From Bacteroidales bacterium (lineage in GTDB: Bacteria > Bacteroidota > Bacteroidia > Bacteroidales > VadinHA17), in the NCBI GenBank assembly GCA_036261265.1, contig DATALC010000059.1, positions 11,124-75,123 of the forward strand: 64,000 bases of DNA, written 5' to 3'. The notes under the pieces are model-generated. The model made no database searches, was not told the DNA's origin, and worked only from the letters and a program-made list of their open reading frames with translations. Positions 1 to 64,000 of the stretch are shown piece after piece (the first letter of the stretch is position 1; the number at the start of each line of letters is the position of its first letter). A program made the translations under genes and the position numbers.

Positions 1-123
1 AACTGTGATATAGTCCTGCTGGTCATTCTTTCCCTTCAGGGAAGAACCTGCAGATGCAGTCTGTACTGTGAAGCACAGCATCAGAATTACTGCAATTCCT
101 GTGAGTGTTTTTAAGTTTTTCAT
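1..123 (-). CDS. N-terminal fragment of a secreted protein; the gene continues beyond the window start
   Basis: Minus-strand ATG at 121-123. The translation MKNLKTLTGIAVILMLCFTVQTASAGSSLKGKNDQQDYITV stays open to position 1. It has a signal-peptide-like hydrophobic core with an AxA site. Confidence 0.4.
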   Translation of the reverse strand, partial: MKNLKTLTGIAVILMLCFTVQTASAGSSLKGKNDQQDYITV

Positions 124-281
124 GGCGTTAATAATTTATGTCAATTTTTTTGTGGTACAGTACTGTTTGTTTTCAATTCTAAGACCTGATGTCCGTGATT
201 GTACCCTATATTAATTTTCAAATCTTTTTTCATTTCTTTGGGGAAACCAGACCCCTGGTTTTATTATTTAACTTCTGACGT

Positions 282-1244
282 TTGAATATCACAAGAAAAT
301 ATATTAATGCATTTAAATCCGGAACCTCCTTCCTTGCCGGTTCGGCTCTTAAAAAGCCTTTAATATCGGGAATGCCACCTGCTATTGGCGTCGAGATGAC
401 GAATTTTTGTAATCTGCGATGCCCTGAATGTGCGTCTGGTTCAGGTACGATGAGGAGAGAAAAGGGTTTCATGGATACTGCTTTCTTTGTGCAGTTTATT
501 GAAGAATTAAAGCCATACCTCTTTAATATAAATCTTTACTTCCAGGGTGAGCCAATGATGCATCCTGATTTTTTTGCTTTCATAGATGCAACAGGACACT
601 TATATAAAACAATATCAACAAACGGCCATTTCCTGGATGAAGCAACTGCAATAAAGCTTGCAAATGCAGGAAGAGGCAGATTAATTATCTCTCTTGATGG
701 AATTGATAATGAAACTTATTCAAAGTACAGGAAGAACGGCAATATTGAAAAAGTTATTACGGGGATAAAGACTGTCGGAGCAGAATTCAGGAAAAGACAT
801 TCAAAAATGAAACTTGAGATCCAGGTCCTGTTGAATCGTTACAATGAACATCAGATAGATGCAATACATAAACTCTCCATGGAGAACGGGGCAACTCTTG
901 TAAAGAAATCAATGCAGGTTTGCAACCCGGAGGATATTCCTGCATGGATGCCGGAATCGAAGAAATACAGGCGTTATATTGAGGAGAACGGCAGTTACAG
1001 GATAAAAAGTTACTTTCCCAGGAGATGTGCAAGGTTATGGTTCAACCCTGTCGTTACATGGGAGGGAAAGGTGCTGCCGTGTTGCTTCGATAAGGATGCA
1101 GATTATATTATGGGAGATCTTAGGGAACAATCATTTCGTGAAATATGGCATGGAAGGAGATATCTTGAGTTCAGAAGAGCAGTGCTTTCAGGAAGAGAAA
1201 AAATCCCGATATGCAGGAACTGCACATCGGGATTATATCTGTGA
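282..1244 (+). CDS. radical SAM enzyme with a C-terminal SPASM-like Cys-rich domain
   Basis: CxxxCxxC motif in GVEMTNFCNLRCPEC. C-terminal cysteine clusters are CARLWFNP...LPCCFD...CRNCTSG. The start is TTG at 282, with an alternative ATG at 372. Confidence 0.8.
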   Translation: MNITRKYINAFKSGTSFLAGSALKKPLISGMPPAIGVEMTNFCNLRCPECASGSGTMRREKGFMDTAFFVQFIEELKPYLFNINLYFQGEPMMHPDFFAFIDATGHLYKTISTNGHFLDEATAIKLANAGRGRLIISLDGIDNETYSKYRKNGNIEKVITGIKTVGAEFRKRHSKMKLEIQVLLNRYNEHQIDAIHKLSMENGATLVKKSMQVCNPEDIPAWMPESKKYRRYIEENGSYRIKSYFPRRCARLWFNPVVTWEGKVLPCCFDKDADYIMGDLREQSFREIWHGRRYLEFRRAVLSGREKIPICRNCTSGLYL

Positions 1245-1258
1245 GCTGAATCTGCTGT

Positions 1259-1822
1259 CTAAACTGTGACCACTTCTTTTTCCTTGGCTGCCATCACCTT
1301 GTCTACTTTTGCATTATACACATGCACCATTTCCTGGATATTATCTGCAGCTTCTTTTTCAGTATCCTCGGGCAGGCCTTCCTTCAGGAGGGCTTTAAGT
1401 TCATCGAGGGCCCATTTACGTGCATTACGGACGCTGATCTTTGCGGTCTCGCCCTCGTTCCTCACCTGTTTTACAAGCTGATGCCTCCTTTCTTCTGTGA
1501 GCGGCGGAATATTAATCCTTATAACCTCACCGTTGTTTACAGGAGTGAGACCAATATTTGCAGCCATTATTGCTTTCTCGATAGTACCAAGCATATTCTT
1601 CTCCCAGGGCTGGATCATGATCGTTTTGGGATCAGGTGTATTTATATTGGAGACCTGGTTCAGTGGTGAATTCACCCCGTAGTAATCGACAGTGATTCCA
1701 TCGAGAAGTGCAGGGTTTGCTCTTCCGGCCCTGAGGCGTGCAAGCTCGTGCTCAAGATGCTCGACGGCTTTCTCCATCCTGTCTTTAGTCTCTTCAGTGA
1801 TCAGTTCAACTTCTTCGTCCAT
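1259..1822 (-). CDS. frr: ribosome recycling factor
   Basis: 187 aa. The full-length RRF pattern is present (RAGRANPALLDGITVDYYG...NIPPLTEERR...VRNARK). Confidence 0.95.
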   Translation of the reverse strand: MDEEVELITEETKDRMEKAVEHLEHELARLRAGRANPALLDGITVDYYGVNSPLNQVSNINTPDPKTIMIQPWEKNMLGTIEKAIMAANIGLTPVNNGEVIRINIPPLTEERRHQLVKQVRNEGETAKISVRNARKWALDELKALLKEGLPEDTEKEAADNIQEMVHVYNAKVDKVMAAKEKEVVTV

Positions 1823-1892
1823 TATGTTATTTTTTTAATTAAAACCTTTCTTTAAACAAATATAATAAAAAAGGTAGAAATAGTCAATTCAT

Positions 1893-2597
1893 TCACCTGC
1901 TTACTATTGTGCCGATATTATGTCCTTCTATGATTTTAAGGAGATTACCGGGCTTATTCATATCAAATACTATGATAGGCATGTTGTTCTCACGGCACAT
2001 CGTGAATGCTGTCAGATCCATAACCTTCAGCCTGCGATCGATTACCTCCTCGAAAGTGATCTTTTCATATCTCACTGCATCAGGTACCTTCTCCGGATCA
2101 GCTGAATAAACCCCGTCTACCCTGGTGCCTTTCAGAAGAACATCAGCCCCTGTTTCGACTGCTCTTAAGGCTGATGCAGTATCCGTTGTAAAGAACGGGT
2201 TACCTGTTCCTCCCGCAAGGATGCATACATAACCTTCTTTCATTGCTTCAACCACCTTATCCCTGTTGTACAGCTCTCCGACAGGTTCCATCCTTATAGA
2301 TGTAAAAACCTTTGCTTTTCCGCCTGCACGTATAATACCACTTTCGAGGGCAAGACTGTTGATTACAGTTGCAAGCATACCCATCTGATCGCCTTTAAGC
2401 CTGTCGAAACCTGATTGAGTTCCGCTTAAGCCCCTGAAAATATTTCCGCCACCTATAACTATTGAAATTTCACAGCTTTCAGAAGCTTTTGCTATCTGTT
2501 CTGAATATTCAAGGAGGACTGCATCGCTAATGCCATTGTTTTCCTCACCGGCAAGTGACTCACCGCTGAGCTTCAAAAGTATCCGGGAATATGACAT
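1893..2597 (-). CDS. pyrH: UMP kinase
   Basis: 234 aa. Motifs ILLKLSGESL, GGGNIFRG and GTGNPFFTTDTAAALRA-like are present. It sits in the conserved tsf-pyrH-frr order. Confidence 0.95.
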   Translation of the reverse strand: MSYSRILLKLSGESLAGEENNGISDAVLLEYSEQIAKASESCEISIVIGGGNIFRGLSGTQSGFDRLKGDQMGMLATVINSLALESGIIRAGGKAKVFTSIRMEPVGELYNRDKVVEAMKEGYVCILAGGTGNPFFTTDTASALRAVETGADVLLKGTRVDGVYSADPEKVPDAVRYEKITFEEVIDRRLKVMDLTAFTMCRENNMPIIVFDMNKPGNLLKIIEGHNIGTIVSR

Positions 2598-2633
2598 TTA
2601 ATTTTACTTTTTAGTAATGAGGTTAACAAAGTT

Positions 2634-2670
2634 AAAAAAAAAGTGGCCCCGGTAAAAATATCGGGGCCAC
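2634..2670 (-). terminator. Rho-independent terminator downstream of tsf
   Basis: Perfect 9-bp stem GTGGCCCCG (2643-2651) / CGGGGCCAC (2662-2670). On the minus strand it is followed by a run of 9 U, seen as the plus-strand A-run 2634-2642. Confidence 0.7.
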
Positions 2671-2695
2671 ATGATATCGAATATGAACTTACGTA

Positions 2696-3526
2696 TTAAA
2701 GATTAAGCGAGTATCTCTTGAAATCAGTAACTGTAAGGTCCTTCATGGCAGACTGTAAGTACTGCCTGATAGTCATTTTATTATCCTTGACAAAATCCTG
2801 GTTGAGGAGAGTGCTTTCCTTGTAGAATTTGGTAAGCTTCCCCTGTGCTATTTTATCAAGCATTTCTTCAGGTTTTCCGTCACGACGGGCCTGCTCACGA
2901 CCTATCTCGAGTTCCTGATCAATAACATTCTGAGGTACATTTTCCTTATCAACTGCAACCGGGCTCATTGCAGCTACCTGCATAGCTACATCTTTATAAA
3001 CCTGGATGTCGGCATTTGCTTTATTAAAACCGACAAGAACAGCAAGCTTATTCCCGGGATGAATATAAGCCTGAACATGCTCTGCCTGGATCTTATCAAA
3101 ATATGACAGATCGAGCTTTTCGCCGATAATTCCAATATATTCAACTACTTTGTCGCCTACTTTTCCGCCATCGAATGGAAGAGCTTTAAGCTCATCGAGA
3201 TTTGAAGGATTTTTTGCAAGTGCAAGATCAAGGATCTTATTTGCAAGGCCTATGAAATCGGCATTCTTTGCAACAAAGTCAGTCTCGCTGTTAAGAACGA
3301 TCATTGCTCCAAGCTTTCCATCCGAAGCTACTTTTGAAAGTACAACACCTTCAGTTGCTTCCCTGTCTGAACGCTTGTTTGCAACAGCCTGTCCTTTTTT
3401 ACGTATTATTTCAATAGCCTTGTCGAAGTTACCGTCTGCTTCCTCCAGAGCTTTCTTGCAGTCCATCATTCCGGCAAGAGTAACTCTTCTCAATTTTGCA
3501 ACATCGGCAGAACTTATATTAGCCAT
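2696..3526 (-). CDS. tsf: translation elongation factor Ts
   Basis: 276 aa. The N-terminal UBA-like region is VAKLRRVTLAGMMDCKKALEEADGNFDKAIE, and an EF-Ts dimerisation core follows. Confidence 0.95.
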   Translation of the reverse strand: MANISSADVAKLRRVTLAGMMDCKKALEEADGNFDKAIEIIRKKGQAVANKRSDREATEGVVLSKVASDGKLGAMIVLNSETDFVAKNADFIGLANKILDLALAKNPSNLDELKALPFDGGKVGDKVVEYIGIIGEKLDLSYFDKIQAEHVQAYIHPGNKLAVLVGFNKANADIQVYKDVAMQVAAMSPVAVDKENVPQNVIDQELEIGREQARRDGKPEEMLDKIAQGKLTKFYKESTLLNQDFVKDNKMTIRQYLQSAMKDLTVTDFKRYSLNL

Positions 3527-3555
3527 AATGAATTTTCTTTTAATTGTTAACCAAA

Positions 3556-4431
3556 CTATTTTTCTTCTTCCTCTTCTTCAGAGTCTTCGATAATTTCGTC
3601 TTCTGTTACTTCTTCCTCTTCAACTTCTTCCTCTTCTTCCTCTTCAATCCTGTTCTCGATCAGAGAAGCTGAAATTTCCTTTGTATCAAAATCTTTCTTC
3701 GAAATTTTCTTTTCCTTCTGCTGAGGTTCCTTGTCTTTGTCGATCTTTCTCTCGCTCAGACCTTCTTCAATAGCCTGGCAGAGTATTCCAACGATGAGTG
3801 AAATTGATTTTGAAGCATCATCATTGGCTGGGATCGGGAAGTCGATATCTGAAGGATCAGAGTTTGTGTCGACCATTGCAAAAACAGGGATTCCCAATCT
3901 TTTTGCTTCTCTTACGGCAATGTGCTCTTTTGAAACGTCAACAATAAAAAGAGCCGAAGGCAGTCTTGTAAGATCTGTGATGCTGCCAAGGGTTTTTTCA
4001 AGCTTGGCCCTCTGCCTTGTTATCTGAAGCCTTTCACGTTTTGAAAGGTTAAGGAATGTACCGTCATTAGCCATCTTGTCGATTGAGGACATTTTCTTCA
4101 CAGCTTTACGGATAGTGGGGAAGTTGGTGAGCATTCCACCCGGCCAGCGTTCCACAACATAAGGCATATTAACTGCCTTTACTTTTTCGGCAACTATTTC
4201 TTTTGCCTGTTTTTTTGTTGCAACGAACAGTACTTTCTTTCCTGATCTTGCAATCTGTTTCATTGCTGAAGCTGCTTCATCGATTTTTTCTGAAGTTTTT
4301 TCAAGATCGATGATGTGGATACCGTTACGCTCCATGAAGATGTAAGGAGCCATTGCGGGATTCCATTTTCTTTTTAGATGCCCGAAATGAACACCGGCAT
4401 CGAGTAATTCTTTGAAATTTGTTCTCGGCAT
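3556..4431 (-). CDS. rpsB: 30S ribosomal protein S2 with a poly-Glu C-terminal tail
   Basis: The GVHFGHLKRKWNPAMAPYIF motif is present. The C-terminal ~30 aa are almost entirely E/D (EEEEEEVEEEEVTEDEIIEDSEEEEEEK). Confidence 0.95.
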   Translation of the reverse strand: MPRTNFKELLDAGVHFGHLKRKWNPAMAPYIFMERNGIHIIDLEKTSEKIDEAASAMKQIARSGKKVLFVATKKQAKEIVAEKVKAVNMPYVVERWPGGMLTNFPTIRKAVKKMSSIDKMANDGTFLNLSKRERLQITRQRAKLEKTLGSITDLTRLPSALFIVDVSKEHIAVREAKRLGIPVFAMVDTNSDPSDIDFPIPANDDASKSISLIVGILCQAIEEGLSERKIDKDKEPQQKEKKISKKDFDTKEISASLIENRIEEEEEEEVEEEEVTEDEIIEDSEEEEEEK

Positions 4432-4528
4432 TTTATTATTTTTAAGTTTACATTCTGTTTGATCAATCGCAAAGTAGTTCCGTCGGGAAGTCTCTGCAAT
4501 TTAGATACTAAACTTCATCTGTCAGGTA

Positions 4529-4915
4529 CTAACGTTTACTGAACTGGAATCTTCTGCGGGCTTTTGGCTGGCCCGGTTTCTTCCTTTCAACTTCACGCGG
4601 ATCGCGCGTTACAAAACCGTTAGACTTAAGAATAGACTTGTTTTCAGCATCAACCTGGATGAGAGCTCTTGTGATTCCAAGACGGAGAGCCTCGGCCTGT
4701 CCCTTTACTCCACCGCCATCGAGGTTAACATTAATATCATATTTATCTGTGGCGTTAAGCACTACAAGCGGCTGGGTAACAACATACTGAAGCGTTTCAG
4801 CTCCGAAATATTCCTTGTAATCCCTTCCGTTAATTGTAATATTGCCTTTTCCGTCACTTAAATATACCCGTGCAACTGCTGCTTTTCTTCTTCCAAGAGC
4901 ATTGACTGATTCCAT
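4529..4915 (-). CDS. rpsI: 30S ribosomal protein S9
   Basis: 128 aa. It contains GRRKAAVARVYL and ends in the basic tail KPGQPKARRRFQFSKR. Confidence 0.95.
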   Translation of the reverse strand: MESVNALGRRKAAVARVYLSDGKGNITINGRDYKEYFGAETLQYVVTQPLVVLNATDKYDINVNLDGGGVKGQAEALRLGITRALIQVDAENKSILKSNGFVTRDPREVERKKPGQPKARRRFQFSKR

Positions 4916-4934
4916 ACCTGCTTCTTATAATATA

Positions 4935-5378
4935 TTAAAGTTCTATTTTCCTTGGTTTCTGTGCTTCATGCGGATGTTCCGAACCTGCATAAACATGCAG
5001 ATTCCTGTAAAGTTCGCTTCCAAGCCTGTTCTTCGGCAACATTCCTTTGATTGCTGTTTCAACAAGCGAAAGAGGATTCTTCTGAAGCATCTGGCTTGCA
5101 GTTGCAAATCTCTGACCGCCGGGATAACCTGTATGACGGGTGTAAACCTTGTCAGTCATTTTCTTTCCTGTGAGTTGCACTTTCTCAGCATTTACGATAA
5201 TCACGTTATCTCCGCAATCAACATGCGGTGTGAAGTTTGTCTTATGCTTCCCTCTGAGCATCGATGCAGCCAGTGTTGCAAGCCTGCCCAAAACCTGTCC
5301 TTCAGCATCTATAATAACCCACTCCTTGTTCACAGTAGCTTTATTTGCCGAAACTGTCTTATAGCTTAAGGTGTCCAC
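4935..5378 (-). CDS. rplM: 50S ribosomal protein L13
   Basis: 147 aa. WVIIDAEGQVLGRLAT and the downstream L13 pattern are present. It lies directly upstream of rpsI. Confidence 0.95.
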   Translation of the reverse strand: MDTLSYKTVSANKATVNKEWVIIDAEGQVLGRLATLAASMLRGKHKTNFTPHVDCGDNVIIVNAEKVQLTGKKMTDKVYTRHTGYPGGQRFATASQMLQKNPLSLVETAIKGMLPKNRLGSELYRNLHVYAGSEHPHEAQKPRKIEL

Positions 5379-5440
5379 TTGTATTGTTTTTTAATTGATA
5401 TACTTCTCTTTAAACTGTTTTACCCATATTTTAGGGTTTG

Positions 5441-5448
5441 CAAAAATA
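5441..5448 (-). promoter_or_regulatory. candidate Bacteroidota -7 promoter box (TAnnTTTG) for the rplM operon
   Basis: The minus strand reads TATTTTTG, 63 nt upstream of the rplM start. This is a pattern match only. Confidence 0.25.
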
Positions 5449-5533
5449 CAATATATTTCATAAAAAAAAAGAATAATCACATGATTTTCTTTCTTTTTGT
5501 TTCGATGAAACATAACGCGGCGCAAAAATAAAA

Positions 5534-5541
5534 TACTTTTG
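5534..5541 (+). promoter_or_regulatory. candidate -7 promoter box (TAnnTTTG) for the deaminase/glycosylase pair
   Basis: TACTTTTG lies 18 nt upstream of the ATG at 5559. This is a pattern match only. Confidence 0.3.
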
Positions 5542-5558
5542 CATTTTTATAAAATTAA

Positions 5559-5837
5559 ATGGAATACAGACACAAAACTTTTCTTGCACATTCTGTAAAG
5601 ATTGCTCTTAGAGGTTTCGAAAATGGCAGTGGACCTTTCGGTGCCGTAATTACAATGAATTATGAAATACTTGCTGAATCATATAACAGGGTAGTACTTG
5701 ATAGCGATCCTACAGCCCATGCCGAAGTACTTGTTATCAGGGAAGCTTCCTCAAAATTGAAAACCCACGATCTCAGCAACTGCATTTTATATACTTCATG
5801 TGAACCATGCCCGATGTGCCTTGGTGCACCATATTAA
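5559..5837 (+). CDS. guanine-deaminase-like CDA-fold zinc deaminase, C-terminally truncated (92 aa; possible pseudogene)
   Basis: HAE (TAHAEVLVI) and PCxxC (CEPCPMCLGA) zinc motifs are present. The ORF stops 5 residues after PCPMC, so the usual ~60 aa C-terminal part of the fold is missing. Confidence 0.6.
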   Translation: MEYRHKTFLAHSVKIALRGFENGSGPFGAVITMNYEILAESYNRVVLDSDPTAHAEVLVIREASSKLKTHDLSNCILYTSCEPCPMCLGAPY

Positions 5838-5839
5838 TC

Positions 5840-6388
5840 ATGGAAAAAGGCGGGCGACTTGATAGGGAGTTTTTTATACGCGACGTTCTTGAAGTTGCGC
5901 CTGATCTGCCGGGGAAGAATCTGGTATTCTGTAGTAATGGCAGTATTGCAAAGCTTATGATAAATGAAGTTGAGGCTTACCGCGGAGAGGAGGATCTTGC
6001 ATGTCATGCAGCCAAAGGACGTACAAAACGTACCGAAATGTTGTATCATGAGGGCGGGAACATCTATGTCTATTTCATATACGGGATGTACTGGATGCTG
6101 AACTTTGTAACAGGTTCTGAAGGAATTCCGCAGGCTGTTCTAATAAGGGGAGCAGGTATTTTCAACGGTCCGGGAAAGCTGGCGAGGGCTATTGGCATTG
6201 ACAGATCGTTTTATGGTGAAGATCTTACAAGCTCAGATAGGATCTGGGTCGAAGAGACCGGGATCAGACCTGTTATTCAGACTAGCCCGAGAATCGGAGT
6301 TGACTATTCGGGAGAAACCTGGAAGAATAAACCCTGGAGATATTTTATTGACAGGCGCCTGTATGAGCCGCCGGATTTAGGAAAATGA
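5840..6388 (+). CDS. DNA-3-methyladenine glycosylase, MPG/AAG family
   Basis: The sequence EVEAYRGEEDLACHAAKGRTKRTEMLYHEGGNIYVYFIYGMYWMLN...PRIGV is typical of the MPG family. The ATG at 5840 lies 2 nt after the deaminase stop. The listed ORF start 5807 overlaps the deaminase. Confidence 0.85.
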   Translation: MEKGGRLDREFFIRDVLEVAPDLPGKNLVFCSNGSIAKLMINEVEAYRGEEDLACHAAKGRTKRTEMLYHEGGNIYVYFIYGMYWMLNFVTGSEGIPQAVLIRGAGIFNGPGKLARAIGIDRSFYGEDLTSSDRIWVEETGIRPVIQTSPRIGVDYSGETWKNKPWRYFIDRRLYEPPDLGK

Positions 6389-6391
6389 GGA

Positions 6392-7546
6392 TCATTTGAT
6401 TATGAGTAGCCTGAAAATATCTTCAAAATTTAAGTGAAGCGTAGCTGCATAATCAAGTCGTTTTTCGCACATGTCGTAATAGGTGTCGATACCGAAAAAC
6501 AGCTCAAGATAATCCTCAGGCAACAGCTTCAGATATGCTGACCCGGTTATAATTTCTCTTTTGCGGATAACATATTTTGAATCAAACCTGTATACGCTTG
6601 CGAAGATTCCATTCCCGTTGGGTGCATAGAAATTATTCGCAACCCAGTATGAGGATCCGAAATAAAACCTTTTAATATCGTAGTGCAATCTCCACCATGA
6701 AGCATGACCATGTGAGATAATGTAAGTTTCTCTTTCAGGGATCACGCTGTTCAGAAAGCCTGTATACTCAACACCGATTTTCCCTGTCATATCTCCTGTA
6801 TTGAAATTCACTCTCAACCCGGAAGCCAGGTTGAAGAAAGTAGTCACATGCTCAGGATAATTGCTTACCTGTCCTCCGAAATGCTTAAACTGGATCTGAA
6901 CAGGTATTTCAATATTGAAAGGTGAAGCTGTCTCATGTGAAACATATCTGAAAGATTCCCCGAATGTGAATATTTCCCTTTCTGTATCACCTGTGAAAAT
7001 GAAATTTTCCCAGTTGATCCATGCATCATTGAAGATGTGCTTTCTTTCAGTCCTGATCTGAAAACCGTTCTCAGAATAATCTGTATATAGTCTTTCAAAA
7101 TTGAAGTGTGGATCGAACATCCTGTGTTTATCGCTTCCTGAAAGTGAGCCGATCGTTAGGATTGTACCGGGAGCTATCTGAATCGATGTGGAGAGGACAG
7201 GCTTTATTTGTGTGAATCCTCCTGCGCCCCAGTATTTCAGGAAATGGGCACCGGCTCTCAATGATAACTTTTCAGTCGGATTATAAACCACTTCGGGACG
7301 GAAGAAGAAACCTGTCAGCGTATAACCCTCGATCCATAATGATTTGTCGATCCAAAGGGGGATTTCACCTGAAAGATGAAAACCAGGGCTTCCCAAAGGA
7401 TTGAAGTATTCATCATTCCGTATGAAGTTCATCGATTTGATGCTGAGAGAAAGCTCTTTTTCTGCCTGATCCCTGTTTTCATCCTGCGCTCCAAGTTGAC
7501 CTGAAGCAAGAAAAAACACGATAAAGGCAAAATACAGGTACTTCAT
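6392..7546 (-). CDS. hypothetical secreted protein, probably an outer-membrane beta-barrel
   Basis: It has the signal peptide MKYLYFAFIVFFLASGQLGAQ, alternating aromatic/hydrophilic beta-strand-like composition and a C-terminal aromatic-rich end. No family was recognised. Confidence 0.5.
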   Translation of the reverse strand: MKYLYFAFIVFFLASGQLGAQDENRDQAEKELSLSIKSMNFIRNDEYFNPLGSPGFHLSGEIPLWIDKSLWIEGYTLTGFFFRPEVVYNPTEKLSLRAGAHFLKYWGAGGFTQIKPVLSTSIQIAPGTILTIGSLSGSDKHRMFDPHFNFERLYTDYSENGFQIRTERKHIFNDAWINWENFIFTGDTEREIFTFGESFRYVSHETASPFNIEIPVQIQFKHFGGQVSNYPEHVTTFFNLASGLRVNFNTGDMTGKIGVEYTGFLNSVIPERETYIISHGHASWWRLHYDIKRFYFGSSYWVANNFYAPNGNGIFASVYRFDSKYVIRKREIITGSAYLKLLPEDYLELFFGIDTYYDMCEKRLDYAATLHLNFEDIFRLLIIK

Positions 7547-7668
7547 TTCCGGCGGTTTAGAACAAAAATAGTTTTTTTCCGGCAGTTAAATTGTTGTTAA
7601 AACGATTTGTACCCCGTTTCATGTGATATATTTTTCCGTTATTTGTTGTCTGAATTAAATTTAACATT

Positions 7669-10600
7669 ATGAACTCATTCAGGGGCAATTTCCGCCTTTT
7701 GAACAATATCACGGGATGGCTGATGTTCGCTGTTTCATCGGGTGTATACCTTCTGACAGTTGAACCTACGGTCAGCTTCTGGGACTGTGGCGAATTCATT
7801 CTTTCAGCATTTAAGCTTCAGGTTGGGCATCCGCCGGGAGCCCCGCTTTTCCTGATGATGGGAAGGGTTGCAACACTTTTTGCAGGAGGTAATCTTTCTC
7901 ATGTTGCCGTAATGATGAATTCATTGTCGGCTCTGTGCAGCGGATTCGCGATAATGTTCCTCTTCTGGACAATTACGCATCTTGTAAGAAAAGTATATTT
8001 TAAGGAAGGAAACAATCCCGATCCTTCAAGGATTCCCGCAATTCTTGCAAGCGGCGTTATTGGCGCATTAACTTATACATTCACAGATACTTTCTGGTTC
8101 TCTGCCGTTGAAGGTGAATTATATGCCTTGTCATCGCTGATAATAGCAATCGTTTTCTGGGCTATGTTGCGCTGGGAGGAAGAAGCCGATGAACCGAATT
8201 CAGGAAGATGGGTCATCCTTGTTGCATTCATAATGGGACTCGGGCTTGGTATTCACAGGCTTAACCTTCTTATTGTACCAATTTTCGTCTTTGTTTATTA
8301 TTTCAAAAAGTATGAAGTGACAACAAAAGGCGTCATAAAAGCCCTTCTGCTTGCTGTTCTGCTTCTCTGGCTACTTGTTTTTGTTATTATGCCCGGCGTT
8401 CCTGCTGTTGCCGGCTGGTTTGAATTATTGTTTGTTAATGTTTTCACACTGCCATATAACAGCGGCCTTCTTTTCTTTGTAGCTGCGCTTGCTGCTGGTC
8501 TCGTATTTGGAATTCGCTATTCAATAAGGAGCGGCAGAGTAATATTGAATTACGTCATTACGGCATTCACTGTCATAATGATAGGATATTCATCCTACGC
8601 GATGATAATGATCCGATCATCTGCAAGACCTCCGATGAATCAGAATGATCCTTCGGATGTTTTCTCGCTTTCATATTATATAAATATGAAGCAATATGGC
8701 ACCTCACCAAAGCTCTTTGGGAATTATTACAGTACACCGAGGACAGGTGGCAGGGAAGCTCTTGCGGGTTATAATAAGGTAGACGGGAAGTACAAACCTT
8801 ATTACCAGTATGTTCCGGAATATGACAGCCAGTACGAGACTGTGTTCCCACGCATGTATAGTACCAGCCCTGATCATATTGAAGCTTACAAATACTGGGG
8901 CAGGATCGACGGTCATAAGATCAGATCTGGTAATCAGACTTTAGAGATACCGACATTCACCGAAAATGTGCGATATTTTTTCAGGTATCAGATCGGATAT
9001 ATGTACATGAGATACTTCATGTGGAATTTTGTCGGAAGGCAGAATGATATCCAGGGCAACGGAAATCCTATCAATGGCAACTGGATCAGCGGCATAAAAT
9101 TCATAGATGAAGCAAGACTCGGGAACCTCAGCAATATTCCGGAAGATCTTAAGTCAAATCCCGGCAGAAATACATATTATTTCCTGCCGTTAATTATTGG
9201 TCTTCTCGGAATGTACTGGCATTACCGTAAAAGCAGGAATGATTTCTGGCTTGTCATGGGATTTTTTATTATGACAGGGATGGCAATTATACTTTATCTC
9301 AACCAGTATCCCAATCAACCAAGGGAGAGAGATTACGCTTACGTCGGATCTTTCTATGCGTTTGCAATCTGGATAGGGTTGGGTTTCATGTTTATCTATG
9401 AACTCCTGAGCCGCTATACAGGAAAAACAATTTCACTTGTTGTAACATTCGTTGTGCTGTTCGCAGCATCGCCACTGCTTATGGGAAGCCAGAACTGGGA
9501 CGATCATGACAGGTCTGACAGGTATACTGCAAGAGACATTGGGGCGAACTATCTGAAATCATGTGCTCCTGATGCTGTTTTATTTACGTATGGAGATAAT
9601 GATTCTTTCCCTGTGTGGTATATACAGGACGTTGAACAAGTGCGACCCGATGTGAGGGTTGCCAATCTGAGCTATATCCAGGCTGGCTGGTATATTGCAA
9701 TGATGAGGCAGAAAGCTTTCGAATCCGATCCATTACCGCTCTCATTGCCTCAGTCAAAATACCGCGAAGGAGAGAGAGAGCAGCTTCCTGTTACAGAAAG
9801 AGTTAAAACCCCCGTTCCGCTTAAGGATCTTGTAACTTTCGCCGGTCAGGATGATCGTAAATATATGATCGATCTTACAGGGGCAGGCGACATGGTGAAT
9901 TATATCCCGACAAACAAGTTCCTTATTGATGTTGATTCAGCAAAAGTTCTTGAAAACGGTACTGTGAAAAGCTATTTCAAAGACAGGATCGTTTCGCCGA
10001 TGATCTGGGAATACACTGAAAATGATGTTCTCAAGGGCGACCTGGCAATAATGGACCTCCTTTCAACAAATCAATGGGACCGGCCTGTTTATTATTCAAC
10101 AACCGTTCCGTCTGACCAGTACAAAGGCCTTGAAAAATACTTTATTCAGGAAGGAATGGCTTACAGGGTTGTACCAATAAATACAGGGAAAAACCCGGAA
10201 GGAGAATTCGGGATCGCAGACCCTGACCTCATGTATGAGAATATGATGACTAAGTTCTCATGGGGGAATGCTGATGATCCAAAAGTATATCTTGATGAAA
10301 ACAACAGGAGGATGTTCAGCAATTTCAGGCGATTATTCGGAGTGCTTGCAAATGATCTCATCACCGCCGGCGATACGACCAAAGCGCTTGAAGCTGCCAG
10401 ACGGGGACTCGAGATTGTACCTGCCGGTAAGATGCCTTACGATTACTTTGTAACTGGTATTGCAAAAGCTTATTTCAGGGCAGGAAAGACTGAAGAGGGC
10501 GAGAAGTTGCTCAACGATGTTATTAATTACGCAAACACTTACCTGGATTATGCTGTCGGTATGGGCAACGATCGTTTTGGAATGGATTACCCGATAGGTA

Positions 10601-10719
10601 TCAACATGCAGGCGCTTCTGGATATTTACAGGATGTCGACTGATCTTGATCTTAAAGATATTTCAACCCGGATAGAACCTGATATAAATAATTATTACGG
10701 AAGGCTTTATTCCAAATAG
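7669..10719 (+). CDS. DUF2723 (TMEM260-like, GT-C-type) polytopic membrane protein
   Basis: 1016 aa. The N-terminal motif is TVEPTVSFWDCGEFILSAFKLQVGHPPGAPLF. There are about 10 or more TM segments and a C-terminal soluble TPR-like region. Confidence 0.75.
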   Translation: MNSFRGNFRLLNNITGWLMFAVSSGVYLLTVEPTVSFWDCGEFILSAFKLQVGHPPGAPLFLMMGRVATLFAGGNLSHVAVMMNSLSALCSGFAIMFLFWTITHLVRKVYFKEGNNPDPSRIPAILASGVIGALTYTFTDTFWFSAVEGELYALSSLIIAIVFWAMLRWEEEADEPNSGRWVILVAFIMGLGLGIHRLNLLIVPIFVFVYYFKKYEVTTKGVIKALLLAVLLLWLLVFVIMPGVPAVAGWFELLFVNVFTLPYNSGLLFFVAALAAGLVFGIRYSIRSGRVILNYVITAFTVIMIGYSSYAMIMIRSSARPPMNQNDPSDVFSLSYYINMKQYGTSPKLFGNYYSTPRTGGREALAGYNKVDGKYKPYYQYVPEYDSQYETVFPRMYSTSPDHIEAYKYWGRIDGHKIRSGNQTLEIPTFTENVRYFFRYQIGYMYMRYFMWNFVGRQNDIQGNGNPINGNWISGIKFIDEARLGNLSNIPEDLKSNPGRNTYYFLPLIIGLLGMYWHYRKSRNDFWLVMGFFIMTGMAIILYLNQYPNQPRERDYAYVGSFYAFAIWIGLGFMFIYELLSRYTGKTISLVVTFVVLFAASPLLMGSQNWDDHDRSDRYTARDIGANYLKSCAPDAVLFTYGDNDSFPVWYIQDVEQVRPDVRVANLSYIQAGWYIAMMRQKAFESDPLPLSLPQSKYREGEREQLPVTERVKTPVPLKDLVTFAGQDDRKYMIDLTGAGDMVNYIPTNKFLIDVDSAKVLENGTVKSYFKDRIVSPMIWEYTENDVLKGDLAIMDLLSTNQWDRPVYYSTTVPSDQYKGLEKYFIQEGMAYRVVPINTGKNPEGEFGIADPDLMYENMMTKFSWGNADDPKVYLDENNRRMFSNFRRLFGVLANDLITAGDTTKALEAARRGLEIVPAGKMPYDYFVTGIAKAYFRAGKTEEGEKLLNDVINYANTYLDYAVGMGNDRFGMDYPIGINMQALLDIYRMSTDLDLKDISTRIEPDINNYYGRLYSK

Positions 10720-10727
10720 TTAACTAT

Positions 10728-11357
10728 ATGCGGCTTTTCAGGCCATTGTCTGTATTTGACAGTCTTTATCCTGAAGCAGTCTTCAGGATAAAGACGACTG
10801 AAAGGCGGCTTCTTCTCACATTTGATGACGGACCTGATCCTGATTCGACGCCATTTATTATTGAGCTGCTGAAACAATCTGGTACTAGGGCTGTTTTTTT
10901 CTGTTCAGGAAATAAAGCTGAACGGCATCCTGAACTGATTTCGGTTCTGAAATTGCACGGACACATAATTGGCAATCATGGCTATTCCCATTTAAACGGC
11001 TGGAGAACTTCAATTTCAGACTATCTGTCTGATACAGCCAGAGCCGATGAATATACTTCATCGGCTCTGTTCAGGCCTCCTTACGGGAGAATTACATTCA
11101 GCCAGTACCATGCTTTGAAAAGTAAATACAGAGTTTTCTTCTGGAGCCTTATGCCGTATGATTTCGATCCTTCTTTCGGAAGCATGAATTCACTGAAGAT
11201 ACTTAAAAGAAAAACGGCACCTGGTTCTATAATAGTGCTTCATGATTCACCTTCATCATGCTCCAGGGATATCCTTGAGGAATATATAGAGTTTGTCATA
11301 TCCCGTGGATTCAGTTTTTCAGAAATTATGCAAGAGCCTCCACTGCTTTCCCCATAA
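10728..11357 (+). CDS. polysaccharide deacetylase (CE4 / NodB homology domain)
   Basis: LLLTFDDGPDP and GNHGYSH metal/catalytic motifs are present, and RPPYG follows. Confidence 0.85.
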   Translation: MRLFRPLSVFDSLYPEAVFRIKTTERRLLLTFDDGPDPDSTPFIIELLKQSGTRAVFFCSGNKAERHPELISVLKLHGHIIGNHGYSHLNGWRTSISDYLSDTARADEYTSSALFRPPYGRITFSQYHALKSKYRVFFWSLMPYDFDPSFGSMNSLKILKRKTAPGSIIVLHDSPSSCSRDILEEYIEFVISRGFSFSEIMQEPPLLSP

Positions 11358-12453
11358 CCCATTCGAAACAGTCGTTTACTTTTTTCATTATTCCGGGATC
11401 ACTGTGAACAGGGAAGGGATTCTCATGGGAATAATCGTATGGGAAGTCAGCCAGAGAAACAATCCTGCCCTCATTGAAGCAATCGAGTGTTTCGATAATT
11501 CCGCCCGGGGGGATGACCCTGTCTTTAAGAAGTGATATTGCTGTTATCCTGTTCCTAAGCTCCCTGAGTATCTTTTCCCTGTAATCCTTCATTTTTTCTA
11601 TGTCGATCATCGATCTGAATGCAAGCCCCAGCCTGTTGATATTAAAAAATCCTGCAATCTGCCCTGTTCCGATAGCGCCCTCAAAATCATAAAGGTAAAA
11701 CCTGAAAACACGATCGAATGCGAGACTGTCCATTATAAGCTTTGAGGTCCCCTGCATCCTGCTGAAAACAGAACCTCCGCAGAATATGAAAAGCTTTGAT
11801 TCCGAAAACAGATTCTGTGGATTGGCCATAAACAGGATTTCAGAAAGAAATGAACCTATTGAATAGCTGAAAACATTAAAATTTCTTGTTGCAGGTATTA
11901 CAGTATGTTCTCCACGTGTTACCGAATCAAGGAGCCGGGTGATGTCACACGCTGTCCTGTAGCCCGAGATGAAAAATCTGCGTGGGTCATCAGAAAGCCT
12001 TTTGCTAAGAGCAACATTTGCAAAGCTTGCCATCTGAATGTTGCCTCCGGCGGCTACTCGTTCACCGAGTTGTAAAGACATTGTTCTTGGATTGCTCCAT
12101 TCTTCAGGCGACCTGTTCATGTGAAATGAGATCGGGAAAAGAATGACATAACTTCCGGTAAACTCTGAAATATAATGAGCCCAGGCAAGATATTTTATCC
12201 AGCTTCTTTCATTAAGGCCATGAAGTAGCAATATTACTTTATTACTGTTTCTGTCGGCTGGTATGAATACAGGATATGAAAAAACCCGATTTTCATTTAT
12301 GCCGGCATCATCTGAGATATAAAAAAAGTCATCCGGTTCTTCGGAAACAAAATCCTGCTTGCAGATCCTTACTCCTGATCCGGGAATTGATACCTCATTC
12401 ATATCATTAGGGAAGACTGTTTTCAGTTGCCTGTATCTTTCAGCATAATCCAT
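11326..12453 (-). CDS. alpha/beta-hydrolase-fold-like protein of unknown function
   Basis: 375 aa. It has VILLLHGLNERSW and a nucleophile-elbow-like FSYSIGSF. No specific family was recognised. Confidence 0.5.
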   Translation of the reverse strand: MDYAERYRQLKTVFPNDMNEVSIPGSGVRICKQDFVSEEPDDFFYISDDAGINENRVFSYPVFIPADRNSNKVILLLHGLNERSWIKYLAWAHYISEFTGSYVILFPISFHMNRSPEEWSNPRTMSLQLGERVAAGGNIQMASFANVALSKRLSDDPRRFFISGYRTACDITRLLDSVTRGEHTVIPATRNFNVFSYSIGSFLSEILFMANPQNLFSESKLFIFCGGSVFSRMQGTSKLIMDSLAFDRVFRFYLYDFEGAIGTGQIAGFFNINRLGLAFRSMIDIEKMKDYREKILRELRNRITAISLLKDRVIPPGGIIETLDCFNEGRIVSLADFPYDYSHENPFPVHSDPGIMKKVNDCFEWVMGKAVEALA

Positions 12454-12628
12454 CCGTCATATTTTAAAATGCAAATGAAAAGCACCTCAGACAAACCCGC
12501 AAAATTTTGTGTCTGGGCTGGACTAGGTGTGATTAAAAGTGATTTTAAGGGATAAAAATCCCGTATCTGTGACGAAATTCAGGTCGATCGTAATCTCATT
12601 TAATTGATAATGCTGTCAGGAAAAAGAC

Positions 12629-12636
12629 TAATTTTG
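12629..12636 (+). promoter_or_regulatory. candidate -7 promoter box (TAnnTTTG) for the LytTR gene
   Basis: TAATTTTG lies 20 nt upstream of the ATG at 12656. This is a pattern match only. Confidence 0.3.
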
Positions 12637-12655
12637 CTGTATCTGAAATGATCCG

Positions 12656-13525
12656 ATGATAAAATTCGATCAGCCCTTGCCTTCATATCATAATGTAAAG
12701 CAGAACATTCTGCGGCTGATTCTTTTTACATCGGTTTTTGCGCTCATTTTTATTAATATTTACGCTCCTTTCGGCGCCGACAGGTGGTTCAACGTAACAC
12801 GACTTCGTTTTTTTACGTTTTCAAGCCTGACAATTCTTACAGGTGTTCTGATTGTTGTGATAAGCAGGATCGGCATGTACAATTACTGCAGGAGAATGCC
12901 TTTGCTTGTCTGGCAGTTCCTGATCTGGATCTTTGCTGAAATAGCTCTGATGTCGTTGTTCTATTCACTTTTTGAAAAATATGTCCTTGATGACTCAAGG
13001 GAATTTCCCGGGATATTCAAAATTTCATTAAAAAATACTGCACTTGTCCTTTTGCTTCCTTATGCTATCTCGTGGTTATGGCTCGCCTGGCAGGATAAGA
13101 AGGATCAGCTTGCAAAGCTGAAGGACGAACCCGAAAAGGATGGTTCACAGAAAGACATGATAGCTTTCTATGATGATAAGGGAATCCTTAAGTTTTCAGT
13201 TAAAAGGGAAAATCTTCTATACCTCGAATCTGCTGAGAACTATGTGAATGTATGTTATCTCAATAAAGACAAGATCTCAAAGTACATGCTCAGGGATACA
13301 CTCAAGAAGGTGGAGGAGACTTTCGCAGGTAGTGATATAGTGAGGTGTCACAGGTGTTACATTGTGAATTTCGACAAAGTAAAAGTTATCAGGAGGGATA
13401 AGGATGGATTGAAACTCGAGCTCGATGTTCCTTCTGCAACAGATATACCGGTTTCAAAAACCTATGTCAGCTCGGTTATGCAGACTTTTTCAAGGTACTG
13501 TAAAACAGGAGATGTTTCTAACTGA
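12656..13525 (+). CDS. membrane-anchored LytTR-domain DNA-binding protein
   Basis: It has 4 N-terminal TM helices. The C-terminal LytTR pattern is YLESAENYVNVCY...IVRCHRCYIVNFDKV. Confidence 0.8.
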   Translation: MIKFDQPLPSYHNVKQNILRLILFTSVFALIFINIYAPFGADRWFNVTRLRFFTFSSLTILTGVLIVVISRIGMYNYCRRMPLLVWQFLIWIFAEIALMSLFYSLFEKYVLDDSREFPGIFKISLKNTALVLLLPYAISWLWLAWQDKKDQLAKLKDEPEKDGSQKDMIAFYDDKGILKFSVKRENLLYLESAENYVNVCYLNKDKISKYMLRDTLKKVEETFAGSDIVRCHRCYIVNFDKVKVIRRDKDGLKLELDVPSATDIPVSKTYVSSVMQTFSRYCKTGDVSN

Positions 13526-13573
13526 CTCTTTGTAAATAATCCGGAATGAAATCTTACTTTTGGGCCATAAAAA

Positions 13574-14857
13574 ATGCCCAAAATGAATATTCTTATTCTT
13601 GGTTCGGGCGGTAGGGAGCATGCCCTTGCCTGGAAACTCGTTCAGAGCCCAAAAATTGACAGGTTGTTTATCGGTCCGGGGAATGCCGGAACAAACTCAA
13701 TTGGGACGAACCTTCCAATCGATCCCGAAAACTTCGGTGAAGTGAAGAAATCAGTTCTTGAAAACCGGATAGGAATGGTTATTGTCGGCCCTGAGGCTCC
13801 TCTTGTGAAGGGCATTCACGATTTTTTCCTTAATGATGATGAACTTAAAAGCATACCTGTTATCGGTCCGGATAAAGAAGCAGCACAGCTTGAGGGAAGC
13901 AAGGATTTTGCCAAGGCGTTCCTTACACGACATGGAATACCGACAGCCTCTTACAGGAGCTTTGATCTCACAAATGCAGATGAAGCCCCTGGTTTTCTGA
14001 AGACATTAAAGCCTCCTTATGTAATTAAAGCCGATGGACTTGCAGCCGGCAAAGGAGTATTAATAATAAATGATTTTAATGAAACTTTGAGCGAAATTAA
14101 TTCAATTCTTAATGGGAAGTTCGGATCGGCAGGGAGCAAAGTCGTTGTTGAGGAGTACCTTAAAGGTATTGAATTATCAGTTTTCATTGTAACCGATGGC
14201 AAATCATACAAACTTCTCCCGGAGGCCAAGGATTATAAAAGGATAGGAGAAGGAGATTCCGGCCTGAATACCGGCGGGATGGGCGCCGTTTCACCTGTGC
14301 CGTTTGCAGGCAAGGAATTTATTGAAAAAGTAAAGGAAAGAATTATCGAGCCAACAATCAACGGCCTTGCAAATGATAAGATAATCTACAAGGGTTTCAT
14401 CTTTTTCGGACTTATGAATGTAGATGGTGATCCTTATGTAATAGAATACAATGCCAGGTTGGGTGATCCGGAGACAGAGGCCATTATGCCGCGCATCAGA
14501 TCCGATTTTTTCGACCTTATGCAGGGAGTTGCAGATGGAAATCTCGACAGTATGAATCTTGATATTGATGATGAATATGTCGGCACAGTAATGCTTGTAT
14601 CCGGAGGCTATCCGGGAAATTATGAAAAAGGAATGATAATTTCAGGACTGGAAAATGTAAGCGGAAGTGTTGTCTTTCATGCAGGAACCAAAATCAGGGA
14701 GGGGAAAGCTGTAACATCCGGGGGAAGAGTTCTTGCAATCAGCTCAAAAGGAAAAACAATGGAAGCCGCTCTTCAGTTATCCTATTTTAATGTTTGTAAG
14801 ATCAGTTTTGATGGTGTGTATTACCGTAAGGATATTGGTTTTGATCTGAAAAAATAA
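13574..14857 (+). CDS. purD: phosphoribosylamine--glycine ligase
   Basis: 427 aa. ILILGSGGREHALAWKL, an ATP-grasp core and the GDPETE motif are present. Confidence 0.95.
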   Translation: MPKMNILILGSGGREHALAWKLVQSPKIDRLFIGPGNAGTNSIGTNLPIDPENFGEVKKSVLENRIGMVIVGPEAPLVKGIHDFFLNDDELKSIPVIGPDKEAAQLEGSKDFAKAFLTRHGIPTASYRSFDLTNADEAPGFLKTLKPPYVIKADGLAAGKGVLIINDFNETLSEINSILNGKFGSAGSKVVVEEYLKGIELSVFIVTDGKSYKLLPEAKDYKRIGEGDSGLNTGGMGAVSPVPFAGKEFIEKVKERIIEPTINGLANDKIIYKGFIFFGLMNVDGDPYVIEYNARLGDPETEAIMPRIRSDFFDLMQGVADGNLDSMNLDIDDEYVGTVMLVSGGYPGNYEKGMIISGLENVSGSVVFHAGTKIREGKAVTSGGRVLAISSKGKTMEAALQLSYFNVCKISFDGVYYRKDIGFDLKK

Positions 14858-15861
14858 TGCTTTTAAGACAGTTTAAACGAACAGGCCCGTTCACAATATT
14901 TCTGATTGTTGTAGTCATGCTGTTTCTGTGGTCAGGCAGTGTGATAGATGCAAAAGACAGGTTTTCATTGTATTTTGATATTGACCCGATGCCTCTATAT
15001 GGTATTGTATCCTCAATAATCGGAACACACCCGGTTCCCGGGATATTATTTACTATGGCGCTTGTATGCCTGATGGCGTTCATGATGGTTAACCTGAATA
15101 CGATCCTGTTCTTTATTCATGAAAGAACCTTCCTCCCGGCCCTCTTTTATATTCTGATAATCGCTTTATTCCCTCAATATCAGTTGATGAATCCTTCAGT
15201 ATTCGGATCTGTATTCCTGATGTTTGCAATCAGGAGGATAATGGAATCATACAGGATACAGGGTGTTGCATATAATTTCTTTGATGCTGGACTCCTTATT
15301 GGTATCGGAAGCCTTTTTTATGCCAATCTTATCTGGTTCGGTATAATAATGATTGCAGGAATAATTCTCCTGAGGACCTTTAATACTAAGGAGTTATTAT
15401 TATCTATAACAGGATTATTAACACCTTTCGTTCTGACAACAGGTATCTATTATGTCATTGGCAATGATCCGGCAGATCTTATTAGGATCCTCGATTATAA
15501 TATATTTGGAAGGAAAGCTGGATTCACATACACTCCTTTTAATATAGGCTCACTCGTATTTACCGGTGTGCTTCTGCTTGGCGCTTCCTTACACCTGTTC
15601 ATGAATATAGGATCCAAAAAAATTCAGGCCAGAAAGACTTTCTCATTACTGATTTGGATTCTGGTTACTTCAATTCTGGTGTGGCTCCTGATATCTTCCG
15701 CTTCAGTTGAGATGATGTGGATCACAGCTATTCCTCTCAGCTATTTCCTGTCACATTACTTTGTTTTCCTTAAGAAAAAACTGATGCCGGAAATTCTTTT
15801 CTCGCTATTTTTCCTGATGATTATTTATATCCAGTCAATGTATTTATGGTATCTGAAATAA
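14857..15861 (+). CDS. polytopic integral membrane protein of unknown function
   Basis: 334 aa with about 9 hydrophobic segments. Its start overlaps the purD stop (TAATG). Confidence 0.6.
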   Translation: MLLRQFKRTGPFTIFLIVVVMLFLWSGSVIDAKDRFSLYFDIDPMPLYGIVSSIIGTHPVPGILFTMALVCLMAFMMVNLNTILFFIHERTFLPALFYILIIALFPQYQLMNPSVFGSVFLMFAIRRIMESYRIQGVAYNFFDAGLLIGIGSLFYANLIWFGIIMIAGIILLRTFNTKELLLSITGLLTPFVLTTGIYYVIGNDPADLIRILDYNIFGRKAGFTYTPFNIGSLVFTGVLLLGASLHLFMNIGSKKIQARKTFSLLIWILVTSILVWLLISSASVEMMWITAIPLSYFLSHYFVFLKKKLMPEILFSLFFLMIIYIQSMYLWYLK

Positions 15862-15866
15862 GATAG

Positions 15867-16301
15867 CTATCTTATCATTGATACCACTCCGACACCCGAA
15901 CCCTGCTGTCCGTTTTCGAAATCGAAGCAAATCTGGTAAACGCCGCTTTTATTACAGGTGAAATCGATATATGGGAATATTTTGCCTGTGTTCTTATCGA
16001 ATGAAGAAAGAACCTGTTTATTAGCTTCATCCCTGATAATAAGTATAAGTTTGCCCTGGGAGTTGTCAGCATTGCACATTGAGAACCTGTATCTTGTATT
16101 TTTCCACAGCGACATTTTTGCCTTGAAGCGTGTATCTGTACTGTTTTCTGCCTTGCCAAGCTGTACTCTGAAGTCTTTCAGATATTTGGCATCTGATCCG
16201 GCATTCATAACACACTGACTGACAAGAGGATCGCCGGTCTGTCCGTATGTAAGGACTGTACCGCCCAGCAGAAGGAGGAAAGCGATTGCAATGTTTTTCA
16301 T
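15867..16301 (-). CDS. small secreted hypothetical protein
   Basis: 144 aa with signal peptide MKNIAIAFLLLLGGTVLTYGQ and 4 Cys. It starts 1 nt after the upstream lipoprotein gene ends. Confidence 0.55.
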   Translation of the reverse strand: MKNIAIAFLLLLGGTVLTYGQTGDPLVSQCVMNAGSDAKYLKDFRVQLGKAENSTDTRFKAKMSLWKNTRYRFSMCNADNSQGKLILIIRDEANKQVLSSFDKNTGKIFPYIDFTCNKSGVYQICFDFENGQQGSGVGVVSMIR

Positions 16302-16302
16302 A

Positions 16303-17214
16303 CTAATTATTTAAAATCAGCCGGTTTCGGATTTCTTTTGTGATATCAATTATTTCTTCAAGCTGTTCCGGGGTCATTTCAACTTCACTCTTCTCAGTCT
16401 GGACAATCTCCATCCTGCCCTCTTTTTCAATGCTTATCGGATCACCCTGCGTATAAGTGATTTTAACATCACGGTATTTCTCCCGTATATTGTAAAGATC
16501 TTCACACAACGCTTTAAACTCATTATCCCTGCTACAATACGGGCTGAGAAGAAGGATGAGATCATTGAGAATTATTTTCTGCTCGCCAATTCTGTCACTC
16601 AGAACATCGTCGGGATACTGATCGGCGACCTGTGTTGCAAAATACTGGCTTTCAAGCCATACGCCGATAATCATCAGGGCCGACAGCTGACCCCTGTTAT
16701 CTGAACGGAGGTAGTTATCTATTTTACTATACGAGTCAATTGATATAAAAAGCAATGAATCGAGGTCAGACTTATTCTGTGATAATCTTTTTAAAAGTTC
16801 AAAATCGAAGAATTGACCTACTTTCAGATCTTCAGCAAGCTGCCTTATTGAAGAAAGGATATCAAGTGAAGATCCGGTCTTTTCGTACATGTTTAAATAT
16901 CCAAGGTCGGCGCCAAGTATGCCAAGCTTCACAGCTTTATCAAAATTGGTGCTTTGTTTCTTTGCATCAATTGAAGATGCAAGATAGTCCTGCGAAAAAG
17001 GTACTTCGAGAGATTGCAGGAGGTTTGCGATTTCAGCAGGTGATGAAATATTCCTCGAAATATCCGCAATTGCTTCGGGACTCAGCTTTTCAGCCTCGGC
17101 AAGCGGAATTGAATCGGCTTCAGGAAACACAAATTCACCTGTTTTGTTTGATCCGTTCCTGCATGAGCTGAAGGACAGCAGGAGTAATAAAGAGAATAAT
17201 ATAGTTCCTTTCAT
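16303..17214 (-). CDS. hypothetical lipoprotein
   Basis: 303 aa. The lipobox-like signal is LLLLLSFSSC, and the body is helical and acidic. Confidence 0.6.
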   Translation of the reverse strand: MKGTILFSLLLLLSFSSCRNGSNKTGEFVFPEADSIPLAEAEKLSPEAIADISRNISSPAEIANLLQSLEVPFSQDYLASSIDAKKQSTNFDKAVKLGILGADLGYLNMYEKTGSSLDILSSIRQLAEDLKVGQFFDFELLKRLSQNKSDLDSLLFISIDSYSKIDNYLRSDNRGQLSALMIIGVWLESQYFATQVADQYPDDVLSDRIGEQKIILNDLILLLSPYCSRDNEFKALCEDLYNIREKYRDVKITYTQGDPISIEKEGRMEIVQTEKSEVEMTPEQLEEIIDITKEIRNRLILNN

Positions 17215-17420
17215 TCAGGATTCAGGTCTCGGTTAGACACAAAAATATAAAATCAGATGGCAATTTAGCAAAATATTTATTTTATGCAGGAAACAGTTCA
17301 GACAAATTTAAGAAATGAACATCCTGAACACACTTCTTGAGATTCAGAACGATATCAGTTACAAATAATGATAAATTGAAGTATTTTGTTATTGTTATAA
17401 CAACTGGGACCCGGGGATAT

Positions 17421-20400
17421 CTACTTCCTGAATGTCAGGTTTTCGAAAAACCTGACTGTTTTCCCGAGAATATCATAATAAAGAATAATATACAAAGCAA
17501 CAGTACTAAGCAGAACAAGGCAAATATTGAAGGTGAAAGTATCAGTTTTAATTCCGAAAATATATTTTGAAGGAGCGAAAAAATGTGTTCTGAAGTCCAT
17601 TGGTCCCTTCTTTGCAGGATCGAGATAAATCGGATCAGTATTTTGTATCAGGCTGTTATTGTATACGAGAATTTTCTTTCGTTCATAAGGTTTGGTTACG
17701 ATCTCTTTAAGGCTGTAGTTATAATAATCATTTTCAAGCCTCTTTAATTTTGAACTATACTTGTTATAGAACATGTCAATTTTGTCGTTAGCGGAGTTTG
17801 ATATCCTGCTGAAGAACCTGTCAGCTTTATCGAGGTAAAGAGTGACTGAATCGGCAACAACGGTATTGAAGCTTTCCGGCTGAAGTTTTTCAACTAATTC
17901 AAACTCAGCCATCCCATCAATAGAAGATAGCTTCTCAAGCTCGTTTTTAAGAAGCTTAAGCTTTCCTGCATATCCTTTTTCTTTTAGATCTCCCGTCTCT
18001 TTTACTGTTAAAGAATTAACAGATCTCTCAGGCATGATTTTTTTCAGCGCTTCACGCAGGGCAGGTATCCTGTGGATCTTGTTGAAGTTTGCTTCGCTTA
18101 TCTTCTTTTGAAGATCATAAAATGTTTCACCTTCCTTATCGTATACTGTCCTGCTGTAAACATTATCCTTGAACTGGGAGACAATTAACGCCTCATAAGT
18201 CCATCGTGTCGGCATAACCTCCGCAATCACCGGCACAACCTCAACATTTCCTATTTTCCTGTTAAGCTTATCAAACGGGAACATTGCTCCGCTGAGCACC
18301 ATCATCGGGATTATGAGGATGGGGATAACTATATATATTGTAATTGCTGAATTGAAAGATGCCGAGATGTTCAGACCTATCATGTTTGCACAGAATGATG
18401 TTGTGAAGAGTGCAAGCCAGTATGTAAGGAACATTCCTTTTATTCCAAGTATTTCGTTTGCAATAATTATGAAGAGAAACGTCTGAATTGCAGAAATGAT
18501 CATCAGTATCCCTGTTTTTGACAGAAGATAGCTCGACCTGCTCAGATTCAGAAAATGTTCGCGCTTGAGTATTTTCCTGTCATGAAAGATCTCTTCCGCG
18601 CTTATCGTCAGGCCAAGGAAAAGGGCCACTATAAGGCTCATGAAAATGTAAATGGGGATATTCTCGTTCTCGGCAAACACATATTCATCTGAAACGGGAT
18701 CAGGAATATACCTTATTATTATTGAAAGGACAAAACCAAGGGCCGGCGCTTCGAGTAATGTAAGAAGTATATATTGTGTATTCGAGAGCTTTCCGAGAAA
18801 ATCTCTTTTGATGTAGATCCTGAACTGATCAAGCTTCGAGGGTCGATCAAGGTTGCTATGTGGTTTTTCTGATATTTCAGGTGGCGAAACAAAAGGATGC
18901 AGTGACTTAAATGAAGCAGCCCATTCTTCGGGTTTCACTTTCCTGTCTTCAGTGTACTGGCCGAATTCATCAACTACCTGGGTCTCTATTATATTAAATA
19001 TTGTTTCAGGATTGACATTTCCGCAGGAAGGGCATTCCCCGATATTTGCATTGATCTGGGCATCTATTTTTTTGAAGTATACAACGGCATCAACAGGATT
19101 TCCCGAATATGCCATCCAACCGCCTCTGTCAAGGATGATCACTTTATCGAACATCTTGAAGATACCTGATGAAGGCTGGTGTATAACTGAAAAGATAAGT
19201 TTCCCTTTCAGGCTGAGATCGCGAAGCAGATCCATGAGATTAGCTGAATCGCGTGAAGAAAGTCCTGAAGTAGGCTCGTCAAGAAAAAGAATCAGGGGCT
19301 CCCGGATGAGCTCAAGCGCGATATTCAGCCTTTTTCTCTGCCCCCCGCTTATCATTTTATTAAAAACCGATCCTACCTTCAGGTTTCGTTTTTCTGAAAG
19401 ACCGAGTGAGGACAGTGTATGATCTACAATCCCGGTTATTTCATTTTTTGTTTTGCTGCCGAAGCACTGGCATGCGGCAAAGTAAAGGTTTTCAAAGACT
19501 GTAAGGTCTTCAATAAGTAAATCGTCCTGGGGCACATAGCCTATAACGCCCTCAAGAGCTGTACTTCCAACAGGAAGCCCGTTAATCCTGATCGTTCCGG
19601 AAGATGGCCTTTGTATTCCGCTCAGGATATTAAGTAATGTTGTTTTACCTGAGCCACTGGCGCCCATTATCCCGACAAGATTACCAGTTTCGGCAGAGAA
19701 GCTTATGTTGTTAACTGCTGTTGTACCGTCACTGAACCTGAATGTGAGATTTTCAGCGATGAAAGATACCTTGTTCTGTTGAAGGTCAGTATGGAAAAGT
19801 GAATTAATATCACTGTAATATATAGCATTTCCCTGTTCAGATTTTAATGAGCTTCCTTTCGGAAATATATAAACAACACCTGCTAAAATTGGAAGCCCGT
19901 TAAGATAAAGCTGGTCTATTGAGCTATACCTTATGAAATAAAGATCGACGCTTGAAATTCTCAGGATGATTATTGTTGTCCCGATATAACCCGACTGCAT
20001 CTTCTTTTTCAGCGGATTGTCCCTGTTTGCTCTTCCAAGGACGAGTATAGCAGGGTTTCTCAGGTTTTCAAAATCATCATTCTTAATGAATTGCTCGATT
20101 GCCAAAAAGTCCTTGGGAGAGATCCTGAAAACTTCAGCAACAGTATTCAGCACATTCATTCTCTGGGCTGTGAACTGCCTGTTGGCATTTATAAGCTCAT
20201 ACAACCTCATGAGGACAACTACCTTCTGTTCCCTGTTTAGTGTCCTGTTTATCTGTTTGCAGATACCGAAAATCTTGACTGAGTCTTTTACAGAGGGAGC
20301 CGCATGGACTCCTGCTTCATTTCTGCTGCTTACAGGACCGGCATGCTGATCGAACAAAGACATGTATTCATCAACTGCTTCTCTTGTGAGCTGCTTATTA

Positions 20401-20504
20401 AGAAAAGCCCATACATATTCCCTTTCACTTGAAAGTATGCCACCATCCTGCTTTGCAACAAGAGCAAATAATTCCATTAAGGCCTTCAGGATCTCTTCAC
20501 TCAT
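17421..20504 (-). CDS. ABCG-type (ABC-2) transporter, fused ATPase-permease with a TerB-like N-terminal domain and a long C-terminal extension
   Basis: 1027 aa. Walker A is GASGSGKTTLLN, the signature is ISGGQRKRLNIA and Walker B is ILFLDEPTSGLS. Six TM segments follow. The N-terminal ~60 aa (LFALVAKQDGGILSSEREYV) are TerB/DjlA-N-like. A C-terminal tail of about 270 aa ends in one TM segment. Confidence 0.85.
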   Translation of the reverse strand: MSEEILKALMELFALVAKQDGGILSSEREYVWAFLNKQLTREAVDEYMSLFDQHAGPVSSRNEAGVHAAPSVKDSVKIFGICKQINRTLNREQKVVVLMRLYELINANRQFTAQRMNVLNTVAEVFRISPKDFLAIEQFIKNDDFENLRNPAILVLGRANRDNPLKKKMQSGYIGTTIIILRISSVDLYFIRYSSIDQLYLNGLPILAGVVYIFPKGSSLKSEQGNAIYYSDINSLFHTDLQQNKVSFIAENLTFRFSDGTTAVNNISFSAETGNLVGIMGASGSGKTTLLNILSGIQRPSSGTIRINGLPVGSTALEGVIGYVPQDDLLIEDLTVFENLYFAACQCFGSKTKNEITGIVDHTLSSLGLSEKRNLKVGSVFNKMISGGQRKRLNIALELIREPLILFLDEPTSGLSSRDSANLMDLLRDLSLKGKLIFSVIHQPSSGIFKMFDKVIILDRGGWMAYSGNPVDAVVYFKKIDAQINANIGECPSCGNVNPETIFNIIETQVVDEFGQYTEDRKVKPEEWAASFKSLHPFVSPPEISEKPHSNLDRPSKLDQFRIYIKRDFLGKLSNTQYILLTLLEAPALGFVLSIIIRYIPDPVSDEYVFAENENIPIYIFMSLIVALFLGLTISAEEIFHDRKILKREHFLNLSRSSYLLSKTGILMIISAIQTFLFIIIANEILGIKGMFLTYWLALFTTSFCANMIGLNISASFNSAITIYIVIPILIIPMMVLSGAMFPFDKLNRKIGNVEVVPVIAEVMPTRWTYEALIVSQFKDNVYSRTVYDKEGETFYDLQKKISEANFNKIHRIPALREALKKIMPERSVNSLTVKETGDLKEKGYAGKLKLLKNELEKLSSIDGMAEFELVEKLQPESFNTVVADSVTLYLDKADRFFSRISNSANDKIDMFYNKYSSKLKRLENDYYNYSLKEIVTKPYERKKILVYNNSLIQNTDPIYLDPAKKGPMDFRTHFFAPSKYIFGIKTDTFTFNICLVLLSTVALYIILYYDILGKTVRFFENLTFRK

Positions 20505-20556
20505 AAAGAAGGGCTAAAAATTCCATTCCTGGAATCGAAGTTATGAAAAATACTCG

Positions 20557-21660
20557 TTATTTACCGGTACGCTTATGTATAAATTTTGATGAAACCCAGG
20601 CGGGCAGGATTATAATACCTGCAAGAAGGAATGGATAATATGAGATAACTCTCCATATCAGGGCCATTGCAATAGATATTCCCTGTGCGTGGACCTGATC
20701 TACAGGTATCAGATCTGAAATGTATCTTCCCAGAATAAGTTCTGCAAACCCGGCTCCTCCCGGCGTCGGACTGACAATCATCATTATCCATAGAACAAGC
20801 TGCCTCGCAAATATCAGAAGATGATCAGATACTTTAAAAAATGCCAGTAGAATTGCATTCACTGTAAGATATCTTGCCGTCCAGGAGATAAAAGTGTAGA
20901 AAGATGCACTCCACCAGAATGAAAATGATTGATCTTTCAGCTCATCTGATGCATTAACAATATCATCGCCTGCCTTTACTGCTGAATTATGCCATTTCCT
21001 GAGGAAAGGTATTCTGACGATGAAAATGAGTGACTTCTTTATTGCCTGTGGTCTTATAAATAAACCGTATCCAACAAACAGAACCCAGGCAAGGATTATT
21101 GCATAACCGATGAAAGCCACGACAACAAGATTGTTCATGATCTCGGTTCCGGCGCTTTGAAAAGATGTGATGAATATTGATTTCCAGTCAATAAGGATAA
21201 GTAAAAGCGGGAACATTATGATAAAATACAATTCATCCAGAAATGATGTCAGAAGAATGGCTGATGCACTTTTCCCTGCACTTATTCCTTCTTTGTTAAG
21301 AAAGATTACTGCAAATGCTGTTCCTCCGACTGTTGATGGAGTTATTGCTGATGTGAACTCCCATAACAGGATAATGCGCAGCGATTGTAACCACGAAATA
21401 TTATTCCCTGTTATCGATCTGATCCGTGCCATGTAACCAAAAGTCCTGATAAGGACAAAGAGTATTGCAACAAAAAGCCAGAAGGCTGATTCCCATGTAA
21501 ATGTAATCTCCTTCAGCGAATCAAGGTTCACATCTTTAAGGATGAACCATAGAACTACTCCCAGACCAATAAGCACCGGAAGCAGGATCTTTACAGGCTT
21601 AAGCCTCCTGATCATTCCATAATCATCACCATCAGAATTACCCGGTAACTTTTCGGTCAT
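20557..21660 (-). CDS. flippase-like membrane protein (LPG_synthase_TM / UPF0104 family)
   Basis: 367 aa with about 8 TM segments. The characteristic SPTPGGAGFAE motif is present. Confidence 0.75.
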   Translation of the reverse strand: MTEKLPGNSDGDDYGMIRRLKPVKILLPVLIGLGVVLWFILKDVNLDSLKEITFTWESAFWLFVAILFVLIRTFGYMARIRSITGNNISWLQSLRIILLWEFTSAITPSTVGGTAFAVIFLNKEGISAGKSASAILLTSFLDELYFIIMFPLLLILIDWKSIFITSFQSAGTEIMNNLVVVAFIGYAIILAWVLFVGYGLFIRPQAIKKSLIFIVRIPFLRKWHNSAVKAGDDIVNASDELKDQSFSFWWSASFYTFISWTARYLTVNAILLAFFKVSDHLLIFARQLVLWIMMIVSPTPGGAGFAELILGRYISDLIPVDQVHAQGISIAMALIWRVISYYPFLLAGIIILPAWVSSKFIHKRTGK

Positions 21661-21833
21661 TAAAAAGATTTTTTAAAAGGGTTTTGTTTTATGATAAAGA
21701 TGGCAAATTTTAAGTGAAAATCAAAGGTTTCCGCAGTAACTGTCTATACTTATAAGTTCATTTTAAAAATTAATATTTATGTACTTTGCATCAAATCTGT
21801 TGTTTATACGTCTTTATGGAAAGGAATGAGAAA

Positions 21834-24518
21834 ATGAGAACTCTCGTCGCTCTGCCATTTTTTATCCTTATCACGGCAGACATATTTTGTCAGGTTACTG
21901 ATAAAAAATTATATAATGCAACACAGGTTAATGAAGCTCCTTCAATAGACGGTATTCTTAATGATAAATCATGGGAATCAGGAAACTGGATCGATGATTT
22001 CACACAGTATGAACCTTTTAACGGGAAATCTCCGTCGCAAAGGACGGAGTTCAAAATAATTTTTGATGAGGATAATCTTTATGTGGCAATTAAAGCTTTT
22101 GATAGCAGCCCTGACAGCATTGTGAGCAGGCTGACAAGGCGGGATAATATAGACGGTGACATGGCAGGCGTTATATTCGACAGTTTCCATGATCTGAGAA
22201 CAGCATTTATGTTCGGTGTCAGTTCGGGAGGTGTGAAGTATGACCAGGTCATGTCGAATGACGGGGATAATTCAGACGAGTCATGGGATCCAAACTGGTG
22301 GGTGAAGACTTCGGTTAACAATGAAGGATGGATAGCTGAGATGAAGATCCCTTTCAGCCAGCTCAGGTTTGAAAAGAGCTCAGGCGATGTATGGGGATTT
22401 GAGGTTTACAGGAGCCTTTACAGAAAGCAGGAAATGAGCTTGTGGCAGCATATCCCGAAGGATGCCTCAGGATTAATTCACATGTTCGGTGAGATTGGAG
22501 GCATCGGGAATGTGAAGCCAAGAAAAATATTTGACATAACTCCTTATGGTGTAGCTAAAGCAGAGACTTTTGAAAAAGAGGCCGGGAACCCTTTTTTAAG
22601 CAAAGGACGTAAATATGGCTTGAACGGTGGCATAGATGCTAAAATCGGCGTCACGAATAATATGACAATGGATCTTTCAATAAATCCAGACTTCGGGCAG
22701 GTAGAAGCCGACCCTTCGGTTGTGAATCTTTCTGCGTACGAGACATTTTTCCAGGAGAAAAGACCTTTCTTTATTGAAGGTAGTAACATAATCAGCTTCG
22801 GGATGGGTGTAGGCGACGGAGGAATAGGTAATGACAATCTTTTCTATTCAAGAAGGATCGGCAGACGTCCCCAGGGCGATACATACATCAATTATGGACC
22901 CGGTAAAAACAGCGAGGGTTACGCCGATTATCCGCTTAACACTTCAATTCTCGGCGCTGCAAAGCTTACAGGAAAAACAAAGGATGGACTTTCTGTCGGT
23001 TTTCTTGATGCTGTCACAGCCGGGGAAACAGCTGAGATCGATACGGGAGGTATTCGCTCGCATCAGACTGTGGAACCTCTTACAAATTTCCTTGCCGCCC
23101 GGCTTCAGAAAGACTACAATGAAGGGAATACGATCATTGGAGGAATGATAACAATGGTTAACCGTGATATGGATAACATCAGCCTTATTGGCAATGAAGA
23201 AGACAATCTTATTAACAGGTTGCCCCGGTCGGCATTTGCCGGCGGTCTCGATTTTACCCGGTATTTTAAGAAGAAAACCTACATGTTCAATATAAATTCA
23301 GCGTTCAGCAGGATTGCAGGAACAGAGCTTGCAATTGTCAGAGCCCAGAGATCATCGGCACGTTACTTTCAACGCCTCGATGGACCAGTCTCACTTGATT
23401 CATCGAGAAGAGCTCTTATGGGCAATGGCGGCAGAATACAATTCCAGAAAGTCGGAGAAGGCCATTTCAGATACCTTGCTGCTCTATTGTGGAAATCGCC
23501 AGGGCTTGAACTGAACGATATGGGATATCAGAGAGAAGCCGACCAGTTATTCGGTGTTATCTGGGTCGGATACAGGTTATGGGAACCAAAATCATTTTAC
23601 AGGAGCGTTTATCTGAATTATAATCAATACTCATCCTGGGATTTCACTGGCATGCGTCTTTTCGACGGAGGTAATATAAACGGGAACATTAATTTTAAAA
23701 ATTACTGGAGCTTCTTCGGTGGGACAGAAGTGAGCTTTAATGTAAAAGGTAATACAGCTCTAAGAGGTGGCCCGGTAATGAAGCTCCCCGGGGGAATAAA
23801 CTATTGGTTCGGAATAAACAGCGATGACAGGAAAAAGCTGGTTTACGGATTCAATAGCCAGAACTCCTATACAGCTCACAATGCCGCTCATTCGGCAAGC
23901 ATTTCACCGTTTTTAACATATAAACCGCTGAAATCGCTGACATTAAGTCTTAGCCCGTCTTACTATAAAAGTTATGATGAATTACAGTATGTAACAAAAG
24001 CTGACTATAAAGGTCCTGACAGATATGTTTTTGGAAGCATCGACCAGAAAACTATAAGCATGTCATTCCGGGTAAACTTCAACCTTACGCCTGATTTAAC
24101 GTTCCAGTACTGGGGACAGCCTTTTATAGCTTCAGGACACTACTATGAATTCAAGTATATTACTGAACCCATGGCTTCTGATTACAGGAACAGATTCAGC
24201 ATCCTGAACCCTTCAGAAAGGATCAGACCTACAGATGACTCAAATTACGGCGTTGATGAGAATATGGATGGCACAAATGAGTATTCGTTTGAAAAGCCTG
24301 ATTTCAATGTCCGCGAATTCCTTTCTAATCTTGTGCTCAGATGGGAATTCAGTCCCGGATCAACTGCATATATTGTATGGAGCCAGACGAGGAGTTATTC
24401 AGGCGAAACAGGTCAGATGGATTATTTGAATGACATTCAGGATTTATTCAGCAGAGATAAAAATACACCTCACAACATATTTCTTGTCAAATTCAGCTAC
24501 CGTTTTGGTTTGAAATAG
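21834..24518 (+). CDS. CBM9-like + DUF5916 domain protein (paralog 1)
   Basis: The signal peptide is MRTLVALPFFILITADIFCQ. The N-terminus EAPSIDGILNDKSWESGNW is CBM9/DOMON-like. The motifs NPDFGQVEADPSVVNLSAYETFFQEKRPFFIEG and FYSRRIGR are present. The listed TTG start at 21786 is probably an over-extension. Confidence 0.8.
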   Translation: MRTLVALPFFILITADIFCQVTDKKLYNATQVNEAPSIDGILNDKSWESGNWIDDFTQYEPFNGKSPSQRTEFKIIFDEDNLYVAIKAFDSSPDSIVSRLTRRDNIDGDMAGVIFDSFHDLRTAFMFGVSSGGVKYDQVMSNDGDNSDESWDPNWWVKTSVNNEGWIAEMKIPFSQLRFEKSSGDVWGFEVYRSLYRKQEMSLWQHIPKDASGLIHMFGEIGGIGNVKPRKIFDITPYGVAKAETFEKEAGNPFLSKGRKYGLNGGIDAKIGVTNNMTMDLSINPDFGQVEADPSVVNLSAYETFFQEKRPFFIEGSNIISFGMGVGDGGIGNDNLFYSRRIGRRPQGDTYINYGPGKNSEGYADYPLNTSILGAAKLTGKTKDGLSVGFLDAVTAGETAEIDTGGIRSHQTVEPLTNFLAARLQKDYNEGNTIIGGMITMVNRDMDNISLIGNEEDNLINRLPRSAFAGGLDFTRYFKKKTYMFNINSAFSRIAGTELAIVRAQRSSARYFQRLDGPVSLDSSRRALMGNGGRIQFQKVGEGHFRYLAALLWKSPGLELNDMGYQREADQLFGVIWVGYRLWEPKSFYRSVYLNYNQYSSWDFTGMRLFDGGNINGNINFKNYWSFFGGTEVSFNVKGNTALRGGPVMKLPGGINYWFGINSDDRKKLVYGFNSQNSYTAHNAAHSASISPFLTYKPLKSLTLSLSPSYYKSYDELQYVTKADYKGPDRYVFGSIDQKTISMSFRVNFNLTPDLTFQYWGQPFIASGHYYEFKYITEPMASDYRNRFSILNPSERIRPTDDSNYGVDENMDGTNEYSFEKPDFNVREFLSNLVLRWEFSPGSTAYIVWSQTRSYSGETGQMDYLNDIQDLFSRDKNTPHNIFLVKFSYRFGLK

Positions 24519-24848
24519 CGTTTTTTCAATAGCCTGTAAATCAGATGTATATCATGCTACCTGAAATTTTTTTTCAAAAAAATGAAAAAAAAGTGAAAAA
24601 ACAGGGTAACAAATCGGGGTCAATTCCTATTAAACGTATATAGGTGTTGTTTTTGAAAAGATGGCATTCAACTTTGCAAGACTCGCCAAACTTGATTCAC
24701 AACTATCTTCACATCAGGAAATTCCTACAATTTCCACCCCGGAATGCCATCTTTTTCTTTTAAAAAGTAATCAGATCGCTTTATCTTTATAATCATCTTT
24801 TCAGACTTTTTCTGGAAGAAAGTTGTTTACAAATCTTATTAAATTAGC

Positions 24849-25712
24849 ATGGATTCATCGATCAGAAAAGCAGTTTTAACTGCACAGCGAAACGAGATTA
24901 CAGAACACTTTATTTATCTGAGACTCTCTGAGAAGACTAAGGATCCGCGCAATGCAGAAGTCCTTAGAAATATTGCTGAACAGGAGCTTGCTCACGCAGA
25001 ATTCTGGAAATCAAAGACAAACATGAACATTAAACCCCGGAAATTCAGAATAATGATAACTGTTTTTCTGGCAAGGCTGCTGGGTCTTACATTCATGCTG
25101 AAACTAATGGAAAGCAGGGAGGGGACCGGTTCAAAGTTGTACAGCGATCTTTCAGTTGTTTTTCCTGAAGCAGGAAAATTATCAGAGGAAGAACGTGAAC
25201 ATGAGAGATCAATTCTTAAAATGCTGGATGAGGAAATGCTTACATACATCGGATCAATAGTCCTGGGTCTGAATGATGCGATCGTTGAACTTACAGGCGC
25301 GCTTGCAGGCTTTACACTCGCGTTGGGCGATACGAAGCTTATTTCTCTTGTTGGCCTTGTAACAGGGATTTCAGCGGCAATGTCGATGGCTGCCTCCGAC
25401 TATCTTTCAACAAAAGCGGAAGGCGATCCCAGGGCAGCACGATCAGCTCTATACACAGGTGTGTCATATATCTTAACGGTATTGCTGCTGATCCTGCCTT
25501 TTCTTCTGATGTCGGACAGGTTCGCGGCACTGGCAGTCACGCTTTCAATAGCTGTTCTGATAATCTTTTTCTTCAATTATTATATTTCGGTCACAAAAGA
25601 GCTGAACTTTACTCACAGGTTCCTCGAGATGACAACAATAAGCCTTGGTGTTGCTTCATTTTCGTTCTTAATCGGGTATATCCTAAGATCAGTTTTTAAT
25701 GTTGAGGTTTAA
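24849..25712 (+). CDS. ferritin-like (CCC1_N) + VIT1/CCC1 family iron/manganese transporter
   Basis: The N-terminal ferritin-like helices are EITEHFIYLRLS...EQELAHAEFW. The C-terminal VIT1 membrane domain includes GLNDAIVELTGALAG and AAMSMAASDYLS. Confidence 0.85.
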   Translation: MDSSIRKAVLTAQRNEITEHFIYLRLSEKTKDPRNAEVLRNIAEQELAHAEFWKSKTNMNIKPRKFRIMITVFLARLLGLTFMLKLMESREGTGSKLYSDLSVVFPEAGKLSEEEREHERSILKMLDEEMLTYIGSIVLGLNDAIVELTGALAGFTLALGDTKLISLVGLVTGISAAMSMAASDYLSTKAEGDPRAARSALYTGVSYILTVLLLILPFLLMSDRFAALAVTLSIAVLIIFFFNYYISVTKELNFTHRFLEMTTISLGVASFSFLIGYILRSVFNVEV

Positions 25713-25787
25713 TCCGGGGGATTAAATGAATACGCGGGTAAAGCTTCTCTTTCCCGGTCATAATATAAATAAATCAGATTTCAGGTT

Positions 25788-27200
25788 ATGCAAGGATGTA
25801 ACCGGTTACTTTTTAGCGCCTGTGTACTCTGCAGCACATTGTTTGCAAATTGCCAGGTTTTAAGGAATGATTTTTATCCCGCAGGAAAAGTAATAGATAC
25901 TGTAAGATGCCGGGACAATGCTCGATTCAGATATTCATTATATCTCCCTTCCAATTATTCAGACACATTAAAATGGCCTGTAATATTTGTTTTTGATCCG
26001 ATGGCAAGAAGTAAGCTTGCAACAACAGGGTTTGTCCCGGCAGCTGAGAAATACGGTTACATAATTGCTTGCTCCGGCAATTCCAGGAACCAGGTCCCCT
26101 GGGAGGAACTTTTGCCGGCAATAAATGCAATGTTTTCAGATGTTCAGTCAAAGTTCGCAATAGATACATTACAGGTTTACACAGCAGGTTTCTCAGGAGG
26201 TGCAAGGATTGCCTCTGCAATTGCTTTACAAAACACGATATTTTCAGGAGTGATTGCATGCGGAGCCGGTTTGCCAGGATCAGTTGGTGCTGATAACTTT
26301 CGTTCCTTCAATCTTATCGGGTTTGCCGGTGTGAGAGATATGAATTATGTTGAAATGTGTGAGCTTGAAAAATTTCTTGCAAATGAAGGTTCAAATATGG
26401 AGTTGAGAATCTTTGACGGGGGACATGAATGGCCTTCGCCCGATCAGCTTACAGGCGCTATAGAATGGCTCAGGCTCCAGGCAATGAGAGCAGGGAAAAA
26501 GAAGAAAGACGAGGAGTTTCTTAAAGGTCAGTTCATACATTATCAACACACTGCAGACTCCAGACTCAGAAACGGGGATCTTACAGAAGCCGCAAACCAA
26601 TATCAATACATTCTCAGGTATTTCCCGGATAACAGGTCTGTTTCAGCTATCCGAAAAAGACTCGACAGCCTTAAGGTTACAAAGGAATACATCAGAGCGG
26701 TTAAAGAACGGGAGAGGAGCATGGAGTGGGAGACCGGGAAGGAAAAGCAAATCAGTTCGGAAATTTTCGATGCTGTACAATCCGGCTCACCGGGCGACAG
26801 CATCAAGAATGTCGTTTCGGGTCAACTCAGGACAGTTAAAAACATGCAGAACAGCAAGGATCCTGATGAAAAAAATATGTCGGCGCGAATTCTTGGATTC
26901 ATTAGCCTGACATGTTATGAGTACGGTAAGAATTTTTATGACAGGAGGGATTTCAGGGCTGCTTCTGTATTTTACGGTTTCCAACTGATAATTGATCCGG
27001 AAAATAAGGCTCTACTGCTTCTTCATGCCAAAGCATGTGCTCAGTGCAGTGATGTCGAAGGATGCATTCATTCCCTCGAGAGACTTGTGAAACTGGGTTA
27101 TACAATGTCGGATTCTTTAAATGACAGGGCATTTGATCCGGTAAAGAATGATGGCAGGTTCAGGAAGATTGAGAGAAACCTGCAAGCAGCAGCGCATTAA
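25788..27200 (+). CDS. secreted esterase (PHB-depolymerase/dienelactone-hydrolase-like) with a C-terminal TPR-like region
   Basis: It has a signal peptide, VIFVFDP and the nucleophile elbow GFSGGARIA. A helical-repeat C-terminal half follows. Confidence 0.65.
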   Translation: MQGCNRLLFSACVLCSTLFANCQVLRNDFYPAGKVIDTVRCRDNARFRYSLYLPSNYSDTLKWPVIFVFDPMARSKLATTGFVPAAEKYGYIIACSGNSRNQVPWEELLPAINAMFSDVQSKFAIDTLQVYTAGFSGGARIASAIALQNTIFSGVIACGAGLPGSVGADNFRSFNLIGFAGVRDMNYVEMCELEKFLANEGSNMELRIFDGGHEWPSPDQLTGAIEWLRLQAMRAGKKKKDEEFLKGQFIHYQHTADSRLRNGDLTEAANQYQYILRYFPDNRSVSAIRKRLDSLKVTKEYIRAVKERERSMEWETGKEKQISSEIFDAVQSGSPGDSIKNVVSGQLRTVKNMQNSKDPDEKNMSARILGFISLTCYEYGKNFYDRRDFRAASVFYGFQLIIDPENKALLLLHAKACAQCSDVEGCIHSLERLVKLGYTMSDSLNDRAFDPVKNDGRFRKIERNLQAAAH

Positions 27201-27222
27201 TGAGTGGGCTCTACGGTTTATT

Positions 27223-27337
27223 TTAACCGCAAAAGGCGCAGAGTTTTAATCAACGCAGAGGGCGCAATGTAACTATTTATAAGGTAATCACATTCTGCGC
27301 TCCCTGCGTCTTTAATCTCAGCGTCCTCAGCGGTTAA
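27223..27337. repeat. imperfect ~115-bp palindromic GC-rich intergenic element (REP/MITE-like)
   Basis: The arms 27223-27270 and 27290-27337 are about 75% reverse-complementary (TTAACCGC...GCGCAGAG... / ...CTCAGCG..GCGGTTAA). The terminal 8 bp are perfect. Each arm contains (A/G)CGCAGAG sub-repeats. Confidence 0.6.
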
Positions 27338-27385
27338 TTTTAAGCAAAGTGAATCGGGCTTTTCTTCCCTGTGTCTTAATCTTAG

Positions 27386-27675
27386 ATCAACGGCCTCTCT
27401 CCAAACTTTATTCTGAAATAGGAGCCTTGTCTATCAACGGCCTCTCTCCAACCTCTCCCCTAAAGCGGGAGAGGCTTAATATTTCCAATGATAGGGAGAT
27501 TATATACCTGATAAAAGATTATTTGAATTTTGTGGGGAAGTAAAATTTAAGCGAAATTGTTCCCCGCGCCCATTGGGAGCGGGGAATTCAAGGGGTGAGG
27601 CCGGATGTAGAAGCTTTCTCTCCACTTCAGTAGCGGGCTTGCCTCAACATGCGATAGCATCGTTGGGGTGAGGCC
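27386..27675. repeat. cluster of short direct repeats and GC-rich hairpins
   Basis: A 19-bp perfect direct repeat ATCAACGGCCTCTCTCCAA occurs at 27386-27404 and 27433-27451. One hairpin is CCTCTCCC/GGGAGAGG (27452-27474) and another is TTCCCCGC/GCGGGGAA (27560-27586). An 11-bp repeat GGGGTGAGGCC occurs at 27592-27602 and 27665-27675. Confidence 0.6.
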
Positions 27676-27689
27676 AGTGCTGTAGCCAT

Positions 27690-28514
27690 TTATTTTGCCA
27701 CCTTCTTAATATAAATATCTCCTGTCATATTCTTAAACATCATCTCGGGTCCGCCGCCATTAATCTTGCCATAGATCCAGTCATCCTTCTTTATCTGGTA
27801 TAATCCCGGCTGGCTGACTTTTTCGGTTTTTGCAGGTGTTTTATCGATCTCTATATCGAAATCACTGTAAACATCTCCATGGTCAGATTTAATCTTTACC
27901 CTTGCTTTGAGATCAGCAGGGAATTCAACGTTCACATCTCCGTTCAGTGTGCTGAACGCCATAGGCGTCTCCGGTTTGATGCTTTTAAAGCTCACCCTTA
28001 CGTCGCCGTTGACAGTATTTGCAACAACTGAACCGGAGATGCCGGTTAATTTTATATCATCGTTTATGTTATTTACCTCGATATCGCCTGAGATATTTTC
28101 AATAGTAACAACTCCTTCATTTACTGTTCCTGCTTCGAGCCTGACATTCTGTGGGATCTTAAGCTCAAGGTTCACAACCTTCTCGAAATTGTTTGTATTC
28201 ACTGTGACGTTGTTATCGGCCTCCTTTGCAGTAAGCTCATATCCTCTGTCGGTCGATATCTTTTTCATACCTTGTGCTTCAGCAGGTCTTCTGCCGTCAT
28301 CATTATTATCCGCTTCTTCTGGTGTAACGCTTATCTGTATATCTTTCCCCTCATAACCTGTTATCTTAATCTGCCCGAGGAAGTTTTTTACTTTAAGAGA
28401 ATATTCCTGTCCCGGTTTACTGAGCGGAACTGTTAAAGTTTCGGTTTGCGGATTCTGTGCCAGAATCACAGACGCGGATAAAAGCGTCAGCAGTAATGTT
28501 ATGTATGTTTTCAT
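27690..28514 (-). CDS. DUF4097-type beta-helical putative adhesin (secreted)
   Basis: 274 aa with a signal peptide. It has repeated G(D/N)(I/V)xVxxxxxDIKL/ NGDVxV strands typical of DUF4097. Confidence 0.75.
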   Translation of the reverse strand: MKTYITLLLTLLSASVILAQNPQTETLTVPLSKPGQEYSLKVKNFLGQIKITGYEGKDIQISVTPEEADNNDDGRRPAEAQGMKKISTDRGYELTAKEADNNVTVNTNNFEKVVNLELKIPQNVRLEAGTVNEGVVTIENISGDIEVNNINDDIKLTGISGSVVANTVNGDVRVSFKSIKPETPMAFSTLNGDVNVEFPADLKARVKIKSDHGDVYSDFDIEIDKTPAKTEKVSQPGLYQIKKDDWIYGKINGGGPEMMFKNMTGDIYIKKVAK

Positions 28515-28525
28515 GGATATAAATA

Positions 28526-29386
28526 TTAAGATTGTTTTTTAATATAGACATTCCCGTTAAGGGTTTCAAAGCTGTATGTTTTTCCTCCTTTGCCGAATCT
28601 GACTGTAGTAGCTTTATTCAATTTATATACAGTATTCCCGCCTCTTTTCTCCTGCGTTTTTACTGCTGCAACAGGAAGAGATTCAGCATCAGGGAAATCA
28701 GTATAAAGGTTCCCGTTCATACTTTTGAACGTTACATCTGCAGACAGGTCAGGCCTGTAACTTATACGTATATCGCCGTTTATTGTATAGTAGGAGGATT
28801 GCTCAGGCGGATTTGTAACATATGTTACAATTACATCGCCATTAATAGTATGAGCATAAGTACTTCCATGCGCATTTGTAATTGATATGCTCTCGTTGAC
28901 ATTGTTCACGTGGAGATTGCCTGCAACATTTGAGATTTCTATATTGCCTTCGTTCACAGTTGATATCCTCAGGTTTATCCCGCTGGGAACCTTAATTGTG
29001 AAGTCGACATTGAACTCATAGTCGGGATTATAGCTGTTATTCTGATTCCTGTTTCGCCGGGGCCGGGAATCAAAGGGTTCAGCTATGTACGCTGTAATAC
29101 TGTCATCTGTCTGCTCAAAATCAAGCCTGAATTCTTTTTTACCTGTTTCAAGGTCAGCCGGATCATCAGCAGAGATTGTCTTATCCATTTCAATTACTAT
29201 GCTGTTTCCTGCAACCCCTTCTATATGAATAAATCCCGAAATATTATATACGCATAATGTAGTGTTGGTTGCATTCCCCCTGAGGGTGAATTCTTTCTTA
29301 AGATGTTCAGTAAAATCCCGGGAATAGATGCTCTGTTGAAAGAACAGCAATCCGAATCCTGTTATGAGGATTAAAAGTTTTTTCAT
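28526..29386 (-). CDS. DUF4097-type beta-helical putative adhesin (secreted)
   Basis: 286 aa with a signal peptide. NEGNIEISNVAGNLHVNNVNESISI...INGDVIV...INGDIRI repeats are present. Confidence 0.75.
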   Translation of the reverse strand: MKKLLILITGFGLLFFQQSIYSRDFTEHLKKEFTLRGNATNTTLCVYNISGFIHIEGVAGNSIVIEMDKTISADDPADLETGKKEFRLDFEQTDDSITAYIAEPFDSRPRRNRNQNNSYNPDYEFNVDFTIKVPSGINLRISTVNEGNIEISNVAGNLHVNNVNESISITNAHGSTYAHTINGDVIVTYVTNPPEQSSYYTINGDIRISYRPDLSADVTFKSMNGNLYTDFPDAESLPVAAVKTQEKRGGNTVYKLNKATTVRFGKGGKTYSFETLNGNVYIKKQS

Positions 29387-29397
29387 TTTCGTTTTTC

Positions 29398-30237
29398 TTA
29401 AATCAGTTTTTGAATACTAAGTTCAATGTTTGTCTTTACAGACTGATTGATATCTTTCCTGCTGAGAAGCCTCTTGAGAGGTTCAACGGAACGTTTTTCA
29501 TTCAGCCTTACCATTACATCGGCAATTGCAGACTGGACAACCGGGGATTCCTGGTTTTCAATGCTTCGAACGAGTCCTTCCCTTACGGAAGATTCATCAG
29601 CCAGTTGTGCAAGCGCCTCAAGAGTAGCGAGTCGCACGTTAACGTTTGGATCATTATTCAGAGTAAGGAGGAGAGCTTCTATAACCTGTTTATCAACACT
29701 GCTGAGCTCTTCGGTATATGAAACTGCCTGAAGTCTCATTGTAGCAGATTGATCCTGCAGAAGTGACAGCATCATCATCTGTTTGAGCTCCGAGACCTGT
29801 GATGAAAGGGAATCTATCTGCCTGTTATATGACAATGAATGATTACCGGAAGGCCTGAGAAAATATCCCAGCAGAAAGCCCCCCATGAGAATAAGTACTG
29901 TAAATGCAAGCCTGGGAACAAGAGGAGATGATACTGAAGCAGCTATTTTCTCAAGCAGACGAGCAAAATTGTTCCTTTTCACCTTCTGTTGCTTTCTTCC
30001 GATGTTGTTTAAGGCTGAGTTGAAGCGTTCTGCCATTTCGATTGAAGGCTCTTCCTGATGTACTTCTCCCAGAAGGTCCCACATCTTCAGCGCCTTGTCG
30101 AGCTCCATCCTGCATTCAGCGCATTCTTCAATGTGCTCGCTGAGCATATCTTCCTGCTGCGCATTTAGTTCGCCACAAAGTTTTAGCGTTATCAATTCCC
30201 TGTAATCCCTGCATTCCATAGCATTATCATTTTTCAA
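29398..30237 (-). CDS. anti-sigma factor (zf-HC2) with one TM segment and a C-terminal HEAT-repeat domain
   Basis: The Hx3Cx2C motif is HIEECAEC, the TM segment is LAFTVLILMGGFLLGYFL, and HEAT-like repeats include NDPNVNVRLATLEALAQL. It overlaps the sigma gene by 11 nt. Confidence 0.8.
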   Translation of the reverse strand: MKNDNAMECRDYRELITLKLCGELNAQQEDMLSEHIEECAECRMELDKALKMWDLLGEVHQEEPSIEMAERFNSALNNIGRKQQKVKRNNFARLLEKIAASVSSPLVPRLAFTVLILMGGFLLGYFLRPSGNHSLSYNRQIDSLSSQVSELKQMMMLSLLQDQSATMRLQAVSYTEELSSVDKQVIEALLLTLNNDPNVNVRLATLEALAQLADESSVREGLVRSIENQESPVVQSAIADVMVRLNEKRSVEPLKRLLSRKDINQSVKTNIELSIQKLI

Positions 30238-30778
30238 TGTTCAGAAAATTTGTCTTTAATTGCCCAATAGCCCTGTGCACCCTCACCTTCACTGCCCCTT
30301 CCGTAGTATTCAGGATTGCTGCTATGTCTGAATACTTAAGCTCCTGGAACCTGCACATAACAATCAGCTCACGGTTTTCTACGCTCAGCATTTCAATTGC
30401 TCTTTCAAGGTTCTCGAGCTCGTCTTTTTTCTCGAGTGAAATGTCAGGCGCCGGCTCTGTCTGAAGTTTCCACTCAAGGTTCTCAGGATCTTCCAGGATG
30501 GGAGACCTTTTTTCTTTTCTGAAATGATCGTAAAGAACATTCCTTGCTACATGGTACATCCATGTTCTGAATTCTCCAAACCCCCTGAAACCGTCAGGAT
30601 ACTTCAGCATTCTCAGGAACACATTCTGAACCATATCCTCGCTGAGCTCTTTTTTCCTTGTCATGTTGAACATGAACCTGAAAAGCTGCCGGTTATGTCT
30701 TTCAAACAGGATTCCCATTTTAGCGACATCGCCTTCTTTCACTTTTTGCATCAATGCATTATCTGAAAAAGCATCCAA
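30227..30778 (-). CDS. ECF-type RNA polymerase sigma-70 factor
   Basis: 183 aa. Region 2 is DMVQNVFLRMLKY...WMYHVARN and region 4 HTH is LKYSDIAAILNTTEGAVKVRVHRA. The start is TTG at 30778, and the next in-frame ATG is at 30751. Confidence 0.9.
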   Translation of the reverse strand: MDAFSDNALMQKVKEGDVAKMGILFERHNRQLFRFMFNMTRKKELSEDMVQNVFLRMLKYPDGFRGFGEFRTWMYHVARNVLYDHFRKEKRSPILEDPENLEWKLQTEPAPDISLEKKDELENLERAIEMLSVENRELIVMCRFQELKYSDIAAILNTTEGAVKVRVHRAIGQLKTNFLNIEK

Positions 30779-30832
30779 ACCTTCCGGAGTTTATTTTAAT
30801 GTTTTTTACTGGAAACTTGTATAAAGGTAAAA

Positions 30833-30928
30833 GGTTACAATGAATCATTCATTTTTTTCTCGGTCATACATCCTCTAAGAAAAAAAATTGTCTTTTACGT
30901 GTAACCATTTAGTAAAGCTTCTGTAACC
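30833..30928. promoter_or_regulatory. three TGTAACC motifs (ECF -35-like) in the divergent sigma/DUF5916 intergenic region
   Basis: TGTAACCTTTT lies on the minus strand (30829-30839) facing the sigma gene. TGTAACC at 30900-30906 and TGTAACCTTTTTT at 30922-30934 lie on the plus strand facing the DUF5916 gene. TGTAAC is the -35 hexamer of several ECF sigma regulons such as B. subtilis SigX. Confidence 0.3.
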
Positions 30929-30989
30929 TTTTTTGAAAACCGGAGTTTACAGAATCCGGAAATAGGAAGTACAATTAATTTACCATGAA

Positions 30990-33614
30990 ATGAATGTGAA
31001 AAAAGCCCTTCTCATCCTGTTGATTAATTTAACTGCATCTGTATGCTTTTCACAGGAAAAAAGAACTTATCAGACAGGTTTTACAAACAATCCTCCATCA
31101 ATAGACGGACTGATGAACGATCCCTGCTGGGACATAGTTGAATGGAGCGGCGACTTTATACAGACGCATCCTGAAGAGAATAAAGCGCCGACTCAACAGA
31201 CAGCTTTCAAGCTCCTGTACGATTATGCAAATATTTACATATTCATAAGAGCGTATGACAGTGAACCCGGTAAAATCAGCAGTATAATGTCGAGGAGGGA
31301 CAGCTTCGACGGCGACCTGGTGTTTGTTGATATTGACAGCTATTTTGATAAGCAGACTGCGTTTTCATTTGCAGCCATGGCTTCAGGAGCAAAGGGTGAC
31401 ATTGCGATCACGCAGAACGGGGATAGTGAAGATGACAGCTGGAATCCCGTATGGTATCTTAAGACATCAATTGATGACAAGGGATGGTGTGCGGAAATGA
31501 AAATACCTGTCAGTCAGCTTCGGTTCGGGAACAGCGAGGATCTTACCTGGGGTTTGCAGGTCTCAAGGGTTCTTTACAGGAACCAGGAGAGATCGCTCTG
31601 GCAGTTCATTCCAAAAGGATCGCCCGGAGTCGTACACCTGTATGGTGAGATACATGGTATTAAAAACCTTAACTCCCACAGGCAAGTTGAATTAATGCCT
31701 TATGCAGTTGCACGCGCAGAACGATTTGAGAAGATCGATGGTGATCCTTTCAATACTGGAAAACTTCAGAAATTCTCCGCCGGTCTCGACGGTAAGATAG
31801 GAATCAGCAATGATTTCACACTCGATTTTACAGTGAACCCTGATTTCGGCCAGGTAGAAGCTGACCCTTCCGAGGTTAATCTCACGGCATTTGAAACATA
31901 TTTCTCAGAACGGCGGCCGTTTTTCATTGAGGGCAGGAACATTTTTGAGTTCCAGCCAAACCAGACAATAGTAATTCATAACATGTATTCCGATAACCTG
32001 TTTTATTCAAGGAGGATCGGACGTTATCCACATAATTCACCAACTCTCGCTGAAAATGAGTATGCAAGGATTCCTGAGGCTACAACAATAATGGGCGCTG
32101 TAAAACTTTCAGGAAAAACAAAGAACGGACTTTCCATAGGTATACTCGAGAGTCTTGCAGCAAAAGAGAATGCAGTTATTGATAACGAAGGCCTTAGAAG
32201 AAAGGAAACAGTCGAACCATTAACGAATTATCTTGTTGGAAGAGTTCAGAAGGATTTTAATAAGGGTGAAACTGTTTTAGGCGGGATGATAACTGCTGTG
32301 AACAGGGATATCAATACTCCCCTTCTAAATTATTTGCATAAATCAGCTTATGTTGGCGGTATTGATTTCCAGCACAAATGGAATGAGAGAACATGGTATG
32401 TTGCAGGAAATGCAGAGTTCAGTAATGTCAATGGAGACAGGGAAGCAATAACCGATACGCAGACATCATCTGCAAGATATTTTCAGCGACCCGATGCCGG
32501 ACATCTGTCAGTTGATTCGTCACTTACCAAACTTTCAGGGTACGGGGCTACTGTCAAGCTTGGAAAATCAAGCAAGAAGAGGCTTCAGTTTGAAACAAGT
32601 ATTACATTAAGATCCCCGGGACTTGAATTCAATGATATAGGATACATGAGGTATTCCGATATTATTCATCAGGGAGTATGGGTTGCTTACTACCTGAGGA
32701 ATCCTTTTTCAATTTTCAATAACTTCTATCTGAACACAAATCACTGGGCGTACTGGAATTTTGACGGACAATTTCTTTCATCCAATATCAATATAAACTT
32801 CAACTCGCAGTTTAAGAATCGTTGGCGTCTTAATGGCCAGTTTAACAGGCAGAGTGAGAACAGGTCGGTATCGCTGCTTCGCGGCGGACCTTCATTTTTG
32901 ATGCCCGGGAATAACAACTTCAATCTCAATCTTCACACAGACCAGTCGAAGAAAATATCAGGAGGGATCGGCACTTTCCAGGGTAAAGGCGACGCCGGGA
33001 GCTCGGTTGATCATTCGTATTGGACATATATTACTGTACGGCCCTCAAATTCCATCTCACTATCAGTAGAACCCGAATATGATGATTCTGACAGAGAGCT
33101 TCAATATATAAACACGATATCGTCGGGTAACACACAGGAATACTTGTTCGGAAGTCTGCGTCAGAAGACACTTAGCGCTACTCTCAGGTTCAATTATACT
33201 ATAAATCCCGAGCTTAGCATCGAATATTATTGTCAGCCGTTTGTTTCAGCAGGGAAATATGGAAGCTTTAAAAAAATAGTTCAGCCTGATGCAGGGAAAT
33301 TCAGGGACCGTTTTCACTCATTCACTCCGGGAGAGATCAGCTATGATGAGACTACGAATGTCTTTAATGTAACTAACGATTCAGGCAGTTATTCTTTTGA
33401 TAATCCGGATTTTAATTTCAGGCAGTTCCGCAGTAATCTTGTTGTAAGATGGGAATATCGCCCGGGCTCGGTACTATACCTTGTATGGTCACAGGGCAGA
33501 ACAAGTTCTGGCACAAACGGATCTTTCAGGTATGGAGACGAAATGAAAAATCTTTTTGATGAAACTCCACATGATGTATTTCTTCTGAAGTTTTCATACT
33601 GGTTCTCGTTATGA
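30990..33614 (+). CDS. CBM9-like + DUF5916 domain protein (paralog 2)
   Basis: 874 aa with a signal peptide. It is collinear with 21834-24518 (NPPSIDGLMNDPCWD; NPDFGQVEADPSEVNLTAFETYFSERRPFFIEG; FYSRRIGR; the C-terminal ...FLLKFSYWFSL versus ...FLVKFSYRFGLK). Confidence 0.8.
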   Translation: MNVKKALLILLINLTASVCFSQEKRTYQTGFTNNPPSIDGLMNDPCWDIVEWSGDFIQTHPEENKAPTQQTAFKLLYDYANIYIFIRAYDSEPGKISSIMSRRDSFDGDLVFVDIDSYFDKQTAFSFAAMASGAKGDIAITQNGDSEDDSWNPVWYLKTSIDDKGWCAEMKIPVSQLRFGNSEDLTWGLQVSRVLYRNQERSLWQFIPKGSPGVVHLYGEIHGIKNLNSHRQVELMPYAVARAERFEKIDGDPFNTGKLQKFSAGLDGKIGISNDFTLDFTVNPDFGQVEADPSEVNLTAFETYFSERRPFFIEGRNIFEFQPNQTIVIHNMYSDNLFYSRRIGRYPHNSPTLAENEYARIPEATTIMGAVKLSGKTKNGLSIGILESLAAKENAVIDNEGLRRKETVEPLTNYLVGRVQKDFNKGETVLGGMITAVNRDINTPLLNYLHKSAYVGGIDFQHKWNERTWYVAGNAEFSNVNGDREAITDTQTSSARYFQRPDAGHLSVDSSLTKLSGYGATVKLGKSSKKRLQFETSITLRSPGLEFNDIGYMRYSDIIHQGVWVAYYLRNPFSIFNNFYLNTNHWAYWNFDGQFLSSNININFNSQFKNRWRLNGQFNRQSENRSVSLLRGGPSFLMPGNNNFNLNLHTDQSKKISGGIGTFQGKGDAGSSVDHSYWTYITVRPSNSISLSVEPEYDDSDRELQYINTISSGNTQEYLFGSLRQKTLSATLRFNYTINPELSIEYYCQPFVSAGKYGSFKKIVQPDAGKFRDRFHSFTPGEISYDETTNVFNVTNDSGSYSFDNPDFNFRQFRSNLVVRWEYRPGSVLYLVWSQGRTSSGTNGSFRYGDEMKNLFDETPHDVFLLKFSYWFSL

Positions 33615-33683
33615 TAAATATAACAGATATGACTTGTTCCTGTTTTTTAATATCTTCGGGAAATTTCAAACAGGAGATACAGT

Positions 33684-35072
33684 TTGGCAGCTTTCGTAAA
33701 AACAGACTCTGAACGCATAACCCGGATAACTATATTAGGTATTGTTATTTTATTAACAATAATCCAGGTTGGCGCCGTCTGGATATCTTCCAGGTTTCCT
33801 GATCATATAATTTATATATCTGCAAGTGAGTTAATCGTTTCCCTTTTCTTAGTATTCTGCATTGTTCAACTTTTCAGAAGGAACCGGCGAACCATGGAAC
33901 AAAAGCTCACAAATCAGACGATAGAGCTACAGGAACTAAACAGGGTGCTGAGTGTTGAGATGTCTGAGAGGCTACAGGCTGAAATTGCATCTGAAAACGA
34001 GAAAAAAAGACTAAATGATGTTCTCGAAATGTTGCCTGCATATATTATCCTGTTATCACCCGATTATCATGTTCCGTATGCAAACAGGTTTTTCAGGCAG
34101 AGGTTTGGAGATTCAGGTGGAAAAAGGTGTTACGAGTATCTTTTTAACAGAACCGAGCCATGCGAAATATGTGATACTTACAGGACATTAAAGGAGAACA
34201 GACAGATTACCTGGGAATGGGTTGGCCCTGACAGGCATGTTTATTCAATATTCGATTATCCATTTAAGGATTCAGATGGCTCACCGATGATAATGGAAGT
34301 GGGTATAGATATTACAGATCTTAAGGAAGCTCAGAATAACCTGCTTTCATTGAATAAGGAGCTTGAAACAAGAGTAGAAGACCTGATAAGGTCAAACAAT
34401 GAGCTTGAACAGTTTGCCCGCGTTGCATCGCATGATTTGCAGGAGCCTCTTAGAATGGTGGCAAGCTATACCCAGCTTCTCGGGATGAAATATAAGGATA
34501 AGCTCGACAGCGATGCAAATGATTACATAAGCTTTGCAGTTGAAGGAGCCATCCGTATGCAGGAACTTATAAATGATCTTCTTGATTTCTCGAAAATTGG
34601 TTCCAATACAGGAAATTTCAGGCAGGTTGATCTTAATAATGCTTTTAAAACAGCGTTGAACAATCTTCGTCTTATTATATCTGAAAAAGGCGCTTCTGTT
34701 TCCGGCGATAACCTTCCTGTGGTTTTTGCCGATGAAAGCCAGGTAGTGCAGTTATTTCAGAACCTGATCGCAAATGCCTTGAAATTCTGTGATGTTACCC
34801 CTGTAATACATGTTTCATCTGAATATGCTGATGGCTTTTTCAGGATATCGGTTAAAGACAATGGTATCGGCATAGAAAGTCAGTATTACGAAAAGATATT
34901 CAGGATATTCCAGCGGCTAATGCCAAGGGAAAAATACGAGGGCACCGGAATTGGACTTGCTATCTGCAGGAAAATTGTTGAGAGGCACGGCGGCAAAATC
35001 CGGGTTGAATCCGAACCCGGAAAAGGATCAGAATTTGTGTTCACCCTGCCGGTTTCATCCGGTCAGGTCTGA
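33684..35072 (+). CDS. sensor histidine kinase (2 TM, PAS-like, HisKA, HATPase_c); no adjacent response regulator
   Basis: The H-box is [14 protein letters not shown]. The N/G boxes are [15 protein letters not shown] and [18 protein letters not shown]. The start is TTG. Confidence 0.85.
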
Positions 35073-35177
35073 TAAAGTAGTTTTCTTATTCAAGCTCTGA
35101 TAACTACTGAATTCAATTTCAGCATAGGTTAACTCTTTTCTTAACGGTCATATCAATGTAACTCAAAATTTACCTAT

Positions 35178-35870
35178 ATGTTATTGAAAAATTCAGTATC
35201 CAGACGCCATTTCAGATCGTTTTTGATTATAGTCATGGCAACAACAGCATCAATTGTTATTACGGCATCAGCCTCTGGCCAGGAATTGCATGCCGATAAC
35301 AGAATGCCTGTATATCCGGGCGGCATTAAGGCTCTAAATGATTTTGTAAATAAAAACCTTAATTATCCGTCAATAGCTCTTGAAACCGGTATTTCAGGAA
35401 TAGTGCAGGTTAATTATCTGATTGACAAAGAAGGAAAAGTAAGGAATATCAGGATCATGCAGGGATTAAGCTCTGAGTGTGATGCTGAAGCCAGGCGAAT
35501 AACAGGACTGCTTCATGGCTGGGAACCGGGAATACGTAACGGCAAACCGGTTGAGATCACTGTCAGTATGCCTGTTGAATTCAAATCAGATAAAGAATAT
35601 AAACCTGGCTTTGTCAGTGGGATTATAACTGAAAAAGCAACGGGAAAGCCAATTGAAGGAGCTTTCGTAATTATTAAGGACACAAACATTGGTTCGGTGA
35701 CAAATGAAAGCGGATCATACAGGATCGATCTACCTGAGAACAGCAAGAATCTTCTTGTTTTTTCTATCGGATATTCATCAAAGGAGATATCAATAGGTAA
35801 TCATTCTTCTATAAATGTGGATCTGGATCCCGAGAATTATGTGATCGATTTCGATAATCCCGGGAAATGA
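35178..35870 (+). CDS. TonB C-terminal domain protein fused to a CarboxypepD_reg-like domain
   Basis: The TonB_C pattern is YPGGIKALNDFVNKNLNYP...GISGIVQVNYLIDKEGKV...NGKPV. The region GIITEKATGKPIEGAFVIIKDTNIGSVTNESGSYRI follows. Confidence 0.75.
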   Translation: MLLKNSVSRRHFRSFLIIVMATTASIVITASASGQELHADNRMPVYPGGIKALNDFVNKNLNYPSIALETGISGIVQVNYLIDKEGKVRNIRIMQGLSSECDAEARRITGLLHGWEPGIRNGKPVEITVSMPVEFKSDKEYKPGFVSGIITEKATGKPIEGAFVIIKDTNIGSVTNESGSYRIDLPENSKNLLVFSIGYSSKEISIGNHSSINVDLDPENYVIDFDNPGK

Positions 35871-36196
35871 AGGTGTTATTTTTCCCAGGTTAAAAACAAA
35901 TGTTTTTTGTTTACCTTTTTAATGGGATCGTTAAAATATGATATATAACATATTTTTTTTCGACAATGTAATAAAAAAAACTGTTTCATGAAAGTCACCA
36001 TTCGCTGAACAGAAGCGAGGATCAGTTTTCAATTGTCTAGCCATTCAGATCAATTTCAGTTGTTTTTTACATTGTCTTTACACTCATGTCAGCTTTGAGG
36101 TGTACGCCCGAATTTGTCGTATTCGCGACATATTCAGGTAGTTTGAGCATAAAAATCACGGGAAAACACTGGATTTTAACTGTATTGATATTTTGT

Positions 36197-36204
36197 TATA
36201 TTTG
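36197..36204 (+). promoter_or_regulatory. candidate -7 promoter box (TAnnTTTG) for the fimbrial-like operon
   Basis: TATATTTG lies 110 nt upstream of the ATG at 36314, inside a 443-bp non-coding leader. This is a pattern match only. Confidence 0.2.
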
Positions 36205-36313
36205 TCCGGTACATCTATTATGAATCATGGAGATACAGGCGGGTTTTGTTTATATATCGAACAACATAAACAACAAGTATAATTTTACCAAACCCCTTTT
36301 ATTTATCAAAACA

Positions 36314-36829
36314 ATGAAAAACATTACAAAAATTCTCTCGATTGTGATCCTGGTATTTGCGTTTAGTGCAAATGTACTGGCACAGGCTACGGCAATTGCA
36401 TCTGCCACTATTGTCACCCCTATAACAATAGTGCATGTAAGTGATTTAAGCTTCGGAAACGTTGTTCCTAGTGCAACTACTGCAGGTACTGTTGATGTTG
36501 CTCCTGATGGAACTCCAAGCTATACTGATGTTACAGCCACAGCGTTGCCTGCTGCGACCGCTACGATTACTGCTGCTTCATTCAATGTATCGGGTACTCC
36601 TGCAGCGACCTATGATATTACATTACCTGTTGCGGATGTAACATTAACCGGACCTGCCGGGACAATGATTGCTAATACATTTGTTAGTGATCCTTCAGGA
36701 ACAGGCACTTTGGATGGAACTACCGGCACTCAGACTCTTAATGTGGGTGCTACTCTTCATGTAGGAGTTGCTCAGGCTGCAGGAACGTATACTTCAGCAC
36801 CGTTTACTGTGACAGTTAACTATAATTAG
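36314..36829 (+). CDS. DUF4402 / spore-coat-U-like (SCPU-like) fimbrial subunit candidate 1
   Basis: The signal peptide is MKNITKILSIVILVFAFSANVLAQ. It then reads ATIVTPITIVHVSDLSFGNV...ASFNVSGTPAATYDITLP...GATLHVGVAQAAGTYTSAPFTVTVNYN. The listed start 36227 is likely an over-extension. Confidence 0.75.
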   Translation: MKNITKILSIVILVFAFSANVLAQATAIASATIVTPITIVHVSDLSFGNVVPSATTAGTVDVAPDGTPSYTDVTATALPAATATITAASFNVSGTPAATYDITLPVADVTLTGPAGTMIANTFVSDPSGTGTLDGTTGTQTLNVGATLHVGVAQAAGTYTSAPFTVTVNYN

Positions 36830-36857
36830 ACTGGTTCAACGAATTAGTAATTATTTC

Positions 36858-37391
36858 ATGTTCAGGCTTAAGAAAACGCATCTATGCCTTCTTTTGCTGC
36901 TTTTTGACTTTAGCTCACTCTGTTTTGGACAGAGCGGAAATCCTTCAACAGCTATGGGTCATATAGTTGCAGAGGTTATAACTGTATACTCAGCAACTGA
37001 AACTGCACAGATGAATTTCGGAAGATTTGCACCGGGATCTGAGGGGGGGGAAATCATTCTTACCCCTTCAGGTACCTTATCGGTCCGTGGCAACATTTAC
37101 ACAGGCAATGGAACACATAACGCTGCAAGCTTTTATATTTCAGGTGATCCTAATGCCTCATTTACTGTGTCTCTTCCGCAAACCCCGGTTTTCCTCAAAC
37201 ATATATCGAGTTCTAAAACTATGATGATTGAAGATTGGATCGCAAACACGGGTACAGGAATTGGTTCCGGTATTTTAGAGGATGGTGCCCAGACTGTTTT
37301 TGTGGGTGCAACGCTTAAAGTTGGAAGTCTTCAGGATAATCCTGTCGGAGTGTATGCCGGAACTTATACAATATCATTCGATTTCAATTAG
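36858..37391 (+). CDS. DUF4402 / SCPU-like fimbrial subunit candidate 2 (contains a G8 tract)
   Basis: After the signal peptide it reads MNFGRFAPG...ASFYISGDPNASFTVSLP...GATLKVGSLQDNPVGVYAGTYTISFDFN, the same architecture as subunit 1. Confidence 0.75.
   Translation: MFRLKKTHLCLLLLLFDFSSLCFGQSGNPSTAMGHIVAEVITVYSATETAQMNFGRFAPGSEGGEIILTPSGTLSVRGNIYTGNGTHNAASFYISGDPNASFTVSLPQTPVFLKHISSSKTMMIEDWIANTGTGIGSGILEDGAQTVFVGATLKVGSLQDNPVGVYAGTYTISFDFN
37043..37050 (+). repeat. homopolymeric G8 tract inside the pilin-like CDS
   Basis: The codons are gaG GGG GGG Gaa, encoding E-G-G-E. This is the longest G/C homopolymer I found in the window; others are 6 nt or shorter. Confidence 0.9.
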
Positions 37392-37410
37392 CACTAATTA
37401 TCAATTTACC

Positions 37411-38268
37411 ATGCTAAACAGTAAAGCTTTGCATTCAACAAATTGGAATTGTTTGTTTTTTTTATTTCTGGCTTATATTTTCGGGACGCCTGATACTTTT
37501 GGACAGGGTAATCTGCTTATAACTCCACGAAGAGTTGTATTTGAAGGAAATAAAAGAGTAGTAGATCTGAATCTTGCGAATACGAGTCCGGATTCAGCTA
37601 CATTCGCAATATCGCTGGTGCAGATGCGAATGACAGAGACCGGCGCTTTTGAGCAGATTAACGAGCCTGATCCGGGACAATTATTTGCAAGTAACTATAT
37701 ACGTTATTTCCCTCGCACAGTTAAGTTGGGGCCTAACGAATCGCAGGTAGTTAAAGTCCAGCTTAACAGAATTAATCAGCTTTCTCCCGGCGAATACAGA
37801 TCTCATTTTTACTTCAGAGCTGTTCCCAAAGCAGATCCATTGGGTCAGGAGAGTAAGACGGTCGATACGACTGCAATAGCAGTAATGCTAAAACCTATTT
37901 TTGGCATTACAATACCGGTTATAATAAGAGTCGGTGAAGTTTCTGCCAAAATAACGCTTTCAGACTTGTCATTAAAAACGATAAACGACACTATTCCAAA
38001 TATTACGATGACTTTCAATCGTTCAGGAAATTCATCGGTTTATGGAGATATTGCCGTGTATCATATTTCAAAACAGGGAAAGGAGACAAAAGTCGGCATA
38101 GCAAATGGGATTGCAGTCTACACTCCAAATTCAAAGAGATCATTCCAGTTTAACCTGAATAACGTTCCGGGAGTGGATTACTCTTCCGGAACCCTCAGGG
38201 TTGTTTTTTCTGCGCCATCGGATGTTAAACCGGAACGGTATGCTGAAGCTGAACTTCAATTGAATTGA
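37411..38268 (+). CDS. PapD-like periplasmic pilus chaperone
   Basis: The signal peptide is followed by LLITPRRVVFEGNKRVVDLNLANTSPDSATFAISLVQ, a PapD_N-like first strand with a conserved Arg. There is a two-domain Ig-like length of 285 aa. The start is ATG at 37411, and the listed 37282 overlaps the upstream gene. Confidence 0.7.
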   Translation: MLNSKALHSTNWNCLFFLFLAYIFGTPDTFGQGNLLITPRRVVFEGNKRVVDLNLANTSPDSATFAISLVQMRMTETGAFEQINEPDPGQLFASNYIRYFPRTVKLGPNESQVVKVQLNRINQLSPGEYRSHFYFRAVPKADPLGQESKTVDTTAIAVMLKPIFGITIPVIIRVGEVSAKITLSDLSLKTINDTIPNITMTFNRSGNSSVYGDIAVYHISKQGKETKVGIANGIAVYTPNSKRSFQFNLNNVPGVDYSSGTLRVVFSAPSDVKPERYAEAELQLN

Positions 38269-38359
38269 GATTCAGGATTGAAGTAAAACGCATATTATTT
38301 TGATTTTAAAGCTTTGATCTAGAAGCTTTACGGGGAGTATTGAACACAATATCAGACTA

Positions 38360-41300
38360 TTGCTTAGCCAAATCAGTATAATACGATTATTCGTATACAA
38401 AGCAATCTTGTTTATTGCTTTTGTATGCATTAGTATTGTAATTTCAGGTCAGGTTACGGGCGATTACCAGTCTTTTCGGGATGGAACATGGAGTGATAGA
38501 ACTGATTGGAGAAGATGGGACGGGAATTCCTGGGAGACACCTACTGCAGCCCAGGGATATCCAGGTAGCAGCTCCGTTCCGGGAACTGTAACAATTCTGA
38601 ATACCCATGATATGGTTCTGAATGCAACTCCTGCTAATGCGATAGGAAACCTGATTGTAGGTCAGGGCGCAAGCGGAACACTCGTGATGGGAAGTAATAG
38701 CACCTCCAGAACACTCACAATAAACGGGAATCTTACTATCTCAACCAATGCAAGCATAACAGTAAGTAATAACACTGCGACCCATCTACTTTATATCAGT
38801 GGAAATTTAATAGTTAATGGTACACTGGATCTTCAATATGATAATAATAGCCTCTGCAGTACTGTATTTGAAGGGACATCTCAGATAATCAGTGGGGGAG
38901 GGATAGCAGATTTTTATAGTATAACGAGTAATTCCGGATTGTTATCACTTGCCCGTAATATCAACATTTACAATGGGAATATTACTGTAAACAATGGTAC
39001 ATTTGATCTGGGTGTTTACACAGCAAATCGATCTGCCGCAACCGGTACCTTGACTCTTAATGCGGGGACAACAATGAGGATCGCAGGAACCAACTCGCTT
39101 CCTGTTAATTATACATACTCATTCAACAACACAAGTACAGTCGAATATTACGGGACTTATCAGAATATAACGCCTGCAACCTATGGGAATCTGGTTATTT
39201 CAGGCAGCGGTAATAAGACAAGTTCATCAGAAGTTTTCACCGTAACTAATAATTTATCAGTCAGTTCAGGAACCCTTGTACTTCAGGCAACGAACGCTGA
39301 TTATCTAGTTGGTAACAACCTTACTGTTTCATCGGGTGCAACTCTCTATCATAATGTTGAATGGGGTACTAGACTTCTGAGTGTCGGTGGCAACCTGTCC
39401 ATTGCAGGCAACTACGATTATTCAGGAGTGCCAAGAGCTCATATACAAATGAATGGTACCGGATCGAAAACTATAAATACCGGTTCAACGGAATTAAGCA
39501 TTTTAACTCTCATGAACGGCGACTATTCCGCAACCGGTCCTGTCACGGTTAATGACAATTTCTGGGCAATGTTCGGCACCACAGGATCATTTTCAACAAA
39601 CGGTCAGACAATCAATGCTAATGCATCCTTGCTTATAAACGGCGGAACAGTAAATATTAATGGCGGTATCCTTAATGTCACAGGTGGATTGTCAGCCGGT
39701 ACAGGAGGACTTACAGGGAATGTAAATATGACTTCAGGCACACTGAATACAGATAATATTCTTATTTCGCCTTCCTGTTCATTTTTATGTACGGGTTCGC
39801 CCCAGATCAATATCTCCGGCAATTTTACAAACAACGGAACATTTACAGGAGGAAGTTCAAACATAACGCTGACGGGAATATCAGATCAAAACATTGACGG
39901 TTTCAGTACAGCCGGTACGCTGAGTGTAGTAAAAACAGGCGGAACAGCAAAACTACTTGGGAATGTAAGCGGGTCAGGGTTGACTGTGAACGGAGCGGGA
40001 GGTTCCTTAAATTTAGGAAACGGATTAACAAATACATTCAGCGGTGCATTTAACTTTTCAAACGGTTCAATAAACGGCGGTTCTTCCACACTCCGTTTAG
40101 GAGGAACATCAACTGTTACAGGAGGAAGCTTTACTGCAGGCACAGGAACAGTTGAATTTTATGGAGGAGCACAAACAGTTCCGGCTTTCGCCTACAATAA
40201 CCTTACAATATCAGGAGGAAATTCAAAGACACTTGGCGCCAATACACGGATAAGCGGCAACCTTAGCCTTACAAGCGGCATTCTGGATCTGGGTGGACAT
40301 GACCTTACTCTGGGTCCTGGCTCCGGCATTTCCGGATCATTCTCCGCCACGAGTATGATCAATACTGGTAACAATATCGTCATCAAAGAGGGGAACCAAA
40401 ACACCGATTTTATCATAAACCTTCCAATCGGTAATGGTTCTGCATACACTCCTGTCAGTATTGCAAACTTTACGGCAACAGCAATTGCTCCTTCATCATG
40501 GATCAGTGTAAGGAGTTCAGCTGCTCCCGCACCGGGAATACCAGGAACACATCCTCTTAACCGTCACTGGATAACTTCATGCAGTGGAATAACCGGATCA
40601 GTTCTTGCAGATATCAGCTTCATGTATCTTCCCTCCGATATTCCATCGGGAGGAACATCAGAATTGTATGAAATATATTACAGACCAACAGCGGGAGAAT
40701 GGGGAAAGCCAGGCGGCGCTTCGGCTGCCGGCAGTAACCCTTTAAGAGCCACTGCTGCCACAACTTTAAACGCAACATGGTCAGGCACTGAGCCTGAGAA
40801 ACGAACTTTTTTCTCCTTCAGGAGCGGCTCCTGGGATGTGGCAAGTACCTGGACACTTGACCCCTCAGGCACACAATGGCTCAATCCTGATTCATATACT
40901 CCTTCAAATTCACCAACATTTGAAAATGATGAGGTTATTGTTCTTTCAGGCCACATGGTTACTATAGCCTCCAATGGCAAGAGAAACAAGAATCTTACTG
41001 TAAACGGCACTCTTGATTTCGGAATAACAACAGGGCATTCATTTGAAACAATATCAGGAACAGGAAGAATAAGGCTTGCCAATGACAACTTCCCATCCGG
41101 TGATGCTGCAAATTTCATAACACAGGACCAGGGCGAAGGGATGGTAGAGTATTACGGGAACACACGAAATCTCAACATTTCACGTACATTTTATAATCTG
41201 GAGGTGAATCTGACCCCTGGGAACTCGCTTATTATCCTTGCAGACTATATAATTAATGGTAATCTAACAATTTCAAACGGTAGCTTTAGTATTTCTGCGC

Positions 41301-44300
41301 CTAATCCTCTTAATATTACAGTGTATGGGAATCTTTCAATAGAATCTTCTGGAAAGATTGTGACAGGTAGTGCAAATTCACGGCATCAGCTTAACCTCTA
41401 CGGAGATTTTACAAATAATGGCGAGGCCAGTTTTACTAACCGGCTTGGTCCCGACTATGTTAACGAGGCATCAAACGGGATCGTTGATGTAAATTTCCTC
41501 AACGATACAAGGAATCAGAGTATCATTTGTAATGGTCTGACAAGGTTCTACAGGATTGAAATTGACAAAGGGGAAGATTTCACTTATGTGCTGAACATTG
41601 ATGCAACAAATCCGGATTATTTCAAACTCTTAGGATTTGCAAATGAGAGTCATGGGTCAATCCCGCAACTCACTGAAAACAATAATGCGCTTGGACTTGT
41701 GAAGGGTTCAGTCAGGATCGGCAACAGCATCATTTTACCTGTATTGTCTGAAGCTAATGTTTATAGCATTTCAGAAAACGCACAATTATGGATTGACAGG
41801 GGCACAGTTTTAAAAAACGGGAATGGAACACTTGCCATCTATGGAAAATTAAAAATTTCAAATGGTCTTGTTGAAGTAAAAACAGCAGGAGGAATTACAT
41901 TCCGTGAGAATGGAATTCTTAATGTTGAAGGCGGTACTTTGAATACAAACCAGTTAAGATCATTCGAGACGGGTACATCCAATTACGGAGGTTATGTTCA
42001 AACCGCAGGAAATGTAAATATACTCGGAGGACCGGTAAACAATGATTATTATGTCTTTTCGCTTCCTTATCCAGAAAGCGTTTTCAATATGAGCGGCGGG
42101 ACTCTTACTGTAAATACAGCTACAGGAGCCGGAGGGATATTGATAAACTCCAATCCTGAAAATATAAAGGTTTCGGGTGGAGCGGTAATTGCTGAAACGA
42201 AATCGACAGATGATTTTCGTATTACGTCAACAGCTGCTTTTTGGGATCTGACTTTTAAAAACTCCACTTCTGCAACAGGACTCTTTACACTTGGTCCCGC
42301 AAATGATATAGGACCAGCCAATATTGACATTCCTGCCCAGCCTTTGAAAATACTGAATGATTTCAGAATATGGGGAAAAGAATCCGGAGGAGTCTCTTAC
42401 CCTGTAATATCATTCAGTCCCGGTACAAACGACATTTATATAGGTGGTTCTTTTTTCATCGAAGATGGCGCCAGGTATATTCCGGTCAGCGGTGGCAACC
42501 CACCTTACGATGCTATTGCCAATCAGCCCACATCAAAGAATACAACATATTTCAATAAAACAGGTGGAACAAGCCCTGTTGAAGAATTATACCAGGGTGA
42601 TATTTCAAATCCTCTGGAATTCGGTAATATAATTATCGACCGCACGAATGGTTATGAGGTAAAACTTACTTCTGCCTCCTCAAGGGTTAATGAATCAGTT
42701 ATTCTTGACATAAACGGGAGCGCATCAGTACTCTCAGGCATTCTTAATCAAAATCTTTTCACAATCCGCACCTGGGGTGCAATCGTAAATAATGACCGGA
42801 TGGGCACATGGCTTCCCGGGGTAACCCCGAGCCGTGCACAGATACAGCTTGTGGAGAATCCATCTCTTACTCTGTCGACTACTTCCAATGCAGTCTTTGG
42901 AAATGTTCAGGTTAATGTGACTCCGCCTTCATTGCTTTCACTTAGCAGCGATGTTTATATTGAACGTATGGAGTATGTGAAAGGTCTGATTTATCTGAAA
43001 AATTTCAATCTTAAAATTGATAATCTATGGAATATGGCTGCAGGCATGTTCCAGAATATTCCTGCTACAAGTTATTTGAAAGTCCTTAATAATGGCTATT
43101 CCGGTAATTCGATGATATTTACAGACGGAAAGGCAGGTGATGGAGGTCTTACGTTAAAGATAAGTTCTGACTCTCAGGCAGAAAATGAAAACAACATTTT
43201 AAACAACTTTGGACCAGTTACATTCCCCTTAGGCTTTTCTCCTGATAATGGCGTGACCCAATACTTCAGACCTGCACAAGTTGTTGTAAAAAATCTGACA
43301 ATGCCCGGGTATATAACTATAAGGCCGGTCATGGGAGCCCTTCAGACTACAAACCAGTCCGGAAATCAGGTCCTGCAACATTACTGGCGTGTTACTCATT
43401 CAGGGTTTGCGTCTCTTCCGACAGTTGCCTATCGTTTTTATTATCGCAGGCAGACCGGCATTAGTAATGTTGATTTATCCGAACTGACAAACGAAACAAA
43501 TTATGTGCCCGGGAAAGTTCTTGATGAGGCGCCTTATACACGGCAGTCTGAAAGCAACACTGACATATTCAGGGCTCTGATCGAAACAAATAGCCGTGCA
43601 ATCACTATTAATGGTTCCAGTATTAATGCCCTATTCAGTCCGGCTGTCACTGGGGTGACACTCGAGAATGCGAATTATACTGCAGGAACTACAAACCGTT
43701 TTACAGGAAGCGTTCTTATCTATTATTCACGTGATTACGAACAGGAAGCAAGATGGAACGATCGTTTATCATGGACACGCAGTGATATTTTGAATCCTTT
43801 GTACCAGCCACATGACAGCCGGCAACCGGCAGCGCCTGCAGTTCCGGGTGCCGGCGATGTTGCAGTAATTGGCTGGGTACCATGGACCGATTCTAAAGTT
43901 GATCTCAGGGGACAGCCACATGGTATGTGGATCACAGATACACGGTCTATAGCCGAAGTAGTTTTCACTAAGATGACTGACAACGCAGGTAATCCTGTAA
44001 GCCGTGTTTACAGGTCAAATTTTCAGTTCAGACCTACACTGACGATAAACGGCAGGGATGGTGATAATGGAATCCTCACTGCCAAACTTGTAAAAGGAGA
44101 GGGATTGTTCTGGAACAGAGGATCTGATCCTGATTATTCACTGATGGATATAGGTGATTTTGCCCGTCAGGATTCCTCTTATGTGATTTATGAAAACTTT
44201 ACAACTAACAGGGTTATAAATAATACACCTGCTCTTTTCCCTAACCTGTACATTTCAAATGATAACTGGGGCGCTAATGATCACAATTTTACTTTCGCCA

Positions 44301-47300
44301 GAGATATTGCTACTACAGGAAACGTGGAGTTATTGGGAAATGTCAATCTTCTGTTGCCAAATGGAACAACCGGCAATATGACAATTGGCCGGGATCTGGT
44401 AATGTTTGTGAATCAAGGTTCGGGCAGCGGCGCAGAGATCGGTTATGCCAATAGTGGTTCCCCACGAAGGATTATTGTTAATGGCGATCTTATAATGGCA
44501 AATACGGCCAGCATAATTAATGTCAGAACACCGAACACTACAGCACCTTTGGTTGATCATGAACTTCATATTAAAGGCAATATTATCCAGGGAAGCACTT
44601 CATACGCATCAACCGGGTTACGTTTATGGACAGGAGCCAACCAGGATCGGATAACATTATTCCTTGAAGGAGATAACAGCATGAATTATTACCTCATTAA
44701 TGGAAGTACACCTGTGTTGTATCGTCTTGTTATAAATAAAGGTAATAGTATTGCAACTTCAGTCACTTTCAATTCGGGTTTTAGCCTGAATGGACCCACT
44801 TATGGATCAGGCGTACCTAAAGCTCTGGAACTACAGAATGGTTTGTTCATTGTAAATAACTCAAGTGTAAATTTGAATCTTACAACCGGTAATGATCATT
44901 TTAGTATTCCTTCTACTGCCGGTCTTGAAATCAGGCAGGGCAATCTCATTACATCAGGAAATTCAGGAATTTCACTTGATGGGCTTTTACGTTTGAGTGG
45001 GGGAAATTTGAATATGTCATCTGGTGACAATCCAATAGAATACTCAGCATCCGGTAATGCAATGATAGAAGTTAGCGCCGGTACATTAAATGTTGGAGGC
45101 CAGATACGTCGCAGTCCCACTTCAGATGTTGGAATACTACACTACAAACAAACCTCAGGAACTGTTATCGCTGGAAGTAATTCGGCAACTGTGAATAACC
45201 GTGGTGTATTTGAAATACTTAATCCCGGCAGTTCTTTCTCCATGACCGGAGGCGATCTCTATATTGCCCGCTCACAAGCTAGTCCTTCCATAGCTTCTTT
45301 TTACTTCGATCCATCCAACTGCAATATTGATGTGGCAGCCAATATACATATTGGGCATTCTACTACTCCGGAAGCACAAACTATTGGAGTTTTTGCCGGC
45401 AAACCTCTGCCTAAGTTAAGGATCAATAACACAAGTAGTAATAGCCCGATCGCCAGACTTGAAATTGTACCGGCAACTATTACCAACCTGTTGCAGATTG
45501 ATGCCGGAACTTCTTTTAATGCGAACGGACTTAATCTTATTCTTAATGGAGACCTTTCTGTCAGCGGAACTTTTATTCCTGCCGGTAATACAACATTTTT
45601 CAGTGGAAACAGTCCTCAAACGATCAGCGGAAGCGGGGCATCGGTAAACTTCTATAATCTTGATAAAACTTCATCCGTTGACCTTGCTCTGAGTTCCGGT
45701 AATACTCCATTGCTTGTTTCGAATGCCATTTACCTGCGGAATGGCACCTTTTCAGACAATGGTAATACTATAACACTGAAAGGTAATATTTTCAACGATG
45801 CAGTTCACCTTAACAACGGAACAGGTGATGGAATTGCAATGAATGGCAATGTTGCCCAGTTACTCACCGGTAATGGGGTTTTCGGCAAACTTACTATTAA
45901 CAACCCCGGTGGAGTGAACATACCTGTAGGTAATCAGCTCACAATAACGCGGTCACTTAAAATGCAGGCCGGTGTCTTAAATATTGGCAGAAATCTCCTT
46001 GACCTGGGAGTGGATGCAGTGATTGAAGAAGCATCTCCTTTTTCAACTTCCAATATGATCGAGACAAATATTTCCTTTACCGATAACGGTCTTAGGAAAA
46101 CATTCAAGTCAGGGGGGCCACTGGTATTCACTTTCCCTATGGGCTCCAATTACAAGTATACACCTGTAAGAATAAATATCTCAGCCAACGGGAACAATTC
46201 AGGGAGTATCACTGTGAAACCGGCAAGTGAGATGCATCCAAGTATCGTGGATGATACCGAATCGGGCGTGCAGATTGTTGATAAGGATAACGCGCTCCAG
46301 TATTACTGGACTTTGAAATCGGAAGGAATAACTGGTTTCTCCGCTACTGCAAGGATGTATTATGCAGAGGCTGATGTAAAAGTTACTTCTCCTTACACAA
46401 TTGCAGATTACCATACTGCCAGTCTGCTTACAAGTGGCAATGGGACATGGCTGAAATTCCCAAATACCTCTTTTGATGAAACAAACAAGTGCCTAGTTTT
46501 CAGTTTTACAGGAACGGATGATGCTCAGATAAGCGGAGATTACACAGCCGGTGCCGGTGATGCAACCCTCGACGGGGCCATCCCTTCTCATATAACTGTT
46601 TATGAGACAAATAGCAGCGGAAACTGGACAACCGGATCGATTTGGACACCTAATGTAAGTGGCGGGCCCCGTGGAGGCAGTGTAAAAATAAATACACCTC
46701 ATACAGTTGATGTATCTACTGACTATCTTTCATGCTACATGGCTGAAATCAATGGTACCTTAAATCTCGCTGGCACATTCGGACACAGGTTGGGTATTGT
46801 TAATGGGGCCGGGACAATTTATATGGAAAGGGGAGAAATGCCGGCAGGAGTTTATGCAAATTTCTTCTCTCCTGCCGGTGGCACACTTCATTTTGGAGGT
46901 GCTGACAGTTACGACATTCTGGGAAATATTCCCGTTGTCAACAATCTGACTATTTCAGGAAGCGGTATGAAGAGACTTCCAAACAATAATGTTACTATAA
47001 ATGGTAACTTAACTATTACTGGCGCTTCTGATCTGGATGTAGTTAATTATTATAACAGGAAAATAAGCATTAAAGGAGATTTAACCCGTACCCTGGGTGA
47101 CTTTGAAGCCGGAACAGGTGTCAATGCGACCCTTGCTTTAAATGGAACTCTGCAACAGACGATATCAGGTTCCTTCATTGATAATAATGCTGTCAACAAT
47201 CTCGAGATTAGTAATAGTAATAATGTTACACTTGACGGGCAACTTGAAATTGACGGGGAACTGAAGCTGATTGAAGGGATGATAACTGTTGGACCATCAG

Positions 47301-50300
47301 GTTTACTGAAGATTAATTATGGAGCAGGTATTTTACCCTCTGCAGGTACACCTCTGTCTTTCGTAAACGGAATTCTGACCAAGGAATTAATGAATGGCAA
47401 CAGTTTTACATTCCCTGTTGGCAATTATACAAGCACAAAGGCACACGGTGCTATAACATTACAAAACATCTCAGGCCCTGCCGGCATCAATAACTGGAGT
47501 GCATCCTATTTCTTCTCGAGTCCGACACTTGCCGGCTATAATACTTCGAGCTATGAAAGCTCGATTTCAACTGTGAGTAACACCGAGTACTGGAATTTAG
47601 ATTGTCCTGCGTCCGGGGCTTCAGTAATCACAATCAATCTGGATGGTTCCAGTGATGTGGCCAGCGCCCTGGATGATCTTTCAAACCTGCGTGTTGTGGG
47701 ATGGAATGGTACAAGGTGGGAAATTGTCGGAACAGGAGCTATTGTTACCGGAACAAAAACTTCCGGAACAATTACAACAACGACACCCGTTGATTATGAC
47801 ATTTATTCAGTTATTACACTTGCTTCTGTAATTCCTGTTGCCTCAGGAACTGCCACAATAACAACACCTGCTGTTGTAAATATCTGTAATGGTTCAACCA
47901 CCAGGATAATTGTAAATTTTACAGGTGAAACGCCTTATGTGCTTACATATAAAGAAGGAGGTACTACAGTTTATCCTCCTGCTATTAATGAACCTTTTTA
48001 TTATATAGACGCGAATCCTTCAGGACCTACGGTATATACTTTAGAGACCATCACAGCTAACGGTGTTCCGGGAACAATCACAGGTACTTCTTCTGTAACA
48101 GTTAATGTGAATCCAAAACCTGTAGTGAACCTGACACGATCCGGTTCAGGCGCTATATGTGAAGGAACATCAATTACTTTTACAGCCTCACCGGGTTTAT
48201 CGCAATACGTCTTCAGAATAAATAGTTCTACTTACGAAAGTATCAGTAATGTTTACACTACCACACTTCCTGTTGGAACAAATTCGATTGACGTAACAGG
48301 GACAAATGCAGGTGGATGTTCGGCAACAAGCAGCGCTCTTGCTGTTACAGTTAATCCTCTGCCTGGCGCGGCTGGTGCTATCACTGGAGCCGCTTCTGTC
48401 TGTCGTGCTTCAGCCGCTCAGACATATACTGTACCGGTCATTTCTGATGCTACAAGCTATTTATGGTCCTTTTCCGGTGCTGGAGCAAGCGGTAGTAGTA
48501 ATACAAACAGCATTAATCTCACTTTCCCGACAGCAGGTACTGCTATTATTACAGTACGTGGTGTTAACGCTTGTGGTAATGGGGTGCCTTCAACCTTTAA
48601 TGTTTCTGTAAATACCTTATCAACTCCCGGGGCAGCAGGTGTAATCTCAGGTGTTAGTCAGGTTTGCAGGGGTGGAACAGGATATACTTATAGTGTAGCT
48701 GCAGTTGCTAATGCCACAAGCTATATCTGGACGTATTCAGGAACAGGCGCTGAGATAAATGGCACAGGGAATAGCGTGACAATCAATTTTGCGGGTAACG
48801 CAACAGCGGGTAACCTTAAAGTTGCGGGCACCAATGGTTGTGCAACAGGAGCTTATTCACCTAATTTCAGTATTGTTCCAAACGAACCTCCGACTGCATC
48901 CATTAGCCCTGCTGTACTTTCTGTCTGCAGTAGTGCTCCTCTTACAATTATGGCTTCTCCTTCCGGAGGGCTGACACCTTATACAGTACACTCATGGACA
49001 GGAACCGGGGCAGATTACCTGTCAACAACCTCCTCTGCTAATACAACATTCAGCAGTTCGGCAGGAGGAGACTATGGCCTTACATATACTGTTACCGATA
49101 CAAGGGGTTGTTCAGGTTCAGTTAGTACAACAGTTACTGTACATCAGTCGCCTGTTGCTAATGCAGGGACTGATCTGACTGATTTATGTTCGGGAACATC
49201 ACCAATAACTATGACAGGCGCATCTGCCTTATATTCATACACCGGTACACCGGTGTGGACAGGGACCGGAGGCACCTGGACGCAGAATCCTGATCCTGCA
49301 TTAGCAACATTCACTCCATCAACACAATCAGGCAATACGATTGCTACTCTCACTTTAACAGGAGCAAATGGTTGCTCTAATGTCACAGACTCAAGGAACA
49401 TAACATGGAGCAGAACACCTTTGCAACCCGGAAACTTCACTGTTAGCAGCTCTTCTGTTTGCCGGGGTCAGACAGGGGTTGTTTATACTGTACCAAATGA
49501 TCCCATTGTTACAACATATAACTGGACATATACTATTGGATCGGGAGCCCTTATCTCAGGAACAGGTAATAGTATTACAGTGAATTTTTCTGGTACTGCT
49601 ACGTCTGGCAGTTTGAATGTTACAGCAACGAATTCCTGCGGTACAAGTACTTCAAGATCAATTCTTATAACAGTAAATATTCCCCAGATTGCAGCATTTA
49701 GTTATCCGGGATCACCTTATTGCCCCTCAGATGCAGATCCTCTTCCGGCTCTTGTTGGATCAGCCGGAACATTTTCATCAACTGCGGGACTTATAATTAA
49801 TGCAACAACAGGATTAATTGATCTTTCTGCAAGCATTCCGGACACATATACAATCACCAATACAATTGCAGCAACAGGAGGCTGCGGAATTATTGAAGCA
49901 ACTAATGCAATAACCATAATTTCGGATTATGTATGGACAGGAGCAGCCGGGCAGGATTGGAATTTTGCGAGTAACTGGTCATGCAGCACTGTGCCGGGAA
50001 TTTACAGTTCGATCCATATCCCTGATGTACTCAATAAACCAATACTTGGTTCTACAGGTACTGTTAAAAATTTAACAATAGATGCAGGCTCCTCACTTAC
50101 TCTTGACGGAGGCGCTCTTCAGATATCGGGTACAATAACAAATAGCGGTTTACTTGATGTTTCAAATGGCAGAATAGAGCTGAACGGAACCTCTCCTCAG
50201 ATCATTCCTGAGAATGTCTTCCTTGATAATAAGATAAATGATCTCATAATAGACAATCCTTCAGGCGTTACTTTACTTGGTCCGTTAAGTGTTCTGGGCT

Positions 50301-55946: not shown

Positions 55947-56204
55947 TTGAAAACCTCTGTCTTCCGGAATTTTAGTCTGTTGACTGTTATTAGTTTTCTC
56001 TTTCTTCATTCATCTCATGCAAACAAGTGAATCCTGGAAGGGAAGATATCAATTTCAATTCCGGCTGGAAATTCTATAAAGGGAATACAACCGGGCTCTG
56101 TGCTGCTTATCTATGTCCAGTCTCTCGATCAACCGGGCGAGACTGAAATAAAGGTCTCATCAGGTGCACTTTTAGGAGCCACAATAAGACTGAACATAAA
56201 GTAA
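55947..56204 (+). pseudogene. decayed remnant of a secreted glycosidase (GH2-like), split across three frames with an internal deletion
   Basis: Frame A holds the signal-peptide-like KTSVFRNFSLLTVISFLFLHSSHANK*. Frame B holds NPGREDINFNSGWKFYKGNTTG, like the N-terminus of Bacteroidota GH2 beta-galactosidases. Frame C holds LLIYVQSLDQPGETEIKVSSGALLGATIRLNIK*, like the terminal Ig-like strand of such enzymes. Only about 85 codons remain in total. Confidence 0.35.
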
Positions 56205-56233
56205 CAATCATTACCTGACCTTCGTCATCAGTC

Positions 56234-56278
56234 CTTTATAAACTTTACAAACTTTATAGACTTTACAAACTTTACAAA
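56234..56278. repeat. 5 tandem copies of a 9-bp unit (CTTTAYARA)
   Basis: The copies are ctttataaa ctttacaaa ctttataga ctttacaaa ctttacaaa. They lie 2 nt beyond the stop codon of the minus-strand aldo/keto reductase gene. Confidence 0.9.
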
Positions 56279-56280
56279 CT

Positions 56281-57252
56281 CTATTGCGACCACTCATTCG
56301 GCTCCCTGTCCCAGCGGTGCTTTTCAAGCTCCTTCATCAGCTTTGGATCAAGAGGTCCGGCATCGCTTGCAGAAAGATTACCGGCAACATGCTTTGATGT
56401 TCTCATTCCCGGTATGATCGTACTGACTGTATTCTCTCCAAGGATGAAGCGCAGAGCCATCTCGGGCATTGTTATTCCTTCAGGTACCAGTGGTTTCAGA
56501 GCATTAGCCCGGTCAACGCTTGCATTAAGGTTTTCAGGAACAAAGTATGTGTTTCGCCAGTCTCCTTCAGGCCATCTTGTGTCTCTTGTGAGAGTACCGG
56601 TAAGAGAGCCCTCGTCAAAAGGTACACGTGCAATAACGCCTGTATTCATTTGCCTGCATGCAGGGAAAAGTTCATCTTTCGGGTTCTGATCGAAGATATT
56701 ATATATCACCTGTACCGTATCTATAAGCCCGCTTTTTACTGCTCTGACACCATTCCACGGTTCCCACCGGTTAATGCTTATACCTATTGCATGAAAAAGC
56801 CCCTGTCTTTTAAGATCGATCATTTTATTGATTCCTCTTTCATCATCGAGCCAGCTATCTTCCCAGGTATGGAACTGCATAAGGTCAAATGAATCCAGAC
56901 CTGCGTTTTTAAGACTGCTTTCAACGTATTCCTGGATGTGATCAGGAGGAAAACAATCATCAAGAGTGTATTCTCTTCTGCTGGGCCATTTCCAGTTCTT
57001 TGGCGGCATCTTGGTCGCAGTATATAACCTCTTTCCTTTGTTGGCTCTAATAAGGCTCCCGAGGATGCTCTCGCTTTTTCCCGAACCATATCCCCAGGCA
57101 GTGTCGAAGAAATTACAACCCATATCTACTGCAAGCTGAAGCGCTGCAAGTATTTCATCGTTGTCCGATCCCGACCAGCTTGCAAGTCCCCACATGCCAT
57201 ACCCAATTTCGCTGATTTCCCAGCCTGTCCTTCCAAGTTTTCTGTATCTCAT
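56281..57252 (-). CDS. aldo/keto reductase
   Basis: The motifs MRYRKLGRTGWEISEIGYGMWGL...FFDTAWGYGSGKSE are typical of AKRs. The ATG at 57252 is preferred over the listed start at 57342. Confidence 0.85.
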   Translation of the reverse strand: MRYRKLGRTGWEISEIGYGMWGLASWSGSDNDEILAALQLAVDMGCNFFDTAWGYGSGKSESILGSLIRANKGKRLYTATKMPPKNWKWPSRREYTLDDCFPPDHIQEYVESSLKNAGLDSFDLMQFHTWEDSWLDDERGINKMIDLKRQGLFHAIGISINRWEPWNGVRAVKSGLIDTVQVIYNIFDQNPKDELFPACRQMNTGVIARVPFDEGSLTGTLTRDTRWPEGDWRNTYFVPENLNASVDRANALKPLVPEGITMPEMALRFILGENTVSTIIPGMRTSKHVAGNLSASDAGPLDPKLMKELEKHRWDREPNEWSQ

Positions 57253-57390
57253 AATTTTATTATTGAAGTATTCACTAAGATAACAATTAATAGAAGCTTT
57301 TGCAAACCTGAAGAAAAAATCGATGGTATGAATGAAATACATGTTTTTTCATTAGTTTCAGCCTCTTAACGATAATGACCCTGAATAAAA

Positions 57391-58368
57391 ATGAAAAAGA
57401 AGTTGCATTTTCTTTTACTTCTATTCGCTATCTTCATTTCAGGTTGCAGTGGAAAGAAATATTTTTCCGGCAATCCTGTCTTTCCCGGATGGTATGCAGA
57501 TCCCGAAGGTACTGTTTATGGAAAGAAGTATTGGATATATCCAACCTATTCTGCTCCCTACAAAGACCAGGTTTTTCTTGATGCCTTCTCTTCAAAAGAC
57601 CTTACAAACTGGGAAAAACACTCAGGGATATTAGATACATCAGACGTAAAATGGGCAAAGAAAGCAATGTGGGCTCCTTCTGTAATTGAAAGGGAAGGCA
57701 TGTATTTTCTGCTGTTTGGCGCAAATGATATTCAGTCTGATGAGGAATATGGTGGAATCGGTGTTGCTGTTGCAGATAAGCCTGGAGGACCCTACAGAGA
57801 TTACCTCGGCAAGCCCCTGATTGATAAATTCCACAATGACGCCCAGCCCATCGATCAGTTCGTTTTCAGGGATAAAGACGACAAGTTGTATCTGATTTAC
57901 GGCGGTTGGAGGCATTGCAATATTGTAAGACTTAAGGATGATCTCAGCGGGATCATTCCAATGGATGACGGAACTCTTTTCAGGGAGATAACCCCTGATG
58001 GTTACGTTGAAGGCCCGTTCATGTTTATCCGCAACGGGAAATACTATTTCATGTGGTCGGAGGGAGGATGGACAGGCCCGGATTACAGCGTTGCCTATGC
58101 GATCAGCAATAGTCCGTTCGGACCATTCGAACGGATTGGCAAAATACTTCAGCAGGATCCTGCGATAGCTACCGGCGCCGGACATCATTCAGTTATACAG
58201 GTTCCGGGTAAAGATCAGTACTATATTGTTTACCATCGCAGGCCTTTGGATCAGAAAGACCGTAATGCAAGAGTAACCTGCATCGACAAACTTGAATTTG
58301 ATGAAAATGGATTTATAAAACCTGTCAGAATTACAAATGAAGGAGTCCCTTCTCAAAAGTTGAAGTAA
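57391..58368 (+). CDS. glycoside hydrolase family 43 (beta-xylosidase / alpha-L-arabinofuranosidase-like), lipoprotein
   Basis: The lipobox is FISGC. The motifs NPVFPGWYADPEG, WAPSVIEREGMYFLLF and EGPFMFIRNGKYYFMWSEG are present. Confidence 0.85.
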   Translation: MKKKLHFLLLLFAIFISGCSGKKYFSGNPVFPGWYADPEGTVYGKKYWIYPTYSAPYKDQVFLDAFSSKDLTNWEKHSGILDTSDVKWAKKAMWAPSVIEREGMYFLLFGANDIQSDEEYGGIGVAVADKPGGPYRDYLGKPLIDKFHNDAQPIDQFVFRDKDDKLYLIYGGWRHCNIVRLKDDLSGIIPMDDGTLFREITPDGYVEGPFMFIRNGKYYFMWSEGGWTGPDYSVAYAISNSPFGPFERIGKILQQDPAIATGAGHHSVIQVPGKDQYYIVYHRRPLDQKDRNARVTCIDKLEFDENGFIKPVRITNEGVPSQKLK

Positions 58369-58397
58369 ACAGTTTATCAGGGCCGAATTGAAAATTA

Positions 58398-58452
58398 TAC
58401 GAAAAATTTCGTAACGAAAAAATTCGTATATTTGAATACGTAAATATTCGTA
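58398..58452 (+). promoter_or_regulatory. three copies of a 16-bp palindromic operator-like site TACGAA-N4-TTCGTA
   Basis: The copies are tacgaaAAATttcgta (58398-58413), aacgaaAAAAttcgta (58413-58428) and tacgtaAATAttcgta (58437-58452). The last copy ends 12 nt before the ATG at 58465. Confidence 0.4.
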
Positions 58453-58464
58453 ATTCATTTATCA

Positions 58465-59562
58465 ATGAAAACAAACCCTTTCAAATTCGGAACAATCGTT
58501 GACGGGGAATTTTTCATAGATCGTAAAGATGAGCTCCGTGATATTTCCTCCTACATTGAAAGCGAGAATCACTTAACGCTTATAAGTCCCAGGAGGTATG
58601 GGAAAACAAGCCTGATTAAAAAAATAATCAAAGACTCTGCCCGACAAAGCATTTATCTTGATCTGCAATTAATACTTTCAGTTCAGGATTTTGCAGCACA
58701 GCTGTTGAAACGGATCTACAGGATATATCCTGTTCAGAAATTAAAAGCATATATAAAAAGTTTCAGGATAATTCCTGTTGTAAACATAAATCCTGTCACT
58801 GGTCAGACAGAGGTTTCATTTAAACCGGAGATACAAACGATGGCTCCTCTGGAGGATGTACTTAATCTTGCTGAAAAATTATCAGATGGCAGGAAAAAGC
58901 TTGTAGTCGTTCTTGATGAATTCCATGAAATTTTCAGGATTGACACCACCCTTGATCGTTTTCTAAGATCGGTGATGCAATCTCATAAGAATATCAATTA
59001 TGTAATTCTGGGAAGCAATGAATCAATGCTGAGAGAGATCTTTGAAAAGAAGAGTTCTCCTTTCTACAGGTTTGGTATACTGATGAAACTTGAAAAGATT
59101 CCGAAACCGGAGTTTTATGCATTTCTCTCAGATAAATTCCGAAAGCTGAACAAAAATTATGAAAACATCTCAAACCAAATCATCGATATAACTGATTCTC
59201 ATCCCTTCTACACACAACAACTGGCATTCGAAGTTTGGGAAAATCTTGTGTTATCCGGTTTTAGAGATGACATCGTAGATGTTACGGCAGACAAGTTAAT
59301 TCACAACCATGACAATGATTTTGAACGTTTGTGGAACACCCTGAACAGAATCGATATGATTATACTAACAGGAATTGCCTCCAGCCCGGCATCTCCTTTA
59401 TCGGAAGAATTCTCGAGGGCTTTTGATACAGGAGCAACCACAACAGTATACAGCTCTTTACAAAGGCTTGTAAACAGAGGCATGCTTGTGAAAGAAAAGA
59501 AAAAGTATATAATTGATGATCCATTTTTTAAAAGATGGATTTTATACAGGAGACAAGTATGA
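58465..59562 (+). CDS. AAA-type ATP-binding protein (Arch_ATPase-like) with a C-terminal winged-helix-like region
   Basis: The N-terminus is NPFKFGTIVDGEFFIDRKDEL. Walker A is SPRRYGKTSL and Walker B is VVVLDEFHE. Confidence 0.75.
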   Translation: MKTNPFKFGTIVDGEFFIDRKDELRDISSYIESENHLTLISPRRYGKTSLIKKIIKDSARQSIYLDLQLILSVQDFAAQLLKRIYRIYPVQKLKAYIKSFRIIPVVNINPVTGQTEVSFKPEIQTMAPLEDVLNLAEKLSDGRKKLVVVLDEFHEIFRIDTTLDRFLRSVMQSHKNINYVILGSNESMLREIFEKKSSPFYRFGILMKLEKIPKPEFYAFLSDKFRKLNKNYENISNQIIDITDSHPFYTQQLAFEVWENLVLSGFRDDIVDVTADKLIHNHDNDFERLWNTLNRIDMIILTGIASSPASPLSEEFSRAFDTGATTTVYSSLQRLVNRGMLVKEKKKYIIDDPFFKRWILYRRQV

Positions 59563-59596
59563 ATTTATATCATGCAATAATTTAGACTTTCATGAA

Positions 59597-60661
59597 ATGA
59601 AAAAATTCTTATTATTAATCCTGCTTTCTTCAATCCGGATCAGCGCTATTCCGCAGCAACTTACAATGGAACAGGCAGTAAAGCTTGCAAGGCTTCCTTT
59701 GAATTGTATCAATACCGAATATCCGAATAAAACAAGTCACCTTATCAATGATGCTGCCGATGCTGTAATGACACCGGCTCAGCTTCATCCGGCTTTTTAC
59801 GGCTGCCTCGACTGGCATAGCAGCGTTCACGGTCATTGGATGCTTGTAAGAATACTGAAACAATTTCCGGGTATTCCAATTCGCGATAGTATTTTATCGG
59901 TCCTTCACAATAGCTTCAATGAAGGAAAGATAAGGGCAGAAGCAGATTATTATGTAAAGTTTAAAAACAGCAACACATACGAACGTACTTATGGCTGGGC
60001 ATGGCTGCTCAAGCTTGACCAGGAATTAATTGATTTTGATGATCCTGCGGGAATTGAATGGCATAAAACATTACAACCTCTTACGAATAAAATTGTCGAG
60101 CTCTGGAAAGATTACATTACAAAACAAACATACCCTAATCGTACAGGCGTTCATCCGAATACGGCTTTCGGACTTGTTTTTGCACTCGACTGGGCAAGAG
60201 CTGTGCATGATACAGCTTTTGAAGCTGCGATCGTAAGAAAAGCGAATGAGTTCTATCTTAACAATATTGAAACGCCTGCTTATCTCGAACCTGACGGAAC
60301 GGATTTCCTCAGTCCGAGTCTTGAGATTGCTGATCTGATGAGTCGGATATTACAACCAAAAGACTTTGAAAAATGGTTCAAAGAATTCTATAAACCTGAA
60401 AGTATTGCCAATCTTGTAAAGCTTCCTGTTGTGAGTGACCGTTCCGACTACCTGATCGTACATCTCGACGGACTTACACTGAGCAGGGCATGGTGCATGA
60501 AAGGTCTCGCCCGGGCGCTTCCTGAGAAGAACAGCACAGGAAGATTATTTACGAGAACATCTGAAATATTTCTTGAGCAGGCTTTGCCGAATGTTCTCAG
60601 CGGGAATTATGGAGGTGAGCACTGGCTTGCGAGTTTTGCGGTTTATGCCTTGAGTTTGTAG
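59597..60661 (+). CDS. DUF2891 family protein (secreted, alpha/alpha-toroid-like)
   Basis: After the signal peptide MKKFLLLILLSSIRISA come the motifs CINTEYPNK, HPAFYGCLDWHSSVHGHWMLVR and YGWAWLLKL. The listed start 59513 overlaps the upstream gene. Confidence 0.7.
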   Translation: MKKFLLLILLSSIRISAIPQQLTMEQAVKLARLPLNCINTEYPNKTSHLINDAADAVMTPAQLHPAFYGCLDWHSSVHGHWMLVRILKQFPGIPIRDSILSVLHNSFNEGKIRAEADYYVKFKNSNTYERTYGWAWLLKLDQELIDFDDPAGIEWHKTLQPLTNKIVELWKDYITKQTYPNRTGVHPNTAFGLVFALDWARAVHDTAFEAAIVRKANEFYLNNIETPAYLEPDGTDFLSPSLEIADLMSRILQPKDFEKWFKEFYKPESIANLVKLPVVSDRSDYLIVHLDGLTLSRAWCMKGLARALPEKNSTGRLFTRTSEIFLEQALPNVLSGNYGGEHWLASFAVYALSL

Positions 60662-60669
60662 ATTTTTGA

Positions 60670-60690
60670 GCATCGTTGTAACAATGATGC
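60670..60690. terminator. weak hairpin between convergent genes (possible bidirectional terminator)
   Basis: GCATCGTTG-TAA-CAATGATGC has 8/9 bp pairing. There is no clear U-run on either side. Confidence 0.2.
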
Positions 60691-60693
60691 AAT

Positions 60694-61299
60694 TCAGTCA
60701 TCATCTCTTTCGGTCAGTTGTTTTTCAAATAATGATATTTCAGCCAGCAGTTTTGATCTTAATTTAACGGCAGTTTCATCTTTTAACAGTTTCTGAAGGC
60801 TGATAAACCTGCTCATATTTGTACTGAACTCTCCGGTTTCAATCAGACCGGATATCCATGTTCTGAAATCATTTGTAAGTAGTTTATTGCACCATTCAGC
60901 CACCTCCTTAGCGTAGCCTACACTTTCATGTCCCCATATTTCCAATTTGTCTATACATTCAACAGGCCTGTTACAGATTAAATCAAGAAGATATGTGTTT
61001 TGGAAAGCAGTTTTATATGCAAGACGAATTGCGTCTTTCCCGCGTTTATTTTTGAAAAAGGTGAATGACCAGAAAAGATTAAAAAACGGCAGACCAATAT
61101 CATTCGGAAACTCTCTTGAGAACCATCTGAAATAGGCTATGGCTCCTTTGTAGTCGCCGAGTTTAAGGTATAACTCAGGGATGATGTAACGAATGCCGCT
61201 ATTGTCAAAGTAGCCGCCGAATCTTCTTTTTTCAGAGGCTAATCTTGAGCGATAAACTTTGATCTTATCTTTAATTATTTCAAGTTGTTTTTCATTCAT
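60694..61299 (-). CDS. hypothetical helical protein
   Basis: This is a 201-aa ORF with no signal peptide and one TPR-like segment (LYLKLGDYKGAIAYFRWF). No family was recognised. Confidence 0.5.
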   Translation of the reverse strand: MNEKQLEIIKDKIKVYRSRLASEKRRFGGYFDNSGIRYIIPELYLKLGDYKGAIAYFRWFSREFPNDIGLPFFNLFWSFTFFKNKRGKDAIRLAYKTAFQNTYLLDLICNRPVECIDKLEIWGHESVGYAKEVAEWCNKLLTNDFRTWISGLIETGEFSTNMSRFISLQKLLKDETAVKLRSKLLAEISLFEKQLTERDDD

Positions 61300-61780
61300 G
61301 GATCATTATGCTTAAACAATGGTTCAAAATTAAAACAAAGTACAGGATTTAGAGTTATAACTTAAGACATTAATATACAATATGTTTCAAAAAGATGAAT
61401 TGGAATTACATTTTTAAAATTTCACTTGCTTGTGGAGAAGCAAGGACAAACGCCTGATGTACTATCCGAATTGTTTATATTTGACAAATTCGATCAGGCT
61501 GAACCTAATGGAACAATATGCTCTTTCGGTTTATGCGGCGGTTTATGCGGCGGATTTATTATTTATACGCATATCTTGAAAGCACATCAGAGCGTCAACG
61601 AGCAGAGGCGAGATGAACTAAAGCAACAGAAAGTAGATAAATAAGCAATAGATACTCTCTGCGATTTGCCTTCTGGACATGAAAAACAAAAGTCTTTCAT
61701 CTTCCTCTACCTTGTCGTTGATCTTAATTGTCGCGAAAGCGAGCGAACTGACAATCGCCCGCATTAGTTTTTGCTAATGA

Positions 61781-62545
61781 TTATTTTTCAAGAATTCTAA
61801 TGCCCAGAATGCAAATATCATCAGTTTGCTCATTTTCCCCTTTCCATTCAAAAAATGCTTTCTCAAGAAGCCTTTTTTGCTCCGACATTGTATTTGAATT
61901 TATTGAGATTAATTGATCTTTAAATTGTGCTGACATATATTTTTTAAATTTCCTTCCACCAAATTGATCTACATAGCCATCAGAAAATAAGTAAATAGTG
62001 TCACCCTTTTGCAATGGTATCACATTGGTCATAAATGGATCCGGATTCATTATTGAACCTATACCTTGTCTCGTCGGTTTAGTTTCAATTAATTTTCCCT
62101 CTCTTACAATCCATAAAGGTCTGTTAGCTCCAGAGAACTGGAGTCTATCTTCTGTTATAGAGCACAATGCTATATCCATACCATCGTTTACGGATTGACC
62201 ATTTCTTTTAAAGTCACTCAACCGAATCTCTAAAGTCTTATCCAAAATATGACCTGGTATGACCATTCCAAACTCTTTCATAGATTTCTCAATTAACCTA
62301 TGACATATTACTGTAAGCATTGCACCTGGAACTCCATGGCCTGTACAATCTGCAACTGCAAAAAGAACCGTATTATTGACTTCCCTAATCCAATAGAAGT
62401 CACCTGAAATCGTATCCTTCGGTAAATAAATGATGAAACTTTCAGGATATATTCTTTTTATTTCGCTTTCTGCAGGAAGAATTGTGTCCTGAATTCTTTT
62501 TGCATTTCTATAGCTATCAAATACTTCAGTTTGGGTGAGTGTCAT
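61781..62545 (-). CDS. stand-alone PP2C/SpoIIE-type serine/threonine phosphatase
   Basis: 254 aa. The motifs ISGDFYWI, ADCTGHGVPGAMLT, DGMDIALC, LFSDGYVDQFG and DDICILGIRI are metal-binding Asp motifs of the PPM/SpoIIE family. Confidence 0.85.
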   Translation of the reverse strand: MTLTQTEVFDSYRNAKRIQDTILPAESEIKRIYPESFIIYLPKDTISGDFYWIREVNNTVLFAVADCTGHGVPGAMLTVICHRLIEKSMKEFGMVIPGHILDKTLEIRLSDFKRNGQSVNDGMDIALCSITEDRLQFSGANRPLWIVREGKLIETKPTRQGIGSIMNPDPFMTNVIPLQKGDTIYLFSDGYVDQFGGRKFKKYMSAQFKDQLISINSNTMSEQKRLLEKAFFEWKGENEQTDDICILGIRILEK

Positions 62546-62566
62546 GGGGATAATCTGTAATTACAA

Positions 62567-64000
62567 TTATGCAATCGGCATACCCCCTATGAGCTTTTTG
62601 CCCTTCTCAGTAATAATGTATTTTTGATTTGGATCATTGGGCTTCTCAGGAATTGTAAGTTTAATCAAATCATTCTTTCTCAATACGCTTAAATAGTTTT
62701 CCCTAAAACTCTCTTTGCTCTCAAAACCAGAAAAGGTTAGCGCCTCATCTATACTCATTTCTACTATAAGTCCTATTAAAATCCTCATTAAAATCTTCCC
62801 TTTTTTCTCAATGAAGTTCCCTCCAAATTCTAATAAGGTTCCCTCCATTTTATTTGACCATTTTTCTAACATCTTCTTTTTCAATAAATTGAAACCTATA
62901 AGCTTCCCTTCATTTTCAAGGAGGGTTCCAATAAATAGGCTTATGAAGTTCTCTTTTTCGTATATTTCACTAAGCTTTGTATTGATAGATAGATCCTTAA
63001 GTTGATTTATCCTTTCTTCACTAATTTCTTCTGTTAAAATTTCAAATAGATCAAGGTAAAAGATATACCGACTTTGAATCTGAGATCCTTTTAATGGAAT
63101 GACAGTAATAAACATATCATCCTCTTGAAATAAAGGAACAGCACCTCTACTATAGATATCAAGAAATTTGGTGACATTCCGTACCCCAGAACCTGCTTCA
63201 TCAGCCCATCCAAGAACATTAAAAAATTTACGTAATAAAGGGTTTTTAGGGTAGTGTCTGAATTTACCAAGTTCTAATAATCCTTTTTTATAAATTATAT
63301 TTGGATTCTTTGCTTCAACACGATCCTTATAAATAATAATTTCAGTAGGTAAGGCGTTACTATATTCACGATGAATTATAACATTACTAATGATTTCACG
63401 AAATATAAGATCTCTAAGATCTTTTCTTTGGGCTCCATCCTGGTAAAATGCTTCTGGCAAATGGCCTTTAACAAAATTGAGTGCGCCTGTTTGAGTATCA
63501 ATAAGATTAGTCGAAAAAGTTTTACGATCATCCCATCTATCAATATCGTTTTTCCTGACAAAAATATCTAACTTATAAGCAGGCAAAACTCTTCGTATAG
63601 TCTCATCCTTACCAAAAAGAAGAACCGTAGCCAAACAATAAATTATCTCACCACTACTTTCATCATATTCTGAAAGATTACTTCCATGAATTATTTCATC
63701 ATCTGACATTGTAAGCCATTGATGTGTAGAACTTACCTCTCTTGCAATGGATTTAGCTTTTTCAATGAGTCTAAGATCGAGATCTGCCTTTGTTATAAAA
63801 GGCAATGTTTCGGAAACAGTATTCTTTCGCCTGATTGAATACAACTCCATAATATCTTGAGGTTCTGAAACTCTGATCGTTTCTGATCCTACTCTTTTAT
63901 ATAGTGCCTGACCAGAATAATGTAATACAGGACTGCGAGGCACATCAATAATTAAAAAGTGACCATCCTTGAATTGGTCAATCTCCATAATAAATCCATA
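62567..64000 (-). CDS. AlbA_2 (Schlafen-like) + HATPase_c_4 + C-terminal wHTH putative DNA-binding protein; N-terminus lies outside the window
   Basis: The frame stays open upstream of the listed Met to position 64000. FREIISNVIIHREYS and NPNIIYKKG...PKNPLLRKFFNVLGWADEAGSGV are typical of the RecG-like putative transcriptional regulator family. The tail is PEKPNDPNQKYIITEKG. Confidence 0.7.
   Translation of the reverse strand, partial: YGFIMEIDQFKDGHFLIIDVPRSPVLHYSGQALYKRVGSETIRVSEPQDIMELYSIRRKNTVSETLPFITKADLDLRLIEKAKSIAREVSSTHQWLTMSDDEIIHGSNLSEYDESSGEIIYCLATVLLFGKDETIRRVLPAYKLDIFVRKNDIDRWDDRKTFSTNLIDTQTGALNFVKGHLPEAFYQDGAQRKDLRDLIFREIISNVIIHREYSNALPTEIIIYKDRVEAKNPNIIYKKGLLELGKFRHYPKNPLLRKFFNVLGWADEAGSGVRNVTKFLDIYSRGAVPLFQEDDMFITVIPLKGSQIQSRYIFYLDLFEILTEEISEERINQLKDLSINTKLSEIYEKENFISLFIGTLLENEGKLIGFNLLKKKMLEKWSNKMEGTLLEFGGNFIEKKGKILMRILIGLIVEMSIDEALTFSGFESKESFRENYLSVLRKNDLIKLTIPEKPNDPNQKYIITEKGKKLIGGMPIA

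What the first reader, a model, noticed from the sequence alone, without database searches (positions are those of the whole stretch)
38360..51769. 4469-aa giant protein built from about five Trp-motif-initiated super-repeats, a Cys-rich Ig/PKD-like array and a T9SS CTD
One uninterrupted ORF covers 21% of the window. It starts at TTG with a hydrophobic signal. It contains five recurring module-start motifs rich in Trp: GDYQSFRDGTWSDRTDWRRWDGNSW at ~38460, FRSGSWDVASTWTLDPSGTQW at ~40815 and RWNDRLSWTRSD at ~43752. The last two are SSGNWTTGSIWTPNVSGG at ~46615 and YVWTGAAGQDWNFASNWS at ~49927. Each motif is followed by 800-1000 aa of degenerate G/N/T/S-rich beta-helix-type repeats. Between ~47.8 and 49.9 kb lie several ~85-aa Cys-containing Ig-like modules, among them three clear PKD-like copies. 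The three begin AAGAITGAASVCRAS.. at ~48362, AAGVISGVSQVCRGG.. at ~48625 and QPGNFTVSSSSVCRGQ.. at ~49420. The last 77 aa are a T9SS sorting domain. The super-repeat organisation suggests growth by segmental duplication and a very long, fibre-like surface molecule.
Basis: seen in the sequence. Interest (0 to 1): 0.6.

Follow-up and report, generated by a model that had tools for sequence, protein, structure and literature searches.

The report
Giant RemA-type surface adhesin in operon
One intact 4,469-residue gene encodes a rod-like cell-surface protein exported by the Bacteroidota type IX secretion system; its huge front part is a swappable payload on a constant RemA-like tail, and that tail always occurs with a small six-gene operon for which two literature searches found no description.

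Summary
The ORF (38360-51769, +, TTG, 4469 aa) is real and intact, contains no DNA repeats, and has full-length relatives at 55-64% identity.

"Five super-repeats" is only partly true. Profile comparison shows old duplications between some segments (start of module 2 ~ start of module 4; interior of 2 ~ interior of 3; ends of 1, 3 and 4). Modules 4 and 5 are short, at 408 and about 165 aa.

An AlphaFold model of module 2 (pLDDT 88.7) is all-beta and resembles beta-helix adhesins only weakly.

The main new point is that the protein is a mosaic. Residues 3857-4469, which begin at the fifth Trp motif, are homologous to the C-terminal third of Flavobacterium RemA and RemZ. This cassette is the only part shared by the fourth gene (848-4291 aa) of the same six-gene operon in 17 related genomes. 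That operon holds three DUF4402 genes, an Ig-like chaperone candidate and a 1,200-aa SPOR protein. The cassette subfamily and DUF4402 co-occur (24/26 DUF4402-positive genomes against 0/35 negative), usually with an ATGA stop/start overlap.

Most likely this is a T9SS-exported adhesive fibre docked to the operon's other products. The chaperone-usher reading is not shown by sequence.

The parts
38360..38452 (+). TTG start and Sec-type signal peptide (aa 1-31)
   Evidence: ORF call and translation. By inspection the sequence has a basic n-region, a 14-residue hydrophobic core and SGQ before the first Trp motif. The relative P0007 has an equivalent signal ending in AQ.
38456..40804 (+). Module 1 (aa 33-815): Trp motif 1, G/N/T/S-rich repeat region and an end domain. 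The N-terminal ~570 aa are variable among relatives.
   Evidence: Motif at aa 34. Low occupancy and conservation of aa 1-600 in the family alignment. aa 521-772 are homologous to aa 2492-2681 and 2863-3038 (hhalign 92-96%). Weak Fil_haemagg match, 18.7 bits, below the cut-off. Not modelled.
40805..43750 (+). Module 2 (aa 816-1797): Trp cap, ~700-aa all-beta region of short strands read as a solenoid, and a ~200-aa all-beta region at its C-terminal end
   Evidence: AlphaFold2 model of aa 795-1800 has pLDDT 88.7 and pTM 0.79, with 67 short strands (mean 5.2 residues) in model residues 60-765. Foldseek top hits are Ag43, SPATE passengers and tailspikes, but E >= 0.015. The start is homologous to the start of module 4 (97%).
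43751..46612 (+). Module 3 (aa 1798-2751): Trp motif 3, a highly conserved unique head, a repeat region and an end domain
   Evidence: aa 2021-2368 are homologous to aa 972-1312 of module 2 (hhalign 95-96%). The end domain aa 2575-2745 resembles that of module 1 (92.8%). 60-80% identity to relatives. Not modelled.
46613..47836 (+). Module 4 (aa 2752-3159): short version made of a module-2-type cap plus a module-1/3-type end
   Evidence: aa 2734-2909 match aa 804-993, and aa 2863-3038 match aa 521-705 and 2405-2605.
47837..49924 (+).
   Evidence: PKD_6 scores 118-132 bits in 3 stretches. hhalign between modules reaches up to 99.4%. Cys pairs are 53-61 residues apart in 7 of 8 modules, and 15 of the protein's 27 Cys lie here.
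49925..50419 (+). Cassette part 1 (aa 3856-4020): fifth Trp motif plus a short repeat region. This is the start of the constant RemA-type cassette.
   Evidence: The shortest operon homologue (848 aa, L038) aligns from aa 3859. RemA residues 890-975 align to this motif. The model shows strands throughout.
50420..51535 (+). Cassette part 2 (aa 4021-4392): conserved beta-rich region with invariant QRYL..GYKY.SSPF, GNPYPSP..W, SMQGF and DALK..NTD motifs
   Evidence: Invariant columns in 20-47 sequences. Aligns to RemA 1091-1398 (E 2.5e-9) and, as a profile, to RemA and RemZ (E 7.5e-21 and 6.7e-20). 4,435 representative proteins match at E <= 1e-3; in the rows I checked, about 85-95 residues remain after the matched stretch. 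No Pfam model matches.
51536..51769 (+). Divergent type A T9SS C-terminal sorting domain (aa 4393-4469) and stop codon
   Evidence: TIGR04183 scores 26.5 bits alone against 17.9 in the whole protein; Pfam scores 18.3 against a cut-off of 27. It is the weakest of 18 such domains in the genome. All 10 operon homologues tested have TIGR04183 as best hit, 7 at or above the cut-off. The fold matches sorting domains bound in the T9SS translocon (8glk_D TM 0.74, 8gl6_D RemA 0.69) and the mirolase CTD (0.68).
36227..37391 (+). Two DUF4402 genes (36227-36829 and 36858-37391), operon genes 1 and 2
   Evidence: Pfam DUF4402 at 95.6 and 87.2 bits. The same order occurs in relatives.
37282..38268 (+). Operon gene 3: Ig-like periplasmic protein and chaperone candidate. 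The ORF as listed overlaps gene 2 by 110 nt, so the true start is probably downstream.
   Evidence: fn3_5 matches in 19 of 19 homologues. PapD_N matches below threshold in 13 of 19 (best E 1.2e-4). A profile search of PDB found no match.
51766..52293 (+). Third DUF4402 gene. Its ATG overlaps the giant gene's TGA (ATGA).
   Evidence: Pfam 70.9 bits. The -4 overlap is conserved in 13 of 17 related operons and a -1 overlap occurs in 2.
52314..55922 (+). Operon gene 6: 1202-aa protein with an SdrD_B/CarboxypepD_reg-like domain and SPOR domains. The usher-like reading is unproven.
   Evidence: SPOR 57.6 bits and SdrD_B 30.2 bits. 0 of 17 homologues match Pfam Usher. A PDB profile search finds only SPOR.

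Best explanation
The gene encodes a Sec- and T9SS-exported cell-surface fibre of the RemA family, built as a mosaic.

A cleavable signal peptide takes it to the periplasm. The C-terminal type A sorting domain then engages the SprA/PorV translocon and the protein ends up on the outside of the outer membrane.

The front ~3,820 residues are the payload. They comprise four beta-rich rods, each opened by a short aromatic cap of the form Y-x-S-x-x-S-G-x-W-x5-W and, at least in module 2, closed by a beta-rich end domain. Eight disulfide-type Ig-like modules follow. Fully extended this would be roughly 100 nm (my estimate from usual rise per coil and per domain), which suits adhesion at a distance.

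The last ~610 residues are a constant cassette homologous to the C-terminal third of Flavobacterium johnsoniae RemA and RemZ. They comprise the fifth Trp cap, a short rod, a ~370-aa conserved beta region and the sorting domain.

In this lineage the cassette defines the fourth gene of a six-gene operon: DUF4402, DUF4402, an Ig-like chaperone candidate, the T9SS protein, DUF4402, and a 1,200-aa SPOR-domain protein. The cassette most likely holds the payload on a surface platform or fibre made by those partners, while payloads are exchanged between genomes.

Shown: the intact gene, its module map, the homologies, the fold of module 2, the sorting-domain fold, the presence of a T9SS, the operon conservation, the co-occurrence and the gene overlap.

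Inferred: export, surface retention, adhesion and docking to the DUF4402/SPOR products.
For: - Gene integrity: intact ORF, no DNA repeats, GC like its surroundings. Full-length relatives share 55-64% identity overall, and the core aa ~600-3750 shares 60-80%.
- Fold of module 2: pLDDT 88.7, all-beta, nearest folds beta-helix adhesins.
- Sorting domain: TIGR04183 at 26.5 bits on the isolated tail. 10 of 10 operon homologues have the same best hit. The fold matches translocon-bound sorting domains at TM 0.64-0.74.
- T9SS in the genome: SprA at 2703 bits and 17 other type A cargo proteins.
- RemA homology of aa ~3857-4469: E 2.5e-9 directly, 7.5e-21 and 6.7e-20 by profile.
- RemZ was seen trapped in the translocon by its sorting domain, and RemA is a gliding adhesin (PMC10994853).
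- Operon: the same six genes occur in L004 with different flanks and in 17 related genomes. There the fourth gene is 848-4291 aa and shares only the cassette.
- Co-occurrence: the high-identity cassette subfamily is present in 24 of 26 DUF4402-positive genomes and 0 of 35 DUF4402-negative ones among 61 genomes (Fisher p = 5e-15, not corrected for relatedness).
- Gene overlap: the ATGA overlap with the third DUF4402 gene is kept in 13 of 17 operons.
- In this genome both DUF4402 and the cassette occur only in this operon.
Against: - The sorting domain is weak. It is below the cut-off in whole-protein scoring and in Pfam, and it matches only profile positions 22-71.
- No fold match of the rods reaches significance (best E 0.015).
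- Modules 1, 3 and 4 were not modelled, and the cassette model is only moderate (pLDDT 76).
- Nothing shows what the payload binds. Its unusually high conservation (60-80%, above the 43-56% of the operon's other proteins) could point to a function other than adhesion.
- Close payload relatives work without the operon, so docking to DUF4402 products is not needed for the payload as such.
- No physical link between the cassette and the DUF4402 or SPOR proteins was tested.
- Co-occurrence among 37 genomes of one genus is partly shared ancestry.
- No expression or read-level data could be obtained.
Confidence: 0.7

Rival explanations
1. It is a free-standing gliding adhesin that works like RemA. 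After T9SS export it is carried along the cell surface by the gliding track. The DUF4402/SPOR neighbours would be co-regulated but would not be physical partners.
For: The cassette is homologous to RemA and RemZ. The genome has a GldJ homologue at about the curated cut-off (452.9-460.6 bits against 458.2) and SprA. Payload relatives occur without the operon. The conserved cassette domain is very widespread in proteins of all sizes (4,435 representatives).
Against: The high-identity cassette subfamily is never found without DUF4402 genes in 61 genomes. The stop/start overlap with a DUF4402 gene is conserved. No RemA-type lectin domain was found. This reading partly overlaps the best explanation rather than excluding it.
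Confidence: 0.15
2. It is the tip adhesin of a very divergent chaperone-usher pilus. It would be exported through the 1,202-aa neighbour acting as usher, and its C-terminal beta-sandwich would be a pilin-type domain rather than a T9SS signal.
For: The gene lies between a candidate chaperone (PapD_N below threshold in 13 of 19 homologues) and a small subunit-like gene plus a large envelope protein. Earlier notes of this scan read the operon this way.
Against: 0 of 17 homologues of the large neighbour match Pfam Usher, and a PDB profile search finds only SPOR. A DUF4402 profile finds no pilin in PDB. The tail matches T9SS sorting domains by HMM in 10 of 10 homologues and by fold. It is also homologous to RemA and RemZ, which are proven T9SS cargo.
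Confidence: 0.05
3. It is a surface-anchored enzyme, such as a polysaccharide lyase or depolymerase of the tailspike type. The beta-helix rods would carry active sites rather than simply serving as adhesive shafts.
For: Phage tailspike depolymerases and a PL6 alginate lyase appear among the weak fold matches. The core is unusually conserved for an adhesin (60-80%). The window contains glycan-related genes such as GH43 and CBM9-like.
Against: No Pfam or NCBIfam enzyme family matches anywhere in 4,469 residues. The top fold matches are adhesins (Ag43), and none is significant.
Confidence: 0.07
4. It is an assembly artefact or a decaying pseudogene that happens to remain open.
For: The genome is a 115-contig draft. 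The fourth gene is fragmented in two related genomes (L033 and L036).
Against: The frame is uninterrupted for 13.4 kb. There are no direct or tandem DNA repeats that could collapse in assembly. Relatives of similar length include P0004 (4462 aa, 64% identity over 88% of the query, in the same operon) and P0007 (4349 aa, 56% over 99%). Conservation is strong along the core.
Confidence: 0.02

Closest known systems
RemA and RemZ of Flavobacterium johnsoniae (type A T9SS cargo; RemA is a mobile gliding adhesin)
   Same: The last ~600 residues are homologous: the Trp cap (RemA 890-975), the GNPYPS-containing region (RemA 1091-1398) and the type A sorting domain. The sorting-domain fold superposes on the RemA and RemZ domains bound in the translocon (PMC10994853).
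   Different: The payload is ~3,800 residues of beta rods plus Ig-like modules, against ~900 residues in RemA. No lectin domain was found. The gene is a fixed member of a DUF4402/SPOR operon. Any role in motility is unknown.
SprB of Flavobacterium johnsoniae (giant gliding adhesin)
   Same: A giant, repetitive, T9SS-dependent cell-surface filament of Bacteroidota (my own knowledge).
   Different: SprB uses a type B sorting domain and a dedicated PorP/SprF-type partner (my own knowledge). Here the tail is type A (TIGR04183), and no type B family appeared in the NCBIfam scans.
Mfa5 of the Porphyromonas gingivalis Mfa1 (type V) fimbria
   Same: It is a protein with a T9SS-targeting C-terminal domain, encoded inside a fimbrial operon whose other subunits travel by a different route (PMC7835359). 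This is the only published precedent I found for the arrangement proposed here.
   Different: There is no sequence relationship. Mfa5 has a von Willebrand factor domain and an isopeptide bond. The partner fimbria is type V, built from lipoprotein precursors rather than DUF4402 proteins.
GhpA grappling-hook protein of Aureispira (5,898 aa)
   Same: It is a giant surface fibre of a Bacteroidota member. A profile of this protein's distant relatives matches GhpA in 12 stretches (E 8e-26); the stretch listed lies in the part of the profile I take to be Ig-like modules.
   Different: This protein itself gives no direct PDB match to GhpA. The similarity appears limited to common repeat modules.
Beta-helix passengers of type V secretion (Ag43, SPATE proteases, FHA)
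   Same: Long beta rods used as adhesins are the top fold matches of module 2, and there is a weak Fil_haemagg repeat match.
   Different: The matches are not significant (E >= 0.015; 18.7 bits against a cut-off of 21.5). No autotransporter barrel or TPS domain is present, and the export route is T9SS.

Membership tests
T9SS type A cargo (TIGR04183 / PF18962 sorting domain) | C-terminal ~70-100-aa domain matching the type A sorting-domain model above its cut-off | tested here: met
   TIGR04183 scores 26.5 bits against a cut-off of 23 on the last 100 aa and 26.2 bits in the genome scan. It scores only 17.9 bits when the whole protein is scored, Pfam PF18962 gives 18.3 against 27, and only profile positions 22-71 are covered. 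Of 10 operon homologues, all hit TIGR04183 best and 7 reach the cut-off.
T9SS type A cargo (TIGR04183 / PF18962 sorting domain) | Beta-sandwich fold of the sorting domain as seen bound to SprA/PorV | tested here: met
   Foldseek of the cassette model gives 8glk_D TM 0.74 and rmsd 2.7, 8gl8_D 0.67, 8gl6_D (RemA) 0.69 and mirolase CTD 0.64-0.68, all at probability 1.00. The model has pLDDT 85-90 over the last 70 residues.
T9SS type A cargo (TIGR04183 / PF18962 sorting domain) | N-terminal Sec signal peptide and a T9SS encoded in the same genome | tested here: met
   The signal peptide was judged by inspection of the translation only. SprA scores 2703 bits, and 18 type A sorting domains are found in the genome.
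T9SS type A cargo (TIGR04183 / PF18962 sorting domain) | Secretion that depends on the T9SS | not testable with these tools
   This needs a T9SS mutant or a fusion-protein assay.
RemA/RemZ family of T9SS adhesins | Homology of the C-terminal region upstream of the sorting domain | tested here: met
   phmmer of aa 3850-4469 against RemA gives E 2.5e-9 in two stretches (RemA 890-975 and 1091-1398). The family profile gives RemA E 7.5e-21 and RemZ 6.7e-20 over ~450 residues.
RemA/RemZ family of T9SS adhesins | Lectin-type payload and movement along the cell surface during gliding | tested here: not met
   No lectin family appears in the Pfam or NCBIfam scans of the whole protein or its pieces. 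Movement is not testable here. A GldJ homologue exists in the genome.
Chaperone-usher pilus system (tip adhesin) | An usher (PF00577-type outer-membrane pore) encoded in the operon | tested here: not met
   0 of 17 homologues of the 1,202-aa neighbour match Usher even at E <= 1. A PDB profile search returns only SPOR domains.
Chaperone-usher pilus system (tip adhesin) | A PapD-like periplasmic chaperone | tested here: inconclusive
   PapD_N scores 17.6 bits against a cut-off of 23 here, and matches below threshold in 13 of 19 homologues (best E 1.2e-4). The generic fn3_5 family matches all 19. There is no PDB match.
Chaperone-usher pilus system (tip adhesin) | Pilin-type subunits assembled by donor-strand exchange | tested here: inconclusive
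   A DUF4402 profile of 35 sequences finds no pilin in PDB (best hit is a collagen adhesin at E 0.034). No fold was predicted.
PKD_6 (PF19408) domain proteins | Match above the Pfam gathering score | tested here: met
   118-132 bits against a cut-off of 25, in three stretches.
Type V secretion beta-helix adhesins (autotransporter / two-partner) | C-terminal translocator barrel or N-terminal TPS domain | tested here: not met
   No such Pfam family was found. Fil_haemagg scores 18.7 bits against a cut-off of 21.5.

The most novel reading that the evidence does not exclude
The operon builds a surface organelle fed by two export routes. The DUF4402 proteins, helped by the Ig-like periplasmic protein and the SPOR-anchored 1,200-aa envelope protein, would form a platform or fibre. 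The T9SS would deliver a RemA-type protein whose constant cassette plugs into it, probably with the third DUF4402 protein, to which it is translationally coupled. Exchanging the front part (848 to 4,469 residues among relatives) would then change what the organelle binds without touching the assembly machinery.
Probability: 0.3. Interest if true: 0.75.

Novelty: new variant of a known kind. Interest (0 to 1): 0.5.

Why it matters
Giant T9SS adhesins are common in Bacteroidota, and this one on its own is a new member of the RemA family. Three points go beyond that.

1. It gives a clear module map and a confident model for a 3,100-residue core. That core is conserved at 60-80% in many uncultured Bacteroidales and has no Pfam coverage.

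2. It shows that the fifth Trp motif marks the boundary between a swappable payload and a constant RemA-type cassette. This suggests what the conserved but uncharacterised C-terminal third of RemA-like proteins is for: attachment to a partner.

3. It ties one cassette subfamily strictly to an operon of DUF4402 and SPOR-domain proteins. The literature library holds no paper on either DUF4402 or PF14352.

If the docking idea is right, it would be a second case after Mfa5 of a T9SS-delivered component of a fibre built by another route. It is also a tractable one, because it can be tested by deleting operon genes and following the giant protein.

Tried and rejected
- A scan of genome contigs with the whole protein chose patterns that were too specific. 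It returned 13 mostly partial loci and was of little use beyond naming relatives such as Saccharicrinis, Tenuifilaceae and Bacteroidales MAGs.
I used tblastn on the laid genome instead.
I replaced it with window-against-whole-alignment runs.
- A 47-sequence alignment was too large for structure prediction, so I cut it to 20 sequences.
- Whole-protein phmmer against PDB found nothing, and neither did the Ig-like region alone. Only the C-terminal 620 aa and the family profile found RemA and RemZ.
- PDB profile searches for an usher, a chaperone or a pilin among the operon neighbours found nothing relevant. The single DUF4402 protein also gave nothing.
- Literature searches for DUF4402 and PF14352 returned 0 papers. 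The RemA paper PMC3393505 is not held.

Readings considered and rejected:
- Autotransporter or two-partner adhesin: no translocator or TPS domain.
- Pseudogene or assembly artefact: no repeats, intact frame, relatives of similar length.
- Recent tandem duplication: no DNA-level repeats.
Full report
**Observation.** The window holds one ORF at 38360..51769 on the + strand. It starts at TTG and gives 4469 aa. GC content (0.41-0.45) matches the surroundings. The gene contains no direct or tandem DNA repeats, so repeat collapse in assembly is unlikely.
- The five Trp motifs lie at aa 34, 820, 1798, 2752 and 3857, within 2 nt of the stated places.
- Close W..W pairs are enriched: 12 against 2.4 expected, reached in 0 of 2000 shuffles.
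- Pfam recognises only PKD_6 above threshold (118 bits, three stretches). About 90% of the protein has no Pfam or NCBIfam model.

**Internal repeats.** I aligned 35 full-length relatives and compared 160-aa profile windows with the whole alignment. The internal homology is real but patchy.
- aa 804-993 match 2734-2909, that is the start of module 2 and the start of module 4 (97% in a targeted test).
- aa 972-1312 match 2021-2368, the interiors of modules 2 and 3 (95-96%).
- aa 521-772 match 2492-2681 and 2863-3038, the ends of modules 1, 3 and 4 (92-96%).
- The Ig-like modules match one another at up to 99.4%.
- The other Trp-motif regions align in register over 14-26 residues only, and not significantly.
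- The end domains are related for modules 1 and 3 (92.8%) and only weakly otherwise.

Module sizes are 783, 982, 954 and 408 aa, and the stretch after motif 5 is about 165 aa. The protein therefore carries old segmental duplications but is not five equivalent super-repeats. The region aa 3160-3855 is eight 83-94-aa modules. Seven have a Cys pair 53-61 residues apart.

**Structure.** Module 2 (aa 795-1800) was modelled with a 34-sequence alignment at pLDDT 88.7 and pTM 0.79.
- A short strand and the Trp cap come first.
- About 700 residues of short strands follow: 67 strands, mean 5.2 residues.
- About 200 residues, also all-beta, close the module; I read these as a separate end domain.
- Foldseek against PDB gave no significant match. 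The list is headed by Ag43, SPATE passengers and phage tailspikes (best E 0.015). That fits a beta-helix rod without a close solved relative.

The C-terminal 620 aa modelled at pLDDT 76. The model shows a short strand-rich rod, several beta-rich regions and a final domain. That final domain superposes on T9SS sorting domains bound in the translocon: 8glk_D at TM 0.74, 8gl6_D (RemA) at 0.69, 8gl8_D at 0.67, and the mirolase CTD at 0.68.

**Sorting domain.** The evidence is mixed at the level of this one sequence and clear at the level of the family.
- TIGR04183 scores 17.9 bits in the whole protein, below the cut-off of 23.
- It scores 26.5 bits on the last 100 aa.
- Pfam PF18962 stays below its cut-off, at 18.3 against 27.
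- This is the weakest of 18 type A domains in the genome.
- In ten homologues from related operons, TIGR04183 is always the best hit (20.2-36.3 bits) and reaches the cut-off in seven.
- The genome encodes SprA at 2703 bits.

I take the domain as a real but divergent type A signal.

**Family and mosaic structure.** 230 large proteins match the query. The core aa ~600-3750 is conserved at 60-80% in many Bacteroidales-type MAGs and in the relatives whose records are named Williamwhitmania and Mariniphaga. The first ~500 residues and the last ~700 residues are optional.
- Some close relatives stand alone or in tandem pairs, far from any DUF4402 gene.
- One relative (P0004, 4462 aa) sits in the same six-gene arrangement as here, with different flanking genes.
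- Between these two genomes the core (60-80%) is more conserved than the operon's other proteins (43-56%).

**Operon.** The giant gene is the fourth of six co-directional genes.
- Genes 1 and 2 are DUF4402 (36227-36829 and 36858-37391).
- Gene 3 is an Ig-like protein with a sub-threshold PapD_N match (37282-38268).
- Gene 4 is the giant.
- Gene 5 is DUF4402 (51766-52293), whose start overlaps the giant's stop as ATGA.
- Gene 6 is a 1202-aa protein with SdrD_B-like and SPOR domains (52314-55922).

DUF4402 occurs nowhere else in this genome. The cassette also occurs nowhere else in it.

Among 61 related genomes, 26 have DUF4402 genes. The spacing between the second and third copy varies from about 3.6 to 14.5 kb. 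I fetched 20 of these clusters.
- In 17 of them an intact fourth gene of 848-4291 aa fills the gap.
- In two more (L033, L036) it is broken into fragments, and one cluster (L025) lacks it.
- All fourth genes share only the region equal to aa ~3857-4469 here, at 37-50% identity.
- The shortest one aligns from aa 3859, which is exactly the fifth Trp motif.
- The stop/start overlap with the third DUF4402 gene is -4 in 13 of 17 and -1 in two.

The high-identity cassette subfamily is present in 24 of the 26 DUF4402-positive genomes and in none of the 35 negative ones. Fisher's test gives p = 5e-15, but the genomes are related, so this is not a true probability. One of the two exceptions, G033, has a divergent cassette (28% identity) next to its DUF4402 genes.

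**What the cassette is.**
- The 620-aa tail matches F. johnsoniae RemA directly at E 2.5e-9. The Trp cap aligns to RemA 890-975, and the conserved region with GNPYPS aligns to RemA 1091-1398.
- A profile of the wider family matches RemA at 7.5e-21 and RemZ at 6.7e-20 over ~450 residues.
- The conserved region aa 4021-4392 has 4,435 representative relatives at E <= 1e-3. The 150 listed host proteins run from 362 to 5,169 aa. In the rows I checked, about 85-95 residues remain after the matched stretch.
- It has no Pfam model.

**Mechanism.** The most likely reading is a T9SS-exported, surface-retained adhesive fibre. Its front part is an exchangeable payload. Its RemA-type cassette is the constant part that holds it on the cell, here most likely through the operon's own products.
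- Export, retention, adhesion and docking are inferred.
- The anatomy, homologies, operon conservation, co-occurrence and gene overlap are shown.
- A RemA-like moving adhesin is not excluded, because a GldJ homologue is present.

The chaperone-usher reading was offered in earlier notes of this scan. It did not pass the sequence tests I could run.
- None of 17 homologues of the large neighbour matches Pfam Usher.
- PDB profile searches find only SPOR.
- They find nothing for the chaperone candidate.
- They find no pilin for DUF4402.
- PapD_N stays below threshold.

A fold-level test remains open.

**Comparison and novelty.** As a protein, this is a new and very large member of the RemA family of type A T9SS cargo. 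It lacks RemA's lectin payload. The published arrangement it most resembles is Mfa5, a T9SS-targeted protein encoded in a fimbrial operon (PMC7835359), but there is no homology. The literature library holds no paper that mentions DUF4402 or PF14352. Several earlier notes of this scan describe the same operon in other genomes. I reached the operon result, before reading those notes, and I count them as agreement, not as independent support.

**Limits.**
- Only two structure jobs were allowed, so modules 1, 3 and 4 and the operon neighbours were not modelled.
- The signal peptide was judged by eye.
- The ~100 nm length is my estimate from typical dimensions, not a computed value.

Noticed in passing
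G000 contig C59:126-11849 (minus strand), outside the window: This is a distant paralogue of the giant protein (28% identity over ~3,900 aa). It runs to within 126 nt of a contig end, so its C-terminus may be cut off. A GldJ homologue lies ~18 kb away on the same contig (C59:29984-31465).
   Followed up: no
L001:8001-18740 and 19891-26740; L002:8001-18773 and 18995-26773: Stand-alone relatives of the payload core occur as tandem pairs of giant genes, for example in a record named Williamwhitmania taraxaci and in a metagenome contig. Several of these relatives end without a T9SS sorting domain, in a short conserved tail of the form ...H-R-x-P-E-T-G-P-x-Y-H-x-P-N.
   Followed up: partly
G023:C8:159379-160443, G018:C249:5794-6855, G032:C7:26829-27911, G003:C2:107202-108275, G001:C67:22191-23252, G014:C61:8450-9526: Some related genomes carry a second high-identity copy of the cassette in open frames of only ~585-601 aa, which would be cassette-only proteins with no payload. 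One of them (in G014) lies ~1 kb upstream of a DUF4402 gene. This genome has none.
   Followed up: no
L033 (G031) and L036 (G025); L021 (G024) and L026 (G003): In two related genomes the fourth gene is broken into several short frames. In two others the SPOR-domain gene is fragmented. So the operon is decaying in some lineages, or these are assembly errors.
   Followed up: no
L025 (G054:C11:24800-36000): In a genome of another family the cluster has DUF4402, DUF4402, the Ig-like gene, DUF4402 and a 1001-aa relative of the large protein, with no T9SS gene between them. Two ~600-aa genes follow, and one has a weak match to the cassette (30% over 141 aa).
   Followed up: no
window 37282-37391: The listed ORF of operon gene 3 overlaps the second DUF4402 gene by 110 nt. 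Homologues are 273-296 aa and the alignment is conserved only from about residue 55-75, so the true start is probably downstream.
   Followed up: partly
window 38360-51769 compared with 36227-38268 and 51766-55922: Between this genome and the one holding P0004, the payload core is 60-80% identical. The operon's other five proteins are 43-56% identical and the cassette is ~30-58% identical. The payload is thus either under stronger constraint or was exchanged more recently.
   Followed up: partly
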